In this document: one piece after another, positions 1 to 64,000 of the stretch
How positions within the stretch are numbered: the stretch's first letter is position 1
Layout: each line of letters begins with the position of its first letter
Origin: Bacillota bacterium
GTDB lineage: Bacteria; Bacillota; Sulfobacillia; Fermentithermobacillales; Fermentithermobacillaceae
Length of the DNA: 64,000 nt
Direction of reading: 5' to 3'
NCBI GenBank assembly: GCA_050952125.1
Contig: JBMNKK010000001.1
Coordinates: 117,972 to 181,971 of the forward strand
Program-made: the position numbers and the translations under genes
The notes under the pieces: model-generated
Seen by the model: the letters and a program-made list of their open reading frames with translations, nothing else
Database searches by the model: none
What the model was told of the DNA's origin: nothing

Positions 1-1
1 G

Positions 2-135
2 TGCGATCATCATGATGAGGATTGCGCCGCGCCGGAGAACGTGATCTACGTGATTCTCACCAACTGCGTCACCATCAACAACGCGGCCTGTGAGGAGTGG
101 GAGTTCTGCCCAAGCAGGAGCAGATGCCCCAACTA
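2..135 (+). CDS. C-terminal fragment (44 codons to the stop at 133-135) of a Cys-rich small protein. The N-terminus lies outside the window.
   Basis: Frame 2 reads without stops from the window edge to TAG at 133-135: CDHHDEDCAAPENVIYVILTNCVTINNAACEEWEFCPSRSRCPN, 6 Cys in 44 residues. A strong hairpin terminator follows. Confidence 0.25.
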
Positions 136-136
136 G

Positions 137-183
137 AAAACCGAAGCCGAAAATCGTGGGGAGCTCCTGTACGGGAGCTCCCC
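137..183. terminator. Bidirectional intrinsic-terminator-like hairpin
   Basis: Perfect inverted repeat ggggagctcc-tgtac-gggagctcccc at 158-183. On the minus strand it is followed by a T-rich tract (complement of aaaaccgaagccgaaaatcgt at 136-157). Confidence 0.5.
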
Positions 184-965
184 ACGGTTATTGCAGGGCC
201 ATCCGGCCTTGCCCTCATCGTCGAAACAAGCGAACTAGATCGGTCATAACCAGGTAGAGGCCCTTTCTGCCCTCACCGGGCTCGCCTTCCGCCATCCCCG
301 CTTCGAAACCTTTCCTAAGAGCCGCCTCTATCCGTCGCGACGCCAGGTTTCCGGGATTCCTGGGAACCTGGATGACAACGTAGGTGCTTGAACACCCGCC
401 AGGGCGGCGTCTGACGGTCCAGGTGCGTACCCTTCCCAACGGTGGAACAAATCCGAGGTTTAGCGCCGAGAACGCCAGTCTGCGCCTCCGGCGCCTTGAG
501 CGCCTCATGGATGAACGCAGCCAATCGGCCATGCCCTGAAACAGGTGTCTCAGCCTAGACCCTGGCGTGAGGCGCGGGTCAAGGGCAGGGCTTTCTTGTC
601 CGGCGGCGTGCCGGGATCGCCTCCCCCATCCAGACTGGCGCCGTCTCTCTCGACGGCCAGCATGTGAACCGTGCGCGATTCCAAAAAACAGGTAGATCCC
701 TCCTCTCTCCGCAAGACAAGTGCCTCAATCGATAGAACCCTCGTCAACACGTTATGTTAAGGGTTGGCGCAAAGCTACACTTTTGCTTGACGGCACGGTG
801 TCGAAAGGTGTAGCATTTTCCCTTGGAAAACACTCTTTAAGGCTGGTCCAGCGAGTCCAGTAAGGGTAGTAAAAATCGCGAGTCAGACTACTTCTTGCTG
901 GCAGGCAAGAAGTTTTTCGTTGCCTGCCGCCTGCTTGGACGGGCCGACCCAAGGAGGTCAATGAA

Positions 966-2288
966 GTGCCCAAGGACCAAGACAAGGTTATCGGTTACCT
1001 TCCCGACGACACCCCACCCTTCGGCAAGATGCTCATCTTCGCTCTGCAGCAAGTCATCGTGATGTTCCCGGCAACGGTACTGGTCGCGATCATAACCGGC
1101 TTCGACGTAGGGGTTACCATCGCGGCTAGCGGTCTGGCTACCCTCGGCTTTCTGCTCATAACCGGCCGCCGCATTCCCCTGTACTACGGCTCGAGTTTTT
1201 CTTACATCGCGGCAGTGTCCGGAGTGAGCGCCATGGTCGCAGCCGCAACCGGTGACCAAGTCGCCGGCATCCGTGCTGCCCAAACCGGCATCATAACGTC
1301 AGGTTTGGTGAGCATTGTAGCCGGCCTCCTAATACGGAAAGGCGGCCCCGACATTGTAAGGCGCGTCCTCCCTCCCTCAGTGACAGGTCCGGTAGCCATC
1401 ATTATCGGACTCTCGCTGGCGTCAGCCGCCATGAGCGACGCCAGCCTCAACTGGACTATCGCAGGCGCAACGCTCATATTCACAATCCTTTTCTCGGTTT
1501 ATTTGAAGGGAACACTTGGCCAGCTCCCAATCCTCTTTGGAGTCATCGCGGGATATGTGGTAGCTCTCCTTATGGGACAAGTCGACATGACCCCGCTCAC
1601 AACCGCCAAACTCTTCGCGGTGCCCCGCTTCACTTTACCGGCATTCAACTCATACGGGCTTATGGCGGTTGGAGCGATCACCCCTGTCGCCATAGCGACT
1701 ATTCCGGAGTCGACAGCCCACCTCTTGCAGATTGACCTTTACGTCAACAACCTCGCCAAGCGGCTCGGCAGAAAGAAGGAGTACAAGATCGGGTCGCTTC
1801 TGGGAGACAACCTGATCGGCGACGGCGTCGGCGATATGATAGCCGGCCTCATAGGCGGCCCGGCCGGCACCAACTACGGCGAAAACAACTCCCTTATGGC
1901 GATTACCCGCAACTTCTCGGTTCCGGTCCTCATGACCGCAGCGATAATCGCGATAGTGATGGGCTTCTTCGGACACATAGCGGGGCTCGTCAACACCATT
2001 CCGAGAGCCGTCATTGGAGGCGTATCCGTGTACCTCTTCGGAGTCATCGGAGCACAAGGCGTAGCCCTTATGATTTCGGAAAAGCTCGACCTGTTCTCGT
2101 CCAAGAACCTTGCTATCGTGGCTACCATCCTCATCATCGGCCTTGGCGGAGCCGCGATGCCCAACGGCATGATCGAACTCGGTTCCTTGAAACTGCCGGC
2201 AATAGCCACCGCCGCCGTTTTCGGAATCATCCTGAACCTTATCTTCGAGTTCTTCCCCAGCGAAAGAGCGTCTTCAGAGGAAGAATAG
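966..2288 (+). CDS. NCS2-family nucleobase:cation symporter (uracil/xanthine permease-like)
   Basis: 440 aa polytopic membrane protein with NCS2-like glycine-rich helices. GTG start, with RBS AAGGAGG 8 nt upstream. Confidence 0.8.
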   Translation: MPKDQDKVIGYLPDDTPPFGKMLIFALQQVIVMFPATVLVAIITGFDVGVTIAASGLATLGFLLITGRRIPLYYGSSFSYIAAVSGVSAMVAAATGDQVAGIRAAQTGIITSGLVSIVAGLLIRKGGPDIVRRVLPPSVTGPVAIIIGLSLASAAMSDASLNWTIAGATLIFTILFSVYLKGTLGQLPILFGVIAGYVVALLMGQVDMTPLTTAKLFAVPRFTLPAFNSYGLMAVGAITPVAIATIPESTAHLLQIDLYVNNLAKRLGRKKEYKIGSLLGDNLIGDGVGDMIAGLIGGPAGTNYGENNSLMAITRNFSVPVLMTAAIIAIVMGFFGHIAGLVNTIPRAVIGGVSVYLFGVIGAQGVALMISEKLDLFSSKNLAIVATILIIGLGGAAMPNGMIELGSLKLPAIATAAVFGIILNLIFEFFPSERASSEEE

Positions 2289-2484
2289 CTGCAATAACAA
2301 TAGGCAAGCCCACAACGAATCCGGGCCGGAGCGGGGATCTCCTGCCCGGACTTCTCTTGGAGCCGGAGTCTTCGCCTCTCCCTTCGGCGCAAAAAGAGGA
2401 TCAAATCTGTCCATTCTAGAATGCTGTATGCAATAAGCCGTGCGTTGCCCGTGAATTGCTGGTATACACAGGGAGGAATCTTTA

Positions 2485-3168
2485 GTGGCCGACCTGCTTC
2501 ACATTCCCAAAGAGGAACAGCTCTCGCTTAAGGAACGTGTCTACCATAGACTCAAGAAAGCAATTGTCGAAGGGGTGTTCCCGGCAGGCTCCAAACTGGT
2601 CGAGAGCGACCTGGCTGAAAGGCTGCAGGTCTCGCGGACTCCCGTGAGGGAAGCTCTACAGGTCCTAGCCAGAGAAGGCCTGGTTACCATACTTCCCCGC
2701 AGAGGCGTTATAGTCGAATCGCTCACTATGCGGGATGTCGAAGATGTTTTCTTAATGAGGGAAGTCCTGGAGGGGCTGGCTGCAGCACTCTCGGCTCAGA
2801 GAATTTCAAGCGCGGAACTCAAGGAGCTACGTGAAGCATGGGCCATGTCATGCGAAGCTAAGAAAACCGGAGACTTCGAAAAAGCAATCGAAGCCAACAC
2901 CGTGTTCCATTCGGCCATCTGTAAGGCAGCCAAGAGTGACCGGCTGACGCAACTTCTCGGGATGGTCCTCGACCAGATAGCAACCTACAGAAACATTACA
3001 CTTACAGATACCGGCCGCCGAAACAATGCTTTCGATGAACATGCCAGGATTCTGTCTGCAATCGAAGAGGGCGATCCTGAGGCAGCCGAAAACCAGATGA
3101 GGATCCACATCTCAAACGCTAGGGAAATGTGCCTAACAGTCCTCAAGGAACAAAGCGCCAAGAAGTAG
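2485..3168 (+). CDS. GntR-family transcriptional regulator (FadR/FCD subfamily)
   Basis: N-terminal winged HTH (VYHRLKKAIVEG...LVESDLAERLQVSRTPVREAL) plus a C-terminal all-helical FCD-like domain. GTG start with AGGGAGG RBS. Confidence 0.85.
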   Translation: MADLLHIPKEEQLSLKERVYHRLKKAIVEGVFPAGSKLVESDLAERLQVSRTPVREALQVLAREGLVTILPRRGVIVESLTMRDVEDVFLMREVLEGLAAALSAQRISSAELKELREAWAMSCEAKKTGDFEKAIEANTVFHSAICKAAKSDRLTQLLGMVLDQIATYRNITLTDTGRRNNAFDEHARILSAIEEGDPEAAENQMRIHISNAREMCLTVLKEQSAKK

Positions 3169-3188
3169 CGGCCGAGCTTTTGAAGAGC

Positions 3189-3220
3189 GAGAGCGGCGAT
3201 GGTGTCGCCGCTCTTTTCTC
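3189..3220 (+). terminator. Rho-independent terminator downstream of the GntR gene
   Basis: gagcggcga-tggtg-tcgccgctc hairpin followed by ttttctc. Confidence 0.6.
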
Positions 3221-3423
3221 ATCCGTCTTGCACTTCCCATACAACACACATTTGCCTCCCACAGCCCACCCCGGAGTCTCTCAATTGCGCCATACTCAGT
3301 AGATTCTGTGATTAGTTGCACTGCACGAAAGGAAAAAGAGGGATCTCACAGTTTTCGTAGAACCCACAGAAGGTTGTGATATGTGGGATACAACATGCAT
3401 GTTCTCGGAAGGAGGCCCCTACA

Positions 3424-4605
3424 ATGCTGCCGGAAAACGTCAAGACAACACTCCGGGAGGAACTGGAAAACCTTAGGCCTGATTTTGTCGCGATGGCTAA
3501 GGAGATGTGGGACAACCCCGAACACGCGCTCCGCGAGTTCAAGGCTGCCAATCTCATCTGCGACACTCTGGCCAAGGCCGGCTTCAAAGTCGAAAAGCCG
3601 GTCGGCGGGCTTGAGACAGCCTTTATCGCCTCGCACGGCGACGAGGACTCTCCCCGGGTCGCCCTGTTGGCGGAGTACGATGCCACACCCGGTTTCGGAC
3701 ACGCTTGCGGCCATAACCTCATCGCCTCTACCGCGGTCGCTGCGGCTAGAGCGCTCGCCAAGATGGGACACCCCGGACAACTGCTCGTTGTAGGATGCCC
3801 GGGAGAGGAAGGCGGCGGAGGCAAGATATTCCTCACAGAGAGCGGCTGCTTCGACGGAATTGACGCAGCCATATACCTCCACCCCTTCTATCTGACCAGG
3901 ATTGGCGGCCGTACTGCTGCGACGATAAACGTGGAACTTAAGTTCACGGGGCGCCCGGCTCATGCCGGAAGGGCGCCTCACACAGGCATCAACGCTCTAG
4001 CTGCGCTTACGGGCACATTCACGCTGCTAGGCCTTCTTAACCAGCAGCTCCCCCCTGACATCCGCTACAACTGGGTAGTGAGCGAAGGTGGGCGAGGCAC
4101 AGGAATAGTACCGGATATCGCTGCAGCCAAAGTAGGTCTCAGAGGGTCATCACACAGACAGGTAGAGTCGCTCTTCAAACACCTTGAAAACTGCGCCAAG
4201 GGAGCATCCATCGCGACCGGCGCGGAGCTCGAGATTAAGAAGGGACTTTCCTATATGCCGCGGCTCACAAACCCCGTCATCGCCAAGGTGATGGAGGATT
4301 ACCTCAAGGAAGCCGGTTTCGAGTGCGATCCCATGCCCGAGCAGGAGTTCGGTAGCACGGACGTGGGTCACGTCAGCATGCGCGTCCCTACGGTTGAAGG
4401 TTACGTCCAGATCTGCGATCGCGACATCCCCAACCACACCAAAGGCTTTGAGGAGGCCGCCAACTCCGAGAGAGGGTTTGAGGCCATGCTCAAAGGCGCG
4501 TGGGCTCTCGCCTGCACGGCGCTGACACTCTTGACCGACGCTTCGCTGGTAGAAGGTGCGTGGGAGAAACAGCGCGAGGGGGTGAAAGCGCGAGAATCCG
4601 AGTGA
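3424..4605 (+). CDS. M20D-family amidohydrolase (N-acyl-amino-acid / hippurate hydrolase-like), M20-1
   Basis: Contains the GHACGHN metal-binding motif typical of M20D amidohydrolases. Start refined to the ATG at 3424, preceded by GGAAGGAGG. The ORF track extends it to 3376. Confidence 0.8.
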   Translation: MLPENVKTTLREELENLRPDFVAMAKEMWDNPEHALREFKAANLICDTLAKAGFKVEKPVGGLETAFIASHGDEDSPRVALLAEYDATPGFGHACGHNLIASTAVAAARALAKMGHPGQLLVVGCPGEEGGGGKIFLTESGCFDGIDAAIYLHPFYLTRIGGRTAATINVELKFTGRPAHAGRAPHTGINALAALTGTFTLLGLLNQQLPPDIRYNWVVSEGGRGTGIVPDIAAAKVGLRGSSHRQVESLFKHLENCAKGASIATGAELEIKKGLSYMPRLTNPVIAKVMEDYLKEAGFECDPMPEQEFGSTDVGHVSMRVPTVEGYVQICDRDIPNHTKGFEEAANSERGFEAMLKGAWALACTALTLLTDASLVEGAWEKQREGVKARESE

Positions 4606-4646
4606 TCCTTAAGAGTTCTTAGGCTGGACAACAAGGAGGGAAAACG

Positions 4647-5405
4647 GTGACTAAGGGTGTTGCTTCACAGTTCGTGTTTCTGGTTCTGTTCGCACTAGCG
4701 ATCCTGTACTACCTGAACGAAGCCAAGAAGGGAAGGAAGATGTGGCTTCGCAAAATCCCTGCTCTTGACGCCGTTGAGGAAGCTATCGGCAGGGCGGCGG
4801 AAATGGGTAAGCCGGTTCTCTACACACCGGGTCTTGACGCCGTCGAGTTTCCGGAGACCCTGGCAGGACTATCGTTCCTCCCGTACGTGGCTAAGCTGAC
4901 GGCTCGCTACAACGTGCGGTTGATCGAGGCTCAGAGAGACCAGGTCGTTTATTCCATTGCAGAAGAAAGCATCCGGCAGACTTACGCTTCAGAAGGAAAG
5001 ATCGATCAGTTCAACCCCACCGACGTAAGGGTCTTCCCGGATAGATACGGATACATATCCGGAATGATCGGCATCATCGACCAAGAGGAAGTAGCCGTAA
5101 ACCTCATGGTGGGGCTCTTCCGTGCTGAAGCCCTCATCTTCGCAGAGGCAGGCAACAGGGCTGGCGCTCTGCAGATCGCGGCGTCAGCCGACCAGCAGAT
5201 CCCCTTCTTCGTGGCCGTTTGCGACTACACCATGATCGGTGAAGAGCTTTATGCGGCAAGCGCCTACGTAAGCGATGACGAGCGGCAGAAGGGAATCATC
5301 CTCGCTCAGGACCTCGGCAAATGGCTCATCTCAGGGATCATCCTGATCGGCGCGGTCCTCGAAACATGCGGGGTCGATAGCTTCACTAACCTCATGAAGA
5401 TGTAG
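4647..5405 (+). CDS. Uncharacterised bitopic membrane protein A1 (paralog of 13687..14460)
   Basis: N- and C-terminal TM helices flank a roughly 200 aa soluble domain. Shares QIPFFVAVCDY and KIPALDAVEEAIGRA motifs with A2. GTG start, RBS AAGGAGGG. Confidence 0.75.
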   Translation: MTKGVASQFVFLVLFALAILYYLNEAKKGRKMWLRKIPALDAVEEAIGRAAEMGKPVLYTPGLDAVEFPETLAGLSFLPYVAKLTARYNVRLIEAQRDQVVYSIAEESIRQTYASEGKIDQFNPTDVRVFPDRYGYISGMIGIIDQEEVAVNLMVGLFRAEALIFAEAGNRAGALQIAASADQQIPFFVAVCDYTMIGEELYAASAYVSDDERQKGIILAQDLGKWLISGIILIGAVLETCGVDSFTNLMKM

Positions 5406-5424
5406 GCGAAAGGAGGAGTCGACG

Positions 5425-6042
5425 TTGAAAACACAAGGCCCAGTAGCAGTAACTTTCGTCTCAGGGCTTATCATGCTGATTAGTTTCTACTTCGGCATTC
5501 TAGGCCAATGGGAGAGCGCGCTTTATTCCTGGTCGGTAATCGTCGCGGGATTTGCAGCCCTCCTCGGTATCGCCAACCTCACGAAGTTGCACGTTACCAG
5601 GATTCAGCGGCGCAAAGAGTCATTCCTGAGCTACACGCTCCTAGTCGTCATGTGGGGAATCATGATTTATGGGTTCATCAATACTCAGAACGCTCCCCTC
5701 TACACTGACCTGTTCGAGGCACTCTACACGCCCGTCGGCACAACAACCATGTCGCTTCTGGCGTTCTTCATCTTTTCAGCCGCGTACCGAGCCTTCAGGC
5801 CCAGATCCCTAGAAGCCACGATAATGCTCATCTGTAGCTTCGTGACTATTCTCGGCAGGGCCCCCGCGGGCGCTCTTATCTGGAAAGGGTTCCCTGTTGT
5901 CACTGAGTGGCTGGTATCGGTACCCGCCAACGCGGGCTCAAGGGGCATCATGCTGGCCGCGGCCCTGGGAGGCGTCTCAATGTCTCTTAGGGTGCTCTTG
6001 GGCATAGAACGCAGACACTTCGGCGGAGGTTCCGCCAGCTAG
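5425..6042 (+). CDS. Uncharacterised polytopic membrane protein B1 (paralog of 14478..15095)
   Basis: 205 aa with about 6 TM segments. Conserved C-terminal RGIMLAAALGGVSMSLRVLLG matches RGIMIGSAIGAVSVSLRVILG in B2. TTG start, RBS AGGAGG. Confidence 0.7.
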   Translation: MKTQGPVAVTFVSGLIMLISFYFGILGQWESALYSWSVIVAGFAALLGIANLTKLHVTRIQRRKESFLSYTLLVVMWGIMIYGFINTQNAPLYTDLFEALYTPVGTTTMSLLAFFIFSAAYRAFRPRSLEATIMLICSFVTILGRAPAGALIWKGFPVVTEWLVSVPANAGSRGIMLAAALGGVSMSLRVLLGIERRHFGGGSAS

Positions 6043-6061
6043 GTTAAGGAGGGAGACCGCA

Positions 6062-6889
6062 GTGAAAAAAGGGAGCAACATTGACAGGATCGTGATGTAC
6101 CTGCTCCTGTTCGTCGTGATGGCGGTACCGCTTATAAAGCCCATGGGGATCCCCCTTGAGATAAGCCCGGAAACCCAGGCCGCCTACGACTTCATCGAGT
6201 CAATACCTGAAGGCTCGACGGTTTGGATCGACTTTGCCTACCGGCCTGCTACAGCGCCTGAAAGCCTGTCGCAGTCGTATGCCGTCTGCCATCAGCTATT
6301 CAAAAAGAACTTCAAGGTAATCTTCTTTTACTGCATACCTGAAGCGAGCCCCTACGTTGTTGAGGTAACGGAGAAACTCTCCAAGGAGTACAACAAGGAG
6401 TACGGCGTAGACTACGTCAACTTGGGATACAAGCCCAACCTTGACTCCGCCCTAAACGGCATGGCGAGAAACTTCGCCGAGATTTTCCCCACCGATGTGG
6501 ATGGCACGCCAACATCGAGCCTGCCCATTACCAAGAACATCAAGGGCGTAGATGACATAGCCATGTTCTTTGTGGTCCACACCGGCTCTCCGGGAGTAGA
6601 CAGCTACTTCCAGCAAATCGAGGGGCAGTTCAAGAAGCCTATTGTTGCTTCAATGACGGCCATCAACGGCCCGACTCTGTATCCCCGTTTCGAAGCCGGT
6701 CAGCTGAAGGGCATGATCGTCGGCCTTAGAGGCTCTGCCGAGTACGAGCTCTTGGTCAAGGAACCTGGCAGCGCCATCTCCGGAATGGACGCGCAGTCGC
6801 TTGGACACCTGCTCATCGCGGCATCCATCGTAATCGGAACCATTCAGTTCCTAGTCAAGAAGAGCAAGGGAGGTGAAGCGGATGCCTAA
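6062..6889 (+). CDS. Uncharacterised bitopic membrane protein C1 (paralog of 15088..15936)
   Basis: N-terminal TM, soluble domain, C-terminal TM. SSLPITKNIKG / SSLPIMKGING conserved with C2. GTG start, RBS AAGGAGGGAG. Confidence 0.7.
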   Translation: MKKGSNIDRIVMYLLLFVVMAVPLIKPMGIPLEISPETQAAYDFIESIPEGSTVWIDFAYRPATAPESLSQSYAVCHQLFKKNFKVIFFYCIPEASPYVVEVTEKLSKEYNKEYGVDYVNLGYKPNLDSALNGMARNFAEIFPTDVDGTPTSSLPITKNIKGVDDIAMFFVVHTGSPGVDSYFQQIEGQFKKPIVASMTAINGPTLYPRFEAGQLKGMIVGLRGSAEYELLVKEPGSAISGMDAQSLGHLLIAASIVIGTIQFLVKKSKGGEADA

Positions 6890-7487
6890 GGGACTTATCC
6901 TGGCGTCCGGCGTGTTCCTCACTCTGGCGGTGTGGAGCTTCCTATGGAAGATCAACCCCGTATACCGGTTTGCAGAGCACGTGTTTGTAGGCTTTGGCGC
7001 CGCGCACTTTGCCGTAGTGGTTTACCACGGAACCATCAAGCCTAACCTGTTGGCTCCGCTTAAGGAAGGGAACCTGCTCCTTATCATCCCGGGCATTCTA
7101 GGGCTTCTATACCTTATGAGGCTCTCTCCGAAAACTGCCTGGCTCAGCCGGTACCCTATGGCCCTTAACATGGGCGTCGCTGCAGGCGTCGGCATCAGGA
7201 GCGTTCTCCAGGGAACCTTGTTCCCGCAGATGCTGTCCATGTTCCAGCCCATGACCGACATAAACCAGGTCATCACAGTGGTGGGCGTCCTCTCCACCAT
7301 CTTCTACTTCTTCTTTGGATTCGAGGCCAAAGGCCCCGCAAAGGGAGTAAAGCATGTAGGACGCATAGTCATGATGATCTTCTTCGGAGCCATCTTCGGA
7401 AACACAGTCATGTCAAGGTTGTCTTACCTTCTTGGCAGGCTGCAGTTCATCTTTGGCGACGTCCTTCACTGGATACCCGGAACCTAG
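6873..7487 (+). CDS. Uncharacterised polytopic membrane protein D1 (paralog of 15938..16561)
   Basis: 204 aa with multiple TM helices. C-terminal LGRLQFIFGD matches IGRLQFLFGE in D2. Overlaps C1 by 17 nt, consistent with translational coupling. Confidence 0.7.
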   Translation: MKRMPKGLILASGVFLTLAVWSFLWKINPVYRFAEHVFVGFGAAHFAVVVYHGTIKPNLLAPLKEGNLLLIIPGILGLLYLMRLSPKTAWLSRYPMALNMGVAAGVGIRSVLQGTLFPQMLSMFQPMTDINQVITVVGVLSTIFYFFFGFEAKGPAKGVKHVGRIVMMIFFGAIFGNTVMSRLSYLLGRLQFIFGDVLHWIPGT

Positions 7488-7522
7488 AACTTAAGTTACG
7501 TCTATGCCAAGGGGTTGAACCT

Positions 7523-8257
7523 ATGAGAATCGATACCGAGAAATGCCGAGGCTGCGGTCTGTGCGTGCCGTTCTGTCCCGCCAACGCCATTACTTTGGCC
7601 GACAGAAAGGCTCGTATTGACGAGGATAAGTGCCTCGAGTGCGGCACGTGCCTGAGGAAAGGGGTTGTCCGCTGCCCCACGGGAGCTTTCTACGAGCCCC
7701 CGGGAGTCTATGAGCGTCCCCGCTCTATCAGGAAGTTCCTCAGCGATCCCGCCACGAACCACAAGGAGACCGGTATCCCCGGGCGCGGGACAGAGGAAGT
7801 TAAGACCAACGACGTGACCGGCCGTGTGAAGCGCGGCTTCGTCGGCATCGGGCTCGAGGTCGGGCGCCCTGCTCTGGGAGCCGATCTCACCGATATAGAG
7901 AAACTCACCATGAGCCTGGCCAAGTCGGGGCTCAACATCCACTGGGAGGAGGACAATCCGGTCACCCACCTGTTCAAGGATCCTGCGACCGGTACCCTGC
8001 TGGATGAATGCAAGGATCAGCGGGTTGTCTCGGCGATCATCGAGTTCGCTTTGCCCGTGAACGAACTCAGGCCTTGTCTGGACACGATCAAGGCAGCATC
8101 CAAAGAGATAAGCACAGTGTTCTCACTGTTTGTGATATCGAGGATGGACGAAGACGGGAACACCCCCCTTGTCTCCGAGCTGGAGGCATGGGGATACGAC
8201 GTGCGCCCCAATTCCAAGGTAAACTTGGGATTGGGCAGGCCACTGAGGGAGGAGTGA
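7523..8257 (+). CDS. 2x[4Fe-4S] ferredoxin-domain protein with a C-terminal domain of unknown function, Fd1 (paralog of 11360..12118)
   Basis: CRGCGLCVPFCP and CLECGTCLRKGVVRCP cluster motifs. Conserved TGIPGRGTEEVKTNDVTGR is shared with Fd2. Confidence 0.75.
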   Translation: MRIDTEKCRGCGLCVPFCPANAITLADRKARIDEDKCLECGTCLRKGVVRCPTGAFYEPPGVYERPRSIRKFLSDPATNHKETGIPGRGTEEVKTNDVTGRVKRGFVGIGLEVGRPALGADLTDIEKLTMSLAKSGLNIHWEEDNPVTHLFKDPATGTLLDECKDQRVVSAIIEFALPVNELRPCLDTIKAASKEISTVFSLFVISRMDEDGNTPLVSELEAWGYDVRPNSKVNLGLGRPLREE

Positions 8258-8264
8258 CGACGCC

Positions 8265-8918
8265 TTGACACACTCACTGCATAGGCGCGGGGCGCCGGAA
8301 ACACTGGAAAACGATTACGTGCTCTTGGTGACGCCCGCCGTTGGGATAAACCACGTAGGGTCTAAGGAGAAACTCCAGAAGATATTGGACGTGATCTGGG
8401 AAATAGGTCCGACCAACATCGGCTCCTACGAGGTAGGCACCATTTTCACAGGTTCAACCCTTGAAGAGATTAAGACAAGTCTCAGCGATAAACCGAGAGT
8501 ACGCTGCGCATTTGACAGCTGCGAGAAGATCACCGAGGTGGTCAGGAGAATCAAAGAGATGGATCTCGGCCTCTCGGTTACCGTGAGCGGCCTCACCGAC
8601 AAGGTGCAGGAAATGAGCAAGCGCCTGGGAATCGAGCCCAACTCGGTGAACCTCTCGCTGGGCATCATGGGAAGAACCGACCTTCTTCCTCCCGAATGGG
8701 TACTTGAGATCACCACAATGTGCGGGCACGGCATGATATCCGCATCTCTTGTGGAAAAGATGGTATCCGATCTCAAGAAGGGCAGAATCACACTGGACAA
8801 AGCGGCTGAAACACTGGCTAGGCCCTGTGTCTGTGGGATATTCAACGTAGCCAGAGCGAAAAAACTCCTCGCCGACCGCCTTGCCTGTGATGAGTCCTGC
8901 AAGGCGGAAGGAGAGTGA
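8265..8918 (+). CDS. Conserved Cys-rich protein of unknown function E1 (paralog of 10698..11315)
   Basis: MTHSLHR N-terminus. ITTMCGHGMIS and CVCGIFN motifs are conserved with E2. TTG start, RBS GAGGGAGGAG. Confidence 0.7.
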   Translation: MTHSLHRRGAPETLENDYVLLVTPAVGINHVGSKEKLQKILDVIWEIGPTNIGSYEVGTIFTGSTLEEIKTSLSDKPRVRCAFDSCEKITEVVRRIKEMDLGLSVTVSGLTDKVQEMSKRLGIEPNSVNLSLGIMGRTDLLPPEWVLEITTMCGHGMISASLVEKMVSDLKKGRITLDKAAETLARPCVCGIFNVARAKKLLADRLACDESCKAEGE

Positions 8919-8922
8919 CGCG

Positions 8923-10545
8923 GTGAATCGTTCAATGACTACAGTGGGCGGCCTATCAACGGCCGCCCACCCTTTGGCAGCAATGGCGGGGGCATGGGTT
9001 CAGGCCCGCGGGGGCAACGCGGTTGACGCGGCTGTAGCTACGGCCTTCGCGCTCCCGGTCGTCGAACCGATGATGTCGGGCGTCCTCGGGCGCGGCTGCT
9101 ACGTGTACGCACCGGTTGACGGCGACCCGGTTACCGTCGACTTCTACTCGGCAGCGCCCGGAAAAGCCACTCCCGATATGTTTAGGTGGATAGAATCTCC
9201 CACCCAGGGAGGCTACCGCTTCTACACTGAAGGCGACCTCAATACGACCGGCCATCTATCGGTTACGGCAAGCGGGTTCTCTCACGCTATGGCCGATCTC
9301 CTGGCCAAGCACGGGACAATGACGTTGGAAGATGTCCTTGCTCCGGCCGCAGACTTTGCCGAAAGAGGGTTTAAGGTATCTCCCAGGCTCCACAGGAACC
9401 TGGTACGCCTGAAGGCGAGACTGGACCAGCACCCCAATGAAGCTATGTCAAAGGTCTGGTTCCCGGAAGGTCAAGTCCCCCCTATCGGCGCAACCGTGAA
9501 ACAGCCTGACCTTGCCCGTACGCTCAGGCTTATCGGGCGCGAGGGGCCGGACGCGGTCTCTACAGGCGAGGTCGCTCAGGCAATCCTGGCCGATGTGAAA
9601 GGACACGGAGGCATTCTGTCGTCAGAAGACATTGAAGATCCGTGGAGATGGGTGGTCAAGAAGAGAACTCCTGTGGCAGGGATCTACAGGGACTGCGAAG
9701 TGCTTGGAGCGGCACCTTCCACTTCGGGAGGCACTACCGTTCTGGAGATCCTCAACATGCTGGAAACTCAGGAGCTCTGCCCCAAGAACAGGATGAGCGA
9801 GGCGCACCTAAGGGCTCTTGTCGGTGCCATGGTAAGAGCGTTTGCCGACAGGGCGTCATACTCGTGGGATCCGGCTTTTGACGAGATCCCTGTGGATACT
9901 CTCATATCAAAAGAGTACGCCGCGAGGAAGATGAAGGAGCCTGTGGCCCCGTTCAAAGCCGCCGAGGATCGAGAATCTCACACCTCTCACCACTCGCATG
10001 TTGATGCTGCCGGCAATATGGTCGCCGTAACTCAGAGTCTCGGTGACGCCTTTGGAGCGGGAGCTATGGTGCCGGAATACGGACTAACGTACGACAACGC
10101 CATGAAGCTCTTTGACCCGAGGCCGGGACGGATGAACTCTATCACAGCCAACAAGAAGCCGCTCGGGAGCATGTCGCCGACCATCCTGAAGAAAGACGGC
10201 CGGCCGTTCATGTCCTTGGGCAGCCCTTCGGGCACGAGGATCATCAATGCTGTAGTTCAGGTCATATCCAACGTCGTAGACTTCGGTGATGACCTGCAGA
10301 AGGCGATCGACATGCCGCGAATCCACTGGTCGGGCGACGAGTTGGAGCTCGAAAACAGGATGCCCGTGGGCGTCCTGGAGACCCTCAAGAGCTTCGGCTT
10401 CTCTCCCATTGTTAAGGCAGCATGGGATGAGTGGTTTGGCGGCGTCAACGCTGTGATGGACCTTGGCCGCGGCATAAGAGCGGCGGGATCGGATCCGCGC
10501 CGAGAGGCCGGCGCTGCGGGATGGCATGTAATGACCCACTCGTGA
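8923..10545 (+). CDS. ggt: Gamma-glutamyltranspeptidase (Ntn hydrolase)
   Basis: 540 aa. GGT-like sequence including a T-S-H-H-S-H-V-D region resembling the autoprocessing site TTHFSVVD. Start refined to the GTG at 8923, 6 nt after GGAAGGAGAG. Confidence 0.8.
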   Translation: MNRSMTTVGGLSTAAHPLAAMAGAWVQARGGNAVDAAVATAFALPVVEPMMSGVLGRGCYVYAPVDGDPVTVDFYSAAPGKATPDMFRWIESPTQGGYRFYTEGDLNTTGHLSVTASGFSHAMADLLAKHGTMTLEDVLAPAADFAERGFKVSPRLHRNLVRLKARLDQHPNEAMSKVWFPEGQVPPIGATVKQPDLARTLRLIGREGPDAVSTGEVAQAILADVKGHGGILSSEDIEDPWRWVVKKRTPVAGIYRDCEVLGAAPSTSGGTTVLEILNMLETQELCPKNRMSEAHLRALVGAMVRAFADRASYSWDPAFDEIPVDTLISKEYAARKMKEPVAPFKAAEDRESHTSHHSHVDAAGNMVAVTQSLGDAFGAGAMVPEYGLTYDNAMKLFDPRPGRMNSITANKKPLGSMSPTILKKDGRPFMSLGSPSGTRIINAVVQVISNVVDFGDDLQKAIDMPRIHWSGDELELENRMPVGVLETLKSFGFSPIVKAAWDEWFGGVNAVMDLGRGIRAAGSDPRREAGAAGWHVMTHS

Positions 10546-10589
10546 GCGTTACGCCAAAGGGCAACTAGCGCCAAAATGCAGCTGCAAAG

Positions 10590-10617
10590 AACTGGCTCTC
10601 CTAAGGGAGAGCCAGTT
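10590..10617. terminator. Bidirectional terminator hairpin between convergent ggt and E2
   Basis: Perfect inverted repeat aactggctctcc-taag-ggagagccagtt. Confidence 0.55.
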
Positions 10618-10697
10618 CCGGATCTCAGCCGGCCATCATCAGCTGAGTAGAAGGACTGAAGCGCGTTCGATGGCATCCACCGAAGCTCGATGGACTT

Positions 10698-11315
10698 TTA
10701 TTCCTTTGCCATTTTGTTCAGGATCTTCTCTGCCCGTGCAGGGTTAAAGATGCCGCAGGGACAGAGCCGACCCAACCTCTTGGCTGCCTTTTCAGCGGTT
10801 GTACGTCCCTTCTTCACGTCTTCTGCAAGCTTCTCCACTATCGCCGCGGAGATCATGTGGTGACCGCACATCGTCGTGATAGCCAACACGTCCTCTGACG
10901 GGAGCAGCTCTTTCTTGCCCCATACCCCAAGCGAGAAGTTGATGGTATGCGGAACCACTCCCGCCTCGGCGCACGCCGGTATCACCTTGTCTAGAAGCCC
11001 GCTGATGATGACCGAGATCCCGAGGTCGGCCTCCTTCACCATCTTGAGAAACTTAACGACCTGCTCCTGTGAGGTAAAGGCTCCCCGGAGGCGCGATTTG
11101 TCTGAAATGTTCTTCCTAATCTCTTCTGGAGAGACCTCCAGGATATTGCCTGATTTCACATCTCCCCAGTTTATCGAGTCGCATGCCTCGGCGGCATCCA
11201 TGAACACTAGAGCCTTGTCTTTGATGTTCTTGTCGTTGACGCCTTGAGCCTGGTACATCAACCAAGCGTAATCTTCTTCCAAGAAGGGGCCGCTTCTATG
11301 TAGCGTGTGAGTCAT
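10698..11315 (-). CDS. Conserved Cys-rich protein of unknown function E2
   Basis: Homolog of E1, with MTHTLHRSG, ITTMCGHHMIS and CPCGIFN. ATG start with GGAGGG RBS. Confidence 0.7.
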   Translation of the reverse strand: MTHTLHRSGPFLEEDYAWLMYQAQGVNDKNIKDKALVFMDAAEACDSINWGDVKSGNILEVSPEEIRKNISDKSRLRGAFTSQEQVVKFLKMVKEADLGISVIISGLLDKVIPACAEAGVVPHTINFSLGVWGKKELLPSEDVLAITTMCGHHMISAAIVEKLAEDVKKGRTTAEKAAKRLGRLCPCGIFNPARAEKILNKMAKE

Positions 11316-11359
11316 CTCGAACCCTCCGTTTTCTTCATCTCTTGCTGAAATGAGCCAGT

Positions 11360-12118
11360 CTAGGGAACCAGAGGTCGCCCCAGCCCCACGTTGACCTTTC
11401 CTCTAATGGGAGTAACGCCGAATTTGTCCAGAACCTTGAGGCTCGGGTGATAGCCGTTTGCATCGGTTCTCAAGACTAGGCCCACCGAAAACACGGTGTC
11501 GACCTTATCCTCTACATCGCGAAGGGCCTGAAGCACGTCACCAAGCTTGGAGAGTTCGCACTTGCCCTCAACGATAATTGACAGAAGGTAGTGGTCTTTT
11601 ATCGAGGGATCCATGACGCCGGTCTCAATATCCAAAACCTGACCCAAGGGACTGTGCTCGGCGCTCTCCAGTTTCAGGCCAGCCTTCACCACAGCTTTGG
11701 CAACGGTCTCAACATCGGCCATCCGCACTCCCACGCCGGGCCTTCCCATGTCGATGGCGATGCCGGCTTCATCACGTCCAAACCTGCCGGTTACATCGTT
11801 GGTCTTTGCCTCTTCAGTGCCTCGTCCGGGCACTCCCGTTTCGGCAGTAGTCTCCGTCGGGTCGCTGAGGATATGGCGAAACATATCGTTGAAGGTCTCA
11901 AGAGGACCGGGAGACATGGCTTTCGTCGGGCATACGTCGTTACGCACGCAAACGTAGCAGTCGGTGCACTTATGCGGATCGACTAGAGCCAGCCCATCCT
12001 CTACCTCTATGGCTCCGACCGTACAGTACGGGACACAATTCCCGCACCCCACGCACTTTTCAGGGTCAATTATGATCAAAGGGTATCCCTCCAGCCGATA
12101 TTGGATTTTGTATACCAC
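11360..12118 (-). CDS. 2x[4Fe-4S] ferredoxin-domain protein Fd2
   Basis: CVGCGNCVPYCTVGA and CTDCYVCVRNDVCP cluster motifs. TGVPGRGTEEAKTNDVTGR matches Fd1. Confidence 0.75.
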   Translation of the reverse strand: MVYKIQYRLEGYPLIIIDPEKCVGCGNCVPYCTVGAIEVEDGLALVDPHKCTDCYVCVRNDVCPTKAMSPGPLETFNDMFRHILSDPTETTAETGVPGRGTEEAKTNDVTGRFGRDEAGIAIDMGRPGVGVRMADVETVAKAVVKAGLKLESAEHSPLGQVLDIETGVMDPSIKDHYLLSIIVEGKCELSKLGDVLQALRDVEDKVDTVFSVGLVLRTDANGYHPSLKVLDKFGVTPIRGKVNVGLGRPLVP

Positions 12119-12329
12119 ACAACAAGGATACTTTGCCAGTCACATAGGAAATTCCTTCTGAAATACGAGTCAAAATGAAGGAAAATCACATGCTTTTCTT
12201 GAAATGCATGTATGCAATGTACGTGGCATACACCATATCGCATTTCGTAGTTCACAGATAAGGAGGTGACGTTTGGAGCCTGTCAATACACCCGCTTGAG
12301 TTAGGTTCAGTAGAGGAGGTTTCAAGAGC

Positions 12330-13673
12330 GTGGAGTCAAAGCTCGCGAAGTACATCCGCGACAACCGCCAGAAGTTTATCGATGAGCTTAGGGAGTTTCT
12401 CCAGCAGCCAACGATAGCCGCGGAAGGGATCGGCGGCGAAGAAGGCGCCAGGCTGGTCGAGCAATACCTCGCGAAACGGAACGTCAAGACAAGGCGCCTG
12501 CCTAACCCCGGAAATCCGGTTATCTACGGTGAGGTTGAGGGCGAATCAGACAAGACGGTGCTGCTCTACTGTCATTACGATGTACAGCCGATTGGAAGCG
12601 AGAGCGACTGGCAGTATCCCCCGTTTGCGGCTACGCTGGTCGGTGACCGGTTGTGGGGACGCGGGAGCGGCGACCACAAAGGATGCCTTCTATCCCGCAT
12701 ACAGGCTTTGGAAGCAGTCATGGCAGTCTACGGAAAACCCGCGCCAACGGTCAAGTTCCTCCTTGAGGCCGACGAAGAGACCGGGAGCCCGTATCTGGCC
12801 AAAGTGATGGAGGAAAACCGCAATCTACTGAAGGCAGACGGTAGTCTGTACTCCGGCAGGTTTAAGGACCCGGAAGGCCGGCCGATGATAGCCGCGGGAG
12901 GTTCCGGCTCATGTAGGATCCGCCTGACCGCCAGCGGCGCCAACGTTAACCTGCACCCCATGAACGCCACCCTTGTTTCTAACCCAATCCTGAGGCTCAT
13001 CCGGGCCGTATCGCTCATAGTCGACGACAGCCAAAGGATAACGGTACCGGGAGTTAGAGAAGCCGTTCTGGAACCGACGAAGGAAGACCGGGAGGTACTT
13101 GAGAACTTCCCGCTTGACGAGGAAGGAATCAAGAAGTCTCTCGGAATCGACAGCTTCATCGCCAACTTGACGGGGCGCGAAGCCGTCATGCACCAATTCT
13201 TCGAGCCTCGTGTCATGGTAGCCGGTATCGAGACAAGTGCGGGAGAGCATCTAATCCCTTCGGTGCCCGCCAGCGCGAGTATTACCTTGGGCTTCAGCTT
13301 ATTTGTCGATCAAGAACCGGACACGGTCTTCGAACAGGTTCGCTCACACTTGATATCCCACGGATTCGGCGATCTCCGCATCGAATTGCTGGGTGGAAAG
13401 CCGCCGGCAAAGACTCCGATAGCAGATCCGCTTGTTCAAAGCCTAATCTCCGCTGCGAAGGCGACCTACGGACAGGATCCTGTAGTCTATCCCACGACCC
13501 TTGGCGCCGGCCCGTGGAGCCTCTTCATCAAGCAGAACGGGATACCCATGGCTTCAGATCCCGGCGTCGCTCACTCGGGATCCAATTACCACGCTCCGAA
13601 CGAAAATATCTATCTGAGCGACTACTTCCAGGGGCTGGAATGCATGGCAAGATTCCTGGTCTCGTACAAGTAA
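12330..13673 (+). CDS. M20A-family dipeptidase/metallo-hydrolase (M20-2)
   Basis: 447 aa. YCHYDVQP motif typical of M20 dipeptidases (PepV/ArgE/DapE superfamily). GTG start, RBS GAGGAGG. Confidence 0.75.
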   Translation: MESKLAKYIRDNRQKFIDELREFLQQPTIAAEGIGGEEGARLVEQYLAKRNVKTRRLPNPGNPVIYGEVEGESDKTVLLYCHYDVQPIGSESDWQYPPFAATLVGDRLWGRGSGDHKGCLLSRIQALEAVMAVYGKPAPTVKFLLEADEETGSPYLAKVMEENRNLLKADGSLYSGRFKDPEGRPMIAAGGSGSCRIRLTASGANVNLHPMNATLVSNPILRLIRAVSLIVDDSQRITVPGVREAVLEPTKEDREVLENFPLDEEGIKKSLGIDSFIANLTGREAVMHQFFEPRVMVAGIETSAGEHLIPSVPASASITLGFSLFVDQEPDTVFEQVRSHLISHGFGDLRIELLGGKPPAKTPIADPLVQSLISAAKATYGQDPVVYPTTLGAGPWSLFIKQNGIPMASDPGVAHSGSNYHAPNENIYLSDYFQGLECMARFLVSYK

Positions 13674-13686
13674 GGAGGTGTGCTAA

Positions 13687-14460
13687 GTGGTTGAAGGACG
13701 CGTAGCAAGCTTCATACTGCTGGTCATGACAGCAGTAGCCGTCTATCTCTCAGTGCAGAGAGCCCGGTCAGGTATACTCCCGGAACTTCGTAAAATCGCC
13801 GCGTTTGACGCTATAGAAGAGGCAGTCGGTAGAGCGACTGAGCTAGGTCGCCCGGTGCTCTTCACTCCGGGCAAGGGCGACATCACGGACATCGGCGGCC
13901 CTCAGGTCCTTGCAGGTTTGGACATGCTATCGTATGTTTCCCAGTTGACCGCTAGGTACAAGGCAGGACTCGTAGCGACCATTCCCGTGCCGACCGTTCA
14001 GCCTATCGCGGAAGACGTCATCCACACATCCTACATAAGAGAGGGGCAGTCAGACGCCTATAGCCCGGATATGGTCCGCTTTGTCTCCCCCGAGCAGATG
14101 GCGTACGCCACCGGTACAGCGGGCGTTGTCATGCGCGAACAGGTCGCAGCGACCTTCCTGGTAGGACCCTTCTACGGCGAGTCGCTGATCATTGCCGAAT
14201 CTGCGGCGCAGCTGGGAGCCATCCAGATAGCGGGAACCGCCAGGATGGTCCAGATCCCCTTCTTCGTCGGCGCTTGCGACTACGCCCTCATCGGCGAAGA
14301 GATGTACGCAACCAGCGCCTATCTGACAGGGGATCCTGTACAATTGGGCATTATCCATGGCCAGGATACCGTACGCGCCATCACGATCCTTCTCATCGTT
14401 ATCGGATCCCTTCTCACGACGGTTGGAGTAGATAGCCTGACAACACTCATCAGAATGTAA
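13687..14460 (+). CDS. Uncharacterised bitopic membrane protein A2
   Basis: Paralog of A1 (QIPFFVGACDY; KIAAFDAIEEAVGRA). Confidence 0.75.
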   Translation: MVEGRVASFILLVMTAVAVYLSVQRARSGILPELRKIAAFDAIEEAVGRATELGRPVLFTPGKGDITDIGGPQVLAGLDMLSYVSQLTARYKAGLVATIPVPTVQPIAEDVIHTSYIREGQSDAYSPDMVRFVSPEQMAYATGTAGVVMREQVAATFLVGPFYGESLIIAESAAQLGAIQIAGTARMVQIPFFVGACDYALIGEEMYATSAYLTGDPVQLGIIHGQDTVRAITILLIVIGSLLTTVGVDSLTTLIRM

Positions 14461-14477
14461 AAAGGTGGTGAAATGCC

Positions 14478-15095
14478 GTGCGAAGAGAAGTTCCGTTATT
14501 GGTTGGCGGATTGACAGGCTTCCTGTTTGTGGTCGAGTACTTCTTCAATGTTCCCTTCCTGAGTGAAACAGCCAAGGCAGTTCAAAGCTGGGTTGTCGTC
14601 ATATCAGCGTTCATGATGGGGCTGGGAGCTATCAACCTCCTCCGCATCCACTCCAGAAACCTGGTCAACCCCAGAAGGACAAGTAAGCTGAACTCAGTAC
14701 TCATGCTGGGCTCTCTCCTATGCATGTCTTTCACAGGTATCGTCCTTGGCCAAGACAGCCCTTTCTTCAAGACACTCTTCAGCAGCGTGTATGAACCACT
14801 AGGAGCAACAGCATTCGCGACGCTCATGTTCTATGCCGCCACTGTCGTCTTCAGATCGTTCAGGTTCAGAAATTTGGCCACCACACTCTTCATGGCTTCG
14901 GCCGCTCTCGTCATTTTCGGCCGCTCTCCGCTTGGAGAAGCATTGGTGCCGGTCGCTAAGACGCTGGCCGACTGGATCTTCAAGATCCCGAACCTCGCCG
15001 GACAGAGAGGTATCATGATAGGTTCGGCTATCGGCGCCGTCTCTGTCAGCCTCCGGGTGATCCTAGGAGTAGACCGCAAATATCTCGGTGAATAG
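14478..15095 (+). CDS. Uncharacterised polytopic membrane protein B2
   Basis: Paralog of B1. Confidence 0.7.
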   Translation: MRREVPLLVGGLTGFLFVVEYFFNVPFLSETAKAVQSWVVVISAFMMGLGAINLLRIHSRNLVNPRRTSKLNSVLMLGSLLCMSFTGIVLGQDSPFFKTLFSSVYEPLGATAFATLMFYAATVVFRSFRFRNLATTLFMASAALVIFGRSPLGEALVPVAKTLADWIFKIPNLAGQRGIMIGSAIGAVSVSLRVILGVDRKYLGE

Positions 15096-15936
15096 TGAGG
15101 TGAGAATCGTGGATTGGCTTAGGAATCTCGATAGACGGATCATCTATGCGATAGTGTTTCTTTCACTGCTATTGCCTTTAGCCTGGCCTATCGGTTCACC
15201 GGTCAGCGTTAGCACGTGGACCAGAGCGGTTTACGAAGCCATCGAAGGTCTCTCCCCTGGCGACACGATTCTGTTCGCCATGGATATCAGCGTTACGTCA
15301 TCAGCTGACGAGCTTCCTCAGGCAACAACGGTGCTCCGTCACCTGATGTCTCGTGACATCCGTGTTATTTTCGTAAACTTCGTCCCCACCGGCGCGCCGT
15401 ACACGGCTGACGCTATAGCTCAGTATGAGAAAGAAGGCAAGGTGTACGGTGAAGACTTCGCTCACCTGGGATACGTTGCAGGGCTCGAGTCAGGCATGGT
15501 TGCCTTCTTTGCCGATATGGCCGGCACGACTCCGACAGACGCACGGGGAAACAGGACATCTTCCCTGCCCATCATGAAGGGCATCAACAGCCTCCACGAT
15601 GTGGAACTCGTAGTCGCCAACGTGGGAGGGACTCCCGGAATCGCGGAATGGGTCAGGCAAGCCCACGTACCCTACAACAGCAAGCGGCTCTTGGTAAACG
15701 CGCTTGGCCCGCACTTTGGCCTCATTGAGCCCTACATCCAGTCCAAACAGGTCGTGGGTGTCCTTGCCGGTTCCAGGGGCGCGGCCGAGTATGAATCCCT
15801 CACGAAGATGCCCGGGCTGGGCGCCGCCATGATGGACTCACAGTCAATCGGGCTCATGTCCATTCTGGCCATCATGATCTTGGGCAACATCGTGCATTTC
15901 GTAGATAAACGGAAAGCAAAGGGAGGGACAAAGTGA
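15088..15936 (+). CDS. Uncharacterised bitopic membrane protein C2
   Basis: Paralog of C1. Overlaps B2 by 8 nt. Confidence 0.7.
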   Translation: MNSEVRIVDWLRNLDRRIIYAIVFLSLLLPLAWPIGSPVSVSTWTRAVYEAIEGLSPGDTILFAMDISVTSSADELPQATTVLRHLMSRDIRVIFVNFVPTGAPYTADAIAQYEKEGKVYGEDFAHLGYVAGLESGMVAFFADMAGTTPTDARGNRTSSLPIMKGINSLHDVELVVANVGGTPGIAEWVRQAHVPYNSKRLLVNALGPHFGLIEPYIQSKQVVGVLAGSRGAAEYESLTKMPGLGAAMMDSQSIGLMSILAIMILGNIVHFVDKRKAKGGTK

Positions 15937-15937
15937 C

Positions 15938-16561
15938 ATGGCTACTGACGTCAGCACTTGGATTGCCGCAATCGCTAGCCTCTGCATGCTGTCGCTCCTA
16001 CTAGGAGACAACCCGTTCTTCAGCGCAGCTGAACATATATACGTCGGGCTGGGTGCCGGTTACTACCTGGTCCTGGGGTTCCAGAATATCAAGAACATGG
16101 CGTGGGGACCGCTGGTCAGAGGTGAAGGCATCATCTACGTTGTTCCGCTGATCCTGGGACTCCTTGTCTACACTCGATACTTCAAATCGGTCAGCTACCT
16201 CAGCCGCATATCGGCTTCGATCGTGGTATGCATGGGAGCAGCCATCGGTCTCAGAGGCTCCATCGTCAGCGATTTCGCCAAGCAGATTGAATCGACTATC
16301 TCACTGCCGCTGAACTCCTTTGACAACTTAGTGGTTGTCGTCGGAACGGCCGCGACCCTCGGGTACTTCTACTTCACCAAACTGAAGTCGCCCGGCCTCG
16401 CAAAGGTTCAGAAAGCGGTAAGCGTGACAGGTCAATCGGTGATGATGGTAGCGCTGGGAGCCTTGTTTGCGAACAGCATGTTCACTTTTGCGGCGAGGCT
16501 GATAGGAAGGCTTCAGTTCCTCTTCGGAGAGTGGATTCACTTCGTCAAGCTTCCTTCTTAA
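15938..16561 (+). CDS. Uncharacterised polytopic membrane protein D2
   Basis: Paralog of D1. Confidence 0.7.
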   Translation: MATDVSTWIAAIASLCMLSLLLGDNPFFSAAEHIYVGLGAGYYLVLGFQNIKNMAWGPLVRGEGIIYVVPLILGLLVYTRYFKSVSYLSRISASIVVCMGAAIGLRGSIVSDFAKQIESTISLPLNSFDNLVVVVGTAATLGYFYFTKLKSPGLAKVQKAVSVTGQSVMMVALGALFANSMFTFAARLIGRLQFLFGEWIHFVKLPS

Positions 16562-16594
16562 CACCTAGCCGAAGCTGCAGACATGTTCAGGAGA

Positions 16595-16626
16595 AGGGGC
16601 GGGCTTAGAGCCCGTCCCTTTGCTAT
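16595..16626 (+). terminator. Rho-independent terminator after D2
   Basis: aggggcgggc-ttaga-gcccgtccct hairpin followed by ttgctat. Confidence 0.55.
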
Positions 16627-16718
16627 GCCAGCCGAGGAATCTGTGTGAAGAGCGTAGAACCCCTCCCTATTGACTCATTTACCGCCGCGTGCATTGAACT
16701 CTGAACGGAGGTATCGCC

Positions 16719-17543
16719 ATGTCTGACACATCAAAACTGCATACTGAAGTCGAGTCTCGCGCTACCGGGCGTTTCGAGGGCCGCGTTCCGGATCTCACAA
16801 GGCTTCTCGAACCTGCCGGCGGCGAGTGGGCCGTGGTGATTGACGATCTGGATGGCAAGGGAAGCCTCTCTTTTGACGCGGCATCCCCGTTTACCGCGGC
16901 GTCGGTCATCAAGATCCCTATAATGATGACGGCCTTTCATCAAGCCAGAGAGGGCAAGATCCGCCTCGATGACACCATAGTCCTCAGGAATGAGGATAAG
17001 GTTGGAGGCTCCGGGGTGCTCCGCGAGTTCCACGCGGGACTTTCGCTGACGCTGCTTGATGCCATACACATGATGATAGTCGTTAGCGACAACACCGGGA
17101 CAAACCTGACCATGGATGCCGTCGGACGGGAATCCGTGAACGAGTATGTTCTCGATAAAGGGTGCAAAAACACACGCCTGGAAGCCCACTTGATGCGTCC
17201 GAAACCCCAAGGGCCGTGGAACAAGATCACGGCTGAAGACATCGGGCTCCTCCTAAGAGGACTGGCCGACAGGACCATCGAGAACCCCGGCGACTGCGAT
17301 ACCATGATCGACATCATGAAAAGGCAGCAGTACAACCACAAACTGCCGAGGTTTCTACCGAAGGGCGTTGTGTGCGCCCACAAGACGGGAGAAGTAAGGG
17401 GCGTAACCCATGACGCGGGCATCGTGTATGCTCCGGATGCACGGTTCGTGATCGTGTGCCTGTCGCAAAAGCTGGAGGACGTTGACATCGGCAACCGCGT
17501 GATCGGCGAAGTCGCGAAGTGGGCCTACGGAGTGCTGAAATAG
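16719..17543 (+). CDS. Class-A beta-lactamase-fold serine hydrolase, no signal peptide
   Basis: S-x-x-K (AASVIKIP), SDN (VVSDNTG) and KTG (HKTGEV) motifs are present. No N-terminal secretion signal. Confidence 0.75.
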   Translation: MSDTSKLHTEVESRATGRFEGRVPDLTRLLEPAGGEWAVVIDDLDGKGSLSFDAASPFTAASVIKIPIMMTAFHQAREGKIRLDDTIVLRNEDKVGGSGVLREFHAGLSLTLLDAIHMMIVVSDNTGTNLTMDAVGRESVNEYVLDKGCKNTRLEAHLMRPKPQGPWNKITAEDIGLLLRGLADRTIENPGDCDTMIDIMKRQQYNHKLPRFLPKGVVCAHKTGEVRGVTHDAGIVYAPDARFVIVCLSQKLEDVDIGNRVIGEVAKWAYGVLK

Positions 17544-17548
17544 CGGCC

Positions 17549-17585
17549 GGGGAGCTTGCCTTCTTCTGCGAAGGCAAGCCTCCCC
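17549..17585. terminator. Bidirectional terminator between the bla-like gene and pepF
   Basis: 15-bp perfect stem ggggagcttgccttc / gaaggcaagcctcccc. Confidence 0.6.
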
Positions 17586-17651
17586 CGCCTTCGAGTCTCA
17601 TACCAAATAAACTCGGCCTCTAGTCGAGTGTCTGTGGGTACGCGTCCCGTC

Positions 17652-19469
17652 CTAGAAGCTCTTCACTACTTCGTCCACAAGCGATCCGACGTAGGCGACA
17701 GCACTGCGCATGGCGTCGGGCTTCGTCATATCCACGCCGGCCATTTTGGCCAGCTCGATCGGCGACTTCGTGCCGCCGGCCTTCAGAACCTCAATCCAGC
17801 GCTCTGCGGCCGGTTTGCCATGGGCCTGGATCTCCTGTGCCACGGCCGTGCCCACCGTAAGCCCTGCCGAGTAAGTGTACGGGTAGAGGCCCATGTAGTA
17901 GTGGGGCTGGCGCATCCAAGTAAGGCGGGCGCCGTCGTCTATGGTAACCTCTCCGCCCCAGTACTCCTCAAGGATCTCTCCCTGGACTCTGCTGAGGACA
18001 GAGGCCGTAATCGGCTGGCCCTTCTCAGCCAGAATGTAGATGCGCCTCTGCAACTCGCCCTCAATGAGGTGCCTGACGAAGTTGTGGTGATAGGTCATCA
18101 GGAACTGCATGATGAGCCAGCGGCGCATCCTGGGATCGGATGTCTGGGAGAGGATCTTGTTGCCGACCAGAAGCTCATTGATGGTAGAAGGAGCCTCAAT
18201 GAAGAACATTGACGGCCTGGCGTTGGCAAGGCGCTGATACCTCTGGGACATGACACCCTGCCCCGCGTGGCCCAGCTCGTGGCCGAGGATAAGCGCGTTC
18301 CTCATGCTGCCCGTCCAGGTAACCAAGATGTACGGGTGAACGCCCGGCACCGAGTTGCAGAAGGCGCCGGTTGACTTACCGACGTTGTCGGCAAGGTCAA
18401 TCCAACGGTTCTTCAGTCCTTCCTCGATGATCGCCGTGTACTCGGGTCCAAGCACGGAGATGCCGTCGAGGATTAGGCGCCCTCCCTCTTCAAACGTGGT
18501 TTCGGGATTGAAGTCGGGGTCCAGGGGCGCTTCGATATCACAGTAGAGCATTTCGTCCAGCCCAAGCACCTTCTTGCGCAGCCGGGCATACTTCCGCATA
18601 TGAGGAGCCAGTTCCTTGAGGATCACATCATGGATGTGATTGTAGACCTCCATGGGCACTTCCTGCCGCTTGAGGAACATGTCTGTCGCAGACTCGTATC
18701 CCCTCAGTTTGGCCAGCACCACGTTCTTCTTGACTTCGGTACCCCAGGTGGCGCCATAGGTGTTCTGATACGCCTTAAGACCCTTCGTGAACGAAGCATA
18801 GGCGTTACGCCGGAGCGTGAAGTCGGGTGACTTCTCGTAGGTCTCCTCGTACAAGGCGAATGACATGGGATACGTCTTGCCGTTACTATCTGTGATGGGC
18901 TCGAAAGCCATGTCCGCAGACTTCGAGCGGTTGTAAATGAGGGACGGAGCGCTCAGCACTTCTCCAAGGGAGGCCAATGCCACCTCGGTTTCAGGGTGCA
19001 GGAGGTGAGCCTTCTCCTTGATCATCAGCTCGATCATCCGCCGGTACGGTGAAAGGCCGGGCGACTCCTGCAAGTAACGTTCCAGAGTGCCGTCAGGCAG
19101 GCCCAAAGCCTCCGACCGGACAAACGCGGTCTCGGCGCCTATCTTCGCGGCAAGGGCTCCGGCGCGGCCGGCGTCCGCTTGGTTCGCGGGATCGGTTCCG
19201 TCGGCCGACAGCCTCAAAGACGCGTACGACATCACCCTGGCGAATTTCAGCTGGAGATTTTCCATTTCCTCAATACACTTGAGGAACACCTCCGGCCCTT
19301 CCGCGAGCCGGCCTTTGAACCGGGTGACCTGGGATACGTAGGCTGCCGCATCGGCCATACCCTTTTCCCAGGCTTCGTGAGACGAGAAAAGATCATCTAG
19401 ATTCCATGTCAGGTGAAGGGGGACTTCGGAACGTGTTGGACGCTTCTGCATGGGGACGGTCCTCCTCAT
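17652..19469 (-). CDS. pepF: Oligoendopeptidase F (M3B metallopeptidase)
   Basis: 605 aa with the HELGHAGQ zinc motif. Length and architecture are typical of PepF. Confidence 0.85.
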   Translation of the reverse strand: MRRTVPMQKRPTRSEVPLHLTWNLDDLFSSHEAWEKGMADAAAYVSQVTRFKGRLAEGPEVFLKCIEEMENLQLKFARVMSYASLRLSADGTDPANQADAGRAGALAAKIGAETAFVRSEALGLPDGTLERYLQESPGLSPYRRMIELMIKEKAHLLHPETEVALASLGEVLSAPSLIYNRSKSADMAFEPITDSNGKTYPMSFALYEETYEKSPDFTLRRNAYASFTKGLKAYQNTYGATWGTEVKKNVVLAKLRGYESATDMFLKRQEVPMEVYNHIHDVILKELAPHMRKYARLRKKVLGLDEMLYCDIEAPLDPDFNPETTFEEGGRLILDGISVLGPEYTAIIEEGLKNRWIDLADNVGKSTGAFCNSVPGVHPYILVTWTGSMRNALILGHELGHAGQGVMSQRYQRLANARPSMFFIEAPSTINELLVGNKILSQTSDPRMRRWLIMQFLMTYHHNFVRHLIEGELQRRIYILAEKGQPITASVLSRVQGEILEEYWGGEVTIDDGARLTWMRQPHYYMGLYPYTYSAGLTVGTAVAQEIQAHGKPAAERWIEVLKAGGTKSPIELAKMAGVDMTKPDAMRSAVAYVGSLVDEVVKSF

Positions 19470-19520
19470 TTTGGTGAGTTCGGAAAGGAAAGCTGTTCGC
19501 GGGCCGAGGCGCAGATCCCT

Positions 19521-20030
19521 TTAGCTGAAGCCGCCGGCCCCGGCTTCGCGGTCGTGCCTGATGGCTTTAGCCCACTTCTCAGCATCTCTAAAACGCCAGG
19601 TATGGCGGCAGTACCCGCACGAATACTTCTTTTCCATTCCCAGCACTGTTAGTAGGCTAAGCCCTGCCGCCAATACAGCGCCTGTGGCCACTCCGGTCAC
19701 TCCGAACGCGTAGAGCACGACGGCGACAGCGCCCAAAGCTACAGAGACAGGCAGGTACCGCCGGGGATCGTGGAACGAGACCTCGGCGCTGCCGCACCTC
19801 GGGCACGGCATACGGCAGCCCGGGGTGAAGCGGGAGTTCAGGCTCGCTTCGATGAATTGAGGGGAGAATCTCGAGTACATTGTCCTCTCCTCCAAGGAAT
19901 AGTGCGGAGCTATTCCGCGTTGGCCAAGTGCGAAATTCGTGAATGATCTGCAAATCCCTTCTTGGTGATGGCGTAAATGAAGGAGGGCCGTAAGGCCCTC
20001 CTCTGTATACAGAATCGGCAATAAGCCCAT
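19521..20030 (-). CDS. Hypothetical zinc-ribbon membrane protein
   Basis: CPRCGSAE ... CGYCRH Cys pairs flank a hydrophobic helix. The true start is probably internal (MYSRF...). Confidence 0.4.
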   Translation of the reverse strand: MGLLPILYTEEGLTALLHLRHHQEGICRSFTNFALGQRGIAPHYSLEERTMYSRFSPQFIEASLNSRFTPGCRMPCPRCGSAEVSFHDPRRYLPVSVALGAVAVVLYAFGVTGVATGAVLAAGLSLLTVLGMEKKYSCGYCRHTWRFRDAEKWAKAIRHDREAGAGGFS

Positions 20031-20048
20031 GCGTCTTGCGGTGGTTTC

Positions 20049-21149
20049 CTACTTCTTGATGGTAACCGAAGTCGCCCCCGCACGCGCCGGGTATGACATC
20101 AATACGGCACCGACCTCAGCCTCAATCGTCTGTCCGACCGCAAGATCCGTGATGCTGCCTCCAACCTTTTCTCCGTCTTCCTCTACGAAGATCGCGGTCT
20201 CGTTCGAGATGGAAACCCACGTCAGGCTGGGCTCTCCGCTGGCCATAGGCCCGCCCTCAACCAGGATACGGGTGCTCTCGCCCGCTTCAACTTCCTTTAC
20301 GGTTCCTGTGAGGGTGCTCCTAATCTCCTCGACAGGCCCGGGGATGGGGACGACCAGTTCCATCATTCTGGACTCCGCACCCTCTTGGCCGACTTCCGGA
20401 GCCCGGCGCTCCATAAAGCCAAGGACATTTGTCAGCGTATCGGCGGAAACCAAGGTACGGTCGTTTGCTAGTACCGGCGATTTCGCCATATCTATCTTGA
20501 CCGTTTCCCGCCCGCCGCGGTTCACCTCGGCCGAACGGTTTCCGATCTCAAACGTGACTACCCGGTCGGGCATACGTGCCGTTACTTGGCACTGTGCGCC
20601 ATCCCACTCGACCTCTCCGCCTGCCGCCTCAACCAGAAACCTCAGAGGCACCATGAGTGTCTCTTCAGATACGAGCGGGCCCTGGTCAAAGGCGATTTCT
20701 CTGCCGTCAATGGCGATGGCGGCCGGGGCCGGTCTCGACGGCTCAACCGCTATCAGGCCCATGCCGTCGGGAACGGGAGTAAGTACGGGAAGGTTACCGG
20801 GATTATTTGATACGCTCTGGTCGGGGTCGACTTGAATGTCGGTCACATCGACGGTCTTCACCATCTGAAAAGACATCCCGTCAAATAGGGTACCCCTGAC
20901 CAAGACCACTTTGCCGATGAGCGGTCTAAACACGGATGATTCTCCGCGGAGCATGTAGCCGTCGACTGAGTAGAACCCTCCCTCCAGGTCCGTGTAAGTA
21001 AGCACGCCCCGAAGGGTGATCTCCGCACTCGGCGCCACTTCGCCCGCGCTCGCGGGCGGCATGTCCACAGCCCCTTGGGCAAAGGCCGGCGATACAGAAG
21101 CTGCCAGTATGCAGATGGCCGCACCGGCGAGTTTGGTCCAGCGCTTCAT
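20049..21149 (-). CDS. Secreted protein with a copper-amine-oxidase-like N-terminal (stalk) domain
   Basis: Signal peptide MKRWTKLAGAAICILAASVSPAFA. C-terminal IAIDGREIAFDQGPLV...MVPLRFLVEAAGGEVEWD matches the Cu-amine-oxidase N-terminal domain pattern common in Firmicutes. Confidence 0.65.
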   Translation of the reverse strand: MKRWTKLAGAAICILAASVSPAFAQGAVDMPPASAGEVAPSAEITLRGVLTYTDLEGGFYSVDGYMLRGESSVFRPLIGKVVLVRGTLFDGMSFQMVKTVDVTDIQVDPDQSVSNNPGNLPVLTPVPDGMGLIAVEPSRPAPAAIAIDGREIAFDQGPLVSEETLMVPLRFLVEAAGGEVEWDGAQCQVTARMPDRVVTFEIGNRSAEVNRGGRETVKIDMAKSPVLANDRTLVSADTLTNVLGFMERRAPEVGQEGAESRMMELVVPIPGPVEEIRSTLTGTVKEVEAGESTRILVEGGPMASGEPSLTWVSISNETAIFVEEDGEKVGGSITDLAVGQTIEAEVGAVLMSYPARAGATSVTIKK

Positions 21150-21218
21150 GAAAACACCTCCGAACTGGTTTCTACGGCGTTAGACGGAGGCGTACAACGA
21201 TTGTTCCAGTACCTGGAC

Positions 21219-22442
21219 TTAAGGCAGCTTTTTCAGCACAAGGGTCGCAGCGTCAATCGTGCCTGCCGACTCCATTACATACCACGGGTAGGGCCTTCCG
21301 CTTCCGGCGAACTCGTCTCTAGCCCACGTGACAAACCTCTCAACCCGCTCTGTATCTTCCATGATCGCGGCTGTGACCGCGATCTTGGCCCAGGGGAACC
21401 GGTCGCCCGTTATCCCCTGATCCCAGAGCGGGAATTGCTCGTTGAACTTGGCCCAGATACCTGCCGCCTTTTCGCTTTCAGGCTCAAGGAGGCCGCACAG
21501 TATGAGGTCAGTTTGTGACACGGCGTCAGGGTACCACTTACCTTGTCTCGGAAACCGCTTGCCCAGCCAAGATAGAGACCACGCGTAAGACTCTTTTTCC
21601 GCGTCGTAGAGCACCTCATCAATGCCTTGAGAAACCCTTTCCGCAGCATCCTCGTATTGAGAGGCCAGCTTGTCCTCGCCGAAAAAGCGGAGCACGCCTG
21701 CCCAGTCCAACAGCCCCCGGTAGCATTCCGAGTTGTCCATGAGATACTTGGTCCTCGATCCGGGCATCACCCTGACCAGTCCGTCGGTATCCTGCAACTT
21801 CAATATGGCTTTGGCGGCAAGGTCAATGGAATCGAGATTCAACTCCACGAACTCGACGTCTCGAGTCGAGTTGAAGTAGTAGGACACAAGGGATAGGAAG
21901 GTTGCCGCATAGCTGTCGGCGGAGTCATATCTGTACGTCGGCACCAACTGACCGTCACGCTTGACATAGTCATATATGGTGCCTGCGAGGCCGTTTCTGT
22001 CAGGATTGTTCATGTTGGTGAGATACCATGAGATGTAATTCTTGGCTCTCTGCGGCTCGATATCCACGAGAGTCTTAGCAGCAAGGTTTGCGAAATAGGG
22101 CACGACGAGGTCCTGCTGGGGGGTCTGTGCTATCGCGCCGTTAGGCATCTGACTTTGGAGGAGCCACTCTTTCTCAGATTCCAGATAGGCGAGGTCGCTT
22201 GTAGCCCAGTCTGGGCTGACGCTCGCCTCTGCAACCCGGGTCCCATCTACTGAACTTCGGTCATTCGAATACTTGCTCTTAAGAAGCCATACCTCGTCTT
22301 TCAGCCTGGCAAGCACGGGGACGCCGCGGTAGGACGCTACCGCGATTGCTGCCAGCGCCACTGCAGCGCATACACCTACTATTCGAATGAACGACACCCT
22401 TCTTCTCACCACGCGCTCCGGCATTCGGGGCCTCCCAAGCAC
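21219..22442 (-). CDS. Hypothetical membrane-anchored protein
   Basis: 407 aa with an N-terminal TM anchor. No recognisable motifs. Confidence 0.55.
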   Translation of the reverse strand: MLGRPRMPERVVRRRVSFIRIVGVCAAVALAAIAVASYRGVPVLARLKDEVWLLKSKYSNDRSSVDGTRVAEASVSPDWATSDLAYLESEKEWLLQSQMPNGAIAQTPQQDLVVPYFANLAAKTLVDIEPQRAKNYISWYLTNMNNPDRNGLAGTIYDYVKRDGQLVPTYRYDSADSYAATFLSLVSYYFNSTRDVEFVELNLDSIDLAAKAILKLQDTDGLVRVMPGSRTKYLMDNSECYRGLLDWAGVLRFFGEDKLASQYEDAAERVSQGIDEVLYDAEKESYAWSLSWLGKRFPRQGKWYPDAVSQTDLILCGLLEPESEKAAGIWAKFNEQFPLWDQGITGDRFPWAKIAVTAAIMEDTERVERFVTWARDEFAGSGRPYPWYVMESAGTIDAATLVLKKLP

Positions 22443-22623
22443 CCTTCGAGCAAGGTCAGAGACCGGCTCACCCTAGGCGACACGTCTTCTCACTGTCGTT
22501 ACTTCACCTTTACAGCGCTAAAGTCCTGCTACACGTCGGTTTCGTGTGGTGGAAAAACAGCCCATGAAGATGCACAAAACGATATCGAATGGTGCCATCG
22601 CATAGCGATGCTGGATAGTCGTG

Positions 22624-23586
22624 TCACATAGTTATGTGTCCAGGCGTTTTTGGGAACGGCCTGACCCTTGTGATCTCGCGCTCGCCTGTGACAAACCTGA
22701 CAAGGCGCTCAATTCCAATGCCGAACCCGCTTGTGGGGTTGAGACCGGCCTCAGCCATTGCTAGGAACTCGCTGAAATCCAGAGGGTCTAGATTGCTCTC
22801 CCGGATTCGCTTCATGATGCTCTCGGGCAGGTACTCCCTCTCACCCCCGGATATGGCCTCTCCGAAACCCTCAGGGTAAAGGAGATCCATGCTCCGCACG
22901 GTTCTGCCGTCACCTGATTCTCTGTAGTAGAAACTCCGGCACTTCTTCGGGTAATCGGTAATCCAAAGGAACTCGCCCACCTCAGCAGAGACTTTTGATT
23001 CGGCCTCCTGCGTGAGTTCTTCACCAAAACGTATAAGCATTCCGTGCGCCGCGGCTATCTTTAGCGCATCCTCGTACCGGATCCGTGTAAAGGGAACCTT
23101 GGGGACCTTAAGCTCGCGACCCAGAGCTCGCAGGAGCGGCTGCCAGTCATGGACAACACGGGCTATTGTCGACGCGATCATCTCCTCGGCAACTCGCATG
23201 CTGTCCTCGAAAGTAGCACCGGCCTCCTCCAAATCAAGCTGGCAGAACTCCACTAAGTGCCTACCTGAATCCGCATTAGTCACAGGCTCCAGCCTGACGT
23301 TTGGACTGAAAGAGTAGATGCGGCCAAATGCGGTTGCCAAGACCTGCTTGTGAAACACCATGGAACTGGTGAGGTATGCCTTCCCCTCATACAGAGAGAC
23401 GGGGAGCCTCTCGGCACCTCGAAGGCCCGGATCGGTTATCTTGGAGACTATCGGTGGGAGGAATTCGACAAACCCCTGGGTTCCAAGGTAGTCTCTTAGG
23501 GAATCGGTAACCGCCTGGCTCAACCGGAACACCGCTTGAGCCTCTTCTGACTGCAGGTAAGTAAGGTAGGACACTTCTCTTTCCAC
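22624..23586 (-). CDS. Class-II aaRS-like catalytic-domain protein, probably an archaeal-type asparagine synthetase A (AsnRS paralog lacking the anticodon-binding domain)
   Basis: Motif 3 GFGIGIERLV and a motif-2-like FSPNVRLE. About 320 aa with no N-terminal OB fold. GTG start with AGGGGG RBS. Preceded by a T-box leader. Confidence 0.6.
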   Translation of the reverse strand: MEREVSYLTYLQSEEAQAVFRLSQAVTDSLRDYLGTQGFVEFLPPIVSKITDPGLRGAERLPVSLYEGKAYLTSSMVFHKQVLATAFGRIYSFSPNVRLEPVTNADSGRHLVEFCQLDLEEAGATFEDSMRVAEEMIASTIARVVHDWQPLLRALGRELKVPKVPFTRIRYEDALKIAAAHGMLIRFGEELTQEAESKVSAEVGEFLWITDYPKKCRSFYYRESGDGRTVRSMDLLYPEGFGEAISGGEREYLPESIMKRIRESNLDPLDFSEFLAMAEAGLNPTSGFGIGIERLVRFVTGEREITRVRPFPKTPGHITM

Positions 23587-23903
23587 TTATTCTGCCCCCT
23601 AAACGAAATAGCCCCGTCCCTAAAGGGACGAGGCGTTTGCTCGCGTTGCCACCCTAATTGGCTCTATAGTAAGCCCAACTCGCCAAGGTGCGGGATTAAC
23701 ACGTTTCCTGCTAATCCGATACCTAGCTGCCTGTAACGGTGCAGTTCCGTCCGCGTCTACTCCCGCCGGGATCACGTGGCGGTTTCGGGCGGCGCTCTGA
23801 GGTGTTATTCGCCTTGGGCGTCAGGCCGGTCTTCCACCCTCCCGGCTCGCTGCACTGCGTCTCCGAAGGCTACTGGTCCTCATCATCGCTTTCTGCCGCT
23901 GTT
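23587..23903 (-). promoter_or_regulatory. T-box riboswitch leader
   Basis: On the minus strand, AATTAGGGTGGCAACGCGAG (T-box consensus AAUUAGGGUGGNACCGCG) lies at plus 23642-23659. It is immediately followed by the terminator hairpin gcctcgtccc-ttta-gggacggggc plus a U-rich tail (plus 23611-23635). Candidate specifier GAAUAACA (AAU/AAC = Asn) at plus 23804-23809. Confidence 0.75.
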
Positions 23904-23909
23904 TGTGAA

Positions 23910-23938
23910 ACTATACTCCCTGAATGAAGCATCGTCAA
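23910..23938 (-). promoter_or_regulatory. Sigma-A type promoter for the T-box/asnA-like transcript
   Basis: Minus-strand TTGACG (plus 23933-23938), 17 bp spacer, then TATAGT (plus 23910-23915). Confidence 0.6.
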
Positions 23939-24135
23939 GGGCGGAAGAAAGGTTAATCCCCGCACCAATCCGCGTACCCTCTAGAGTCAGTTGACATAAC
24001 CACTTACTTTGCGTTATTCGCAACGTTTTTCGGGGGAACTTTGCGTTTTTGCAGCGGAGCACTGCAAAAACGCAAAGTTGACAGATTTCGCGTAATGAAA
24101 AACGCAATGTTCGTGCGACCACCGGACCTCCGGCC

Positions 24136-25074
24136 CTACCCCTTCCTTTTGAAGAGCCTTACTTTGTCCTTGTCCTGCAACACATGGCTTTTCCCGACCA
24201 CCTGGCCGGGAAACTTGGCGGATGGGCCCCAGATCGCTGCTCTATCCAGTTCCCTAGCGAGTTCAAGGTGGATGTGTGCTGCGAGGTCTGCCACCGTAGA
24301 CCCGGAGGGTATGAGGAAAGGGCGGTCAGTAGGTGACTGAGCGCTGTATATCCTCATGAGCCCTGTCATAGTCCACAAAGCTTCGGCCAACGCATCGAGA
24401 CCGCTCCCTGTCGCAGTGGATACCGGAACAACGGTGATACCGGCGAAACCGAAGCGTGCGTGAGCCGCTTCCAGAATCGCATCGGCACCGGGCAAATCGG
24501 CCTTTGTTGCAGCAACGGCGAACTTTTGCCCCTCAAGGATGTGCTGTATCTCCTCAAGAAACCGCTCAAACCCGCTTGAATCCTCCAGCGGCATGACTAC
24601 GAGGTAGCCGTCGGCATCCTGAGCGGCAGCAAGATACATGCGTCCGCTGCCCCTGTCCTCTCTGGCGCCCTCAATCAGGCCGGGGATCTCAACAAGTTGG
24701 ATGCGCGCCTCGTTGATCACGGCCGTAGCGGCGATCGGACGGAGCGTGGTGAAGGCATAGTCGCCGACCTTGACGCTGCTGCCGCACAGCCCCTTCAGCA
24801 GCGACGACTTTCCCGCGTTCGGTGGCCCCAGCAGGACTATGCGAGCGTCGCCTTCCCTCGGAACGAACGTGCCGTCGGCGTGGCGCACCTCCCGCCTCTT
24901 CCGGGTTGTTTCCATCTCCCGCGTGAGCCACTTGCGCAGGTCTGCGTAAGGACCCTGCTTATAGCCGGGAAGCATAGCCATGCACTCTCGGGCGACCTTG
25001 AGTCGCTCGGCACCATCGGTTCCGCGCAGGCGCCTCTGTATAAGTCTTTTCATCTCTGCATGCGGCATAGGCAT
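24136..25074 (-). CDS. Obg/DRG-like GTPase with C-terminal TGS domain
   Basis: G1 GPPNAGKSSL, the LVEIPGLIEGA switch typical of the Obg/DRG family, and a C-terminal TGS-like beta-grasp. Start refined to the ATG at 25074, with GAGGAGGAA 8 nt upstream. Confidence 0.7.
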   Translation of the reverse strand: MPMPHAEMKRLIQRRLRGTDGAERLKVARECMAMLPGYKQGPYADLRKWLTREMETTRKRREVRHADGTFVPREGDARIVLLGPPNAGKSSLLKGLCGSSVKVGDYAFTTLRPIAATAVINEARIQLVEIPGLIEGAREDRGSGRMYLAAAQDADGYLVVMPLEDSSGFERFLEEIQHILEGQKFAVAATKADLPGADAILEAAHARFGFAGITVVPVSTATGSGLDALAEALWTMTGLMRIYSAQSPTDRPFLIPSGSTVADLAAHIHLELARELDRAAIWGPSAKFPGQVVGKSHVLQDKDKVRLFKRKG

Positions 25075-25504
25075 TTCGCATTCCTCCTCTTCACTGGGCG
25101 CCGGAGTAACGCTTCCGGCGCAGCTGCGGCCTCCCAAATGCACCTTTGGTGCCCCGGTCCCTCAAGAAGAGGCGGCAATGTGCGCTCCTTACGGAGCGCC
25201 CTCATTGAACGCTGTACAGTTGAAAGCTGTGCAAATGAAGAAGGGCCGGCGGTCCGGCCCCTAATTCCAGATAAGCGACGATTTCTGCGGTAGTCTAGAC
25301 TCTTCTAAGGGCGGCCGCTAAGGGTTGAAAAGGGCATAGTGACCCCTTGGTGCCGTCCCCGGACATGCGCGATCACGTGTCTGTGCAGCAAAAGGTCTGT
25401 TATCTGCCCCTTGCTCATCCCGCGGCCTCCTTTCATAAGTCTCCTAACACCAACACCCACATTGTAGCCAGCTAGGCATCTCTTGGCAACGATCACCAGG
25501 ATAG

Positions 25505-27397
25505 TCACCGCGCCGGAGTAGCCTCTCTCACGTACGCCGAGCGAGTGATCAGGAAGTAGCCCACCTGCAGGGTGAAAAAGATGCCTACTGCCAAGCCCGC
25601 GAACTGCCAGATGTGTTCGTCCAAAACGTTGGAGAGGGCTTTGAACGCCATAAGACAGTGCACGGTCCCCACGGTGAACGGCACGAAGAAGAGGATGGCG
25701 ATTTGCCTCGTCAGAACTTCCGACATCTCCCTTCGCGAGAGCCCAAGCCTCCTCAAAGCCAGGTATTTGGCCTGGTCTTCCTGAAGCTCGGTGAACAGCC
25801 GCGAGTACAGCATGCTTCCTGAAGCGATAGAAAAGAGAGTTGTGATGAACATCGCGATGAACGCGGTAAGCGCACCAATCTGGCGTGCTTCGGCGTAACG
25901 TTCCGCTCTTGAGAGGAACCCCAACAAGCGGTCCGCAGGTATCTGCTGCCGCACCCTCTCTATGGCGGGCTGAGAGTGCGTCCAGTCTTCCACCTGATAT
26001 CCTAACGCCGCTACATGAGCGTCAAGAGGTGCGGCGCTCCTCATCTCCGCATACTCGCCGTCGTCTACTACGGCGAAGAAACTGAACTCCATCGGCCAAA
26101 ACCCGCCTACCCACCGTACGGTCCTGTCGATCAAGAGCTCGCTTGAGGTCCTGCCGACCTTAACGGACACAGTCTCAGCCTCCCGATCTTCGGCCTCCAG
26201 AGCCATTCGGGCGCCGCAACCCGGAGGCACATCAACAGGTTCGAAGCCGTTCGCGGTTGCCCAGTCTCCATATTCGCTTTCAGAAAGGAGCACAATGTTG
26301 CCCCATTCTTCCGTATCCGCAAGCAATCCGGCAACTGCAACCTCATAGGTCACTTTGTGGCCGTCGGACGCGAATTCGGCACGTGCGAGAGATGACAGCC
26401 TTTCCGAGCTCTCTTCATTGTTGACAGCGAACGCTAGGGCGTACGGGCGGACCGATTCCACATCCTTCATCATTAGGTCACGGAATGTATAGATGGTCGA
26501 AGTGGAAGTCAGGACCACGGCCATCAGTATGGCAACGGCGGACAGAACCTGGGCGTTTTCCTTCATCTTGAAAACCATATCCGAGATAGTAAGAAGATTG
26601 AGGTCTCTGTAATAGATGCCCTTCCGGCGCTGGAGCCAGCGAAAGGCCGCGACGCTTGACTGGGTGAAAAAGAGGTAAGTGCCAAGCGACACAATGGCCA
26701 CCACCGGCAACATGAGAAGGACCAGCGTATGACCATTTGCCGTCCAAGCAAGATAGTACCCCGCGCCAAGGCAGATGGCTGACAGACACACAAGTATCTT
26801 CGAAAACCGGGGCGGCGCCTTCGGTTTCTGAGAGGCTCTGATAAGCTGGATTACCTCGCTGGACTTTATCGTCCTCATCGTCATGAGCGCGATGACAGCA
26901 AACAGAATGCCGTATACTCCCACGGTGAGGAAGGCAGCGCCGGGCACTATGGCAAACCTGATAGGCGTCTTCACTTGGAGAATCCAGCTCATTGCCATAA
27001 GCATCAGCTTGAACAACAGGAACCCCAAGCCCATGCCCGCCATGAGGGCGGTGGAGCCGATAACTCCGGTCTCGACGGCGAGCATCCTGTTGATCTGCCT
27101 TTTGGTTGCTCCCAGCAGCGTAATTAGGCCGAACTCTCTCTTCCGCGACCGCACGAATGCCGAGCTCGAGTACAAGATGAAGAAGAACGAGAAGACGACT
27201 ATGATGCACTGGCACGTGACCATCCCCATGCGTACCTGAGACGCCCAAAGAATCTGTCCGCCGGCCACATCGGGATGCTGCACAAACGACGCGAACAGAA
27301 AGAACACCAGCACCGAGAAAGCGCTGCTTAGAAGGTAACTCACGTACTTGTGCCTGAGACCTCTGATATTACTCCGGGCGAGTCGATATAACGTCAT
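25505..27397 (-). CDS. BceB-type ABC transporter permease (FtsX-like, about 10 TM)
   Basis: 630 aa with two FtsX-like TM bundles and a large extracellular loop. Sits downstream of a BceA-like ATPase and a BceRS-like two-component system. Confidence 0.75.
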   Translation of the reverse strand: MTLYRLARSNIRGLRHKYVSYLLSSAFSVLVFFLFASFVQHPDVAGGQILWASQVRMGMVTCQCIIVVFSFFFILYSSSAFVRSRKREFGLITLLGATKRQINRMLAVETGVIGSTALMAGMGLGFLLFKLMLMAMSWILQVKTPIRFAIVPGAAFLTVGVYGILFAVIALMTMRTIKSSEVIQLIRASQKPKAPPRFSKILVCLSAICLGAGYYLAWTANGHTLVLLMLPVVAIVSLGTYLFFTQSSVAAFRWLQRRKGIYYRDLNLLTISDMVFKMKENAQVLSAVAILMAVVLTSTSTIYTFRDLMMKDVESVRPYALAFAVNNEESSERLSSLARAEFASDGHKVTYEVAVAGLLADTEEWGNIVLLSESEYGDWATANGFEPVDVPPGCGARMALEAEDREAETVSVKVGRTSSELLIDRTVRWVGGFWPMEFSFFAVVDDGEYAEMRSAAPLDAHVAALGYQVEDWTHSQPAIERVRQQIPADRLLGFLSRAERYAEARQIGALTAFIAMFITTLFSIASGSMLYSRLFTELQEDQAKYLALRRLGLSRREMSEVLTRQIAILFFVPFTVGTVHCLMAFKALSNVLDEHIWQFAGLAVGIFFTLQVGYFLITRSAYVREATPAR

Positions 27398-28145
27398 CGA
27401 AGGTCCCTCCCAGCACGCTCAGTGAATCGATGATCTCCTGGAAGAACGCCTGCCTGCTTGCTCCCCTCCGGAGTTCCGAGTACAGGCGCCCGTCGCGGAT
27501 GAACAGGATACGCTGGCAGAAGCTTGCCGCGAACGGATCGTGGGTCACCATGAGCACCGCGGTGTTCAGATCTCTGTTGAGGGCTTCGAAAGCCTTCATC
27601 ACATCGCCCGATGACTTGGTGTCGAGGTTCCCTGTCGGTTCGTCAGCGAGCACGATAGCGGGCTTGTGGATGATTGCCCTGGCGATAGCCGCGCGCTGCT
27701 GTTCTCCTCCTGAAACCTCAAAGACTCTATTGTCTAGGATGCGAGATATCCCTAACTGGCGGGCAACCTCTGCGGCCCGCTTTTCTATGGCGTCGGGACG
27801 CTGCCCGTCCAAAGCCAAAGGGAGAATGATGTTCTCTTTGATGGTAAGAGTGTTTAGGAGGTTAAAGTCCTGGAACACAAACCCGAGCCTCCGCCTTCTG
27901 AAAACGGCGAGCGCGTCCCTATCCAGAGTCGCGACCTTCACCCCGTCTATCTCGACGCGCCCTGAGGTCGGCGTGTCAATAGTCGCCAGAAGGTTTAGGA
28001 GCGTGGTCTTGCCGCTGCCTGAAGGGCCCATAACTCCGATGAACTCGCCCGCGTTGACCTCCAGGCTCGCGTCTCGGAGAGCCCACACCAAGGCGCCCTT
28101 CTCCCCGAACATTCTTGAGAGCGCTTCCGCTTTCAGCACAGCCAT
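27369..28145 (-). CDS. BceA-type ABC transporter ATP-binding protein
   Basis: Walker A GPSGSGKTTLLN, signature LSGGEQQR, Walker B ILLADEPTGNLD. Confidence 0.85.
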   Translation of the reverse strand: MAVLKAEALSRMFGEKGALVWALRDASLEVNAGEFIGVMGPSGSGKTTLLNLLATIDTPTSGRVEIDGVKVATLDRDALAVFRRRRLGFVFQDFNLLNTLTIKENIILPLALDGQRPDAIEKRAAEVARQLGISRILDNRVFEVSGGEQQRAAIARAIIHKPAIVLADEPTGNLDTKSSGDVMKAFEALNRDLNTAVLMVTHDPFAASFCQRILFIRDGRLYSELRRGASRQAFFQEIIDSLSVLGGTFDDVISTRPE

Positions 28146-28239
28146 ACGGATCCTCTCCTTTCAAGGCGAGTATAGCCGCGGCAAACCGGCTCAACCATCG
28201 ATCTACATTGCAGCGGAGGCGCAAAACCTTACGTTTGCG

Positions 28240-28253
28240 TCACATTGATGTAA
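28240..28253. promoter_or_regulatory. Predicted BceR-type response-regulator binding site
   Basis: TCACA-ttga-TGTAA matches the published TNACA-N4-TGTAA BceR-box consensus. It lies about 95 bp upstream of the bceA-like start, inside a larger inverted repeat cttac...gtaag. Confidence 0.5.
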
Positions 28254-28308
28254 GAGGGGTTCGTGACAGGAGCGGAAAAGCGGAGACTGCCGGGGCTGCC
28301 CGCCGGCC

Positions 28309-29448
28309 TCACCGGGAAAGAACCGCGTCAGCTATTGAGCCGGACGAGAAAGTGATGGTAATGGCGGTCCCGCGCCCTACAGCCGACTGCACTTCGACCG
28401 TGTGCCCCAAGCGCGCAAGCACTTGCCGGACAAAGTAGAGACCCATACCTGTTGATTCTGGCACCAACCTGCCGTTTTGCCCGGTGAAGAAAGGCTCAAA
28501 GATACGTGGGATGTCTTCGGGCGGAATCCCTATACCCTCATCCCTCACAGTCAGGCGCTTGGAGTCGCCGTCAGCCTGCACCTCGATGGCCAGAGTCTTG
28601 GAACTGCAGGTGTCCTGAGTGCCGGTCTCCTGCCGGGCGTCTCGCACCGAGCGCACGGCGGGGCCGGAATACTTTACGGCATTGGTTATCAGCTGGTCGA
28701 GGACAAAACGCATCCACTTGCGATCGGTAGCGACCGACGTCTCGGGCGTGGACACTATGAGCTTGGGAAATACCGACGAGCCAATCAGTTCGCTCTTGTG
28801 GGCGTTGAAAGACTCGCGGGCGAGGTCAACGAGGTCAATCTGTTCGAATCGGAGATCGGATTCGAACGCTTCCAGCCTTACCGAGTTCAAGAATGTATCG
28901 AGGCTCCTCTGCAGGCGCTCGTTCTCCTGCTGCATACTGTCTGCGATCTCGAGGAGCCTCTCGGGGCCGCACTCGACAGAGGAACTCAACTGCTCTACCA
29001 GCAGCTTCATCACCGATACAGGTGTCTTCATGTGATGGACCCATCGGTCGGCAAACCGCCGGTGGAACTCTTCGGTCCGCTTGTACCCTGCGAGGGATTC
29101 GCGAAAGCGCGCCACGCTTGCAGCGAGGACATCCCTGTATGTCCTCTGCTCATTGGTCGCGGGCTCACTGATCGCGGCCGCATCTTCCATTCGTGATCCT
29201 GGAGACAAAAGATCCTGAAGGTCGCTGAGGAACCTCGCTTGCCTCTGAAAATCATAGCCAAGGTACGCTCCGAGGAGAACGGTGGATAGGCCCAGGCCGT
29301 ATAGGACGTCTCCCGGGCTGACCGGTCCCCCACGTGAAGCAGCAAGGGCGAGGACAAGGATAGAGAGCAGAACACCTGCATAGTATGTCAGAATGATGCC
29401 GCGCCGGTCGCGCACGTAACGCAATAGAGTTCCCGGGAGGCGGCTCAC
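28309..29448 (-). CDS. BceS-type intramembrane-sensing histidine kinase
   Basis: Two N-terminal TM helices with a minimal loop, an H-box (HHMKTPVSVM), and an HATPase_c domain with G-boxes. Confidence 0.8.
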   Translation of the reverse strand: MSRLPGTLLRYVRDRRGIILTYYAGVLLSILVLALAASRGGPVSPGDVLYGLGLSTVLLGAYLGYDFQRQARFLSDLQDLLSPGSRMEDAAAISEPATNEQRTYRDVLAASVARFRESLAGYKRTEEFHRRFADRWVHHMKTPVSVMKLLVEQLSSSVECGPERLLEIADSMQQENERLQRSLDTFLNSVRLEAFESDLRFEQIDLVDLARESFNAHKSELIGSSVFPKLIVSTPETSVATDRKWMRFVLDQLITNAVKYSGPAVRSVRDARQETGTQDTCSSKTLAIEVQADGDSKRLTVRDEGIGIPPEDIPRIFEPFFTGQNGRLVPESTGMGLYFVRQVLARLGHTVEVQSAVGRGTAITITFSSGSIADAVLSR

Positions 29449-30158
29449 TTTAGCGAGCCCTCCCAGTTCACAACGAGCCGGTATCCTTGGCCGCGGACTG
29501 TCTCAAGGCTGCGCTCAATGCCTAAATCCTCGAGTTTCCGCCTTACGCGCGCCACATTGACCGTGAGAGTATTATCGTCGACGAAATCGGCGTCGTCCCA
29601 GAGGGCCTCCAGGAGCTCCTCCCGCGACACGATGACACCGGGCTTCCGCGCAAGCTTGTCGAGAAGCCTGAACTCATTCTTCGTCAGCTCTACCCGGCGG
29701 TCGCGGAACTCAGCCGCGCCGCGGAGACGGTTCAGGCAGAGGCCTGCGACTGAGTATACCGCTCCGTGCTCTTCAGACGCCCCGGAGTATTCGCCGTACA
29801 CCCGCCTTATGACGCTGCCAACCTTCGCGACCGCGACTTCCATGCTGAAAGGCTTGGTGATGTAGTCGTCTCCCCCGTTCTCAATAGCCCTCACCTGGTC
29901 CATGTCGGAAGTCCGGGCTGACAGGAAGATGATTGGGACGCTTGAGACGGTCCGGATTTGCCTGCACCAGTAGAAGCCGTCCATATACGGCAGATTGATG
30001 TCCAGAATGACGATCTGGGGCTTAAACTCAAGGAACTCGCCCTTCACGTCGTGCAGGCGCGAAGCCACCCTCGACTCATACCCGTATCGTTCAAACTCGG
30101 AGGCGAGCATGGAGGCAAGTCTCACGTCATCCTCGACAACAAGGATCTTGTACTTCAC
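29445..30158 (-). CDS. OmpR-family response regulator (BceR-like)
   Basis: REC domain (DDVRLASML...D...) plus a winged-helix C-terminal domain (TVRGQGYRL). Overlaps the kinase gene by 4 nt. Confidence 0.85.
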   Translation of the reverse strand: MKYKILVVEDDVRLASMLASEFERYGYESRVASRLHDVKGEFLEFKPQIVILDINLPYMDGFYWCRQIRTVSSVPIIFLSARTSDMDQVRAIENGGDDYITKPFSMEVAVAKVGSVIRRVYGEYSGASEEHGAVYSVAGLCLNRLRGAAEFRDRRVELTKNEFRLLDKLARKPGVIVSREELLEALWDDADFVDDNTLTVNVARVRRKLEDLGIERSLETVRGQGYRLVVNWEGSLK

Positions 30159-30170
30159 GGCCTCACCCCG

Positions 30171-31277
30171 CTACTCGGCTTTCGCGCCTGTTGCCCCTTT
30201 GCTCCGCATGATCTTCTCCATGCCGGGTGTCGCGCGTATCTCTCCGTCAGGCATGACCCATATGACGTCTACACCCTCCAGAGACTCTGCGAGCGCCCTG
30301 CTCTCTTCGTAGGGCAGGAGGAAAATGGCAGTCGATAGAAAGTCCGCTACTCCCGCGTGACTGGTCTTGACGGTCACCGCCTGAAAGTAGTCGGCAGGCA
30401 TCAGCGTCTTGGGATCGACTAGATGGTGCAAGACCCTGCCTTCGGCCACGTAATTCCTCTGATAACCGCCGCTGCTGGCTATCCCTGCGTCGGTAATGAA
30501 CACTACATCCAAAAGGTTCTCTTCACCGTCTGAGAATACGGGAGCGTCGGGGTTCTGGATACCTACCCCCCACCTCTCCCTGACGCCGTCTAGAGGCTTG
30601 CCGATCGCCCGTATGTTGCCGCCTGAGCTTATCAGGGCAGACTCCAGGCCCTTCGCCTTAAACTCCTCGGCGACGAGCTCCGTGGCGTAACCTTTGGCGA
30701 CCGCGCCGACATCAAGGGACATCCTTGGGTCCTCCAGGTAGACGGTGCTGTTCTCGACGTCGACGATAACCTTGTCTAGATCCGTGTGCAGCGATGCATC
30801 TACCAGGTCCTCCATTGGAGGTATCCGCGCAGCTTCCGGGTTTTCCGTACCTTGCTGCCGGTAATCATGCCAGATCCGCAGCACTGAACCCATGGCTATG
30901 TTGGTCTGGCCTCCGGTCCGCTCGTACCAGTCCTTCGAGAACAAGATGAGGTCAATGATCTCCTTCGGGACCTTCACCGGCTTTATGCCCGCGTTGTCGT
31001 TTATCGTCTTTACATTGTTGATGCCGGGATAATCGTTGTAGATGTCGTAAAGCTGGTGCAGTTCCTTGAACCTCGCGTGAAAGTCCTCAAAAAACGACCT
31101 GAACTCGGCTTCGCTTTTGGCGTAAGCGACAACCGTTATAACCGTGTCAAAAGTATCGAAGAAACCGTCGCTAAACTTGGTATACTGCGGACCCCGGCCC
31201 ACGTAGGCACGGTAAGCGACAAACAGAAGTGCCACCAGGACGAGCCCAATGGCAATTCTAGCGGTTACCTTGTTCAC
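30171..31277 (-). CDS. apbE: FAD:protein FMN transferase ApbE
   Basis: LDVGAVAKGYA, SSGGNI and GGYQRNYVAEGRVLHHLVDPKT match ApbE signature regions. N-terminal membrane anchor. Confidence 0.75.
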   Translation of the reverse strand: MNKVTARIAIGLVLVALLFVAYRAYVGRGPQYTKFSDGFFDTFDTVITVVAYAKSEAEFRSFFEDFHARFKELHQLYDIYNDYPGINNVKTINDNAGIKPVKVPKEIIDLILFSKDWYERTGGQTNIAMGSVLRIWHDYRQQGTENPEAARIPPMEDLVDASLHTDLDKVIVDVENSTVYLEDPRMSLDVGAVAKGYATELVAEEFKAKGLESALISSGGNIRAIGKPLDGVRERWGVGIQNPDAPVFSDGEENLLDVVFITDAGIASSGGYQRNYVAEGRVLHHLVDPKTLMPADYFQAVTVKTSHAGVADFLSTAIFLLPYEESRALAESLEGVDVIWVMPDGEIRATPGMEKIMRSKGATGAKAE

Positions 31278-31335
31278 TCACATCACCATCTACTAATGTT
31301 AGCCAATGGCCGAGGCCGCCACAAGGACGACAATG

Positions 31336-31365
31336 CAAAAACTCCCCCGCCTCAAGGCGGGGGAG
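31336..31365 (-). terminator. Rho-independent terminator after the lipoprotein gene
   Basis: ctcccccgcc-tcaa-ggcgggggag hairpin followed by TTTTT on the minus strand. Confidence 0.65.
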
Positions 31366-31378
31366 TCCTGACGTTCTC

Positions 31379-32482
31379 TTACTGGGCGATAGGCTTGGCG
31401 TTGGCGAATGACTCCGCAACGGCCTCAATGTAATCCTGAACCGTCATGGTGACCAGGCTGGTGAGCTCGGCAACATCCGGAACTGCCGGGTGAGAGGCGT
31501 CACGCTCTTTGACCTTCATAGCCTTGATCTCGGCGACAGTCTTGCCGGCCATCCACTTCTCGAGTTCGTCAATCTGCTCGAACCATTCCTTGCCGATACC
31601 GGATACCCTGGCCATACCGTAGTCGGGGCCAAGTTCCTTCTTGGACTTCGGCGAGGCGGTCTTGTCCGTGGTCACCTTGCCGTCCTTATCGTAGGCGACC
31701 TTGGTCTGGCAGGTGTCTATGACAGTGGTAAGAACCTTGCCGTCGTTGTCAAACACGGTCGCGGCGACGGTGAAGTCGACCTGAGCCAGAGGCAGGGTCT
31801 CCTTGCCGTCAACATTCGCGTAGCTCTTGGAGCTGCCGAGTCCGACCACGTGGCCGAGACCCAACTTGGTGCCGCCTTCAGGAACGTCAACGGCGTTCTT
31901 GTAGGCTTCCTCAACGGCAGCGATATAGTCCTGGACAGTGATGGTGACGAGAGAAGTCAGCTCGGGCACATCGGGAACGCTCGGGTGTGCATCGTCGCGC
32001 TTCTTGGTCTTCATGCTCTTGATCTCTTCTACGGTCTTGCCAATCATCCACTTCTCGAGCTCGGTGGCCTGCTCATACCATTCTTTGCCGATAGCGGAGA
32101 CTCTCTTCATACCGTAGCCTTCTTTGACCTCAACCTTGGTCTGACCCTTAACCGAAGTGTCGGTGGTCAGCTGGAGGTCGGCGTCAAAGGCGATCTTGGA
32201 CTGTGAGGTGTCGATGGTTACCTGCATTACCTTGCCGTCAGCGTCAAAAGCTACCGCGGCGACGGTTGTGTCGATCTGGCCAGTTGGAGGCGTCGTGTTG
32301 CCGTCCGTGTCCACCGCGAGATCAGTAGACTTGGCGATTGAAGTTAGGTGACCGAGGCCCACCTTGGCGATGGACGGGGTCTTGGGACCCGGATCCGGCT
32401 CGGGGGTGGGGGTGCCTGTGCAGCCAGCTAGCATGACAAGCATCAGGACAAGCACCACTAGAGATGATACTGCCTTTCGCAT
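31379..32482 (-). CDS. Lipoprotein composed of two tandem homologous domains of about 160 aa (unknown function)
   Basis: Lipobox LAGC. Repeat 1 (KVGLGHLTS...VTITVQDYIAAVEEAY) and repeat 2 (KLGLGHVVG...VTMTVQDYIEAVAESF) are about 50% identical. Confidence 0.7.
   Translation of the reverse strand: MRKAVSSLVVLVLMLVMLAGCTGTPTPEPDPGPKTPSIAKVGLGHLTSIAKSTDLAVDTDGNTTPPTGQIDTTVAAVAFDADGKVMQVTIDTSQSKIAFDADLQLTTDTSVKGQTKVEVKEGYGMKRVSAIGKEWYEQATELEKWMIGKTVEEIKSMKTKKRDDAHPSVPDVPELTSLVTITVQDYIAAVEEAYKNAVDVPEGGTKLGLGHVVGLGSSKSYANVDGKETLPLAQVDFTVAATVFDNDGKVLTTVIDTCQTKVAYDKDGKVTTDKTASPKSKKELGPDYGMARVSGIGKEWFEQIDELEKWMAGKTVAEIKAMKVKERDASHPAVPDVAELTSLVTMTVQDYIEAVAESFANAKPIAQ
31396..32365 (-). repeat. Intragenic tandem duplication (2 x about 480 bp)
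   Basis: DNA-level similarity between the two halves of the lipoprotein gene, for example ...catccacttctcgag...ccattc(c/t)ttgccgata.cgga. Confidence 0.6.
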
Positions 32483-32657
32483 TTCACCGCTCCCTTTCCT
32501 TGAGTACAGGCTTTCGCCTACACAAATGTATCATGACATAAGTCCCTAGTGTTAGTGGAATTTAACTCATCAATCCAGCCCCTTGATGAGGTATGTACAA
32601 CCATCAGATTACCCTAGGAGTTGAAACCTTTCAAGCCCCAACTCCTGAATTCAGTTC

Positions 32658-33047
32658 TTAGGGTTTCTGGGTCAATTCGACTCGCTCGCCGTCAGGACCG
32701 GTTGTGAAGGCCATCATCCCGCCGTCAGCGGTTGGAACCGGATCGTTGGGACGAAAAACGGCGCCTTCCCCTGCCAACCGGGCCATGGTAGCCCTGATAT
32801 CGTCCACATACCAAGCGGTGTGATCGAGCCTTCCCTTGGCGACTCTCTCCCGCTTATCCGGGTCCGTGTAGTAGAACAGTTCGAGAGTGCTGGAGCCTGC
32901 ACCCAAGAAGAGAATCTCCACGCCGCGGCCGGTGTCCGGCAAGTGCTTTCTCTTCTCCAACCCAAGCCCGTAGCAGTAAAAGCGGATCGATTTCTCAAGA
33001 TCGCTCACAATCAGTCCGACGTGGCTGAAACCCAGCACCATCTTCAC
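32658..33047 (-). CDS. VOC/glyoxalase-family protein
   Basis: 129 aa. GFSHVGLIVSDLEKSIRFY is a glyoxalase-fold N-terminus. Confidence 0.7.
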   Translation of the reverse strand: MKMVLGFSHVGLIVSDLEKSIRFYCYGLGLEKRKHLPDTGRGVEILFLGAGSSTLELFYYTDPDKRERVAKGRLDHTAWYVDDIRATMARLAGEGAVFRPNDPVPTADGGMMAFTTGPDGERVELTQKP

Positions 33048-33118
33048 TCACTCCAGTCTCGATAGTCGCTTTCAAGAGCTACCATCCGGGAGGCCCGAAA
33101 TCCTGCAAGAGGAACCTC

Positions 33119-34012
33119 TTGGCACCGGTTCCCATATTCATGCAGGAGGATCTTCTCTTAGTCGCGGGGAAGACTGTTCTGAAGTCTCATTCGATCTTCC
33201 ATGGGAGGAACCCCGGCTTGATCTTCCGGTTTACGGTCCGCCTTATGTGCTTCGTCATATTCGCCCTGCTCATGTGCGGCCTCTATGCGTACGCCATTGA
33301 GCCCCGGCTGGTGATGGTGCGGGAGGTAAGCGTTCCTATAGAGAACCTTCCCGACAACCTTGTGGGATTCACCATAGGCGTGATGGCGGACTTGCACCTG
33401 GAAATAACACCGCAGGCAACCGTCAGGAGCGCCGCCGAGAGACTGGCTGCTATGGAACCGGACATCACGGTGGCCGTCGGCGACTTTGCCGAAGGCGCAT
33501 CTAGGCTCGCTGACATCAGTTACGCGCTGGAGCCTCTTGGCGTTGTGTACGGTGTGCCCGGCAATTGGGACCGGTGGACGGAGGTTCCGGGTGACGCAGC
33601 GCTCATGGACATCGATATGCTGACGAACAGGGGCGTCTCGCCCATGCCGGGCATCTGGCTCTGCGGGATCGATGACGCGCTCCTGGGCTTTCCGTCGATT
33701 GACGAAGCGGTGTCCGGAGCGCCCGAGGGAGCCGTCAGAATCCTCCTTGCCCACGAACCGGATGTGGCAACCTGGGTCGAGCCGCATCACGGCATTACCC
33801 TGCAGATTTCCGGGCACTCCCACGGAGGTCAGATCCGCCTCCCCTACATCGGCCCCGTGCTCCTGCCTCCACTGGGACGAATGTACCCATCCGGACTTGC
33901 CCAAGCGCCCACTCACTGGGTGTATACGACCAGGGGCGTAGGCATGAGTCACATCCCCGTGCGGTTCCTGTGCCCGCCCGAAGTGACTCTGCTGACACTG
34001 GTTAGGCCCTAA
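33119..34012 (+). CDS. Membrane-anchored metallophosphoesterase (calcineurin-like)
   Basis: GDFAEG, GNWD and GHSHGGQ metal-binding motifs. The N-terminal extension is uncertain. Confidence 0.7.
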   Translation: MAPVPIFMQEDLLLVAGKTVLKSHSIFHGRNPGLIFRFTVRLMCFVIFALLMCGLYAYAIEPRLVMVREVSVPIENLPDNLVGFTIGVMADLHLEITPQATVRSAAERLAAMEPDITVAVGDFAEGASRLADISYALEPLGVVYGVPGNWDRWTEVPGDAALMDIDMLTNRGVSPMPGIWLCGIDDALLGFPSIDEAVSGAPEGAVRILLAHEPDVATWVEPHHGITLQISGHSHGGQIRLPYIGPVLLPPLGRMYPSGLAQAPTHWVYTTRGVGMSHIPVRFLCPPEVTLLTLVRP

Positions 34013-34126
34013 GTCGCCCAAACCGCGAGTGCGTAGCGGATCCTGCAGGATTGCCCCTGTGAGACCACGTAATCTAGTCAGGTAGGTAATACTCCCCCTA
34101 ACGAAACACAGAGAGGACGAGGCGCC

Positions 34127-35035
34127 ATGGCCGCACTTACCCGATTCGACATACTGGACGTAGACGAACTCCGCGTGCGCGTGCTGGTTGAGAACTCCAT
34201 CCCGATGGGAAACACACAGTTTCGGGCTCTTCACGGGCTGTCAATGCTGGTTCAGAGCACGTATGAGGGCAGCCGGACCAACGTCCTTTGGGATGTAGGA
34301 GCCGACCCCGACGTTCTGTTCAACAATATGCAGGAGATGGAGATAGACCCAGGACAGATCGACTGCATCGCCCTCAGTCACAACCATTCCGACCATACGG
34401 GCGGCCTCCCGAAAGTGATCGAAAGGATAGGTATCCCCGGCCTGCCCGTGATCGCCCACCCTGCCGCATCACGCGTCACGTTTACCAACCGGCCGCACAT
34501 CCGAGGAGGAGCCGAGAAAGATGTCCGCAAAGAGGTGATTGAATCTGCAGGAGGCTCCTTTCTCGCGGTCTCTGAACCGCTGGAGATAGCTCCCGGCCTC
34601 TTCACAAGCGGCTATATCGAGAGAGTGACCGGAGAACCTACGGGACTTCGTACCAGAGTACTGGAGCCTGACGGTACGTGGCACGAGGACGAAGTGCCGG
34701 ACGACCTCGCTCTGGTGGCACGAGTCAAAGGAGAGGGCCTTGTCATCATAACGGGGTGCAGCCACTCAGGTATAGTGAACATCATCCGCCACTGCACGAA
34801 GATAACCGGCAAGAAAAAAGTGAGCGGCATCATCGGAGGGTTTCACCTGGCGAGTGCGACGGGCGACCGCATTGCATGGACGATCGAAGAGATGGTGAAA
34901 ACTGAGCCCGAACTAGTGGCCTCAGGGCACTGCACCGGATTTGATGCCGAGGCCGCCCTCCGGCAAGCGTTCGGCAAGAGGTATAGACATATGACCGTAG
35001 GGGCGGAGTTCGTTTTTCCCCAGCACAAAGAATAG
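34127..35035 (+). CDS. MBL-fold metallo-hydrolase
   Basis: HxHxDH motif (LSHNHSDHTGG). Confidence 0.8.
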   Translation: MAALTRFDILDVDELRVRVLVENSIPMGNTQFRALHGLSMLVQSTYEGSRTNVLWDVGADPDVLFNNMQEMEIDPGQIDCIALSHNHSDHTGGLPKVIERIGIPGLPVIAHPAASRVTFTNRPHIRGGAEKDVRKEVIESAGGSFLAVSEPLEIAPGLFTSGYIERVTGEPTGLRTRVLEPDGTWHEDEVPDDLALVARVKGEGLVIITGCSHSGIVNIIRHCTKITGKKKVSGIIGGFHLASATGDRIAWTIEEMVKTEPELVASGHCTGFDAEAALRQAFGKRYRHMTVGAEFVFPQHKE

Positions 35036-35104
35036 AGGTACGGGATCGACAAATACTAAGGAGCGGGGCCGCGCTGATTTGACCTCACGATAAGGAGGGG
35101 TTGG

Positions 35105-36694
35105 ATGAACTTGCGCCTCGCGCTCCGCCGTATGCTCAACCAACCTCGCCAGACACATAGAGGACACCGGAATAGGCCGGCCGGAGAAGCTCTCTCGGCG
35201 GATCTCGAGAGAAATTTGGCTGCCATCAAGGCAACTCTCCGAAACCCATCGGATCTGACGATCAGGAGCCTGTCAGTATCCGGAAAACCTCCTGCCAACA
35301 TATCCGTCGTGTTCCTCAGCAGCATGGCTGACAGCGCGATGGTGAGATCCGCCATAGTAGAACCCTTTACGTCCCTATCTCATGCCGCGCGTGACAGCGT
35401 CACCAATAGCGCCGATCTGGTGGAGAAAATCCGCATTAACCTCCCCGTTGCCCGGCCAACGTCGAGTGTCAACTCGATGAACGCGCTTATCGCCGGCCTT
35501 CTCGAGGGCAAGGCTGCGGTACTCATTGACGGGGTTCGCGAGGCTCTATGCATCGATGCGGCAGTACAAAAGGCAAGGGCCCTCGAACAGCCTGCGGCCG
35601 AGTCAACCGTCCTTGGCCCTCAAATGGGTTTGACCGAATCACTAGACGATAGCCTGGCCTTGATCCGCAGTCGCCTAAGACACCCTAACCTCAGGGTCGA
35701 ACGGACCGTGATCGGCAAGAAATCCAGAACCGAAGTCAGGATGTTGTATCTCGAAGAGGTAGCGCCGAGAGAAATCGTCTCGGAACTAAGAAGGCGCCTT
35801 AAGGCGATAGATACGGATGTCATCCTTGATGTAGGCATGATCCGCGAACTTATAGGCGACAGACCCTATTCCCCGTTCATCATCGAGAGGCTTACGGAAC
35901 GGCCCGACACCGTCGTCGGAGAGCTCAACCTGGGCCGGATAGCGATCCTCATGGAGGGGTCGCCCTTCGCGTTACTCCAACCTTCACAGTTTTTCACGCT
36001 ATTCGAGTCCGCTGAGGATTACTACATGAATCCTTGGCTCACAAGTGCGCTTAGAATAACGAGAATGCTCGCGTACATCATATCAACCATCGCTACGCCC
36101 TTCTACGTTGCAGTGGTCAACTATCATCGTGAGCTCGTACCGTTGCGGCTTCTGCTCAACATCGCAGCGACTCAAGAGGGAGTTCCGTTCCCTTTGCCCG
36201 CTACGGCTCTGGTCACTGAAATCGTTCTGGACATCGTGCGTGAAGCCGGCATTAGACTCCCCCAACACTTTGGACCGGCCGTTAGTATAGTGGGAGCGCT
36301 AGTGCTTGGACAATCTGCGGTTCAAGCGGGATTCGTCCCGCCCGGCCTCATCATTGTGGTCATGTTCGCCACCATCGCTTCGTTCGCAGTGCCGAGAGCG
36401 GAAAAAGCCCTCGCTTACAGGCTGTTGAGGTTTCCGCTGCTGCTCCTTGCATCAACACTCGGCTTCCCCGGGCTAGCTATAGGCACAGTCGCGATAATCT
36501 ACCACTTAGCCTCGCTCAAGACTCTCGGAATACCCTATTTCACGCTCTACTCACCCGGACATGTTTCGAGACTGGCTAAGAAAGTGATAAGAGTACCGGC
36601 TGCGCTCCAGCCAACAACGAGGCCGCTGGCGCAGCGCGATAGAGTGGCGCGCGGACCCGTCCCGAAACTGCGCGATCCGGTGGACAATGATTAG
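35105..36694 (+). CDS. Spore germination receptor subunit A (GerA family)
   Basis: 529 aa GerAA/GerKA-like, with a conserved C-terminal membrane domain (MNPWLTSALRITRMLAYIISTIATPFYVAVVNYHRE). Confidence 0.85.
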   Translation: MNLRLALRRMLNQPRQTHRGHRNRPAGEALSADLERNLAAIKATLRNPSDLTIRSLSVSGKPPANISVVFLSSMADSAMVRSAIVEPFTSLSHAARDSVTNSADLVEKIRINLPVARPTSSVNSMNALIAGLLEGKAAVLIDGVREALCIDAAVQKARALEQPAAESTVLGPQMGLTESLDDSLALIRSRLRHPNLRVERTVIGKKSRTEVRMLYLEEVAPREIVSELRRRLKAIDTDVILDVGMIRELIGDRPYSPFIIERLTERPDTVVGELNLGRIAILMEGSPFALLQPSQFFTLFESAEDYYMNPWLTSALRITRMLAYIISTIATPFYVAVVNYHRELVPLRLLLNIAATQEGVPFPLPATALVTEIVLDIVREAGIRLPQHFGPAVSIVGALVLGQSAVQAGFVPPGLIIVVMFATIASFAVPRAEKALAYRLLRFPLLLLASTLGFPGLAIGTVAIIYHLASLKTLGIPYFTLYSPGHVSRLAKKVIRVPAALQPTTRPLAQRDRVARGPVPKLRDPVDND

Positions 36695-37775
36695 CGCCAG
36701 GCAACTCACCTTAATAGTAGCCCTCACGAGGGTCGCCGCCCTCTTGGTGCTGTTGCCGGTCGTCCAGATCGGGGAAGCTCGCCAAGACGCCTGGATCTCA
36801 GTCATCGTATCGACTCTCGCAGCATGCCTCCTCGCAGGCATGAGCGCGAGCCTGGCAGCAAAGTATCCCGGTAAGAGCCTCGGTCACTATGCCAACCAAC
36901 TTCTCGGCCGCTTATTCGGCACTATCGCTACCGGCCTGGTAGCTCTTTCATTCTACGTCCTGTGCCTGATCAGAATTCGCCTGGTTTCTCTAGTCATCAT
37001 AACCGAGTTCATGCCCAAGACGCCCGGCTGGGGGCTTGCCATCCCCATGCTGCTTACCGCATTTTACGGTGCCATGCTGGGACCCGATTCCATCGGCCGC
37101 TCCTCGGAACTGCTCTTCACGTTGGTGATGACCTTCATCCTTACAGGATTCCTGCTCGTGTATACTGCCAGGGCCGGCCCGGTGATCGGACTCAAACCCA
37201 TCTTAAGCCGTGGCCTTAGGCCCGTGCTGGCAGCTTCCATATCACCAACCTTCCTTGGAGCAGCCAGCGGGTCGAAGGTTCTGGCATTGGGGCGTTTCAC
37301 CACGAAGACGAGAGGGCTGGTGAAGGCTGTACTTGCGGGCCTGGTCATAAGCGGCTTGGTGCGCTTGGTGATGACCATCCTGGTGTTAACAACGCTTGGC
37401 CCCGAGCAGGCTCAAAGGAGCGTCACTCCGGTCTTGGCCCTAGCGAGCGCGGTCTACATTGAGGGGCTCTTGGAGAGGCTCGATTTGTTTCTGCTGGCAG
37501 CCTGGGTTCTCGGCGTAAGTTTCGATGTGACCGCCCTACTCATGTCATCCTCGATACTGATTGGAGATTCGCTGGGCGTTTCCTTCAGGACGGTCGCCGC
37601 TGTGCTCTTCGTAGCCGGCATAATCCCCGTGTCCCACAGATTCACAGATGTTTTCATCGTGAACGAGCTTCACTCCATCCCGGTTACGGCGGTCTGGACT
37701 CTCGCGGTATATGTGGGGGCCGTTGGATCGCTCTATCTTGCAGCGCTAATCAAGCGGCTGGGAAAGCGGACATGA
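36687..37775 (+). CDS. Spore germination receptor subunit B (APC-superfamily permease, GerAB-like)
   Basis: 362 aa, about 10 TM. Overlaps the A subunit by 8 nt. Confidence 0.8.
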   Translation: MISARQLTLIVALTRVAALLVLLPVVQIGEARQDAWISVIVSTLAACLLAGMSASLAAKYPGKSLGHYANQLLGRLFGTIATGLVALSFYVLCLIRIRLVSLVIITEFMPKTPGWGLAIPMLLTAFYGAMLGPDSIGRSSELLFTLVMTFILTGFLLVYTARAGPVIGLKPILSRGLRPVLAASISPTFLGAASGSKVLALGRFTTKTRGLVKAVLAGLVISGLVRLVMTILVLTTLGPEQAQRSVTPVLALASAVYIEGLLERLDLFLLAAWVLGVSFDVTALLMSSSILIGDSLGVSFRTVAAVLFVAGIIPVSHRFTDVFIVNELHSIPVTAVWTLAVYVGAVGSLYLAALIKRLGKRT

Positions 37776-39085
37776 GATACAGGGCCCCTCTCTTGGCACT
37801 CACGCTCGTCTTTGCGGTCGCTCTGGCGGGCTGCTGGGATAACATGGAAATCGATGAGGTCGCGTTGGTCGGCTCAATAGGATTGGACCTGGGTGAAGAA
37901 GGTAACGCGATTGTATCGCTCGAGATAATCAACCCCGCCGCATTGGCAACGGGCTCCGGTAACTCTGCCGGTAATCCTCCGCCGGTGGTAGCGATAGTGT
38001 CGCGCGACGAGGCGCCTACCATATCGGCCGCCATCGCTAACGCTCAACGCAGGGTGCCCAGAACCATAGCGACAGGGCTGATCAACACTGTGATCTGCGG
38101 TCAACCACTTGCACGCCAAGGAATAGGCCAGTACATCGATTATCTGATTCGCGACGCAGGGATCCGGCGTTCGGCTGTGCTGGCGACGTGCGATACGGGG
38201 GCCGGGCTCCTGCAGCGTCCTTACATGGATCCCATCGCATCTCGTACTCTATCGGGGCTTGCGCAGAGCGCTGTCGAAGGCGGAAAGACCATGACGGTCA
38301 CGCTGAACGAGTTCGCGGTAAAGCTTGCCGAACCGGGCATTGAGCCCATCACACTGCATACGGTCGGAAGGCGTACAAAAGATGTGCAGGTGAAGACCCA
38401 AGGCGAACAGGTGCGCCAAACTGAACCGGCCTTCATGCTGGAGCAGCCGATAAACGCGAACACCGAGATTGACGGCGAATTACCATCGGATTCCCCTGTC
38501 TTTGACCCCCTCAAGGAAGGCGGCAGCGGGGAGTTCATGCCCGGTACTACCATCGATATTGGCATCGCAGCGTACAAAGGGGATAAGCTGGTGGGCCTCC
38601 TGGATGGAGTTGAGGCCAGAGGCTACCTGTGGACCACCGGCAAGCTGGAGGCAGGCGTAGTAGAGATTCCGGACCCCAGAGGCTCAGGTAACACGGTAAG
38701 CTTCGACGTCGTGCGATCCTCGGCATCTGTGAAACCGTCATTCGGCGAACAGATAAGGATAAGGGCAGAGTTGCACATTGACCTGGAGGCATCTCAGGTA
38801 CCGCTAGGCATGGACCTTAGAGACAAGAAGTTGATCGAGGAGTTCGAATCTCATCTGGACGCCTTGGTCTTGCGTGAAGTTCAGTCTACCCTCACCCGAG
38901 TGCAGAAGGAACTGAGGACAGATATTTACGGGTTTGGCAACAAGGTATACCGGGCAAAACCCAAACTCTGGGCCGAGCTCGAGCCGCGGTGGAACGAAGA
39001 AATCTTTCCAAACCTGGAGGTCGAATTCAAGATACACACCCGGGTGAGAGGTCCCGGCGCAGTCTACGGGCTAGACAACCGCTAA
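37772..39085 (+). CDS. Spore germination receptor subunit C lipoprotein (GerAC-like)
   Basis: Lipobox LAGCWDNMEIDE, typical of the Ger(x)C N-terminus. 4-nt overlap with the B subunit. Confidence 0.8.
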   Translation: MRYRAPLLALTLVFAVALAGCWDNMEIDEVALVGSIGLDLGEEGNAIVSLEIINPAALATGSGNSAGNPPPVVAIVSRDEAPTISAAIANAQRRVPRTIATGLINTVICGQPLARQGIGQYIDYLIRDAGIRRSAVLATCDTGAGLLQRPYMDPIASRTLSGLAQSAVEGGKTMTVTLNEFAVKLAEPGIEPITLHTVGRRTKDVQVKTQGEQVRQTEPAFMLEQPINANTEIDGELPSDSPVFDPLKEGGSGEFMPGTTIDIGIAAYKGDKLVGLLDGVEARGYLWTTGKLEAGVVEIPDPRGSGNTVSFDVVRSSASVKPSFGEQIRIRAELHIDLEASQVPLGMDLRDKKLIEEFESHLDALVLREVQSTLTRVQKELRTDIYGFGNKVYRAKPKLWAELEPRWNEEIFPNLEVEFKIHTRVRGPGAVYGLDNR

Positions 39086-39091
39086 CCTTTG

Positions 39092-39808
39092 TTAACTGGG
39101 CGTGCCCCTGACCCCTAGGTACGCTGACCTCACCTCAGGATTTGCCAAAACCTCCTTACCCGGGCCGTGCAGCACTACTCGCCCGGCGTTCATGACATAT
39201 GCTCTGTCGGCAATTTCCAGCGCCTTGAAAGCATTCTGCTCGGCCAGCAGCACCGTCGTTCCCTGATCGCGGATCCTCAAAATGGCCCGGAAGACATCTG
39301 TGGTCAGCGTTGGCGCGAGCCCCAGAGAAGGCTCGTCAAACAGGAGAAGGTCGGGCTTTGCCATTAGCGCCCTGCCTATAGCGAGCATCTGCTGCTCGCC
39401 GCCACTGAGTGTCCCTGCATATTGGCCTATCCGCTCCTTCAGGATAGGGAACAAAGCGAACACCGAATCCATGTCGCTCCTGACCGGCGAATCCCACCTT
39501 CGGAGGTAAGCCCCTATCAGAAGGTTCTCTCTCACAGTGAGGTTATCGAAGAGCCTCCGCCGCTCAGGGACCAGCGAAATGCCCTGCGATGCGGCCCAGT
39601 CGGGAGACGGCTTCATAGCGACCCCTTTGTATCGCAAGGAGCCCTCTCTGATCCTGTTGCCGCCCATGATGGTCCACAGGAGCGTCGACTTGCCCGCACC
39701 GTTCGGGCCGATGATGGAAACCACCTCGCCTCGATTCACCGAGAGCGAGATCTTGTTGAGGGCCTGCACCCGCCCGTAGAACACTGAGATCTTATCGACG
39801 GTAAGCAC
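39092..39808 (-). CDS. livF: Branched-chain amino acid ABC transporter ATP-binding protein
   Basis: Walker A GPNGAGKST, signature LSGGEQQM. LivF-like size. Confidence 0.85.
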   Translation of the reverse strand: MLTVDKISVFYGRVQALNKISLSVNRGEVVSIIGPNGAGKSTLLWTIMGGNRIREGSLRYKGVAMKPSPDWAASQGISLVPERRRLFDNLTVRENLLIGAYLRRWDSPVRSDMDSVFALFPILKERIGQYAGTLSGGEQQMLAIGRALMAKPDLLLFDEPSLGLAPTLTTDVFRAILRIRDQGTTVLLAEQNAFKALEIADRAYVMNAGRVVLHGPGKEVLANPEVRSAYLGVRGTPS

Positions 39809-40583
39809 CGGCGTACTCCTCCCCCAGATAAGCCTCTATCACCCTCAGGTCGGACTGCACTTCGTCAGGCGACCCTTCCATGAGTTTCTCTCCGAAGTTC
39901 ATGACGACGATCCGTTGGCAAAGGCTCATCACAACGTCCATGTGATGCTCGATGAGAAATATGGTCAGGGAGTGCTTCGCCTGCAAATCGACAATGAGGT
40001 CCACTAGCTCCATCGACTCCTCGGGATTCATACCTGCCGCGGGTTCGTCGAGCAGCAAGAGGTCGGGCTCCAAAGCGAGAGCTCGCGCCAATTCGAGCTT
40101 TCGCTGCAGTCCGTAGGGCAAAGCCGATGCTCTGTCCGCAGCGCGATCGGCCAAACCGACCTCGGCCAGATACGACAAGGCAGCCTCCTCAATGAGGCGC
40201 TCTTCCTTCCGGACCTGCCCGGTTCTCAGGAGCGCCTGGGTGAACCCGTACTTCGCGTGCCGGTACAGGACGGTACGGACATTGTCCAGGACACTAAGGT
40301 TAGAGAAGAGGCGGATGTTCTGAAAGGTCCGGGCGATTCCCGCAGCCACAATCTCCGGAGGCGACGCGCTTGTGAGCACGATATCCCTGAAGCACACGGT
40401 CCCGGAAGTCGGTTTATAAAACCCCGTCATGAGATTGAAGACGGTGGTCTTCCCCGCTCCGTTAGGACCGATTAGGCCCAGTATCTCTCTCTCGTGTATG
40501 TGGAAGGAGAGATTGTTGACGGCTACAACGCCTCCGAACGACTTGGATAAGCCGGAGCAATGAGCGAGCACCTTATCTGCCAC
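39792..40583 (-). CDS. livG: Branched-chain amino acid ABC transporter ATP-binding protein
   Basis: GPNGAGKTT, with the LivG-type C-terminal extension. Confidence 0.85.
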   Translation of the reverse strand: MADKVLAHCSGLSKSFGGVVAVNNLSFHIHEREILGLIGPNGAGKTTVFNLMTGFYKPTSGTVCFRDIVLTSASPPEIVAAGIARTFQNIRLFSNLSVLDNVRTVLYRHAKYGFTQALLRTGQVRKEERLIEEAALSYLAEVGLADRAADRASALPYGLQRKLELARALALEPDLLLLDEPAAGMNPEESMELVDLIVDLQAKHSLTIFLIEHHMDVVMSLCQRIVVMNFGEKLMEGSPDEVQSDLRVIEAYLGEEYAGAYRR

Positions 40584-41460
40584 GTCCCGCCCCTCCCTTC
40601 AAACGGGATATGAGCGCGGTAAGCGCCGCCCGGTTGAGGTCGCGGTATCCCATGAGTCCCTGCGGCCGAAAGACCATGATAACCACGAGCATCAACCCGT
40701 AGATAACGAGCCTCCACATTTGAGCCGCTCTCAGTAGCTCAGGCGCGACAGTAAATATGAATGCCGCCAAGGCGGGGCCGGTGAGGCTGCCGGTTCCACC
40801 GCAGACTACGGCTGCAGTTATCTGAGTGGACTGAACCATTGTGAACATGACGGGCTGAATGAAGGCCAGGTAATGGGCGTAGAGTCCCCCGGCAAGGCCC
40901 GCACAGCCGGCTGAAAACACAAGAGAGATCATCCGCGTGCGGAGAAGGTGTATCCCGCTCATTTCGGCTGCTATAGCATCTTCTCTGACGGCCACTGCGT
41001 TTCTGCCAAAGACCGATGAGAGCATGTTCCTTGCCAGAACAAGGACTACAATTGCCAAAACGGCTGCAACGGGCAGCGTTGTGTACTGAGGTATGCCCGG
41101 AAGCCCGCGTGCTCCCTGGGTGATCTTGAGGTTTTCGAGAATGACGCGGGTCGCCTCCCCCATCCCAATCGTCGCGATTGCGAAGTAATCGCCCCTTAGC
41201 CGGGTCCTCAGCGTCGGATAGCCAACCAAAGCCCCGACCAGTGAAGAAGCGGCTACGGCAGCGACAAGGGCCAAGGGATAAGGTACACGGGCAAAGTAGG
41301 TCAGAATGGCAGCCGTATACGCGCCCACCGCCATGAAAGCCGCGTGCCCCAACGAGAACAACCCGGTGAACCCTGTGAAGACTGCCAGGCCGGTAGCCGA
41401 TATGATATTGATCATGGCCACAGTCAGCACACCCTGAATGTACATTGGCCCCTCCTCCAA
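40573..41460 (-). CDS. livM: Branched-chain amino acid ABC transporter permease
   Basis: 295 aa polytopic, LivM-like. Confidence 0.8.
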   Translation of the reverse strand: MEEGPMYIQGVLTVAMINIISATGLAVFTGFTGLFSLGHAAFMAVGAYTAAILTYFARVPYPLALVAAVAASSLVGALVGYPTLRTRLRGDYFAIATIGMGEATRVILENLKITQGARGLPGIPQYTTLPVAAVLAIVVLVLARNMLSSVFGRNAVAVREDAIAAEMSGIHLLRTRMISLVFSAGCAGLAGGLYAHYLAFIQPVMFTMVQSTQITAAVVCGGTGSLTGPALAAFIFTVAPELLRAAQMWRLVIYGLMLVVIMVFRPQGLMGYRDLNRAALTALISRLKGGAGRGR

Positions 41461-41473
41461 AGAAAACAGCGGC

Positions 41474-42346
41474 TTAGATCTTTTCCTCCACGTACTTGCC
41501 CATCAACCCGTTGGGCAGCGCCAGGAGCACGATGACGAGCAAGCCAAAACTGAAAACATCTCGTATGATCGACGAGACATATACCGACACGAAGGTCTCA
41601 AGGAGACCGAGCGCTATGCCGCCTATTACCGCTCCGGGCAGGCTGCCGAGCCCTCCTATTACGGCCGCCACGTATGCTTTATTGGTGATCCACCCCATCG
41701 TCGGATAGGCCATGTACTTCATGCCGAGGAATACCCCCGAAAGCCCAGCCAGTGCCCCTGCGATGAAAAACACCATGCCTACAACTCGGTCAGGGCTGAT
41801 GCCGAAAACGGAAGCGACAGTCATGTCGAACGAACAGGCGCGGATCGCTATTCCGCTCTTTGTTCGCTGAAGGAACAGGTGCAGCGCCGAGATCGCGATG
41901 CTTGAGAACACGAGAGCAAACAGGTCAAGCACTCCGATCGACGCTCCGCCGATACGCACGATGCTTCTCCCCCAGATGTCCGGATACGAGTAGAAATGCG
42001 CTCCCAGCGTGGCGTACACAAGGTTCTCCAGCAGGATGGATACGCCCATGGCGCTTATCATGAAGTAGAGCGGCCTGGCGCCTCTCATCCTGAGGGGCCG
42101 GTAAGCTAGTCTCTCGTTCACAACTCCCAGAACTGCTCCAACCAGCATGGAACCTTCTATGCACACAACAAGGGGTGCCCCGAGCCCCTTAAGGATGAAG
42201 TAGCCGGCATAGGCGCCCAGCATAATCACTGAACCGTGAGCGAAGTTGGAGAAGTTGAGTATAGAGAACACGAGAGAGTATCCTACTGCCATGAGAGCGT
42301 ATATCCCGCCGATGGCGAGCCCGGTGATGGCGGTCTGCAGAAACAT
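41474..42346 (-). CDS. livH: Branched-chain amino acid ABC transporter permease
   Basis: LivH-like. Start refined to the ATG at 42346 with GGAGGAAG RBS. Confidence 0.8.
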   Translation of the reverse strand: MFLQTAITGLAIGGIYALMAVGYSLVFSILNFSNFAHGSVIMLGAYAGYFILKGLGAPLVVCIEGSMLVGAVLGVVNERLAYRPLRMRGARPLYFMISAMGVSILLENLVYATLGAHFYSYPDIWGRSIVRIGGASIGVLDLFALVFSSIAISALHLFLQRTKSGIAIRACSFDMTVASVFGISPDRVVGMVFFIAGALAGLSGVFLGMKYMAYPTMGWITNKAYVAAVIGGLGSLPGAVIGGIALGLLETFVSVYVSSIIRDVFSFGLLVIVLLALPNGLMGKYVEEKI

Positions 42347-42451
42347 GGCGCTTCCTCCGTACCGATCGAATGGTGAAGCCGGACGAATCCAACAGCCCAT
42401 CGGGGTTCAGGCCGCAAGCGGACTTCTTGCGGCCCGAACCCCTGCAAAACC

Positions 42452-43642
42452 CTAGCTGGTGACGTACTTCTCGACGTAGATGAACAAGCCGTCCTTGATC
42501 TGCTGGATAATGGCGGGCTTGTTGAGCGGGTTATGGGTTGCGGGATCAAAGGTCATCTTCCCGCTTAGAGCTTGGAGATCACGGATCTCCTCTATGGCCT
42601 TGGCGATCTCGGAGCCGTCGGTGGAACCCGCAGTCTTGATGGCCTCGACAAGCACGATCAGAGCGTCAATCGCCATTACCGGGTTAGGTAGTACGGGATC
42701 GCTGCCGTACTTCGCCTTGTATTCCTTGATGAAATCCTGGATATCGGGGTCTTCCATCGAAGCCAGATTGACGAAGTATCCGCCGTCAACCGCGTCGCCT
42801 CCGAGTTCCACAATATCGGGGCTGCCCCAGTTGTCGCCGCCGAGGAACTCGCCTTCAAACCCGAGGTCTCTCGCCTGTTTCATCGCGAGAGCGGCTTCCT
42901 TCTGAGCCGTGGGGATGAATATCACATCGGGATTCTCCTTTGTGAACTTGCCCAACATGGCCCTGTAGTCAAGTTCGCCCGTACGGAACGCTTCTTTTCC
43001 CACTATGGTCCCGCCGATCTTCTCGAACGCTTCGATAAAGTACTGGGCGAGCCACGAGGAGTAGTCGGACCCGACATCATACAGGACCGCCGCGGTCCTG
43101 GCGCCGAGCTTGGTGGACGCGAATTGTGCGGCCACGGTACCTTGGAAGGGATCGATAAAGCAGACCCTGAAAGTGTGAGGCCTTACCGCGCCGTCCTTGA
43201 CGGTCACCTCGGGATTCGTGGCTGTAGTGCCGATGAGCGGTATCTTTGCCGGTTCCGTAACCGCCGTCATGGCAATGGTTACGCCACTCTGAGCGGCGCC
43301 GATTATGGCTACCACCTTGTCCTGCTCAATCATTCTCTTCGCAACGTTGACCGCCTCAACCGAATCGGCTCTGGTATCGTAAGTCACCAGTTCAACCGTC
43401 TTGCCATCGATTCCGCCCGACGCATTGACCTTCTCGACCCACATCTTCAGCGCGTTGCTCTCGGATTGGCCCCATATGGAAGCATCGCCCGTAAGAGCTA
43501 CCGCGTGTCCGATCTTGATAACTTGAGGCGCCTTTGGTTCCGGAACCTCCGCCTTGGTGCCGCCACTTTCCCCACCTTTGCAGCCGCACATTGCCACCGC
43601 CAGAAAAGACAGAATCATGATAGCCGCTAACAGGCGCTTCAA
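42452..43642 (-). CDS. Branched-chain amino acid ABC transporter substrate-binding lipoprotein
   Basis: Lipobox AMCGC and a periplasmic-binding-protein type I fold (Leu/Ile/Val-binding family). TTG start with GGGAGGGG RBS. Confidence 0.8.
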   Translation of the reverse strand: MKRLLAAIMILSFLAVAMCGCKGGESGGTKAEVPEPKAPQVIKIGHAVALTGDASIWGQSESNALKMWVEKVNASGGIDGKTVELVTYDTRADSVEAVNVAKRMIEQDKVVAIIGAAQSGVTIAMTAVTEPAKIPLIGTTATNPEVTVKDGAVRPHTFRVCFIDPFQGTVAAQFASTKLGARTAAVLYDVGSDYSSWLAQYFIEAFEKIGGTIVGKEAFRTGELDYRAMLGKFTKENPDVIFIPTAQKEAALAMKQARDLGFEGEFLGGDNWGSPDIVELGGDAVDGGYFVNLASMEDPDIQDFIKEYKAKYGSDPVLPNPVMAIDALIVLVEAIKTAGSTDGSEIAKAIEEIRDLQALSGKMTFDPATHNPLNKPAIIQQIKDGLFIYVEKYVTS

Positions 43643-43804
43643 TTGAACCCCTCCCGTGTGTGAAGCCTTGTCCTAACCTTTCACTATGCGGAAAGCGGGC
43701 AAGTTATCACACGGCAACAGTGGTACAATCGTCCGTAACTTGACTAGAGGACGGGCCAAAACGCATTGAAGGCCAGTCCAAGGGAGAAGAGGAGACACGA
43801 GATT

Positions 43805-44914
43805 ATGAACCAGATCCTGCCAAAACAGAAACTCTTGTTGGGACCCGGACCGAGCAATACAGACCCCCGCGTGCTTCGCGCGCTGTCGCAACCTACATTG
43901 GGCCATCTTGACCCTGACTTCGTCGCAATAATGGACCAGACTACCGAACTGCTGCGGTACGTCTTCAACACCAAGAACAAGCTGACCATACCCGTCTCGG
44001 GAACAGGTTCGGCCGGAATGGAAGCAGCCCTGGCCAACACCATAGAGCCGGGAGACAAGGTTATCGTCTGCGCGGCAGGCGTCTTCGGAGAGCGCATGGT
44101 CGACGTGGCCGGAAGGGCCGGCGCGGTTGTGTGCAAAGTGGAAGCGCCCTGGGGCAGACCGATTGAGCCCGACGATGTGCAAAAGGCGCTGAAGGAAAAC
44201 CCCGATGCCAAGCTGCTCAGCATTGTCCACGCCGAAACCTCAACCGGAGTCCTGCAGCCGCTTGACGATATCGTCAAGATGGCGCATGAGAAGGGACTCA
44301 GGGTGGTTGTGGACGCCGTCACTTCGCTCGGAGGAGTTGAGGTGCCCGTCGATAGACTGAATCTTGACTTTGTATACTCCGGCACTCAGAAGTGCCTGAA
44401 CTGCCCTCCGGGCCTGTCCCCTGTAACGGTCAACGAATCGACGGCGAATTTCATCAGAGACCGGGAGTCCAAGTGCGTCAGCTGGTATTTGGACCTCGGA
44501 ATGATCCAGAGGTATTGGGGCTCGGAGCGCTTCTATCATCACACCGCTCCAATCAACATGATCTACGCTTTGCATGAAGCCCTTAGGGCGATCGAAGAAG
44601 AAGGGCTGGAAGCGAGGTTCGCGCGCCACAGCAAAACCCAGCAATACCTTCTCGAATGTCTGGCAGAGATAGGGGTTGAGCCGGTGGTAGATGAGCGCTA
44701 CCGCCTGCCAAGCCTCACCACGGTTTGGGCACCTGAAGGCGTCGACGAGGCAGCGGCTCGCAAACGGCTATTGGACGAGTTCAACATCGAGATCGGCGCC
44801 GGACTGGGAGCATTCAAGGGCAAGGTATGGCGCATAGGACTCATGGGAGTGAACTCAACAAAGGCCAACGTTGTCTTCTTGATGGGAGCTTTGAAGAACA
44901 TCTTGGGAAGGTAA
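43805..44914 (+). CDS. Class-V aminotransferase (alanine-glyoxylate / serine-pyruvate aminotransferase family)
   Basis: PLP-lysine motif SGTQKCL and an N-terminal LLLGPGPSN. ATG at 43805 follows GGAGAAGAGGAG. Confidence 0.8.
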   Translation: MNQILPKQKLLLGPGPSNTDPRVLRALSQPTLGHLDPDFVAIMDQTTELLRYVFNTKNKLTIPVSGTGSAGMEAALANTIEPGDKVIVCAAGVFGERMVDVAGRAGAVVCKVEAPWGRPIEPDDVQKALKENPDAKLLSIVHAETSTGVLQPLDDIVKMAHEKGLRVVVDAVTSLGGVEVPVDRLNLDFVYSGTQKCLNCPPGLSPVTVNESTANFIRDRESKCVSWYLDLGMIQRYWGSERFYHHTAPINMIYALHEALRAIEEEGLEARFARHSKTQQYLLECLAEIGVEPVVDERYRLPSLTTVWAPEGVDEAAARKRLLDEFNIEIGAGLGAFKGKVWRIGLMGVNSTKANVVFLMGALKNILGR

Positions 44915-45010
44915 GCGCACAGCCGCCTGCATCTACGGAACTGAAGAGACGTCTTGATAAGGTAAAGCCCCCGGTCGACAGCCGGGGGCTTGCTGTATAG
45001 CAAAATAGTC

Positions 45011-45087
45011 TGGTCGGGCTGACTGGACTTGAACCAGCGACCTCCTGAACCCCATTCAGGCACGCTACCAAACTGCGCCACAGCCCG
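45011..45087 (-). tRNA. tRNA-Pro (anticodon GGG), CCA encoded
   Basis: Manual fold: acceptor CGGGCUG/CAGCCCG, D-arm GCGC-AGUUUGGUA-GCGU, anticodon stem CCUGA/UCAGG with loop AUGGGGU (U33, GGG, G37), T-arm GCUGG-UUCAAGU-CCAGU, discriminator A, CCA. Confidence 0.85.
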
Positions 45088-45259
45088 ACCGCAAAAGATA
45101 TTGTAGCACATGTGAAGGCGGCTCACAACCTGCGTGATGAACGTTGTTACGCTACTGCTTGTGATCCGGGGACAAAGACCGACAGGCCGGCTCCGAGCGA
45201 TTCGGATGCCGGCCTGTCCGTGAGAACCCGCTGGGTTACCCGGTGATATCTGACAACCT

Positions 45260-47149
45260 CTACACTTTGAACCTACTGACAACACCCTTCAGATCCTCGG
45301 CAAGGCGGTCGAGCTTTATCGCTGCCTCATAGACCTGCTGCATTGTCGCGCTCATCTCGTTAGCCGATGCCGATACTTCCTCGGTAGACGCGGCCGATTC
45401 CTCGGACGCGGCAGCTACCGTGTCAACCATGTTTCGAACCTCAGCCGCACTTGCCCGCATCTCGGCAGCAGTGGCAGAGGTCCTCGCCGCGAGTTGCTCG
45501 ATGTTCTTCACAGACTGCTGCACATTGTCATTGGCCGAGACTAGGACATCCGCAGCCTGGAACAGGCTTCCGATCATCTGCTCGGTTTCGGATGCTCCCT
45601 GGGCGATTTGAGCAAGAGATTCGCTGGCTTCCTGCGCCAATACGGCACCGTTCTCTACTTCCTTGGTTCCCATCTCGGCGGCTCCGACAGCCTTGTCGAT
45701 AGCCTGGCGTATCCTGTCGACCAGGGCGCCGATGGCCTTGGTCTCTCTAGATGAATCCTCGGCCAGCTTACGGACCTCCTCTGAGACTACCGCAAAGCCC
45801 TTTCCGGCCTCCCCTGCTCTGGCTGCCTCAATTGCCGCGTTCAGAGCCAGAAGGTTGGTCTGAGCAGCAATTCCGTTGATTACCTCGATTATCTTCCCGA
45901 TCTCCTGGGAATACCCGTCGAGTTCGGTAATGCTTGCCGACAGGTTCCCGGTAGTAGCTCTGATGGACTGCATGCTGCCAAGGACGTTGGTGACCGACTG
46001 GCCGCCTCTCACGGCGTACTCGTTGTTCTTCTTGGCAGTCTCTTCCGCGTTCCTCAGGAGTTCTCCCACCTCAACCAGAGCCGCACTGGCCCTTTCGCTT
46101 GCAGACAGCGAGTCAAATGCCGCGGCCGCTTGAGCCTCTGTTCCCTCTGCTACCTGGCCGATCGCCGCGTTCAGTTGGTCCACGGCCACTGCGGTTCGTG
46201 AAGAGCTGGCACTTTGATCCTGAGAAGCACTGGCGATCTGCTGCACGGTCTCTGCCATCTGCTCCGTGACCCGCGTCGACTCCTCCGCACCTCTGCTGAG
46301 GCTAGCGCTGCTGGCTGCAACCTCAAGCGCCGTGGACGTAATGGAGCGGATCATCTCCTGTAAGCGCTCCATAAACACGTTGAACCACTTGGCCATTTCC
46401 GCCATCTCGTCGTTGGACTTATCGTTAAGCCTAACTGTGAGGTCGCCTTCGCCTTCGGCGATATCCTTAAGAGCCAAAGTCATGCTGCTCACGGGCGAGA
46501 GGAGTTGCCTTGCCAGTAATACGGATATCCCGGCAGCCATGACGACGCCTATGACTGCAGCCGCCAGCTGCATCATTCGTACATTCTTCTCGGTTCTCAG
46601 AGAATCCGTATTGAGTGCCAGTGTCGATTCTTCAATTCGATTGCCGATCTCATCGATCTCGCCTCTCGCGAGTTCAAACTCGTCTCCTCCGGCCATTAGC
46701 GAGAGGGCTCTCGCTTCCGCCAAGAGACTCGGGTCGCCCGCACGAACAAGCTGCGAGACTTCATTGCTGTGAGCACGCCACTCGCCGAACACCTTCTCAT
46801 ATGCCTCTATTGCGGTCTTCTCGTTGGCGCTCAGCGGCAGTGCTTTATACTCATTCCACCTGTCTTGAGCCTGCTGTATGTTCTCCACGCGAGTGGCTTC
46901 CAGGCTCGCGATTTCCTCAGGATCCTCTGCAGACAGCATGCTTCTCTCTGCCACCAATGCCTGCTGCAGATCCCGGTCTATGTTCAACAGCAAGCTGATT
47001 CCAGGATAGTTCTGCTGGTACATGATTCCGAGGTTCGCCGTGACCATCCGCACGCTGACAAGTCCAAGGATGATGGTCGCCGCGGTAAGTGCCAGGAACA
47101 ACCCGCAGGCGATAAAAATCCTAGTCCGCATCTTCAATGCCCAACCCAC
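45260..47149 (-). CDS. Methyl-accepting chemotaxis protein
   Basis: Two TMs flank a periplasmic sensor domain, then HAMP and an MCP signalling domain ([32 protein letters not shown]). Confidence 0.85.
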
Positions 47150-47323
47150 CCTTTGCTGGTTTTTTCTCTCTTTTCACACGCGAGTGCATTTCAGTTATCG
47201 TCGTGTGCTGGGCAAAGTAAAGGGTTTCTTCAATCAATTTAGCTTTCTTAAACGAAAAGAAACAACCGACACCCCCGAACGAGGAGGTGCCGGCTACCCT
47301 GTTACGGGTCTTGTCGATGTCCG

Positions 47324-48709
47324 CTAGATGATCTTCAGTCCCGTAAGCAAGACCAAGAGAACGGCCACGGGAGTGATGACCTTCACAACGCCGGTGAAGA
47401 CCGAGATCAGCGTCTCGTTGTTGAGGGTCCCTTCGTTGGACAAAGCCGCTTTGAGCTGGGCGGCTCCCCAACGCCACCCGACAAACAAGCACAGCATCAG
47501 CCCGCCTAAAGGCATCAGTATGCTGGACGTGGACCAGTCAAAGAAATCAAAGGGAGTCATCCCAAGTATCTTCCAATTTGCCGTTAGGCTGTTTGAAAGA
47601 GCCGCAGTAGAGCCTACCACTGCAAGCCCCACCAGCGTGGCAATGGTAGCCTTCTTCCTGCTCCACCCGAAACTCCCGACCAAGTACGCCACAGGAACCT
47701 CATACAGAGACAGCATGGCACCGGTTGCGGCGATAAACGCGAGCACGAAGAAAAGCGGCAGCAGAATCCTGCCCAAGGGCATCGCGCTGAACACGGCAGG
47801 AATGGTCACAAAGAGAAGCTCAGGGCCGGCTCCGGGCTCAAAACCGAAAGCGAAAACCGCCGGAAAAATGGCTATCCCGCAGAGCAGTGATACGGCAACA
47901 TCCGAGAGCATGACTCTAAAGGCAGTCCCGGGGATATCCTGGTCCTTTCTAAAGTAGCTCCCGTAAGTAATCATGGTGCCCATGCCGACCGAAAGTTTGA
48001 AGAAAGAGAGCCCCATCGCGGAAAGAACGGTCGCGCCGGTCACCTTGGAGAAATCAGGCTTGAACAGGAACTCGAGACCTTGTGCAGCGCCGGGAAGGGT
48101 GATGCTGCGAATGCATACGATTACCAAGATGCCGAAGAGAACCGGCATAAGTGTCTTGGTTACTTTTTCAATACCCTTTGATACGCCCATCATAATGACG
48201 GCTGCCACCCAGGCCAGTACGATCCACTGCCATACCAACGATTGAGTGGGGTCGGTAACTAAGGAGCCGAAAGCCGCCGAGGTCACTTCAGGTGAAGAAC
48301 TCAAGATCGAGCCGCCGATGCCTTTTACCACGTAGGCGAGAACCCAACCCGCTACCTCCGTGTAGAACGCCATAATGAGGAACGCGCTGATGACTCCCGC
48401 ACCGCTCACTAGCCACCAGGGAGTATTGGGGGCGAGTTTCTTGAACGTCTGGATAGCGTCAGCCCTGGCCGAACGGCCGAGCACGTGCTCGGAAATCATC
48501 ACAGGTAATCCAACGGCTAAGGTGCAAAGTATATAGATGATGACGAAAGCCGCACCGCCGTTGACTCCGGTAAGGTAAGGGAACTTCCAGATGTTGCCCA
48601 AACCCACTGCAGACCCAAGCGTAGCAATGATAACGCCGAGTTTGGTACTGAACATGTCCCTCGCCTTCGTAGTAGATACCGGTTCAGTCTCTACCGTAAC
48701 GGATGCCAT
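47324..48709 (-). CDS. Sodium-dependent transporter, NSS (SNF) family
   Basis: GLGNIWKFPY signature. 461 aa, about 11-12 TM. Confidence 0.85.
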   Translation of the reverse strand: MASVTVETEPVSTTKARDMFSTKLGVIIATLGSAVGLGNIWKFPYLTGVNGGAAFVIIYILCTLAVGLPVMISEHVLGRSARADAIQTFKKLAPNTPWWLVSGAGVISAFLIMAFYTEVAGWVLAYVVKGIGGSILSSSPEVTSAAFGSLVTDPTQSLVWQWIVLAWVAAVIMMGVSKGIEKVTKTLMPVLFGILVIVCIRSITLPGAAQGLEFLFKPDFSKVTGATVLSAMGLSFFKLSVGMGTMITYGSYFRKDQDIPGTAFRVMLSDVAVSLLCGIAIFPAVFAFGFEPGAGPELLFVTIPAVFSAMPLGRILLPLFFVLAFIAATGAMLSLYEVPVAYLVGSFGWSRKKATIATLVGLAVVGSTAALSNSLTANWKILGMTPFDFFDWSTSSILMPLGGLMLCLFVGWRWGAAQLKAALSNEGTLNNETLISVFTGVVKVITPVAVLLVLLTGLKII

Positions 48710-48946
48710 GTGATCTCCTCCCTTTCACCGTCAGGCCGGCCTCTCCAGGTCAAAATAAGGACACCCGGCGGAGAGGCCCTGCTAAACCATGCAAGGAACT
48801 TTCCGCTCGGGTGTTTTGTACCCACGGTGTGCTCTAAACCTACTAAAGAGCCGGTGCCGCTTGGACCTGGCCGCTCAAAAGCTTGAGCGCGGAACCCTAG
48901 GCACCCTTCCTTCGGTCACGCAAGATGTCAGCCTGCGATTTCGGGT

Positions 48947-48976
48947 ATTATACAAGTCATTGTTAGGTTATTGCAA
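48947..48976 (-). promoter_or_regulatory. Near-consensus sigma-A promoter for the NSS transporter transcript
   Basis: Minus strand: TTGCAA, 18 bp spacer, TATAAT. Located about 230 nt upstream of the start codon. Confidence 0.55.
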
Positions 48977-49068
48977 TAGACTTCTGAAGGAAATTTCGCA
49001 GGAAAGTCAAGACTGCGCCTAATACATCGTCCAATATGTCGCTCACATCTTCGCTTCGGAAGGCGCCG

Positions 49069-49416
49069 CTATGACATCTTCATCCGCTTCAGTCGATTGA
49101 CTGCACCGGCGTATCTCGCGCCGTAGGTAGCCCACTTCTCCAACCGTTCGCACGGCATTTCAGGACAGGCAGAGCAGCTCTGAAGCCCTCTCTCATCTAC
49201 GCTGCACTTTAGGATGTCGCAACCCGCTGACCAGTGAATAGACCTGTCACCCAGGCACCCTCCGCACCTCACCTTTTCGGGCGGAAGCTCTACTCCTCTT
49301 TCCTTCACAAACCAGTCGAGGATTTCTTTCATGGCCCGAGGGTCGTCTTTTGCCCGGAAAATGCTGCACGTAGAGCAGTCAAGTCCGCAAGGCGCAAGAA
49401 GGTCCTTCTCTTCCAC
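49069..49416 (-). CDS. Small Cys-rich protein (DUF3795-like)
   Basis: CGLDCSTCS, CGGC and CSACPEMPC motifs. 115 aa. Confidence 0.55.
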   Translation of the reverse strand: MEEKDLLAPCGLDCSTCSIFRAKDDPRAMKEILDWFVKERGVELPPEKVRCGGCLGDRSIHWSAGCDILKCSVDERGLQSCSACPEMPCERLEKWATYGARYAGAVNRLKRMKMS

Positions 49417-49572
49417 CGAGATTCACCTCCCGGTTTATGGGTGGGACACCAACTAGATAGACACCTCCAGTTTACTTCGCGCGGACGTATCGATCAAATG
49501 TTTGTTTGAGGTGAAGGAAATGACGGATCCCTGAGATAATACGGGGATGAGGTTTGCAGCCCAAGGATAGGG

Positions 49573-50646
49573 GTGTGCGAAGTGGCAGAGGGACTGCTCT
49601 TCAAGAACGAATTGGCCAACCTGGATGATGCTGCGGACCCGGTGCGGCCGGGCTCCGGGATTGGCCTCACGATCGGCGACATATCCGCTGCGATACGCGA
49701 ATGGCGCGGAAGCCCTGCCCTCCGGATTGAGAGCGGCCTGGTTATCGTGTCGGGACTCGATCTGGAATCAGGAAGGATCGAGGTAGAGGTCGGAGTTGAG
49801 GGAAGCGCCTATCCGGGTATCGCGTTCCGCATCGCCGACCGGATGAACTTCGAGTTGGCCTACAGCCAGCCGCACACGAGCGGCGGCTGGGATGCCCTCC
49901 AGTACGACCCTGTCTTTCACGGCTCCAACACCTGGCAGCTCCACCACGGGCCCCGGTACCAAAAAGAAGCTGTCATACCCACGGGCAAGTGGTATTCGAT
50001 GAGGCTGGACTTCTCCGGCGACAAGGCATCCCTCTCAGTCGACAACCAACCGCCGCTCACGGTAAGGGGCTTAGCGCACAGCCACAGTTCCGGCATGGTC
50101 GGGCTCTGGACGTTCCAGCCTGCGTATTTCCGTAACCTGAAGGTGTACTCGGATGGGCTTTCTGCGAGTTCCCTCAGAGAGGCCCAGGCGCAGGAACAAG
50201 GGGCGCTCCGTGCTCACACAGTGCCTCACCACGAAACCGTAAGGGAGTGGTTTCTTGAGGGCATCGGAGCTATTAAGGCTGAACCGAACGGGCTTGTGCT
50301 GCTCAACCGTTACCTGCCTTCCTACACCACACGAGCCGTGGTCACCCGCAAGTTCGAGCTTACGGGTGACGCTCGCGTCGAGTTCAAATACGGGTACTCG
50401 GATGTTTTCTCACTGGCCGTCGACGATGTTACCATTTTCTCGGGCAGCAACACTTACTCCGGCCGCGGAGATCGAGATGCGAGAGGATATGTTGAGCCCT
50501 ACGGGCACACCATGGCGTGGGACCTGAAGGCGGGAATCCACACGATCAAGGCAGTAGTCGGCGTGACGGAATCGTTTGGCTGGGGATTCGGGCTTTCTGT
50601 ATCCGGCGGCAGACTGCTGAAACTGCTGCCGGTTTGGGTGAGCTGA
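49573..50646 (+). CDS. Hypothetical protein, possibly with two concanavalin/LamG-like beta-sandwich halves
   Basis: 357 aa, with internal similarity between the halves (…FELAYSQ… / …FELTGDARVEFKYGYS…). Family assignment is not confident. Confidence 0.5.
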   Translation: MCEVAEGLLFKNELANLDDAADPVRPGSGIGLTIGDISAAIREWRGSPALRIESGLVIVSGLDLESGRIEVEVGVEGSAYPGIAFRIADRMNFELAYSQPHTSGGWDALQYDPVFHGSNTWQLHHGPRYQKEAVIPTGKWYSMRLDFSGDKASLSVDNQPPLTVRGLAHSHSSGMVGLWTFQPAYFRNLKVYSDGLSASSLREAQAQEQGALRAHTVPHHETVREWFLEGIGAIKAEPNGLVLLNRYLPSYTTRAVVTRKFELTGDARVEFKYGYSDVFSLAVDDVTIFSGSNTYSGRGDRDARGYVEPYGHTMAWDLKAGIHTIKAVVGVTESFGWGFGLSVSGGRLLKLLPVWVS

Positions 50647-50670
50647 GAGTCCGCCCTTTAGCCGCATTAA

Positions 50671-50700
50671 GGACCCGGCGCGTACGCTTGCGCCGGGTCC
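50671..50700. terminator. Bidirectional terminator between convergent genes
   Basis: ggacccggcgcg-tacgcttg-cgccgggtcc hairpin. Confidence 0.55.
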
Positions 50701-50742
50701 CCTTTCCGCTTCGCTCCGGGCCGCTCCAGTAAGCGACAACAC

Positions 50743-52221
50743 CTAGAGGATGATACAGATGAGCCCGCCGGAACCTTCGTTGACGACTCTCCCCAAAGTC
50801 TCCTGCATCTTGTTTCTCGCGTTCTCGGGCATCCTGGCAATCTTGGACGTTACGCCATCAAGAACCAGGTCCTTTAGGGATTTCCCGAAGAGGTCGGTCG
50901 CCCAGATTTTCTTGGGATCATCCTCAAACTTCTCCATCAGGTACGAGACGAGTTCCTCTCCCTGCTCCTCGGTGCCGATCACCGGGCTCACCGTAGTCTC
51001 TATCTCCGTCCTGATCAGGTGGATTGCGGGCCCCTTGGCGCGAAGCCTAACCCCGTAGCTTCGCCCCTGCTTCACCATCTCGGGTTCTTCGAACACCATA
51101 TCGCTTAAGGTGGGCTCCACAATCCCGTAACCTGTCTCTTCCAGTTCCCTTAGGGCCAGCTGCATCTTGTCGTACGTCCTCTTGGCAACCACCAGGTCGC
51201 CCACCATGTTCAAGATGTCGGCCTTGTCAACCACCGTCGCCCCCGTCTTCTCGCTCATAACCTTCATGAACGCGTCTTCCGAAGCCTCCAGAGCGAGAGA
51301 CGCGGTCCCTGTCGACATATCGACCTTCTCGACGGCCACTTTCGACACGTGATCCGAGGCCTGCAGCATCATGACGCAGGCGTCTATGTCGCGAACCCGC
51401 TTGACGCTGGCTGCGGCGTCTTTGATATCTGATTCTATTTCGCTTCTAAGCCAGTGTGACGAGGAAAGGAGCTGCACCCACTTGGGGACGCGCACCGTCA
51501 TATCCTTGACGGGGAACTCGTAGAGCACCTGCTCCATGATTAAGGTGACATCGTCGTGATTGAGTTCCTGGCAGTTGGCCGGAATGACCGGAACCCCGTA
51601 CTCGCCTTCCATCTGGGTGGCAAGATCGGAGACCTCTTTGGAATACGGATCGCGGCAGTTGAGGACAATCACAAACGGCTTGCCCAACCCCAAGAGCTGC
51701 TCCACGATCTTCTTCTCTGCCTCCACGTAACTCTCGCGGGGCAGGTCCACAATGCTGCCGTCGGTGGTCACCACGATCCCGATGGTCGAGTGGTCGGTCA
51801 CAACCTTCTCCGTGCCAACCTCGGCCGCCTGGGCGAAGGGTATCGGCTCCTCGAACCAAGGGGTCCTCACAAGCCTCGGCTCGTCACCCTCCATGTACCC
51901 TACCGCTCCGTCAACCGGGTACCCCGTGCAGTCAATCACTTTCACGTTGAAAGAGAGGTTGTCTCGGACATCCACAGGCACGGAATCTTCGGGGACGAAT
52001 TTGGGCTCAACGGTCATGACCGTGCGTCCCGAGCCTGCCTGCGGCATGGAGTCGACGGTCCTCTCTTTATCGTACGGGTCGGTGATGTTGGGAAGCACGA
52101 AGAGTTCCATGAACTGACGGATGAAGGTGGATTTCCCGACACGCATGGGACCTACTACGCCAATGTAGATATCGCCGTTAGTGCGCCGGGCGATATCCAT
52201 GAAGATATCGAACTTCTCCAC
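50743..52221 (-). CDS. spoIVA: Stage IV sporulation protein A (spore coat morphogenetic ATPase)
   Basis: 492 aa. N-terminus MEKFDIFMDIARRTNGDIYIGVVGPMRVGKSTFIRQFMELFVLPNI closely matches B. subtilis SpoIVA. GTG start with GGAGGGAGAG RBS. Confidence 0.9.
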   Translation of the reverse strand: MEKFDIFMDIARRTNGDIYIGVVGPMRVGKSTFIRQFMELFVLPNITDPYDKERTVDSMPQAGSGRTVMTVEPKFVPEDSVPVDVRDNLSFNVKVIDCTGYPVDGAVGYMEGDEPRLVRTPWFEEPIPFAQAAEVGTEKVVTDHSTIGIVVTTDGSIVDLPRESYVEAEKKIVEQLLGLGKPFVIVLNCRDPYSKEVSDLATQMEGEYGVPVIPANCQELNHDDVTLIMEQVLYEFPVKDMTVRVPKWVQLLSSSHWLRSEIESDIKDAAASVKRVRDIDACVMMLQASDHVSKVAVEKVDMSTGTASLALEASEDAFMKVMSEKTGATVVDKADILNMVGDLVVAKRTYDKMQLALRELEETGYGIVEPTLSDMVFEEPEMVKQGRSYGVRLRAKGPAIHLIRTEIETTVSPVIGTEEQGEELVSYLMEKFEDDPKKIWATDLFGKSLKDLVLDGVTSKIARMPENARNKMQETLGRVVNEGSGGLICIIL

Positions 52222-52377
52222 CTGGACTCTCCCTCCTATAGCACCTTGACGGTAATCTATATGCCAAGCTGCCTTATGACTTGACCCACCGCATAGCGAA
52301 GTTAAAGAAACAAGTTACTTTTAACAGTATGTGGAGAGCCCTGAGGGTAGAACAGGCGTTAGCGCCGGCTGAAGAAC

Positions 52378-53379
52378 CTAGAACTCGCGTTCGTGGCGCT
52401 TTTGGCGGGTCATGATGACCGACACCGCGTGGCTTACGGAGATGTTCTCGTAAAGGACGCCGTAGACCGTCTCGGTAATGGGCATGGAAATCCCAAACCG
52501 CTTGGCGAGGGACATGGCGCTTCGTACCGTGGTCAGCCCCTCCACGGTATAGCCTGTCCTCTCGAGGAAGGATTGGATGTGCTCGCCTTTGCCGACGGCG
52601 ATGCCCGCCTGGCGGTTTCGCGACAGGTGTCCGGTGGATGTCAGGACGAGGTCGCCAACCCCTGAGAGCCCGGCAAACGTCAAAGGATAAGCCCCCAGGG
52701 CCACGCCCAGCCTCGTTATCTCTGCAATCCCGCGAGAGATGATCGCTGCTTGCGCGTTGTATCCAAGCCCTTTGCCTTCAACTAGACCGCATGCCAAGGC
52801 AATGATGTTCTTGAGTGCCCCTCCGAGCTCGACGCCGGCCACATCCTCGCAGGTATAGACTCTCAGGTTAGGGGTCATGAAGGCAGACTGAGCGGCCTCG
52901 CCCGCTCCGAGAGAGTGAGAGGCGACCACTGTAGCGGCGGGCAGCCTCTTGACTACCTCGATGGCGAAGTTGGGCCCGGAAAGAGCCACCAGCCTGTCCG
53001 CCAATGAAGGATTGGAATCCAACCATACCTGAGTGGGCCTGCGAAGGGTTTCGGGGTCAAAGCCTTTTGTCGCGCTCACCAAAAGGGCATCATCGGGAAT
53101 AAGCTTGCCAATGGTCGCGGCAACCTCTGCGACTCCTGTCGAAGGCACGGCAGAGACCACTATGGAGGAACCCCTAAGGGCTTCTTCATAATCTGTAGTA
53201 GCTGTCAAGGGAGCGGGGATCTCGATGCCCGGAAGCTTCGGACTCCGCTTCAGTTCCGTTATTGATTCCACAAGGTGCTCGTCGCGGTCCCACAGCACAG
53301 GGCGAAACCCGTTGTCTGAAAGGACGACGGCAAGAGCCGTACCCCAAGCACCCGCAGCAATTACGCAAGCTTTCTTCAT
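52378..53379 (-). CDS. gpsA: NAD(P)H-dependent glycerol-3-phosphate dehydrogenase
   Basis: N-terminal Rossmann AGAWGTALA. GpsA-like throughout. Confidence 0.9.
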   Translation of the reverse strand: MKKACVIAAGAWGTALAVVLSDNGFRPVLWDRDEHLVESITELKRSPKLPGIEIPAPLTATTDYEEALRGSSIVVSAVPSTGVAEVAATIGKLIPDDALLVSATKGFDPETLRRPTQVWLDSNPSLADRLVALSGPNFAIEVVKRLPAATVVASHSLGAGEAAQSAFMTPNLRVYTCEDVAGVELGGALKNIIALACGLVEGKGLGYNAQAAIISRGIAEITRLGVALGAYPLTFAGLSGVGDLVLTSTGHLSRNRQAGIAVGKGEHIQSFLERTGYTVEGLTTVRSAMSLAKRFGISMPITETVYGVLYENISVSHAVSVIMTRQKRHEREF

Positions 53380-54011
53380 CGAGACTCGCTACCCTTCCTG
53401 AACGGCACTTTCTCGCCTATCTTTCGCTCCTTACCTGATAAGAGCCGACCTATATTTGACCTGTGCTGAAAAGTGATCGCGGCCACAAGGGCAAAAATGG
53501 TTACGCGCTCCGCCGTACCGTAGCCGGAGGCCAGGGACAAAAGGAATGCTGTCCACGCCCCCAAAATGCTTCCCAGCGAAACATACCTGGTCGCGACAAC
53601 CGTGAGGACGAACACGGCGACCGCAGCTAGAGCCAGGTAAGGAAAAGCGACCAACGCGACTCCGGCCGATGTGGCGACTCCCTTACCGCCACGAAAACGC
53701 AGAAAGACCGACCAGTTGTGGCCCGCGACAGCAAAGCCTCCGGCAATCACCGCCCCGATGGGACCGATGCCGAGGTATCGCGCTCCGAGATAGGCCGCAG
53801 CTGCACCCTTGCCCGCGTCAAGGAGCAGCACCGGCACGGCATACAAAGCTCCTAACGTTCTGAGCACATTCGTAGCTCCCGTGTTGCCGCTCCCCAGCTT
53901 GGTGATGTCTATGCCGCGAATACGGGCTGCCAGGTATCCGAACGGAATCGCCCCCGTAAAATACGACGCGAGACAAACCGCCGCGATCAGCCCTGCGCCT
54001 TCGAGCGTCAT
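53376..54011 (-). CDS. plsY: Glycerol-3-phosphate acyltransferase PlsY
   Basis: GSGNTGATNVLRTLG motif. 4-nt overlap with gpsA. Confidence 0.85.
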   Translation of the reverse strand: MTLEGAGLIAAVCLASYFTGAIPFGYLAARIRGIDITKLGSGNTGATNVLRTLGALYAVPVLLLDAGKGAAAAYLGARYLGIGPIGAVIAGGFAVAGHNWSVFLRFRGGKGVATSAGVALVAFPYLALAAVAVFVLTVVATRYVSLGSILGAWTAFLLSLASGYGTAERVTIFALVAAITFQHRSNIGRLLSGKERKIGEKVPFRKGSESR

Positions 54012-55393
54012 CTCCTGCGCTTCCTCTGCCTTTCCTTGAACTCCATAACGATAGGAGTGCCCTTGAACCCAAACCTCTTTCGCAACTCGCCGTCCAGATA
54101 ACGCTTGTACATGTCCGAAACCTTGGCCGGATCTTTCACAAAGAATACCATGTGAGGCGGCCTCACTCCCACTTGTGTAGCGTAATAGAACTTGGCTTCC
54201 TTAGGCGGAGGGCTCATGGTGACTATTTCCGTAACCGCTTGATTCAGGAGGCTGGTCTCAATCCTCTTGCCGTACTCCTCGTAAGTCCTCAATACCTCCG
54301 GCAGAATCCTGTTTATCCCCGCCTTGGTGAGCGCCGAGACGAACAGCACCTCTGAGTAATCAATGGGGCGGCACGCGTAAAGGGCAGCTGCTTTGTACTG
54401 AGCCTTGGTTACATCGCTCCACAGCCCGAGGTCGAGCTTGTTAACGGCAATCACGGAAGCCTTACCGTTCCTCCTGATGTAGCCTGCAATCCTCCGTTCC
54501 TGCGCCGAAGGCCTATCATTTCCGTCCAGAACCAAAATGACCACATGGGAGCGCTTGATCGCGGTAAGCGCCCTGCCCACCGACAGCTCCTCCAGCTTCT
54601 CGCCGATCACCTTTGGGCGGCGCAAACCTGCCGTGTCGACGAGGACAAAATCAGTGCCTTCCCACCGGAAGGGGGTGTCAACAGCGTCGACAGTCGTGCC
54701 CGGGACAGCGGAGACAGTCATCCTCTCGTCGCCCAGGAGCGCATTGGTCAGCGATGATTTCCCCACGTTGGGCTTGCCGGCGATGGTGATCCTGATGTCC
54801 CCGGGCTCCGCTTCGGAATCACCGATCCCTTCCTCGTCATCCCCGACTGCCTCGATTCTATCGAGATCTGCTTCCAGGACCTCATCACGTGCCGAGGCTT
54901 TCAGCTCCAGGATCCGGTCGAGAAGATCTCCAATCCCCAACCCGTGCATTGCGGACACCGGATAGACATCGGCGAAGCCCAAGCCGTAGAAGTCCGCGAT
55001 CTTCGAGTCGTGCTGAGCCGTATCGGCCTTGTTCGCCGCAAGGATCAGCGGCTTGGCAGTCTTGCGAAGTAACTCGGCCACCTCGATATCCTCGGTTGTG
55101 AGCCCCGCCCGCAGATCTACTACAAAAAGCAGAGCGTCGGCTTCCTTGATTGCCTGGTTTACCTGGGCGCGGATGCTGCCGGTCAGGTCCTCCTTGGACG
55201 CGAGGTCGAGGCCGCCGGTGTCGAGCAAAGTGAACTCCTCGCCCTGCCACTCCGCCTCCGCGTAAAGCCGGTCTCTGGTTACTCCGCTTTGGCTGTGGAC
55301 TATGGAAGAAGAAGCGCCGATTATACGGTTGAACAGAGCCGATTTACCCACGTTCGGCCGCCCTACAATCGCGACAAGATACCTGTCTGGCAT
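54008..55393 (-). CDS. der: Ribosome-biogenesis GTPase Der (EngA), tandem GTPase domains
   Basis: Two G1 motifs (GRPNVGKS, GKPNVGKS) and a KH-like C-terminus. Confidence 0.9.
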   Translation of the reverse strand: MPDRYLVAIVGRPNVGKSALFNRIIGASSSIVHSQSGVTRDRLYAEAEWQGEEFTLLDTGGLDLASKEDLTGSIRAQVNQAIKEADALLFVVDLRAGLTTEDIEVAELLRKTAKPLILAANKADTAQHDSKIADFYGLGFADVYPVSAMHGLGIGDLLDRILELKASARDEVLEADLDRIEAVGDDEEGIGDSEAEPGDIRITIAGKPNVGKSSLTNALLGDERMTVSAVPGTTVDAVDTPFRWEGTDFVLVDTAGLRRPKVIGEKLEELSVGRALTAIKRSHVVILVLDGNDRPSAQERRIAGYIRRNGKASVIAVNKLDLGLWSDVTKAQYKAAALYACRPIDYSEVLFVSALTKAGINRILPEVLRTYEEYGKRIETSLLNQAVTEIVTMSPPPKEAKFYYATQVGVRPPHMVFFVKDPAKVSDMYKRYLDGELRKRFGFKGTPIVMEFKERQRKRRR

Positions 55394-55399
55394 ATCAGG

Positions 55400-56824
55400 T
55401 TATTCCCCTTTGCCCGCCACTATTTGCCTGAGACTCGAGGGTAGAGGTTTGACCGCCAGAGTCTCCACGCCTGTGGCTTCGGCTACATCACGTAGAGTGC
55501 AATTATCGAGAAAAGCGCCTTCAAACAGAGCGACTTCGGGAATGAGGACCACGTCAAAAGAGCGGAGGTCGTGTTTCCTCCAGCGCCTAAGAACCGCGGA
55601 TATCACATCCTGCCCGGTAAGGAGCCCTGCGGCCGTTACGGTATCGCCGAAGAACACGTTTTTCACAGGAAATACCTCGATGCAGTCTTCCAGCCCCATA
55701 GACCGAACCGCCTTCTCCACCTCGCCTGCGGCCATCTCGCCGGTTACGGCGATAGCGCGCCGGAAGGAACCTGCGGCCGCCTGACCGTGAGGATCCGGTG
55801 CGCAACCGGGTTCCCCAACTCCGCTTCCCAACTCAATCTCGAGGCACCTGCGGAATTCAGGTACTATCCCAATACCGTTCTCGTACTGGTGGAAATCGCC
55901 GTAGTACTCATAAGGCGGGAAAGGCCGTCCCGAAAGAAGATACAGCTCGTCTGCTCCGTAGGCCCAATTGTCGCCGCGCCTCTTTCTCGCCCCGGAAGCA
56001 TAGTCTTCTATCAACTGCAGGGTTTCACCTGCCCACTTTGGGTCGGGCGCGGGAGACGGAGGCGCCTTTCGATAGCGCGTGTATACCGCGGGCACAACGC
56101 CGACAGACATCATGTTCTCGCCCAGCGAATCGAGGTCTCTGAGAGTCCTTTGGAGACTCGGGCCGTCGTTCAGGCCCCTCAGAATGACCAACTGGGCGTG
56201 GAGGCGGATGCCCATGCCTACAAGCCTTTCGAGGTGTTCCATGATGCGGGCAGCTTCCGGATTTGACATAAGGCGCTGCCTTAGCTCTGGATCGGTAGTA
56301 TGCACTGATACCCGGAGGGGCGAGATCTTCTGCTCCTCCAACCTAATCCAATCTTCTTCGGTGAGGTTGGTCAGGCTCAGGAAGTTGCCGTAGAGAAACG
56401 ACATGCGATAGTCATCGTCTCGCACGTGAAGGGCTCTTCTCATTTCACAGGGGATCTGCCTTATGAAGCAGAAAACGCAGTTGTTCTTGCATGTCTTGAC
56501 GCGATCAAACACCGGATCTTGGAACGACACCCCAAAGGACTCCTCCGGGTCTTTTTCAACCTCGTAGGCTTCTTCTCTGCCGTCGCGTTTCCGGATCACG
56601 ATCGAGACGTCACAGTCTGCGGTACGGAAACGGAAATCCAACTCATCCTTAAGCTTTTTCCCGTTCACCGAGACTATCCGGTCGCCGGGCTCTATCCCAA
56701 GGTAGCCCGCGAGGCTCCCTTCATCAACTCGGCGGACCAATCCCCCTTGCCTTCGAGCCATCGAACCAGATAACCTCCCCTTTGGACTGCCCCTCATTAT
56801 CCTTCCACTTTGCGGCGAGGTCAA
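55400..56824 (-). CDS. PDZ-domain radical SAM protein (DUF512 family)
   Basis: N-terminal PDZ (GIEPGDRIVSVNGKKL) and CKNNCVFC (CxxxCxxC). The start is ambiguous: TTG at 56824, ATG at 56797 or ATG at 56761. Confidence 0.7.
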   Translation of the reverse strand: MTSPQSGRIMRGSPKGRLSGSMARRQGGLVRRVDEGSLAGYLGIEPGDRIVSVNGKKLKDELDFRFRTADCDVSIVIRKRDGREEAYEVEKDPEESFGVSFQDPVFDRVKTCKNNCVFCFIRQIPCEMRRALHVRDDDYRMSFLYGNFLSLTNLTEEDWIRLEEQKISPLRVSVHTTDPELRQRLMSNPEAARIMEHLERLVGMGIRLHAQLVILRGLNDGPSLQRTLRDLDSLGENMMSVGVVPAVYTRYRKAPPSPAPDPKWAGETLQLIEDYASGARKRRGDNWAYGADELYLLSGRPFPPYEYYGDFHQYENGIGIVPEFRRCLEIELGSGVGEPGCAPDPHGQAAAGSFRRAIAVTGEMAAGEVEKAVRSMGLEDCIEVFPVKNVFFGDTVTAAGLLTGQDVISAVLRRWRKHDLRSFDVVLIPEVALFEGAFLDNCTLRDVAEATGVETLAVKPLPSSLRQIVAGKGE

Positions 56825-57485
56825 GGCAATGCCGGGCCGCGCGCCTCATCTGAGGCACTTTCCGGATCAGGGAACCTGCGATGAGATTCCTCCCGGGGAA
56901 CACCAGAGAACACCGCCGCGAAGCGAAACCGCCGACCCTCGCCCGGAAGTCCAGGAGCCCTCTGACCGAACAGATACACACGGATACGTTCGGGCAGCTG
57001 AGCTCGATCAGGTCGCAAACCGCCCGTTCCAGCGGCGCAGAAAGCCACCCTGTACCGAGCGCGTATACTTCGGCACCGGAGCAGTCCTTACCCATAAACA
57101 CGGGAACGCCTATTTCAGCCGTCCGCCTCCGGTCGAAGTAAGGCAGGTCGCAGATGGGAGTGCCGTTGTCCACTATCCCTAGGTGAACCGATGCCGCCAG
57201 TATCGACGAGTGAGTGCCCGCGTAGCACGCGTAGATCACGAGCCTGCGCCTTTCGTCCGCCGCCTCGGTCGCGCCTTCTCCAGGACCTCTCCGGCAAATG
57301 GCCAACACGTTCTCCACAACCCTAAGAGCCAGAGGCGACGGTGTAAAGCCCCAGGCGCAGTAGACGCCGTTGCTGGATGCAGCCTGTCCGCGCGACCCAA
57401 CCTTCACCTTCTTTCCGTTCAGCCCGGCCTCGCGCATGGCCTTTTCGCGCCTCGCAGCCAACACTATCTTCCCTGCGGAGGTCAA
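56724..57485 (-). CDS. Conserved hypothetical protein (possibly DUF3189-like); start uncertain
   Basis: Core LVIYACYAGTHSSILAASVHLG. A possible GTG start at 57239 follows GAAAGG. The 3' end overlaps the start region of the DUF512 gene. Confidence 0.5.
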   Translation of the reverse strand: MTSAGKIVLAARREKAMREAGLNGKKVKVGSRGQAASSNGVYCAWGFTPSPLALRVVENVLAICRRGPGEGATEAADERRRLVIYACYAGTHSSILAASVHLGIVDNGTPICDLPYFDRRRTAEIGVPVFMGKDCSGAEVYALGTGWLSAPLERAVCDLIELSCPNVSVCICSVRGLLDFRARVGGFASRRCSLVFPGRNLIAGSLIRKVPQMRRAARHCLDLAAKWKDNEGQSKGEVIWFDGSKARGIGPPS

Positions 57486-57670
57486 TGCTTCACCACAATT
57501 AAGACCCCGTCGCCAAGGTCGTGAACCGCACCTTGAAGAATACGGGAAAGATAAAGCGCCTTCTTCTGGCGCGCTTTGTCGTCGGCGGCGACGAAAGCCG
57601 GAACGCCTGCAACCTTACACAGATCGTCAGTGACGGCCGCCAGTATCGTCTTCTGGACTGTTACCTCCAA
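57482..57670 (-). CDS. Small protein downstream of, and overlapping, the YIEGIA gene (possible YIEGIA capping-complex subunit)
   Basis: 62 aa ORF overlapping the 3' end of the YIEGIA-family gene by 44 nt. The assignment rests on its position only. Confidence 0.35.
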   Translation of the reverse strand: MEVTVQKTILAAVTDDLCKVAGVPAFVAADDKARQKKALYLSRILQGAVHDLGDGVLIVVKH

Positions 57671-58586
57671 CTCGCGCCCTCCCTGTAACGCTGTTCCCGC
57701 CCCTCGCCAGCCTGCCGGCTCTGGCGAAGCGAGCCCTCCCTCGCGACGACTCCAAGACGGGCGAGCGGCGGATGATCTCTAGCAGAGCTTCTTGATCTCT
57801 CACCATGGGAACCGTGTAGATCGCGACCCTGTCTGTCTTGACATCTCTCTTGGCCTGAGGGGCGAACTCGGGCGTGTCGGCATCCATTCGCGCGCCCAGT
57901 ATTGACGCCGCGTCGTGAAGGATAGCCTGCCGCTGCCCCTGACTCACCAGAGTATCGCGGGCCTCGTCGTCCTTGGGAGTAAGGATTGCCCCGAGAGCCC
58001 TCTCCTTGATGAATTCCTGCGACTCCCTAAGGCCTGCGCTGAAGATATACACATCCCCCACCCACACATCCGAACCCTTCACGATAACCGGAGCGGCTTC
58101 CACGCTGACCGATTCTCCCAGCTTTTCGCCTCGCGTGAGAATAATGCTCCAGCCAAAAGCGATGCCCCCAAAAAGCAGCCCGGTCCAGATGGACTGCATC
58201 TCAAACCCGAGGGCGGTGGCGGCGGAAACCACGATTACGATGTAGTAACGGGTTTCAAAAACCCTGGCGATATCCTCAATATAGCCGCTCCCGCGAGGCA
58301 CCAGTTCGTTGTCTTCCAGCGCCTTCAGCGAATCCCTCTCCATGCTCCGGATGCTCCGGAACTGCTCTGCCACGAGAAGGAAGAACGTGACCGCGGTCCA
58401 CTCGCGCTCAATGAGGGCGGGGATCGTGACGGCGCCGGCCAGCGCCGCGAAGATGCCCATGAACAGGTGCGTCGCGTAGCCGTGAGGATAACTGGGGTAC
58501 TGCCGGTAGTCCGAGCGCAGCATGGCGACTCTGGCCAATACCCCTACGAGCAGAGCGAGCCCTACTGCGCTGCCGTGACGGATCAA
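57627..58586 (-). CDS. YIEGIA-family membrane protein (sporulation-associated)
   Basis: Contains GYIEDIA, a variant of the family-defining YIEGIA motif, and multiple TM helices. Positioned between spoIIP and der as in other spore-formers. Confidence 0.7.
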   Translation of the reverse strand: MIRHGSAVGLALLVGVLARVAMLRSDYRQYPSYPHGYATHLFMGIFAALAGAVTIPALIEREWTAVTFFLLVAEQFRSIRSMERDSLKALEDNELVPRGSGYIEDIARVFETRYYIVIVVSAATALGFEMQSIWTGLLFGGIAFGWSIILTRGEKLGESVSVEAAPVIVKGSDVWVGDVYIFSAGLRESQEFIKERALGAILTPKDDEARDTLVSQGQRQAILHDAASILGARMDADTPEFAPQAKRDVKTDRVAIYTVPMVRDQEALLEIIRRSPVLESSRGRARFARAGRLARGGNSVTGRARVGGNSPEDDTGGRH

Positions 58587-59731
58587 GCGGTTCCGCTTCC
58601 TCCTGAGTCACCGGAGCCACCGCCTCGTTCAGGCCCGTCTCCCCTCTCTCCGCCAATCCGCACGCCGCCGGAGCCGAACCACCCCATTATCTTCGCCCGC
58701 ATTTCGTCCCAACTTCCGGTTGCGACCCACAGGTACACAAAGGTGCCCGCCACCGCCAAACCGAGTATCCAGCCGAGCGACCTTCCGATGGTCCCGCCTG
58801 ACGGCGCCCCGGTCGAAGCTCCGATAACTTGGGGCACGACGCCGCCGATGAGGGCGGCACCTGCCTCGGCTGCTTCCCTGGTGGTCTGTTCGGTACCGAG
58901 CTCAAGCAGGAGCGAGCGGTCGTAGAGGTCCTGGTTAAAGTCTGCTTTACCGAGGAAAATGCCCTTTATGAGCCCTTGATACTTCTTGTTGACGGCGTCC
59001 TTGAGGCGCCTTGCGAAGTCCAAGTTCGAGTTCATCTTCGGGTTGGTGCGGCCGATCACTATCATCGCCTTCGCGACTTCCTTGCCTCCCACCTCTTTGA
59101 GGTAAGGTTCGGCCGGCCCTGCATCGCGGTGAACGTCGAAGAGAGCCAAGGGACGTTCCTTCAAGAGCTGCACAGCCGTTCTGCGGGAGCGATCGTAGGC
59201 TCCGGCGTCGTGAGGATCGTGAGACGTAGTGCTGTGAACAGCATCAACTCCGGCGCCCTTAAGGCTGTCGGCCAAGCTGGCGCCTACCTGAAGTATGCCT
59301 CCGGCGCCTGCCCGTGAGTCCGTGTTGTCCGAAGGCTCATAAGACTCGTCCGAGTGGGTGTGATAGATGGCTACCTTACCGCTGCCGCCCTGACTCTGAG
59401 CGCTCAGTATGGGTAACTCGGGCAGCGCCTCCATCTTGCCGACGGCCTTCGCCGTAGCCGTGTCGCCGTTCACCAGAGTGATCTGGTAACGGGTGTCGTC
59501 CTCAGCGATAAACTCGTCGCCGACATGCAGAGTGTGGCCTGTTGTGAATATGGTGCGCCCGGTTTCATCAACTACCGTGTACCACGACCCGCTCCGCTCA
59601 TCGGCGCCCGAAGGCCCTTGTGTCGCGGTCGCCGCATAGAAACTCCCCGCGCGGTAGAGATACGCCCCGAATCCTAAGACAAGAGCGATGACGATAATAC
59701 CCGCGAGGCGCCTACTTCTTGTCTCGTTCAT
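58583..59731 (-). CDS. spoIIP: Stage II sporulation protein P family (SpoIIP, cell-wall amidase/peptidase)
   Basis: N-terminal TM. VAIYHTHSDESYEPS matches the conserved SpoIIP IYHTH-x-x-ESY region. Confidence 0.75.
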   Translation of the reverse strand: MNETRSRRLAGIIVIALVLGFGAYLYRAGSFYAATATQGPSGADERSGSWYTVVDETGRTIFTTGHTLHVGDEFIAEDDTRYQITLVNGDTATAKAVGKMEALPELPILSAQSQGGSGKVAIYHTHSDESYEPSDNTDSRAGAGGILQVGASLADSLKGAGVDAVHSTTSHDPHDAGAYDRSRRTAVQLLKERPLALFDVHRDAGPAEPYLKEVGGKEVAKAMIVIGRTNPKMNSNLDFARRLKDAVNKKYQGLIKGIFLGKADFNQDLYDRSLLLELGTEQTTREAAEAGAALIGGVVPQVIGASTGAPSGGTIGRSLGWILGLAVAGTFVYLWVATGSWDEMRAKIMGWFGSGGVRIGGERGDGPERGGGSGDSGGSGTA

Positions 59732-60365
59732 GGTTGCCCTTCCCCCCTGCCGGAGGTTTCACTACGTGCTCTCTCGCTTCTCCGACCAGCTCGACAAGGC
59801 CGACGGCGAGAATTCCCGCCACAACGGTGGCATCAAAGGTTCCTGCGCCTCCGAAAGCTACCGAGCCGGGTATCCCCATCGTGAGAACCTCAATCCAGTG
59901 AATGATATCGGCCGCAAGGATACCGCCGACTCCGCCCACAAAGGCCGCTCGCCTGGACCTCCCGCTAAGTGCGGCTATGATGCCCGCGGCGACACCGAAA
60001 ATGATCATGGGAGGCACCGCCATGAACTGCTCGTCAGGGTTGAGGAGCTTCGCGAGGCCCCAAATGACCGCGCCCGTAACCAGAGCTGAGAACACCGACC
60101 TAATCTTTTCCGAACCCTCGTCGGCGGTAGCTATGAGCCAGATGGCGACCCCGAGAGGTATCAAGGCGCCCCCAACGTTCACTGATACCGGCACTCTGCC
60201 TCTTGAAATGGGGATGTCAATAAAGGTGCCTGCCGCCATCAGGAGGATGATGACGAGTGCGGCCCTGTCGGAAAGCCTCATTCTGTCGAGCACCCTGTGG
60301 AGGACGCCGAAGAAAACCAGGATGGCAACGATGATGAGGATGATGGTTCCAATGGGTAGACCCAA
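59712..60365 (-). CDS. Hypothetical integral membrane protein (possibly DUF1614-like)
   Basis: 217 aa, Gly/Ala-rich TM helices. Family name is uncertain. Confidence 0.55.
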   Translation of the reverse strand: MGLPIGTIILIIVAILVFFGVLHRVLDRMRLSDRAALVIILLMAAGTFIDIPISRGRVPVSVNVGGALIPLGVAIWLIATADEGSEKIRSVFSALVTGAVIWGLAKLLNPDEQFMAVPPMIIFGVAAGIIAALSGRSRRAAFVGGVGGILAADIIHWIEVLTMGIPGSVAFGGAGTFDATVVAGILAVGLVELVGEAREHVVKPPAGGKGNHERDKK

Positions 60366-60454
60366 GGACGACCCCCCCTTAATCTGTCAACACTTAGGCT
60401 GTCCTGTAGGGGAAGTGCTCTATTCCTTGGGCTGTAAGCATATTGGCCCGGCAA

Positions 60455-60487
60455 TATGAAACGCGGGAACCCAACTCGGTTCCCGCG
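60455..60487 (-). terminator. Rho-independent terminator after ispH-rpsA
   Basis: cgcgggaacc-caactc-ggttcccgcg hairpin, followed by tttcatatt on the minus strand. Confidence 0.6.
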
Positions 60488-60516
60488 ATCAATTTCAGGT
60501 AGGCAACAAGAAGTGC

Positions 60517-62799
60517 CTATGCTTCCGGATCTGCCTCCGGCTCGACTGCAGTCTTCTGGGAGTCGACCTCGGCTTCTTCCTCCGGCTTGCACTCTTCCAC
60601 CTCGGCTGGTTCTGCCTGGGGTTCCGGCTCGACCGGTTCCGGTTCCGCTTGCTCCGGCACGGTCTCCGGTGCCGCCGGCTCCTGAGCGTCAACTTCCGGC
60701 GCAGCCGGAGCAGCCGCGGGTTCGACTTCCATGGCAGGCGACTCAGGCTCGTCTGAAGCCGGCGCCTGACCGTCTTCGGTGATAAGCTGGTCAGCCTGCT
60801 TGATCGACAGGCTGATACGCCGTTCATCCGGCCTTACCCTGAGAACCTTAACCCTCACAGTATCGCCTGAGCGCACCGCGTCCTCGGGTTTGGTCACATG
60901 GTAGACGGCAACCTCGGATATGTGAACCAGGCCCTCGACACCGGGCTCCAGCTGAACAAACGCGCCAAACGGAGCCGTCCTGGTGACTTCGCCGGTTACA
61001 ACCGATCCGACAGGATACTTCTCCTCAACCCCAAGCCAAGGATCGGGCAGAACCTGCTTGCGGCCTAGAGAAATCTTCCCCTTCTCCTTGTCGACTCTCA
61101 GAACCTTTACCTCGATTTCTTGGCCCTCGCGGACGACCTCGGAAGGATGCTTGACGCGGCCCCAAGAGAGCTCGGAGATATGCAGCAAACCGTCAACCCC
61201 GCCTAGGTCAACGAAGACTCCAAAGTCGGTAAGGCCCTTGACGACTCCGGCGCGAACCTGCCCTTCGGCAATGCTCTCCCAAGTCTCTTGGCAAAGCTTC
61301 TGATGCTCCTCCTCAAGGACCACCCTCTGTGACAGCACAACACGGTTCTTGCTTCTGTCGAGCTCGAGAACCTTGAGCCTGAGCGTCTGTCCCACGTACT
61401 TTGAAAGGTCGTTAACGTAGCCCCTCTCTACCTGAGACGCGGGCACAAATCCTCTAAGTCCGACATCAACCACAAGGCCGCCCTTTACTTCCTGCGATAC
61501 GGGAGCTTCAATGACCGTCCCCTGCTCAAAGGCTTCCTCGAGTTTTTGCCAGTTTGCGTCCTCGTCAGCTTTTCTCTTGGAGAGCCGTAGGCCGCCCTCG
61601 GCAGAATCGGAGCTCACGACATAGACCATGATTTCATCGCCGGGAGACAGCGTACCCGTTGAGAACGCGCTTTTGCGGTTCAGTTCTGAGGCAGGAATCA
61701 GCCCCTCTGATTTCGCCCCCACATCGACCAAAGCGCCGTTATCATCAACTGAGACTACGCGCCCCTTGATGATCTGCCCGGCTTCGAGGGAACGAAAAGA
61801 CTCGTCGTACATCTCGGCTGCTGTCTTCTCGTCGGTCACTTCCATGTCCTCGGTGCTGGGCTCTTCCGCACTCTCTTCCTTCGCAGGCACATCGTCTGCA
61901 GAAGGAGATTCCGCTTTCGTGGGTTGGTCTTCGTGCTCTTTCTCCACCATGGACTTTTCAATTTCCTCCACTTTGCCTACAACCTCCTTTATCACCCAGT
62001 CGGGAGTAGAAGCGCCCGCGGCTACTCCGACCGTCCGTTTCCCGGAAAACCAATCCGCGGAAACGTCTTCACTAGACTCCACGAGGTATGCCTGAGCCCC
62101 GCTCTCGCTGGCGATTTTGAGGAGCTGTCCCGTGTTGGCGCTTGTCCTTCCCCCGACCACGAGAATCACTTGGCACTCTTTGGCCAGTTCGGCGATGGCT
62201 TCCTGCCTATCGTGGGTTACAGTGCAGATAGTATTCTCTGATTGAATCGAAATACCTCTTTCCCTCAGAGTTTCCAGGACTTTTTCAACTTCCGACTCCC
62301 GGGCCGTCGTCTGAGACAAGACGCAAACGGCCTTCCCTTCCAGCTGCGGAGCAATCCTCTCTGCCGCGGCTGCATCGGGTACGCAGAAGGCTGTGCCGCC
62401 GGCGTGGGACAACACGGCATGCATCTCGGGATGGCTGGGATCTCCTACCAAGACCACGGTGTATCCCCGTCCGGCAAAATCCTTGGCCAACTGCTGGGTA
62501 CGCTTCACGTAGGGGCATACCGTGTCGACCGTCACCACTCCGTGAGGGACCTTGTTTAGTTCCTCGACTGCTGTCCCGTGGCTGCGCAGGATTAACGTGC
62601 CCCCGGTACAGTCAAGGGGCGAATCTACGTTTTTCACGCCCTTTGCGGCCAATTGAGCCTCGACCACCGGGTTGTGCACCACGGAACCCAAAGTCCACAC
62701 AGGGTGCGGCCCCTCTGCCACAGCCCTCTCGACGAGGTCCATTGCCCGCCTGACTCCCAGGCAGTAACCGCTACCCTTCATGACCTTTATCTTCAGCAT
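60517..62799 (-). CDS. ispH: Bifunctional 4-hydroxy-3-methylbut-2-enyl diphosphate reductase (IspH) / ribosomal protein S1-domain protein, with an acidic low-complexity C-terminal tail
   Basis: N-terminal IspH (VVHNPVVEAQL..., conserved Cys) followed by four S1 domains. The last roughly 90 aa are E/P/A-rich (EPEPVEPEPQAEPAEVEE...). Confidence 0.85.
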   Translation of the reverse strand: MLKIKVMKGSGYCLGVRRAMDLVERAVAEGPHPVWTLGSVVHNPVVEAQLAAKGVKNVDSPLDCTGGTLILRSHGTAVEELNKVPHGVVTVDTVCPYVKRTQQLAKDFAGRGYTVVLVGDPSHPEMHAVLSHAGGTAFCVPDAAAAERIAPQLEGKAVCVLSQTTARESEVEKVLETLRERGISIQSENTICTVTHDRQEAIAELAKECQVILVVGGRTSANTGQLLKIASESGAQAYLVESSEDVSADWFSGKRTVGVAAGASTPDWVIKEVVGKVEEIEKSMVEKEHEDQPTKAESPSADDVPAKEESAEEPSTEDMEVTDEKTAAEMYDESFRSLEAGQIIKGRVVSVDDNGALVDVGAKSEGLIPASELNRKSAFSTGTLSPGDEIMVYVVSSDSAEGGLRLSKRKADEDANWQKLEEAFEQGTVIEAPVSQEVKGGLVVDVGLRGFVPASQVERGYVNDLSKYVGQTLRLKVLELDRSKNRVVLSQRVVLEEEHQKLCQETWESIAEGQVRAGVVKGLTDFGVFVDLGGVDGLLHISELSWGRVKHPSEVVREGQEIEVKVLRVDKEKGKISLGRKQVLPDPWLGVEEKYPVGSVVTGEVTRTAPFGAFVQLEPGVEGLVHISEVAVYHVTKPEDAVRSGDTVRVKVLRVRPDERRISLSIKQADQLITEDGQAPASDEPESPAMEVEPAAAPAAPEVDAQEPAAPETVPEQAEPEPVEPEPQAEPAEVEECKPEEEAEVDSQKTAVEPEADPEA

Positions 62800-63416
62800 G
62801 ACCGGACTTCGCGTGCCTCCACGCGGCTTTCCTCCCTAATGCTGTCCCACAGCTGCGAGATGGCTCTTTCTACAGCATGCGCACCCTCTTCCATATCTAC
62901 GGCGTTTTGGCCGGTCTTGGGTTCTATTTTCATGCTGTCACCGAAAACTATGACTACCGGAGCGCCGATCTTGTACGAGCCTCGAATCGCTGCAGGCACT
63001 ACCGGAGCGCCGGTCCTGAGCGCGAATAGCGCGGCTCCGGCGTGCATCTCACCTAGGCGGTCGGTGTTCTTCTGCCTGGTTCCCTCGGGAAAAATGCCAA
63101 GCACCTCTCCGTTTTTCAGGATGGAAAGACCTGTCTTGATGGCGCCCAGGTCCGGTTTTCCACGATTCACAGGAAAGGCGTGGATTTTCCTGAACAGATA
63201 GGCCAGGAGGGGATACCTGAACAGCTCTTTCTTAGCCATGAAGTGGATTGGGCGCTTGACCGCTGAAGCGACCAGGATCGGGTCCCACCAGGAAACGTGG
63301 TTGGCGCAGAGAACCGCAGGGCCGGCGGCGGGGATATTCGAAACACCCCTCGTCTTCACCCGGAACAGGATGCGGCCCAAGGCACCCAGGATGGTCTTCA
63401 CTATCGAGTAGAGCAA
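62793..63416 (-). CDS. plsC: 1-acyl-sn-glycerol-3-phosphate acyltransferase
   Basis: NHVSWWDP (HxxxxD acyltransferase motif) and FPEGTR motif. Confidence 0.85.
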   Translation of the reverse strand: MLYSIVKTILGALGRILFRVKTRGVSNIPAAGPAVLCANHVSWWDPILVASAVKRPIHFMAKKELFRYPLLAYLFRKIHAFPVNRGKPDLGAIKTGLSILKNGEVLGIFPEGTRQKNTDRLGEMHAGAALFALRTGAPVVPAAIRGSYKIGAPVVIVFGDSMKIEPKTGQNAVDMEEGAHAVERAISQLWDSIREESRVEAREVRSC

Positions 63417-64000
63417 TCCCGCTTCTCCTCACATAGGCGCGTTATCTCATCAACTACCTGGTCGACGGTCTTGTCGGACGTATCAACGAGAACCGAATCG
63501 GGAACCAAGACCAGCCTGCCCCACTCCCTTTCGTGGTCTTTGCGGTCCCGCTCGACGAGTTCGCCCAATACTTCCTCAAGTGTCATTTCTACACCCTTGT
63601 CCTGCAACTCCTGCCATCTCCTGCGAGCGCGCTCCTCCACATCTGCCGTCAGAAACACCTTAACTTCGGCGTCGGGCAGCACTACGCTGGTGATATCCCG
63701 GCCTTCCATTACAATGCCGCCGTCTTTGGCCAACTCTCTTTGGATTCTCACCAAGACTTCCCTCACCGGCCTGTGCATGGCGAGGATCTTGACAGCCTTA
63801 TCGGTGCCCGGGTCGCGAAGCCTGTCAGTCAATTCTTCGCCGTCAACCCATACCCGAAAGACTCCATTCTCCTCTCTGGCAGTAAGGTCTAAGGAGCCGG
63901 CCATCTCACCAAGGCGGGCCGGATCATCGAGGGGGATATCGCGGTCAACAGCAGTAAGGGCCAGCGCACGGTACATAGCCCCTGTGTCTAGATAAGTGTA
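63401..64000 (-). CDS. cmk: Cytidylate kinase, C-terminal part (the N-terminus extends past the window end)
   Basis: C-terminal Cmk-like sequence. The P-loop is not in the window. 16-nt overlap with plsC. Confidence 0.7.
   Translation of the reverse strand, partial: YTYLDTGAMYRALALTAVDRDIPLDDPARLGEMAGSLDLTAREENGVFRVWVDGEELTDRLRDPGTDKAVKILAMHRPVREVLVRIQRELAKDGGIVMEGRDITSVVLPDAEVKVFLTADVEERARRRWQELQDKGVEMTLEEVLGELVERDRKDHEREWGRLVLVPDSVLVDTSDKTVDQVVDEITRLCEEKRDCSTR

What the first reader, a model, noticed from the sequence alone, without database searches (positions are those of the whole stretch)
3424..16561. Two paralogous copies of an uncharacterised seven-gene module: M20 peptidase, four membrane proteins, a ferredoxin-domain protein and a Cys-rich protein
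Copy 1 is one tightly packed plus-strand operon: M20D amidohydrolase (3424-4605), A1, B1, C1, D1 (4647-7487), Fd1 (7523-8257), E1 (8265-8918), then ggt. Copy 2 is arranged divergently: E2 and Fd2 on the minus strand (10698-12118) facing M20-2, A2, B2, C2, D2 on the plus strand (12330-16561). All six non-peptidase proteins have clear one-to-one paralogs. Examples of conserved blocks: QIPFFVAVCDY / QIPFFVGACDY; RGIMLAAALGGVSMSLRVLLG / RGIMIGSAIGAVSVSLRVILG; LGRLQFIFGD / IGRLQFLFGE; TGIPGRGTEEVKTNDVTGR / TGVPGRGTEEAKTNDVTGR; ITTMCGHGMIS / ITTMCGHHMIS. The A-D quartet alternates bitopic proteins with large soluble domains (A, C) and small polytopic proteins (B, D). None carries motifs of a known transporter or respiratory-complex family, and there is no ATPase. 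I cannot assign any of the six to a characterised family. The fixed association with an M20 peptidase and a 2x[4Fe-4S] protein, and the location next to ggt, pepF and an NCS2 permease, suggest a membrane complex for uptake or redox-linked processing of peptide, gamma-glutamyl or N-acyl amino-acid substrates. That functional reading is inference.
Basis: partly seen in the sequence, partly recalled or inferred. Interest (0 to 1): 0.85.

Follow-up and report, generated by a model that had tools for sequence, protein, structure and literature searches.

The report
Two unknown gene modules, joined twice
The "seven-gene module" is real but composite: an uncharacterised four-gene membrane module (probably a new kind of solute uptake system) sits twice beside an uncharacterised two-gene iron-sulfur module, and in other anaerobes that second module sits mostly beside known transporters.

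Summary
Six of the seven gene types are true paralog pairs (30-48% identity, E 1e-30 to 1e-74). The two M20 peptidases are not paralogs.

The seven genes are not one module. They split into three parts:
- **A-B-C-D quartet.** It is autonomous and keeps a fixed order. A is Pfam DUF6754. It occurs in all 85 other loci examined (80 from one metagenome scan), often as 2-3 tandem copies, and 84 of the 85 lack Fd-E.
- **Fd-E pair.** It is also autonomous. In 76 loci from anaerobic bacteria and archaea it occurs without A-D. 58 of 97 E genes lie within 5 kb of a TctABC transporter gene, and a few lie near TRAP or Opp genes.
- **A variable amide hydrolase.**

I found A-D and Fd-E joined in only one other genome (L166).

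No A-D protein shows homology to TTT, TRAP, Opp or any solved structure. A has a Rossmann-like domain, inferred to be cytoplasmic. C has a domain inferred to be extracytoplasmic. E has a strictly conserved Cys3-His site and real-looking fusions to ferredoxin domains, so Fd-E is probably an iron-sulfur oxidoreductase.

Best reading: these are catabolic loci for amide or peptide-type solutes, made of a regulator, a hydrolase, a new type of uptake system and an Fe-S enzyme. All functions are inferred.

The parts
2485..3168 (+). GntR/FCD-family transcription regulator, probable regulator of copy 1
   Evidence: Pfam GntR 1e-20 and FCD 1e-30. GntR-FCD genes of the same cluster occur in 18 of the Fd-E loci and in A-D loci L166 and L167.
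3424..4605 (+). M20D-type amidohydrolase (variable hydrolase slot, copy 1)
   Evidence: TIGR01891 amidohydrolase 3e-56, above its cut-off; Pfam Peptidase_M20 and M20_dimer. Start 3424 from the gene call.
4647..5405 (+). A1: DUF6754 protein with an N-terminal TM helix, a Rossmann-like domain and a C-terminal TM helix
5425..6042 (+). B1: polytopic membrane protein, about 6 TM segments
   Evidence: Hydropathy. Family found in 81 of 86 A loci, directly after A. Conserved motifs in alignment A4. No Pfam or PDB relative.
6062..6889 (+). C1: bitopic protein with a ~220-aa alpha/beta-type domain between two TM anchors
   Evidence: Hydropathy and alignment A5. The extracytoplasmic location is inferred from the positive-inside rule: basic residues lie before TM1 and after TM2. 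No Pfam or PDB relative.
6882..7487 (+). D1: polytopic membrane protein, about 6 TM segments
   Evidence: Hydropathy and alignment A6. Not homologous to B by hhalign, probability 6%. No PDB relative.
7523..8257 (+). Fd1: N-terminal 2x[4Fe-4S] ferredoxin domain plus a ~175-aa domain of unknown family
   Evidence: Pfam Fer4 families cover residues 1-58 only. Motifs CxxCxxCxxxCP and CxxCxxCx7CP are in the sequence. The C-terminal domain has 2502 homologs of uniform architecture. PDB matches cover residues 1-74 only.
8265..8918 (+). E1: Cys3-His protein, the proposed catalytic partner of Fd1
   Evidence: 1473 homologs, none with a Pfam domain. C153, G154, H155, C188, C190 and N194 are 100% conserved in 130 representatives at 31-46% identity. 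AF2 pLDDT 91. No PDB fold relative beyond a generic ferredoxin-like subdomain.
8923..10545 (+). Gamma-glutamyltransferase, lying between the two Fd-E pairs
   Evidence: Pfam G_glu_transpept 2e-112; TIGR00066 at its cut-off.
10698..11315 (-). E2: member of a second, old E subfamily (TMCGHH type)
   Evidence: 48% identical to E1. Relatives 55-61% identical to E2 lie beside E1-like genes in L021, L030, L032, L039, L042, L044 and L062.
11360..12079 (-). Fd2: partner of E2 (the ORF could extend to 12118)
   Evidence: 41% identical to Fd1. Fer4 families at the N-terminus. Called as 239 aa.
12330..13673 (+). M20A dipeptidase-like hydrolase (variable hydrolase slot, copy 2)
   Evidence: Best NCBIfam match is PRK06446 (1e-94, 317.8 bits, below its 369-bit cut-off); Pfam Peptidase_M20 6e-28. 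Not a paralog of the 3424-4605 gene.
13687..14460 (+). A2: DUF6754 protein of copy 2
   Evidence: 45% identical to A1. Pfam DUF6754.
14478..15095 (+). B2
   Evidence: 30% identical to B1, E 1e-38.
15109..15936 (+). C2 (the ORF could start at 15088)
   Evidence: 33% identical to C1, E 6e-50. Start.
15938..16561 (+). D2
   Evidence: 32% identical to D1, E 1e-30.
16719..17543 (+). Class A beta-lactamase-like serine hydrolase downstream of copy 2 (possible further amide hydrolase of the locus)
   Evidence: Pfam Beta-lactamase2 3e-62. L166 also has a beta-lactamase-family gene after its E gene.

Best explanation
The region holds two catabolic loci for imported amide or peptide-type solutes. Each is assembled from three separable parts.

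(1) A variable cytoplasmic amide hydrolase: M20D in copy 1 and M20A in copy 2. GGT, a beta-lactamase-like hydrolase and PepF lie nearby.

(2) The A-B-C-D quartet, which I read as a previously undescribed ATP-independent solute uptake system. C would present a receptor-like domain outside the membrane, anchored by a TM helix at each end. B and D (about six TM segments each) would form the translocation path. A would hold a Rossmann-like domain on the cytoplasmic face, for regulation or coupling.

(3) The Fd-E pair, which I read as a two-subunit cytoplasmic iron-sulfur oxidoreductase. Fd would carry two [4Fe-4S] clusters as a wire. E would carry a Cys3-His metal or cluster site where chemistry is done on the imported compound or its hydrolysis product.

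Shown here: the paralogy, the autonomy and fixed order of A-D, the autonomy of Fd-E, the association of Fd-E with TTT/TRAP loci, the conserved Cys3-His site, the Rossmann-like fold of A, and the absence of homology to known systems.

Inferred: every function, the membrane topology, and the idea that A-D fills the transporter slot.
For: A-D is an autonomous unit. In 86 loci (80 from the metagenome scan, 5 fetched by look-up, plus the window), A was found in 86, B in 81, C in 74 and D in 65. The order is always A>B>C>D on one strand. Shortfalls are mostly at contig ends. The quartet often occurs as 2-3 tandem copies, as paralogous transporters do.

Fd-E is an autonomous unit. Fd lies immediately upstream of E in essentially all of 76 genome loci from Bacillota, Thermodesulfobacteriota, Chloroflexota, Synergistota and Bathyarchaeia. 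No A-D gene occurs in any of them.

Slot argument:
- 58 of 97 E genes have a Pfam-confirmed TctA, TctB or TctC gene within 5 kb. 23 are followed directly by TctC or TctB. Others sit by DctPQM or Opp permeases.
- These loci carry GntR-FCD regulators and variable catabolic enzymes, the same layout as the window.
- In the window and in L166, A-D is the only set of membrane-protein genes inside the operons that carry Fd-E. An NCS2 permease gene lies separately, upstream of the GntR gene.

Bacillota A-D contexts are amino-acid or peptide catabolism. L167 is a hydroxyproline-type cluster (Pro_racemase, FAD/Fe-S dehydrogenase, DHDPS, AOR) in which A-D is the only membrane system. L084 has M24, DUF885, Pro_racemase and OCD. 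L082 has MlrC. L166 has M42, M28, asparaginase, creatininase and M20.

Topology. Basic residues follow TM1 of A, and WOR-3 homologs carry a long N-terminal extension that I read from its sequence as a signal peptide plus an extracellular domain. Basic residues precede TM1 and follow TM2 of C.

Fd-E as a redox enzyme:
- The Cys3-His site is 100% conserved.
- There are many other invariant polar residues.
- Real-looking fusions exist: E+Fd (P0506) and E+Fer4_11 (P0426).
- In Desulfobacterota loci a Pyr_redox_2 flavoprotein lies directly upstream.
- Every host lineage found is anaerobic.
Against: No transport or enzyme function has been shown for any of the six families.

A-D shows no homology to any transporter. 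hhalign probability is below 2% against TctA/B/C, DctP/Q/M and OppB/C. There are no Pfam or PDB hits.

Outside Bacillota the neighbours of A-D are heterogeneous and not clearly catabolic: glycosyltransferase, polysaccharide export/SLBB, ExbBD-TonB, a PF13941 ATPase, and PTS enzyme I with PGI.

The slot argument rests on three A-D + Fd-E junctions in two related genomes.

31 of 97 E genes have no recognised transporter within 5 kb, so Fd-E is not strictly tied to transporters.

Confidence: 0.45

Rival explanations
1. A-D and Fd-E together form one membrane-bound redox complex. This is the reader's 'redox-linked processing', something like an Rnf- or transhydrogenase-style machine. Electrons from Fd/E would drive, or be driven by, ion or solute movement through B and D, with A as a nucleotide-binding domain.
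Against: 80 metagenome A-D loci and 4 of the 5 loci fetched by look-up lack Fd-E. All 76 Fd-E loci lack A-D. Obligate partners would not be separated this way. A-D gives no Pfam Rnf/Nqr hit. B and D are not homologous to each other. In L166 a creatininase gene separates D from Fd.
Confidence: 0.1
2. A-D is not a transporter. It is a general membrane complex, for example for envelope or lipid homeostasis, signalling, or a membrane-anchored enzyme that uses the Rossmann-like domain of A. On this view its position next to hydrolases and Fd-E in this lineage is incidental.
For: Neighbours outside Bacillota are heterogeneous and include glycosyltransferase, polysaccharide export/SLBB, ExbBD-TonB and DUF4388 genes. 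Motifs in A are very strongly conserved (GRATEMGKPV, QxPFFxAxCDYxxIGEExYAA), which looks more like an active site than a regulatory domain. No transporter homology was detected.
Against: Tandem arrays of 2-3 diverged quartets are typical of substrate-diversified uptake systems and odd for a housekeeping complex. In Bacillota the quartet sits repeatedly inside catabolic clusters that otherwise have no transporter.
Confidence: 0.25
3. Fd-E is a redox- or ligand-sensing regulator of the adjacent transporter, in the manner of PII-like proteins such as GlnK-AmtB or SbtB-SbtA, and not an enzyme.
Confidence: 0.15

Closest known systems
Tripartite tricarboxylate transporters (TctABC, TTT)
   Same: ATP-independent. 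Has an extracytoplasmic receptor component plus membrane subunits. In other anaerobes it occupies the same place beside Fd-E, GntR-FCD regulators and variable catabolic enzymes that A-D occupies here.
   Different: No sequence or profile homology (hhalign < 2%; no Pfam TctA/B/C hit). There are four proteins, not three. The putative receptor C is anchored by TM helices at both ends instead of being a free or lipid-anchored binding protein. There is an extra Rossmann-like subunit A, inferred to be cytoplasmic. There are two ~6-TM subunits instead of a 12-TM TctA plus a 4-TM TctB.
TRAP transporters (DctPQM)
   Same: Binding-protein-dependent secondary transporter. Also found next to Fd-E in a few loci (L065, L069, L076).
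   Different: No homology. Different subunit number and architecture.
Pfam DUF6754 (PF20539)
   Same: A1 and A2 are full-length members (E 4e-79).
   Different: The Pfam entry is a family of unknown function. It does not cover B, C or D. No paper in the searchable library mentions it.
Rnf/Nqr-type and transhydrogenase-type membrane redox complexes
   Same: Small ~6-TM subunit pairs. A ferredoxin-domain protein (Fd) with RnfB-like cluster motifs. A membrane-tethered Rossmann-like domain (A) with PntB dIII among its structural matches.
   Different: No Pfam hit to Rnf/Nqr or PNTB families. B and D are unrelated to each other. A-D and Fd-E are almost never found together.
Site-differentiated Fe-S enzymes with a dedicated 2x[4Fe-4S] ferredoxin subunit (this comparison rests on my own knowledge)
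   Same: An electron-wire subunit beside a catalytic subunit with a strictly conserved three-Cys(+His) site. Restricted to anaerobes.
   Different: E has no detectable sequence or fold relative among solved structures. The cofactor and the reaction are unknown.

Membership tests
Pfam DUF6754 (PF20539) | Full-length match to the family HMM above the gathering score | tested here: met
   A1: 265.7 bits against a cut-off of 27, covering positions 12-256 of 257. A2 is annotated PF20539.
Peptidase M20 (two subfamilies) | Peptidase_M20 domain, with both genes in the same subfamily if they are paralogous module members | tested here: not met
   Both have Peptidase_M20. M20_1 is TIGR01891 (M20D). The best NCBIfam match of M20_2 is PRK06446 (M20A type), below that model's cut-off. 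Blastp between them gives E 0.07.
TTT transporter (TctA/TctB/TctC) | Homology of the membrane and receptor subunits to PF01970, PF07331 and PF03401 | tested here: not met
   No Pfam hit at E <= 0.1. hhalign of the A, B, C and D profiles against TctA/B/C profiles built from the loci gives probability <= 1.8%.
TRAP transporter (DctP/Q/M) | Homology to PF03480, PF04290 and PF06808 | tested here: not met
   No Pfam hit. hhalign probability <= 1.4%.
ABC importer | An ABC ATPase gene and BPD_transp-type permeases in the module | tested here: not met
   No ABC_tran or BPD_transp hit in any of the module genes. hhalign against OppB/C <= 0.8%. None of the 85 other A-D loci has a constant ATPase partner.
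Rnf/Nqr complex | RnfA/E-type paralogous 6-TM pair (PF02508) with RnfD and RnfG homologs | tested here: not met
   No Pfam hit for B, C or D. B and D are not homologous to each other (hhalign probability 6%).
2x[4Fe-4S] bacterial-type ferredoxin domain | Two CxxCxxCx(n)CP cluster motifs and a Fer4 HMM match | tested here: met
   Fd1 has C8xxC11xxC14xxxC18P and C37xxC40xxC43x7C51P in its sequence. Fer4 1e-12 and Fer4_7 1e-8. Fd2 likewise. Actual cluster binding was not tested.
PII / ACT-like regulatory proteins | PII or ACT family HMM match, trimeric T-loop architecture or ACT ligand site | tested here: not met
PTS enzyme II | EIIA, EIIB or EIIC domain homology | tested here: not met
   No PTS Pfam hit in A-D. 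Considered only because enzyme I lies directly upstream of A in four metagenome loci.

The most novel reading that the evidence does not exclude
A-B-C-D is a new class of ATP-independent solute uptake system. It would comprise a doubly anchored external receptor, two unrelated 6-TM subunits and a membrane-tethered cytoplasmic Rossmann-like subunit.

Fd-E is a new iron-sulfur oxidoreductase family that acts as a general companion of binding-protein-dependent secondary transporters (TTT, TRAP and A-D) in anaerobes. It would trap or activate the imported solute by a redox step as it enters, a kind of redox-coupled uptake.
Probability: 0.15. Interest if true: 0.85.

Novelty: categorically new. Interest (0 to 1): 0.62.

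Why it matters
Both sub-modules are large families with no assigned function. The searches found at least 2655 A homologs, 1473 E homologs and 2502 Fd C-domain homologs.

If A-D is an uptake system, it adds a transporter class that current annotation pipelines cannot recognise. That would affect how substrate use is inferred for uncultured Bacillota, WOR-3 and Planctomycetota.

If Fd-E is an enzyme, it is a missing and recurrent step in the TTT/TRAP-linked organic-acid and amino-acid catabolic loci of strict anaerobes, from gut Clostridia to Dehalococcoidia and Bathyarchaeia.

The work also gives a practical correction. The unit to study is not a seven-gene module but a four-gene unit and a two-gene unit. 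Cultured carriers of Fd-E are available for testing.

Tried and rejected
- **Internal duplication.** hhalign of B against D and of A against C gave no homology.
- **A divergent TTT, TRAP or Opp system.** hhalign of A-D against profiles built from the loci gave all probabilities below 2%.
- **Profile searches of A, B, C, D and E against all PDB sequences.** Nothing was found. Fd matches only through its ferredoxin domain.
- **afdb50 fold search.** The library was not available.
- **Literature.** No paper mentions DUF6754 or PF20539. Two searches on TTT plus ferredoxin gave nothing relevant.
- **Promoter and terminator scan of 2200-17800.** No more sites than in shuffled sequence, so it is uninformative.
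- **Apparent Fd-E fusions in L020 and L074.** Rejected as probable frameshift artefacts, because the linkers are Arg/Pro-rich junk. P0506 and P0426 look genuine.
- **A constant extra partner of A-D.** None was found among 122 flanking genes.
- **NCBI's 'DUF362' name on some Fd homologs.** No Pfam DUF362 hit supports it.

Full report
**1. The observation**

Blastp between the two copies gives the following:

| Pair | Identity | E-value |
|---|---|---|
| A1/A2 | 45% | 2e-74 |
| B1/B2 | 30% | 1e-38 |
| C1/C2 | 33% | 6e-50 |
| D1/D2 | 32% | 1e-30 |
| Fd1/Fd2 | 41% | 4e-56 |
| E1/E2 | 48% | 3e-62 |

Six one-to-one paralog pairs are therefore real, and they are old. Hydropathy confirms that A and C have one TM segment at each end and that B and D are polytopic.

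The two M20 genes are not paralogs. M20_1 is a TIGR01891/M20D amidohydrolase. M20_2 is a PRK06446-like M20A enzyme. Their blastp E-value is 0.07.

Identical contigs exist in several public read-set assemblies. NCBI holds the proteins as 'MAG: Bacillota bacterium'. The gene calls on those contigs refine some starts: D1 6882, ggt 8923, Fd2 ending at 12079, C2 15109.

**2. Database status of the six families**

- A is a full-length member of Pfam DUF6754 (4e-79).
- B, C, D and E have no Pfam or NCBIfam family.
- Fd matches only through an N-terminal 2x[4Fe-4S] domain of about 58 residues. The remaining ~175 residues are unassigned.
- Profile searches of A, B, C, D and E against all PDB sequences found nothing. 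Fd matched only through residues 1-74.
- No paper in the searchable library mentions DUF6754 or PF20539.

**3. The seven genes are not one module**

A scan of one genome per species, using an E alignment, returned 76 loci. They come from Bacillota, Thermodesulfobacteriota, Chloroflexota, Synergistota and Bathyarchaeia. HMMs built from the window's pairs gave these results:

- Fd lies immediately upstream of E, on the same strand, in essentially every locus. There are often two to four pairs per 20 kb.
- None of A, B, C or D occurs in any of these loci, even at E <= 10.

In the opposite direction, a metagenome scan with an A alignment returned 80 loci. Together with 5 loci fetched by look-up and the window, this makes 86 loci:

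- A was found in 86, B in 81, C in 74 and D in 65.
- The order is always A>B>C>D on one strand. Shortfalls are mostly at contig ends.
- The quartet frequently occurs as two or three tandem copies (L092, L097, L104, L113, L115, L153).
- Fd and E are absent from all of them.

A-D and Fd-E are therefore two autonomous conserved units.

I found one further junction, L166, from a related Bacillota MAG (GCA_040960625.1). Its A is 67% identical to A1. Its gene order is: GntR-FCD, M42, M28, asparaginase..., A-B-C-D, creatininase, Fd, E, beta-lactamase-family gene, M20.

**4. What accompanies Fd-E elsewhere**

I clustered the neighbouring genes and checked representatives against Pfam. The commonest neighbours are TctA (45 loci), TctC (41) and TctB (32).

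- 58 of 97 E genes have a TTT gene within 5 kb.
- 23 are followed directly by TctC or TctB.
- A few sit beside DctPQM or Opp permeases.
- 31 have no recognised transporter nearby.

The other neighbours are GntR-FCD, LysR and sigma-54 regulators, plus a changing set of catabolic enzymes. These include a DUF1932/NAD_binding_2 protein (often directly upstream of Fd), Ldh_2, DHDPS, PdxA, IlvD/Edd, xylose-isomerase-like TIM barrels, aldehyde:ferredoxin oxidoreductase, M28 and M29 peptidases, PrpD and Pyr_redox_2.

The window has the same layout, with A-D where the TTT genes usually are.

E1 and E2 belong to two old subfamilies. In at least seven loci from other genomes the two sit together. The two Fd-E pairs that face each other across ggt may therefore reflect a recurrent two-pair arrangement, and not simply one pair per A-D copy.

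**5. What Fd-E probably is**

- In 130 cluster representatives at only 31-46% identity to E1, C153, G154, H155, C188, C190 and N194 are 100% conserved. R7, H6 and H3 are 90-98% conserved.
- The C-terminal domain of Fd carries an equally conserved GRGTEExKTNDVTGR motif.
- A library-wide profile search found almost only ~210-aa stand-alone proteins. It also found two real-looking fusions: E+Fd (P0506) and E + a Fer4_11 polyferredoxin domain (P0426).
- Every host lineage found is anaerobic.

These results fit a two-subunit iron-sulfur oxidoreductase, with Fd as the electron wire and E as the catalytic subunit carrying a Cys3-His site. The substrate and the reaction are unknown. A PII-like regulatory role is possible but less well supported.

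**6. What A-D probably is**

- Charge distribution places the domain of A in the cytoplasm and the domain of C outside the membrane. So does the N-terminal extension of WOR-3 homologs, which I read from its sequence as a signal peptide plus an extracellular domain. This topology is an inference.
- A and C, and B and D, are not detectably related to each other.
- None of the four is related to TctA/B/C, DctP/Q/M or OppB/C (hhalign < 2%).

In Bacillota the quartet sits in amino-acid or peptide catabolic clusters that otherwise have no transporter:

- L167 is a hydroxyproline-type cluster: Pro_racemase, FAD/Fe-S dehydrogenase, DHDPS and AOR.
- L084 has M24, DUF885, Pro_racemase and OCD.
- L082 has MlrC.
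- L166 has many amidohydrolases.

Tandem diversified copies also fit an uptake system.

Outside Bacillota the neighbours are heterogeneous. They include glycosyltransferase, polysaccharide export, ExbBD-TonB, a PF13941 ATPase, and PTS enzyme I with PGI in four loci. No partner is constant. The transporter reading therefore remains an inference.

**7. Verdict**

The finding is real and concerns proteins that are uncharacterised, but its framing needs correction. It is a junction of two independent conserved units plus a variable hydrolase. It is not a seven-gene module and probably not a single complex.

My preferred reading (confidence about 0.45) is a pair of catabolic loci for amide or peptide-type solutes. 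In each, A-D is a new kind of ATP-independent uptake system and Fd-E is a new Fe-S oxidoreductase.

The rivals are:
- one redox-driven membrane complex (0.10);
- A-D as a non-transport membrane complex (0.25);
- Fd-E as a regulator (0.15).

Because none of the six families has a characterised relative, and the A-D architecture matches no known transporter class, I rate it categorically new in kind. Function is unproven, and I set interest at about 0.6.

Noticed in passing
window 23621-23895 (-): T-box leader (Rfam RF00230, 99 bits against a gathering score of 93). It lies upstream of a 320-aa ORF at 22624-23586 (-), which I did not identify.
   Followed up: no
window 45014-45087 (-): A single tRNA gene (Rfam RF00005, 60 bits).
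   Followed up: no
window 39092-40583 (-): Two adjacent ORFs (238 and 263 aa). One translation shows ABC-ATPase motifs. They cluster with similar genes in six of the Fd-E loci. Not checked against Pfam.
   Followed up: no
L092, L097, L104, L113, L115, L153 (whole loci): The A-B-C-D quartet occurs as two or three head-to-tail tandem copies in metagenome contigs, which suggests diversification into paralogous systems.
   Followed up: partly
L102 1880-2953; L126 6543-9500; L152 4318-7158; L158 8503-9582: In four metagenome loci PTS enzyme I (PEP-utilising enzyme, 587 aa), a bacterial-type phosphoglucose isomerase, or both, lie directly upstream of A on the same strand. This raises the possibility of a sugar-related role for some quartets.
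   Followed up: partly
L096, L097, L108, L142, L160 (upstream of A): A PF13941 'MutL'-type ATPase (~600 aa) and two unknown genes (~380 and ~110 aa) recur upstream of A in about six loci. Their meaning is unknown.
   Followed up: no
L021, L030, L032, L039, L042, L044, L062; window 8265-8918 and 10698-11315: E1-like (TMCGHG) and E2-like (TMCGHH) are two old subfamilies. They sit together in one locus in unrelated genomes, often flanking an Ldh_2 gene or a TTT operon. The two pairs in the window may be a conserved two-pair arrangement.
   Followed up: partly
proteins P0506 (516 aa) and P0426 (411 aa): Real-looking natural fusions of E with Fd (in the order E-Fd) and of E with a Fer4_11 polyferredoxin domain. 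The apparent Fd-E fusions in L020 7786-9258 and L074 9197-10573 look like frameshift artefacts.
   Followed up: yes
alignment A2 rows P0213, P0231, P0229, P0164 (WOR-3 and others): Many A homologs outside Bacillota are 340-420 aa. They carry an N-terminal extension that I read from its sequence as a signal peptide plus an extracellular Fn3-like domain, placed before the first TM helix. I used this to orient the protein in the membrane. The extension was not checked against Pfam.
   Followed up: partly
L081 11222-16317: In a WOR-3 contig the quartet is followed by a DUF4388/PatA_N gene, four unknown genes and an ExbB-ExbD-ExbD-TonB set. This context is unlike the Bacillota ones.
   Followed up: no
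L166 12546-12700: The Fd homolog next to A-D in the related MAG has its first cluster motif (CTGCGECVAYC) upstream of the first ATG/GTG/TTG of the ORF. Its true start is probably a non-standard codon or was mis-called.
   Followed up: partly
window 8881-8922: The longest ggt ORF starts at 8881 and overlaps the end of E1 (8918). The independent gene call starts ggt at 8923, five bases after the E1 stop, which implies tight co-transcription.
   Followed up: partly

What the first reader, a model, noticed from the sequence alone, without database searches (positions are those of the whole stretch)
7523..8918. Conserved pair of a ferredoxin-domain protein and a CGHG-motif Cys-rich protein, always in the same order (also at 10698-12118)
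In both copies the 2x[4Fe-4S] protein (with a roughly 170 aa C-terminal domain bearing G(I/V)PGRGTEE(V/A)KTNDVTGR) is immediately followed by the roughly 210 aa E protein. E has the invariant blocks MTH(S/T)LHR, ITTMCGH(G/H)MIS and C(V/P)CGIFN. The conserved cysteines and histidines suggest a metal or Fe-S binding partner. This could be a dedicated electron-transfer or maturation pair serving the A-D membrane module. I do not recognise E as a named family.
Basis: partly seen in the sequence, partly recalled or inferred. Interest (0 to 1): 0.7.

Follow-up and report, generated by a model that had tools for sequence, protein, structure and literature searches.

The report
Conserved two-gene iron-sulfur protein pair
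Two adjacent genes, a ferredoxin-domain protein and an unnamed partner with an invariant three-cysteine, one-histidine site, form a widespread and uncharacterised pair in anaerobic bacteria that usually sits in nutrient-uptake and breakdown operons, not specifically with the membrane module next to it here.

Summary

The pair is a real unit. In 76 genome loci from at least five phyla, E is directly preceded by a full-length Fd on the same strand, usually -4 to +20 nt apart. The exceptions are one reversed pair and one solo E.

E and the Fd C-terminal domain match no Pfam, NCBIfam or PDB entry. C153, G154, H155, C188, C190 and N194 are invariant in all 133 E representatives.

The link to the A-D module is not general. 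A-D is absent from all 76 Fd-E genome loci. None of 80 metagenomic A-D (DUF6754) loci carries Fd or E.

Fd-E instead sits with TctABC, TRAP or CitMHS transporters (67 of 95 pairs). It also sits with NAD-dependent hydroxyacid dehydrogenases and with tungsten AOR or 2-oxoacid:ferredoxin oxidoreductase.

One natural fusion joins E to an AorA-type polyferredoxin.

Best reading: an obligate cytoplasmic Fe-S heterocomplex that moves low-potential electrons in anaerobic catabolic operons. Its chemistry is unknown. A redox-sensing transporter regulator is the main rival.

The parts
7523..8257 (+). Fd1 (244 aa). An N-terminal clostridial-type 2x[4Fe-4S] domain (residues 1-58), a conserved linker loop, and a C-terminal alpha/beta (ACT-like) domain with no Pfam family.
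7778..7825 (+). Invariant loop PGRGTEEVKTNDVTGR of Fd1 (residues 86-101).
   Evidence: Invariant or near-invariant in 33 homologues. pLDDT is low (49-63) in the monomer model, so it probably orders only in the complex or with a ligand (inference).
8265..8918 (+). E1 (217 aa). An N-terminal ferredoxin-like alpha/beta domain (about residues 10-120) and a C-terminal helical domain carrying the Cys3His site.
8715..8729 (+). TMCGH motif of E1 (C153, G154, H155).
   Evidence: C, G and H are each 133/133 invariant in 50%-identity representatives.
8826..8846 (+). CVCGIFN motif of E1 (C188, C190, N194).
   Evidence: C188, C190 and N194 are 133/133 invariant. The spacing is C-x-H-x32-C-x-C.
8265..8285 (+). 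N-terminal motif M-T-H-S-L-H-R of E1.
   Evidence: 130/133 family members start exactly here. T/S2 130/133, H3 121/133, H6 125/133, R7 130/133.
10698..11315 (-). E2 (205 aa), paralogue of E1.
   Evidence: 48% identity to E1. Motifs at 11295-11315, 10860-10874 and 10743-10763.
11360..12118 (-). Fd2 (252 aa), paralogue of Fd1, directly upstream of E2.
   Evidence: 41% identity to Fd1. Pfam Fer4 families. Conserved loop at 11783-11830.
3376..7487 (+). Context of pair 1: M20 amidohydrolase (3376-4605) and membrane cassette A-D (4647-5405 DUF6754, 5425-6042, 6062-6889, 6873-7487), in the same operon as Fd1-E1.
   Evidence: Pfam and NCBIfam. Short gaps and no terminator-like site above background. 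A and C have a TM segment at each end; B and D have 5-6 TM segments.
8881..10545 (+). Gamma-glutamyltransferase gene following E1. The listed start overlaps the E1 3' end.
   Evidence: Pfam G_glu_transpept 1.9e-112 and TIGR00066 above cutoff.
12330..16561 (+). Context of pair 2: second M20 peptidase (12330-13673) and second A-D cassette (13687-16561), transcribed divergently from Fd2-E2.

Best explanation
Fd and E are the two subunits of one obligate, soluble, cytoplasmic iron-sulfur protein of strict anaerobes.

Shown:
- Fd contributes two [4Fe-4S] clusters on a clostridial ferredoxin domain plus an ACT-like alpha/beta domain.
- E contributes a second, possibly paralogous, alpha/beta domain plus a helical domain with an invariant C-x-H...C-x-C (Cys3His) site.

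Inferred mechanism:
- The Cys3His site binds a third Fe-S cluster or a metal.
- Low-potential electrons pass between cellular ferredoxin or an AorA-type polyferredoxin, the two Fd clusters and the E site.
- The conserved polar residues then use these electrons on, or take them from, a small anionic molecule. These residues are the Fd loop PGRGTEEVKTNDVTGR and the E residues H3, H6, R7, D17, H126 and S131.

Shown: the module has been recruited repeatedly into catabolic operons for imported carboxylates and peptides, alongside NAD-dependent hydroxyacid dehydrogenases, tungsten AOR and 2-oxoacid:ferredoxin oxidoreductases.

Inferred: it acts as a redox partner or auxiliary oxidoreductase for these operons, not as a carbon-skeleton enzyme.

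In this window it has been recruited twice, into M20/GGT peptidase operons that use the A-D membrane cassette in the position where other genomes have TctABC.
For: - Complex: about 95 Fd-then-E pairs in 76 loci from Bacillota, Thermodesulfobacteriota, Synergistota, Chloroflexota and Sumerlaeota, with gaps mostly -4 to +20 nt. The RBS for E1 lies inside the end of Fd1.
- Redox wiring: all eight ferredoxin Cys are invariant. The Cys3His residues are 133/133 invariant.
- Fusion: P0188 is E plus a Fer4_11 polyferredoxin, still preceded by its own Fd gene. Its C-terminal part is 39% identical to the small ferredoxin that lies between E and AFOR in Gelria.
- Gelria sp. Kuro-4 has three pairs. Each sits with HIBADH, an AOR gene set and a TTT, TRAP or TAXI transporter.
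- AorA is the four-cluster electron-transfer subunit of bacterial AOR (PMC6365974).
- Context: NAD-dependent dehydrogenase or AOR/OFOR genes lie within four genes in 59 of 95 pairs.
- High conservation across very different operon types (42-65% identity) argues for one substrate-independent molecular function.
- Both proteins are soluble, with no TM segment or signal peptide.
Against: - No cofactor, complex or activity has been measured. The Cys3His site could be structural zinc.
- No flavin, nucleotide-binding or known catalytic domain is present, so the terminal reaction is unidentified.
- The commonest neighbour is a transporter (immediately adjacent in 47 of 95 pairs).
- In this window and in L083 the operons contain only hydrolases and membrane proteins, with no redox enzyme. 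A pure electron-transfer role has no obvious client there.
- AOR lies within 6 kb in only 10 of 76 loci.
- Only one fusion lineage is solid. Two apparent Fd-E fusions turned out to be frameshifts.
Confidence: 0.45

Rival explanations
1. Fd-E is a redox- and ligand-sensing regulator that binds and gates the co-encoded secondary transporter (TctABC, TRAP, CitMHS, or A-D here). It would work as GlnK does for AmtB or SbtB for SbtA. The ACT/PII-like domains would sense a metabolite and the Fe-S clusters would sense the state of the ferredoxin pool.
For: - A transporter component is the immediate neighbour in 47 of 95 pairs and lies within four genes in 67 of 95.
- Fd-E lies inside tct operons, between tctC and tctB, in L029, L040, L050 and L058.
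- Some operons hold little besides Fd-E, TctCBA, a regulator and an aldolase (L032, L039, L057).
- Both subunits have ACT/PII-like folds. SbtB and other PII-like proteins are among the weak structural hits.
- The window operons contain no redox enzyme.
Against: - Many single tct operons carry two distinct Fd-E pairs, each next to a dehydrogenase (L010-L012, L022, L079).
- 28 of 95 pairs have no recognised transporter within four genes and sit with AOR or OFOR instead.
- The E-AorA fusion points to electron transfer.
- A chain of two or three clusters is typical of electron conduits, not of sensors (established knowledge).
Confidence: 0.2
2. E is a non-redox Fe-S (de)hydratase or lyase acting on hydroxy-carboxylates. 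A [4Fe-4S] cluster would be held by the three invariant Cys, with a free iron for the substrate and His155 as the base. Fd would only keep the cluster reduced or assembled.
For: - There are exactly three invariant Cys plus one His.
- The context is hydroxy-acid and tricarboxylate catabolism: TTT, Ldh_2, DHDPS, RraA-like aldolase, PdxA and IlvD/Edd.
- Three-Cys [4Fe-4S] clusters are typical of aconitase-type and serine-dehydratase-type enzymes (established knowledge).
Against: - There is no similarity to any known Fe-S dehydratase.
- Known enzymes of this kind do not need a dedicated two-cluster ferredoxin subunit.
- Sugar-acid loci already encode IlvD/Edd dehydratases.
- The peptidase-only context of this window does not fit.
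- High sequence conservation across unrelated pathways argues against substrate-specific catalysis.
Confidence: 0.12
3. One reading: Fd-E is an electron-transfer or maturation pair dedicated to the A-D (DUF6754) membrane module.
For: Both pairs in the window flank A-D cassettes. One related MAG repeats the pattern as A-B-C-D, creatininase, Fd, E (L083).
Against: - 0 of 76 Fd-E genome loci contain A, B, C or D.
- 0 of 80 A-D metagenome loci contain Fd or E, although the A-B-C-D order is conserved there.
- A-D cassettes in L081 and L082 also lack the pair.
Confidence: 0.03
4. Fd-E is a metal or cofactor maturation factor, for example for tungsten or molybdenum cofactor enzymes or for Fe-S delivery. 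It would use the His-rich N-terminus and the Cys/His site as a metal-handling site.
For: - The strictly conserved extreme N-terminus M-(T/S)-H-x-L-H-R and the CGH and CxC motifs resemble metallochaperone metal sites. This is a resemblance recalled from memory, for example the HypA MHE motif.
- The pair neighbours AOR and MoaD-like genes in some loci.
Against: - Most loci have no metalloenzyme client.
- Several paralogous pairs per genome and per operon are unusual for maturases.
- No similarity to any known maturation family.
Confidence: 0.05

Closest known systems
Clostridial 2x[4Fe-4S] ferredoxins and ferredoxin-domain subunits (PreA-, RnfB-, PorD-like)
   Different: Fd carries an extra ~185-residue part with no known family: an invariant loop plus an ACT-like domain. 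The second cluster motif has unusual spacing, CxxCxxCx7C. Scores against RnfB, PorD and HgcB models are far below their cutoffs.
AorA/AorC electron-transfer subunits of bacterial tungsten aldehyde oxidoreductase (AorABC; PMC6365974)
   Same: Fd-E is encoded beside AorA-like, AFOR and MoaD-like genes, in operons that mostly lack AorC. E is fused to an AorA-like polyferredoxin in P0188.
   Different: There is no FAD or NAD domain as in AorC. Most Fd-E pairs have no AOR nearby. No sequence homology of E to AorA or AorC was detected: E matches no Pfam family, including the Fer4 and Pyr_redox families that those subunits carry. E was not compared with them directly.
NIL/ferredoxin proteins of the DUF39 homocysteine pathway (MA1822, DvMF_0262; PMC5764234)
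   Same: The design is the same: a small ferredoxin-fold, ligand-binding type domain joined to a 2x[4Fe-4S] ferredoxin domain. It works with a separate Cys-bearing partner protein in reductive chemistry on a carboxylate in anaerobes.
   Different: There is no Pfam NIL hit. The domain order is reversed, the partner is unrelated (DUF39 versus E), and the genomic context is catabolic rather than biosynthetic.
PII/ACT-like transporter regulators (GlnK-AmtB, SbtB-SbtA)
   Same: These are small ferredoxin-fold proteins encoded next to the transporter they act on. There is weak structural resemblance.
   Different: Those regulators are trimeric, have no Fe-S clusters, and carry T-loops and nucleotide sites. 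No sequence-family match was found here.
BFD-like [2Fe-2S] domain (C-x-C-x31-35-C-x2-C; recalled from memory)
   Same: The E C-terminal site, C-x-H-x32-C-x-C with helices in between, has a similar ligand spacing.
   Different: The second ligand is His, and the last pair is CxC rather than CxxC. There is no Pfam Fer2_BFD hit. hhalign against E. coli Bfd was negative, at 0.1% probability.

Membership tests
2x[4Fe-4S] ferredoxin domain (Pfam Fer4 clan), for the Fd N-terminus | Two four-Cys motifs of the CxxCxxCxxxCP type | tested here: met
   C8/11/14/18 is canonical. C37/40/43/51 has a longer last spacer. All eight Cys are invariant in 33 homologues.
2x[4Fe-4S] ferredoxin domain (Pfam Fer4 clan), for the Fd N-terminus | Score above the Pfam gathering threshold, and ferredoxin fold | tested here: met
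DUF362 (the name NCBI gives some Fd homologues) | Match to the DUF362 domain model | tested here: not met
   No DUF362 hit for Fd1 or Fd2 at E<=0.1, or for C-domains at E<=10. The name appears only in source annotations.
RnfB / RsxB | Full-length model score above cutoff (N-terminal anchor plus Fe-S domains) | tested here: not met
   TIGR01944 scores 25-29 bits against a cutoff of 68.7, and only the ferredoxin repeat aligns. No TM segment.
NIL/ferredoxin proteins | Pfam NIL domain (PF09383) adjacent to the ferredoxin domain | tested here: not met
   No NIL hit at E<=10 on C-domains.
BFD-like [2Fe-2S] domain, for the E C-terminus | C-x-C...C-x2-C ligand pattern and a Fer2_BFD profile match | tested here: not met
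   The pattern is C-x-H-x32-C-x-C. No Pfam hit in 32 members at E<=10. hhalign was negative.
PII / ACT regulatory domains, for the E N-domain and Fd C-domain | Beta-alpha-beta-beta-alpha-beta fold with a family profile match and ligand-binding motifs | tested here: inconclusive
AorC-type electron-transfer subunit of AOR | FAD/NAD-binding Pyr_redox_2 domain | tested here: not met
   Fd and E have no such domain. Genuine AorC-like genes (cluster c32) carry it.
Fe-S protein with a Cys3His-ligated cluster, for E | Bound Fe-S cluster with three Cys and one His ligand | not testable with these tools
   Only the invariance of C153, H155, C188 and C190 is shown. Metal analysis and EPR are needed.

The most novel reading that the evidence does not exclude
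Fd-E is a ferredoxin-pool-coupled control or energising module for secondary solute uptake systems (TTT, TRAP, CitMHS and the A-D cassette). It would be a cytoplasmic Fe-S heterodimer that docks on the transporter and ties carboxylate or peptide import to the cell's low-potential redox state. No such class of transporter partner is known.
Probability: 0.15. Interest if true: 0.85.

Novelty: new variant of a known kind. Interest (0 to 1): 0.6.

Why it matters
- The E family has at least 824 clusters at 50% identity across several anaerobic phyla, including gut Clostridia and cultured Desulfitobacterium, Desulfosarcina and Gelria. The Fd C-terminal domain is equally widespread. Neither has a Pfam family, a solved relative or a name.
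- The two always occur together, and E carries an invariant Cys3His site. This defines a new two-subunit Fe-S protein.
- The pair is one of the most regular unexplained components of anaerobic TctABC and TRAP catabolic operons and of some tungsten AOR operons.
- Working out its function would fill a recurring gap in pathway reconstructions for organic-acid and peptide fermentation.
- It could also reveal either a new type of ferredoxin-dependent reaction or a new mode of transporter control.

Tried and rejected
1. Sequence searches of E against Pfam, NCBIfam and PDB, as a single sequence and as a profile, found nothing. Weak GatB_Yqey and GHMP_C hits (E>=0.004) were treated as noise.
3. The BFD-like [2Fe-2S] idea for the E C-terminus was negative by hhalign with a Bfd sequence recalled from memory. 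It is kept only as an untested lead.
4. Apparent Fd-E fusion ORFs in L016 and L071 were rejected. They are frameshift read-throughs. The E-then-Fd fusion P0266 is doubtful because of an odd insert.
5. The Rnf reading of the operon (A-D as RnfD/G/E/A) was rejected. A is DUF6754, B-D have no Rnf hits, and Fd scores far below the RnfB cutoffs.
6. Literature searches for DUF6754, for TctA with 4Fe-4S, and for AOR with TTT gave nothing relevant.
7. A-D as the obligatory partner of the pair was rejected by the co-occurrence counts.
8. Homology between the E N-domain and the Fd C-domain is only weakly suggested (hhalign E 0.0039, probability 8.6%, shared G-I-x-P-(H/R)...V-N-L-(S/G)-L-G). It is not claimed.
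Full report
**1. What is in the window**

The region holds two gene sets.

Set 1, all on the + strand:
- M20 amidohydrolase, 3376-4605
- A (Pfam DUF6754), 4647-5405
- B, 5425-6042
- C, 6062-6889
- D, 6873-7487
- Fd1, 7523-8257
- E1, 8265-8918
- gamma-glutamyltransferase, 8881-10545

Set 2:
- E2, 10698-11315, and Fd2, 11360-12118, on the - strand
- transcribed divergently from a second M20 peptidase, 12330-13673
- followed by a second A-D cassette, 13687-16561

E1/E2 are 48% identical and Fd1/Fd2 are 41% identical.

Gaps inside operon 1 are short. A GGGAGGAG ribosome-binding site for E1 lies within the last codons of Fd1. No promoter- or terminator-like excess separates the genes.

Fd and E have no TM segments. 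A and C have one TM segment at each end, and B and D have 5-6.

**2. The pair is a real, widespread unit**

E has at least 1473 relatives at 90% clustering, all unnamed or labelled 'hypothetical'. It has 824 clusters at 50% identity.

A scan of one genome per species returned 76 loci. They come from Bacillota (Clostridia, Negativicutes, Tissierellia, Peptococcia, Erysipelotrichia, Desulfitobacteriia), Thermodesulfobacteriota, Synergistota, Chloroflexota and Sumerlaeota.

In these loci a full-length Fd homologue directly precedes E on the same strand in about 95 pairs. Gaps are mostly -4 to +20 nt, and loci often hold 2-3 pairs.

The exceptions are:
- one reversed pair (L033)
- one E with no Fd upstream (L024)
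- two frameshifted pairs that I first mistook for fusions (L016 and L071)

**3. Anatomy**

Fd:
- An invariant loop P-G-R-G-T-E-E-V-K-T-N-D-V-T-G-R follows. The monomer model gives it low confidence.
- The protein ends in K-V-N-L-G-L-G-R-P.
- The C-terminal ~185 residues match no Pfam family even at E<=10.

E:
- The AF2 model is confident (pLDDT 91).
- It has an N-terminal ferredoxin-like alpha/beta domain and a C-terminal helical domain.
- No Pfam, NCBIfam or PDB sequence match exists.

Conservation of E across 133 representatives at 50% identity:
- C153, G154, H155, C188, C190 and N194 are invariant in every sequence.
- R7 is conserved in 98%, H6 in 94%, H126 in 94% and H3 in 91%.
- 130 of 133 proteins begin exactly at M-(T/S)-H-x-L-H-R.

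The site C-x-H-x32-C-x-C offers three Cys and one His. This fits an Fe-S cluster with a His ligand or a C3H metal site. Which one it is cannot be decided here.

A weak profile-profile signal links the second half of the E alpha/beta domain to the end of Fd. The shared pattern is G-I-x-P-(H/R)...V-N-L-(S/G)-L-G. It hints that the two alpha/beta domains are distant paralogues forming a pseudo-symmetric heterodimer. This is only a lead.

**4. Genomic company**

I clustered neighbouring ORFs and annotated cluster representatives with Pfam.

| Feature near the 95 pairs | Count |
|---|---|
| TTT (TctA/B/C), TRAP or CitMHS component within four genes | 67 |
| Transporter component immediately adjacent | 47 |
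| NAD-dependent hydroxyacid dehydrogenase immediately adjacent (HIBADH, DUF1932-type, Ldh_2, PdxA, SDR) | 34 |
| Such a dehydrogenase within four genes | 51 |
| AOR or 2-oxoacid:ferredoxin oxidoreductase genes within four genes | 17 |

Recurrent gene arrangements are:
- Fd-E-TctC-TctB-TctA
- TctC-Fd-E-TctB-TctA
- DUF1932-Fd-E-TctB-TctA-TctC-Fd-E-Ldh_2-DHDPS
- AorA-AFOR-MoaD-HIBADH-Fd-E
- OFOR gamma/delta/alpha/beta-Fd-E

Regulators are of the GntR, LysR, IclR and sigma-54 types.

Gelria sp. Kuro-4 has three pairs. Each sits with HIBADH, an AOR gene set and a TTT, TRAP or TAXI transporter.

One solid Rosetta-stone fusion exists. P0188 is E joined to a Fer4_11 polyferredoxin that is 39% identical to the AorA-like protein encoded after E in Gelria. 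It is still preceded by its own Fd gene, with a 4-nt overlap. In bacterial AOR, AorA is the four-cluster electron-transfer subunit (PMC6365974).

**5. The A-D module is not the partner**

- None of the 76 Fd-E genome loci contains A, B, C or D.
- A scan with a DUF6754 alignment returned 80 metagenomic loci. The A-B-C-D order is conserved in them, often in two or three tandem copies, and none contains Fd or E.
- Three further look-ups gave the same picture, with one exception. A 67%-identical relative of this organism has A-B-C-D, creatininase, Fd, E, beta-lactamase-like and M20.

So the combination seen here is a lineage-specific recruitment. The A-D cassette occupies the operon position that TctABC holds elsewhere.

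**6. Interpretation**

Shown:
- a strictly coupled two-gene unit
- two canonical [4Fe-4S] sites in Fd
- an invariant Cys3His site in E
- soluble proteins
- a restriction to anaerobes
- recurrent placement in catabolic and uptake operons
- one fusion of E to an AOR-type polyferredoxin

Inferred:
- The two proteins form a heterocomplex in which electrons pass from or to ferredoxin or polyferredoxin, through the Fd clusters, to the E site.
- The invariant loop of Fd and the N-terminal His/Arg motif of E build a binding or active site at the interface.

Identity stays at 42-65% across operons for quite different substrates: sugar acids, tricarboxylates, and peptides or amides. The known enzymes in those operons already account for the carbon steps. 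I therefore favour a substrate-independent redox role, either electron entry or exit or an auxiliary oxidoreductase (confidence about 0.45).

The main rival is a redox- and ligand-sensing regulator of the adjacent transporter, in the manner of GlnK-AmtB or SbtB-SbtA (about 0.2). Supporting it:
- a transporter is the commonest neighbour
- this window's operons contain no redox enzyme

Arguing against it:
- single tct operons often carry two distinct pairs
- some pairs sit with AOR or OFOR and no recognised transporter
- the E-AorA fusion points to electron transfer

**7. Comparison with known systems**

The Fd N-terminus is an ordinary member of the 2x[4Fe-4S] ferredoxin domain family. Everything else fails the membership tests applied:
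- DUF362, the name NCBI gives some homologues
- RnfB
- NIL/ferredoxin
- BFD-like [2Fe-2S]
- PII/ACT
- AorC

The nearest analogues in design are the NIL/ferredoxin proteins that work with DUF39 in reductive homocysteine synthesis (PMC5764234). The nearest in context are the AorA/AorC electron-transfer subunits of AOR.

**8. Verdict**

It is wrong on the A-D link.

The pair is a new variant within the known kind 'multi-cluster Fe-S redox modules', built from two domains with no known relatives. Its biochemical function is still open. Interest 0.6.

Noticed in passing
window 4647-7487 and 13687-16561; loci L081-L083, L087-L166: The four-gene membrane cassette A (DUF6754), B, C, D keeps its order in 80 metagenomic loci and in Bacillota and WOR-3 genomes. 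It is often present as two or three tandem A-B-C-D copies. Flanking genes are varied: peptidases and amidases (M20, MlrC, creatininase, M28/M42) in Bacillota, and PatA_N and ExbBD-TonB genes in WOR-3. B, C and D have no Pfam family. It looks like an uncharacterised membrane complex in its own right, possibly a transporter.
   Followed up: partly
window 8637-8663 (E1 residues 125-133): E1 has Asn (PNSVNLSLG) where 94% of the family, including E2, has His126 (PH(S/T)xNxSLG). So the two paralogues in this window differ at a nearly invariant position.
   Followed up: no
window 8881-8918: The listed TTG start of the gamma-glutamyltransferase ORF overlaps the last 38 nt of E1. The true start is probably a downstream codon. 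The protein shows no obvious signal peptide, which is unusual for a GGT.
   Followed up: no
L086 937-2172 (P0188); P0184: A natural fusion of E with an AorA/HybA-like Fer4_11 polyferredoxin, preceded by its own Fd gene with a 4-nt overlap. P0184 shows the same junction but degenerates afterwards.
   Followed up: yes
L016 7561-9255; L071 9065-10570: Apparent Fd-E fusion ORFs are frameshift read-throughs. The Fd match stops near residue 200-211, nonsense sequence follows, and E then starts at MTH... These are probably assembly errors or pseudogenes.
   Followed up: yes
L033 3309-4662; L024 635-1288: Two rare exceptions to the rule. L033 has one pair in reversed order (E then Fd, overlapping). 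L024 has one E with no detectable Fd in the 634 nt upstream, on a short contig.
   Followed up: partly
L061, L065, L067, L071 (for example L067 6249-7781): In Thermodesulfobacteriota loci, a conserved ~505-aa protein lies between the AorA-like and AorC-like (FAD) genes next to Fd-E. Its only family hit is a weak match to the Prismane N-terminus. It may be an unrecognised catalytic subunit that uses AOR-type electron-transfer partners.
   Followed up: no
L029, L040, L050, L058: In Desulfitobacterium and Gracilibacter type loci, Fd-E is inserted between tctC and tctB-tctA. The operon also encodes PdxA, HIBADH, xylose-isomerase-like TIM-barrel and IlvD/Edd genes. This gene set looks like acid-sugar catabolism, a reading that rests on my own knowledge of those enzyme families rather than on a test here.
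   Followed up: partly

What the first reader, a model, noticed from the sequence alone, without database searches (positions are those of the whole stretch)
12203..12247. Nested inverted repeats in the divergent promoter region of cluster 2, sharing a 10-mer with the region upstream of the GntR gene
The 211-bp intergenic region between Fd2 (minus) and M20-2 (plus) contains GAAATGCAT...ATCGCATTTC, with a nested perfect inverted repeat TGTATGC-N10-GCATACA (12209-12232). The 10-mer TGTATGCAAT (12209-12218) recurs at 2425-2434, just upstream of the GntR gene, where it is followed by ATTGCtggTATACA (an imperfect inverted copy). This suggests a shared operator, possibly for the GntR-family regulator at 2485-3168, coordinating both clusters.
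Basis: seen in the sequence. Interest (0 to 1): 0.5.

Follow-up and report, generated by a model that had tools for sequence, protein, structure and literature searches.

The report
GntR repressor binding sites, both clusters
The inverted repeat contains one of four predicted binding sites for the neighbouring GntR-type regulator, a conserved 16-base palindrome that probably switches two uncharacterised peptide-utilisation gene clusters on and off together; this is an ordinary kind of bacterial gene switch controlling unstudied genes.

Summary
TGTATGC-N10-GCATACA (12209-12232) lies inside GAAATGC/GCATTTC (12201-07 / 12240-46), and TGTATGCAAT occurs exactly twice in the window (2425, 12209).

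Taken alone, these features are weak evidence. The regulatory idea holds, but the functional unit is different. GntR orthologues (45-59% identity) and Fd2 or M20-1 orthologues in seven related contigs carry a GTATAC-centred 16-bp palindrome, consensus ATGTGGTATACCACAT, upstream of gntR, the Fer4 gene and M20.

A weight matrix built only from those relatives puts its three best hits in the 64-kb window at:
- 3381-3396, upstream of M20-1;
- 12105-12120, upstream of Fd2;

The gntR upstream region has the core TGGTATACAC (2460-2469) and a weaker site, 2421-2436, that contains the 10-mer.

The motif fits the published FadR-subfamily operator consensus. It recurs exactly upstream of a Fer4 orthologue in L174. 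The outer repeat is off-register and probably incidental.

Verdict: a new member of a known kind, namely a FadR-type GntR repressor regulon. Binding and the ligand are inferred, not shown.

The parts
2485..3168 (+). Gene for the GntR-family regulator of the FadR subfamily (winged HTH plus FCD domain, 227 aa). It is the proposed repressor.
   Evidence: Pfam GntR PF00392 (1.2e-20) and FCD PF07729 (1.3e-30). No NCBIfam equivalog reaches its cutoff. Orthologues at 45-59% identity keep the recognition helix VSRTPVRE invariant, along with His142, His186 and His208.
2457..2472 (+). Candidate autoregulatory operator TGCTGGTATACACAGG (core TGGTATACAC, 2460-2469). It abuts the gntR Shine-Dalgarno sequence, 15 nt before the GTG start.
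   Evidence: The core is identical to the gntR-upstream operator core in L170 (ATGTGGTATACACTAT) and 9/10 identical to those in L088 and L089. It ranks second in the window with the core-only matrix. The flanks do not match, so the full 16-mer score is low.
2421..2436 (+). Weaker operator-like site ATGCTGTATGCAATAA.
   Evidence: 10.43 bits with the relatives-only matrix, fifth best in the window. P=0.0027 in local shuffles.
3381..3396 (+). Operator ATGTGGGATACAACAT, 28 nt upstream of the M20-1 start (ATG 3424). It matches the consensus at 14/16 positions.
   Evidence: Best hit in the whole window (22.05 bits), above all 200 window shuffles and 0 of 4000 local shuffles. The M20-1 orthologue in L174 has a 17-bit site in the same relative position.
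12105..12120 (-). Operator GTGTGGTATACAAAAT, read in the Fd2 direction. It lies 25-40 nt upstream of the Fd2 start (TTG 12079).
   Evidence: Second best hit in the window (19.76 bits; P=0.0003 locally). Fer4 orthologues in L087/L172, L171, L173, L088, L089 and L175 carry the motif at the same relative position.
12221..12236 (+). Operator ACGTGGCATACACCAT upstream of M20-2.
   Evidence: Third best hit in the window (14.61 bits). None of 4000 local shuffles gave a second-best site this good. It stays in the top 3 with matrices built from gntR-upstream sites only or from Fer4-upstream sites only.
12205..12220 (+). Degenerate operator-like or auxiliary box TGCATGTATGCAATGT, directly abutting the main operator.
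   Evidence: Its right half, TGCAATGT, matches the L089 operator half TACAATGT at 7/8 positions, but the half-site score is only 4.3 bits and the full matrix score is below 0. The same abutting arrangement at a 16-bp offset is seen in L089, 2664/2680. The exact 10-mer recurs upstream of the Fer4 orthologue in L174. It sits 12 nt from the operator centre, within the 7-12 nt range reported for extra boxes (PMC4494728).
12201..12246 (.). Outer inverted repeat GAAATGC (12201-07) / GCATTTC (12240-46). It is probably incidental or part of the promoter modules.
   Evidence: Perfect 7-nt arms, but the dyad is 3 nt off the inner dyad. 37.5% of shuffles have some 7-nt inverted repeat with spacer of 40 or less. 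There is no counterpart in relatives. The RNA hairpin is not significant, z=-1.09.
3424..10545 (+). Cluster 1, a proposed target operon. It encodes an M20 amidohydrolase, DUF6754, three membrane proteins, a Fer4 protein, a 217-aa protein and gamma-glutamyltranspeptidase.
   Evidence: Pfam and NCBIfam results, gene calls, paralogy and membrane-segment counts.
10698..12079 (-). The Fd2 (Fer4, 239 aa) plus 205-aa protein operon, a proposed target.
   Evidence: The gene pair is conserved next to GntR orthologues in L087, L088, L089 and L171.
12330..16561 (+). Cluster 2, a proposed target operon. It encodes a dipeptidase-like M20, DUF6754 and three membrane proteins. A class A beta-lactamase-family gene follows at 16719-17543.

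Best explanation
The finding's interval holds an operator for the FadR-subfamily GntR regulator encoded at 2485-3168.

The recognition element is a 16-bp GTATAC-centred palindrome, consensus ATGTGGTATACCACAT with core TGGTATACCA. Copies lie upstream of all four local transcription units:
- gntR itself: core 2460-2469, plus a weaker site at 2421-2436;
- cluster 1 (M20-1): 3381-3396;
- the Fd2 operon: 12105-12120;
- cluster 2 (M20-2): 12221-12236.

Proposed mechanism, inferred by analogy with characterised FadR-type regulators such as UxuR, DipR and NanR. GntR dimers occupy these sites, which overlap or abut the promoters or 5' leaders. They repress the four units, including gntR. An unidentified small acidic ligand then binds the FCD domain, probably through a metal held by three invariant histidines, and releases the protein. 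In the 250-bp divergent region, each operon has its own proximal site.

This copy may act as an auxiliary box for cooperative binding, may contain the -10 element, or both.

What is shown: motif presence, its conservation in relatives, its statistical enrichment, and the regulator's domain type. What is inferred: that this GntR is the binder, that it represses, the ligand, and the role of the auxiliary box.
For: 1. The regulator has GntR and FCD domains.

2. Orthologous GntR genes sit next to the same gene families, namely the Fer4-239 plus approximately 194-219-aa protein pair, the DUF6754 module and M20-1. These orthologues are 45-59% identical with an invariant recognition helix.

3. The motif lies upstream of gntR in the relatives:
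- L170: ATGTGGTATACACTAT;
- L171 and L087: ATGTGATATACACTAT;
- L088: ATCTGGTATACATTGT;
- L089: ACTTGGTATACAATGT.

4. The motif lies upstream of the Fer4 gene in the relatives:
- L087/L172: tATGTGGTATACCACATa, a perfect 18-bp palindrome;
- also L171, L173, L088 and L089.

5. A matrix built only from those relatives ranks 3381, 12105 and 12221 as the top three of about 64,000 positions. Scores are 22.1, 19.8 and 14.6 bits, against a shuffled-window maximum with mean 11.9 and 95th percentile 16.1. Local-composition P values are 0.0003 or lower for the two strongest, 0 of 4000 for the second site in the divergent region, and 0.0027 for the gntR site. Matrices from either half of the training set give the same top three.

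6. Two prospective tests on loci fetched after the matrix was fixed both succeeded. In L174 the top hit (17 bits) is 20-35 nt upstream of the M20-1 orthologue. In L175 the top hit is 24 nt upstream of the Fer4 gene.

7. The motif fits the published FadR-subfamily consensus, NyGTM-N0-1-KACNy with TKGT/ACMA boxes (PMC4494728). It shares its core with the E. coli UxuR operator aaattggtataccaattt (PMC8092373). DipR is an experimental precedent: a FadR-type repressor binding GTATAC/GAATAC at six promoters, including its own (PMC11472048).

8. In relatives, predicted sigma-A -10 boxes fall inside or against the operator: L089 TTTACA-17-TACAAT, plus L170 and L171.
Against: - There is no binding, expression or transcription-start data. 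All of this is sequence inference.
- All strain-level contigs of this species are identical across the region, so close-range footprinting is uninformative. The comparative set is small: 10 training sites from about 6 species.
- The M20-2 operator deviates from the consensus at the core (GCATAC, not GTATAC) and scores 14.6 bits. A shuffled 64-kb window sometimes reaches that score somewhere.
- The gntR-proximal site matches only in its core.
- No convincing sigma-A promoter could be placed in the window's own regions, so the geometry of repression is unknown.
- More distant GntR homologues (33-39% identity) show no GTATAC enrichment upstream.
- In L088 the DUF6754 module downstream of gntR has no detectable site.
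Confidence: 0.75

Rival explanations
1. The 10-mer, the left arm and their roughly 50-nt upstream similarity are promoter elements, not operator DNA. They would be a -10-like TGCAAT/CAAT(A/G)T box and upstream modules shared by co-regulated promoters. Only the right arm would belong to an operator. This is compatible with the main explanation for the right arm.
For: - The gntR upstream region (2389-2434) and the cluster-2 region (12170-12218) align over about 50 nt, ending at the 10-mer. The score is 28, P=0.003.
- In L089 and L171 the predicted -10 (TACAAT, TACACT) is the right half of the operator.
- A hexamer CAATAT or CAATAC lies 3-4 nt after the operator core in Fer4 promoters of the window, L171 and L173, and CAATAT is also present upstream of Fer4 in L174, which lacks the GTATAC core at that position.
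- In L162 the reverse complement of the 10-mer overlaps a near-consensus TTGACA-17-TACAAT promoter.
Against: - No acceptable -35 hexamer lies 16-18 nt upstream of TGCAAT in either window region.
- TGCAAT lacks the key A at position 2 of the -10 hexamer.
- At gntR, the matrix scores the 16-mer containing the 10-mer as an operator-like site (10.4 bits).
Confidence: 0.35
2. The nested inverted repeat and the shared 10-mer are chance features of an AT-richer intergenic region and have no function of their own.
For: - 7-nt inverted repeats are common in shuffles: 37.5% at any spacing of 40 or less, 14.5% at 12 or less.
- About 2 ten-mers of the segment are expected to recur in the window, and a 12-mer recurs inside a coding region.
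- With up to 1 mismatch, the 10-mer gives 3 matches against 1.46 expected.
- The outer and inner dyads are out of register.
Against: - The right arm lies in the third-best matrix hit of the window.
- A nested pair occurs in 0.1% of shuffles.
- The exact 10-mer recurs upstream of a Fer4 orthologue in L174. The background is 2 hits in about 3.6 million strand-positions of unrelated loci.
- There is extended similarity to the gntR upstream region, P=0.003.
Confidence: 0.15
3. The repeats form an RNA hairpin in the M20-2 leader. This would be an attenuator or stability element, possibly coupled to the 8-codon mini-ORF at 12273-12299.
For: - The predicted MFE structure pairs both the inner and the outer arms, at -13.6 kcal/mol.
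- A strong Shine-Dalgarno sequence and a short ORF lie downstream in the leader.
Against: - The fold is no better than shuffles: z=-1.09, and 26 of 200 shuffles fold as well. The 140-nt leader gives z=+0.44.
- There is no Rfam match and no T-tract terminator.
- The same motif occurs on either strand and upstream of different genes in relatives, which fits a DNA site rather than an RNA.
Confidence: 0.05
4. The palindrome is the operator of a transcription factor other than the adjacent GntR, encoded outside the window.
For: - Binding has not been tested.
- GTATAC-centred palindromes are used by several GntR-family and other regulators.
Against: - The motif lies upstream of the gntR orthologue itself in all five relatives examined, which is typical autoregulation.
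- The motif class matches the FadR-subfamily consensus.
- No other GntR-family gene was found among the window proteins scanned. The only other regulator seen is an OmpR-type response regulator.
Confidence: 0.08

Closest known systems
FadR-subfamily GntR regulators and their palindromic operators, as surveyed by Suvorova et al. 2015 (PMC4494728) and in the Rigali consensus TNGTNNNACNA
   Same: - An N-terminal GntR winged HTH and a C-terminal FCD domain.
- An A/T-centred palindrome with TKGT/ACMA boxes. GTATAC fits GTM-N0-KAC.
- Sites upstream of the regulator's own gene and of adjacent catabolic or transport operons.
- Paired sites in a divergent intergenic region, each near its own operon.
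- Weaker extra boxes 7-12 nt from the site centre.
   Different: - The specific 16-bp consensus ATGTGGTATACCACAT and this orthologous group have not been described, as far as I could find.
- The regulated genes (the DUF6754 module and the Fer4 plus 205-aa pair) are uncharacterised.
- The ligand is unknown.
E. coli UxuR/ExuR, the hexuronate regulators of the FadR subfamily
   Same: - The operator core is identical: TGGTATACCA, within aaattggtataccaattt (PMC8092373).
- The FCD domain probably uses a metal-mediated ligand. Three His are invariant in the present group.
   Different: - The flanks differ: ATG...CAT here, AAT...ATT there.
- NCBIfam scores for ExuR and UxuR are 41.6 and 34.2 bits against cutoffs of 396 and 442, so this is not an orthologue.
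- There are no hexuronate genes in the regulon.
DipR of Alcaligenes faecalis, the GntR/FadR repressor of dipicolinate catabolism (PMC11472048)
   Same: - An essential GTATAC core, with a tolerated one-base variant (GAATAC there, GCATAC/GTATGC here).
- Several operators across one gene cluster, including the regulator's own promoter.
- Operators that overlap the -35/-10/+1 regions.
- Repression relieved by the pathway substrate.
   Different: - A different phylum and a different gene content.
- Sequence relatedness to DipR was not tested here.
- Everything for DipR is experimental. Here it is prediction.
E. coli NanR, which binds (GGTATA)3 repeats (PMC8012715)
   Same: A FadR-type FCD regulator that recognises GGTATA-containing DNA, with several dimers bound cooperatively at adjacent sites.
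   Different: - NanR uses direct hexamer repeats, not a palindrome.
- The NCBIfam NanR score is 78.9 bits against a cutoff of 260.

Membership tests
GntR family, FadR subfamily (regulator) | N-terminal GntR-type winged helix-turn-helix domain | tested here: met
   PF00392, residues 15-77, E=1.2e-20, 73.3 bits against a cutoff of 27.
GntR family, FadR subfamily (regulator) | C-terminal all-helical FCD effector and oligomerisation domain | tested here: met
   PF07729, residues 87-210, E=1.3e-30, 106.8 bits against a cutoff of 24.3. His142, His186 and His208 are invariant in orthologues.
FadR-subfamily operator | Palindromic site matching NyGTM-N0-1-KACNy, with TKGT/ACMA boxes | tested here: met
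   The consensus ATGTGGTATACCACAT contains TGGT-AT-ACCA. The definition is taken from PMC4494728. Window sites score 22.1, 19.8 and 14.6 bits.
FadR-subfamily operator | Sites positioned upstream of the regulator gene and of neighbouring regulated operons, and conserved in orthologous loci | tested here: met
   The motif lies upstream of gntR in L087, L088, L089, L170 and L171. It lies upstream of Fer4 in L087/L172, L171, L173, L088, L089 and L175, and upstream of M20-1 in L174.
FadR-subfamily operator | Direct binding of the cognate regulator to the site | not testable with these tools
   Needs EMSA, footprinting or DAP-seq.
FadR-subfamily repressor system | Ligand-dependent release from DNA and derepression | not testable with these tools
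   No expression or ligand data. The ligand is unknown.
Named FadR-type equivalogs (UxuR, ExuR, NanR, PdhR, LldR, GlcC, CsiR, PhnR) | Score at or above the curated NCBIfam cutoff | tested here: not met
   The best match is phnR_burk at 131.8 bits against 271.5. NanR scores 78.9 against 260, ExuR 41.6 against 396 and UxuR 34.2 against 442. The protein is not a member of any named orthologous group.
Cis-regulatory RNA (riboswitch, attenuator or leader) | A match to an RNA family, or a fold significantly more stable than shuffles | tested here: not met
   No Rfam hit at the gathering threshold, and only noise at E of 5 or below. Fold z=-1.09 and +0.44.

The most novel reading that the evidence does not exclude
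The operator set defines a previously undescribed regulon that is conserved in thermophilic spore-forming Bacillota, including relatives of Ca. Fermentithermobacillus.

A FadR-type sensor would co-control three things:
- an uncharacterised four-protein membrane module, made of DUF6754 and three polytopic proteins and present here in two paralogous copies;
- a conserved Fe-S protein plus 205-aa protein pair;
- amidohydrolase, peptidase and GGT genes, and in relatives also TctABC/NicX/aconitase-X/LarA-like genes.

Together these would form a new uptake and catabolic pathway for an acidic amino-acid derivative or peptide.

At M20-2, the abutting two-fold-related operators (GTATGC | GCATAC) would be bound cooperatively by a dimer of dimers.
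Probability: 0.3. Interest if true: 0.55.

Novelty: new member of a known kind. Interest (0 to 1): 0.3.

Why it matters
The switch itself is ordinary. A FadR-type GntR repressor recognising a GTATAC palindrome and autoregulating is textbook behaviour.

Its value is as a handle on unknown biology. It links four transcription units into one predicted regulon: two paralogous DUF6754-containing membrane modules, an Fe-S protein pair, M20 hydrolases and gamma-glutamyltranspeptidase. It also links these to TctABC/NicX/aconitase-X clusters in relatives. DUF6754 has no literature at all.

A defined operator and regulator make the system testable. DAP-seq or EMSA, followed by ligand screening against the FCD domain, could reveal the substrate of these uncharacterised genes. 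The result might also yield a thermophile-derived small-molecule biosensor of the UxuR type.

Tried and rejected
1. Close-range phylogenetic footprinting. Six strain-level contigs (L081-L086) are 100% identical across the intergenic region, so they carry no information.

2. M20-2 homologues in genome contigs. The best is 35-36% identical and from Chloroflexota. In the protein database the next relative is 41% identical. There is no orthologous cluster-2 promoter to compare.

3. Metagenome scan with the GntR alignment. It returned only homologues at 32-39% identity. Their upstream regions show no GTATAC or T.GTATAC.A enrichment, 0.31 against 0.32 per kb. They are not informative for this orthologous group.

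4. Sigma-54 promoter reading of TGGCAT...GCA. The GG-N10-GC spacing fits only at the M20-1 site and fails at the other three. Rejected by inspection.

5. Sporulation sigma-E -10 (CATACAnT) reading of GCATACAC. The final T is missing and the other sites do not fit. Rejected by inspection.

6. Sigma-A promoter scans of the window regions. Nothing reached 9/12, and the relaxed scan gave only one weak hit at 8. The promoter position remains unknown.

7. RNA structure or Rfam explanation. Not supported.

8. The matrix hit at 20000-20015 (CTGTATACAG, 10.6 bits). It lies between a stop codon and a terminator-like hairpin. About 1.5 hits at this score are expected by chance, so it is not counted as a site.

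9. Recurrences of GTACGTGGCA (34674) and ACACCATATCGC (51093). Both are in coding sequence and are treated as chance.

Full report
**Observation**

- TGTATGC (12209-12215) and GCATACA (12226-12232) are a perfect 7-nt inverted repeat with a 10-nt spacer. The repeat extends to 12-nt arms at 83% complementarity.
- GAAATGC (12201-12207) and GCATTTC (12240-12246) form an outer perfect repeat. Its dyad is 3 nt away from the inner dyad.
- TGTATGCAAT occurs exactly twice in 64 kb, at 2425-2434 and 12209-12218.
- ATTGCTGGTATACA follows the first copy after 20 nt, at 2455-2468.

There are two corrections. The outer arm starts at 12201. Fd2 almost certainly starts at TTG 12079: it gives 239 aa, has a GGAGGG Shine-Dalgarno sequence, and matches the gene calls. 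The divergent intergenic region is therefore 250 bp.

**Is it more than chance?**

Alone, it is only marginally beyond chance.
- In dinucleotide shuffles of the 250-bp region, a 7-nt inverted repeat with spacer of 12 or less appears in 14.5% of trials.
- Some repeat with spacer of 40 or less appears in 37.5%.
- A nested pair is rare, at 0.1%, but that test is post hoc.
- Sharing a 10-mer with the 135-nt gntR upstream region happens in 4.3% of shuffles.
- About two 10-mers of the 46-nt segment are expected to recur somewhere in the window. Five do, including a 12-mer inside spoIVA coding sequence.

**Context**

The window comes from a spore-forming Bacillota MAG. Evidence: GerA/B/C, SpoIVA, a T-box leader, and NCBI names for identical proteins.

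| Coordinates | Strand | Content |
|---|---|---|
| 2485-3168 | + | GntR-family regulator with an FCD domain (FadR subfamily) |
| 3424-10545 | + | Cluster 1: M20 amidohydrolase, DUF6754, three membrane proteins, Fer4 protein, 217-aa protein, GGT |
| 10698-12079 | - | Fd2 plus a 205-aa protein |
| 12330 onward | + | Cluster 2: dipeptidase-like M20, DUF6754, three membrane proteins, then a class A beta-lactamase-family gene |

Six genes are paralogous between the two clusters at 30-48% identity. The two M20 genes are not paralogous.

**Comparative evidence**

Strain-level contigs are identical across the region and carry no information. No close M20-2 orthologue exists in the collections.

The regulator and Fd2 do have useful relatives.
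- GntR orthologues at 45-59% identity have an invariant recognition helix. They are L087 (Ca. Fermentithermobacillus carboniphilus), L088, L089, L170 and L171.
- They lie next to the same families: the Fer4-239 plus approximately 194-219-aa protein pair, the DUF6754 module, and TctCBA/NicX/aconitase-X/LarA-like genes.
- Fd2 orthologues at 64-83% identity added L172-L175.

In these loci a GTATAC-centred palindrome recurs.

| Position | Locus | Sequence |
|---|---|---|
| Upstream of Fer4 | L087/L172 | tATGTGGTATACCACATa (perfect 18-bp palindrome) |
| Upstream of Fer4 | L171 | ATGTGGTATACCATAT |
| Upstream of Fer4 | L173 | ATGCGGTATCCCACAT |
| Upstream of gntR | L170 | ATGTGGTATACACTAT |
| Upstream of gntR | L171, L087 | ATGTGATATACACTAT |
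| Upstream of gntR | L088 | ATCTGGTATACATTGT |
| Upstream of gntR | L089 | ACTTGGTATACAATGT |

**Independent test on the window**

I built a palindromised 16-mer weight matrix from ten sites in the relatives only and scanned the window.

| Rank | Coordinates | Sequence | Bits | Location |
|---|---|---|---|---|
| 1 | 3381-3396 | ATGTGGGATACAACAT | 22.05 | 28 nt before the M20-1 ATG |
| 2 | 12105-12120 | (Fd2-proximal site) | 19.76 | 25-40 nt before the Fd2 start |
| 3 | 12221-12236 | ACGTGGCATACACCAT | 14.61 | upstream of M20-2 |
| 5 | 2421-2436 | ATGCTGTATGCAATAA | 10.43 | upstream of gntR, contains the 10-mer |

- Shuffled windows reach a maximum of 11.9 bits on average, with a 95th percentile of 16.1.
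- With local-composition shuffles, the M20-1 and Fd2 sites have P of 0.0003 or lower. A second-best site as good as 14.6 bits in the divergent region occurred in 0 of 4000 trials. The gntR site has P=0.0027.
- Matrices built only from gntR-upstream sites, or only from Fer4-upstream sites, return the same top three.

Two loci fetched after the matrix was fixed behaved as predicted.
- In L174 the best hit (17.0 bits) lies 20-35 nt upstream of a 67.5%-identical M20-1 orthologue, which is transcribed divergently from the Fer4 orthologue.
- In L175 the best hit lies 24 nt upstream of the Fer4 gene.

The right arm is part of a genuine, conserved operator-type site.

The left arm and 10-mer sit in a 16-mer (12205-12220) that abuts the main site.
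- Its right half, TGCAATGT, resembles the L089 operator half TACAATGT at 7/8 positions.
- Its left half does not match. The half-site score is 4.3 bits and the full score is below 0.
- Two abutting 16-mers at the same 16-bp offset occur upstream of Fer4 in L089.
- The box lies 12 nt from the main site's centre. This is the range in which Suvorova et al. report weaker additional boxes for GntR-family sites (PMC4494728).
- The exact 10-mer also occurs upstream of the Fer4 orthologue in L174 (822-831). TATGCAAT flanks the operator in L171. In about 1.8 Mb of unrelated loci the 10-mer occurs twice.
- The gntR and cluster-2 regions align over about 50 nt ending at the 10-mer, P=0.003.

So the 10-mer is probably functional. 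It could be a degenerate auxiliary operator, or the -10 region of promoters that share an architecture. In L089 and L171 the predicted -10 is the operator's right half.

The perfect inner inverted repeat arises because the two adjacent cores carry mirror-image single changes, GTATGC and GCATAC.

The outer repeat has no counterpart in relatives, is out of register, and gives an RNA fold no better than shuffles (z=-1.09). I regard it as incidental.

**Mechanism (inferred)**

The motif fits the FadR-subfamily consensus, NyGTM-N0-1-KACNy with TKGT/ACMA boxes (PMC4494728). Its core is identical to the E. coli UxuR operator (PMC8092373). DipR provides an experimentally worked precedent: a GTATAC core with a tolerated single-base variant, six operators including its own promoter, and release by the pathway substrate (PMC11472048).

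By analogy, GntR dimers would repress gntR, cluster 1, the Fd2 operon and cluster 2. An unidentified ligand would bind the FCD domain and release them. Three invariant histidines suggest a metal-mediated site. In the divergent region each operon has its own proximal site, one of the two arrangements described for GntR-family double sites.

Binding, the sign of regulation, the promoter positions and the ligand have not been shown.

**Comparison and novelty**

The regulator meets the domain and operator criteria of the FadR subfamily. It reaches no NCBIfam equivalog cutoff, including UxuR, ExuR, NanR, PdhR, LldR and PhnR. It is therefore a new orthologous group of a well-known kind.

The interest lies mainly in the regulon. 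DUF6754 has no literature, and the membrane module and Fe-S pair are unannotated.

**Verdict**

The regulator and the idea of co-regulation are right. The operator unit is wrong, and the strongest sites were missed.
- Novelty: a new member of a known kind.
- Interest: 0.3.

Noticed in passing
window 12260-12299: A strong Shine-Dalgarno sequence, AAGGAGGTGA (12260-69), is followed by an 8-codon mini-ORF, TTG 12273 to TGA 12299 (MEPVNTPA*). It lies in the M20-2 leader, 30 nt before the real start, which has its own Shine-Dalgarno sequence. It could be a leader peptide or a remnant. It is identical in all strain contigs, so conservation says nothing.
   Followed up: no
window 3330-3379, 12169-12204, 12240-12269, 2389-2422: The three promoter regions share upstream modules, seen by eye.
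- AAAAAGAGGGATC...TTTTCGTAGAA in the M20-1 region.
- AAAATGAAGGAAAATC...TTTTCTTGAAA in the M20-2 region.
- CAAAAAGAGGATC...TTCTAGAA in the gntR region.
- TTTCGTAG..CACAGA.AAGG..GTGA occurs at 3353-3379 and again at 12243-12269.

Only the gntR and cluster-2 pair was tested (P=0.003). The function is unknown. It could be an UP or -35 region, or a second factor's site.
   Followed up: partly
window 4647-7487 and 13687-16561; 7523-8918 and 10698-12079: Two paralogous six-gene sets: DUF6754 at 45% identity, three membrane proteins at 30-33%, a Fer4 protein at 41%, and a 205/217-aa protein at 48%.

The four membrane proteins look like an uncharacterised transporter or membrane complex. No paper mentions DUF6754.
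   Followed up: partly
L087 2485-2521; L172 3492-3528; L088 about 9760-9800; L171 about 19370-19410: A separate conserved element lies upstream of tctC in the relatives: GAATACAnAATACyAAACACTAmATAC. In L087/L172 it gives two weak operator-like hits 21 bp apart (12.5 and 7.5 bits). This suggests the same GntR also controls a TctCBA/NicX/aconitase-X/LarA-like cluster that is absent from this window.
   Followed up: partly
window 20000-20015: The perfect 10-bp palindrome CTGTATACAG (10.6 bits) is identical to the L089 Fer4-upstream core. It lies between the stop of the Cu_amine_oxidN1-domain gene and a terminator-like hairpin, upstream of the 119-aa plus oligoendopeptidase F operon. It could be a fifth site or chance. 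About 1.5 hits at this score are expected.
   Followed up: partly
window 23621-23895 (-): A T-box leader (99 bits) lies upstream of a short, 320-aa class II tRNA-synthetase-like gene (22624-23586) that has only the catalytic core domain.
   Followed up: no
L088 10685-11055: The 370-nt spacer between the gntR orthologue and the DUF6754 module has no operator hit. It does contain a terminator-like hairpin followed by a T-run (about 10900-10965). It may simply be the gntR terminator, or it may be a leader or attenuator of the DUF6754 operon.
   Followed up: no
window 51093-51104 and 34674-34683: An exact 12-mer (ACACCATATCGC) and an exact 10-mer (GTACGTGGCA) from the finding's interval recur inside coding regions. 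This is a reminder that 10-12-mer recurrences arise by chance at this window size.
   Followed up: yes
window 12079-12118: The longest ORF for Fd2 starts at GTG 12118. The Shine-Dalgarno sequence, the Pfam alignment offset and two gene callers all support TTG 12079. This places the operator at 12105-12120 in the promoter or leader rather than in coding sequence.
   Followed up: yes
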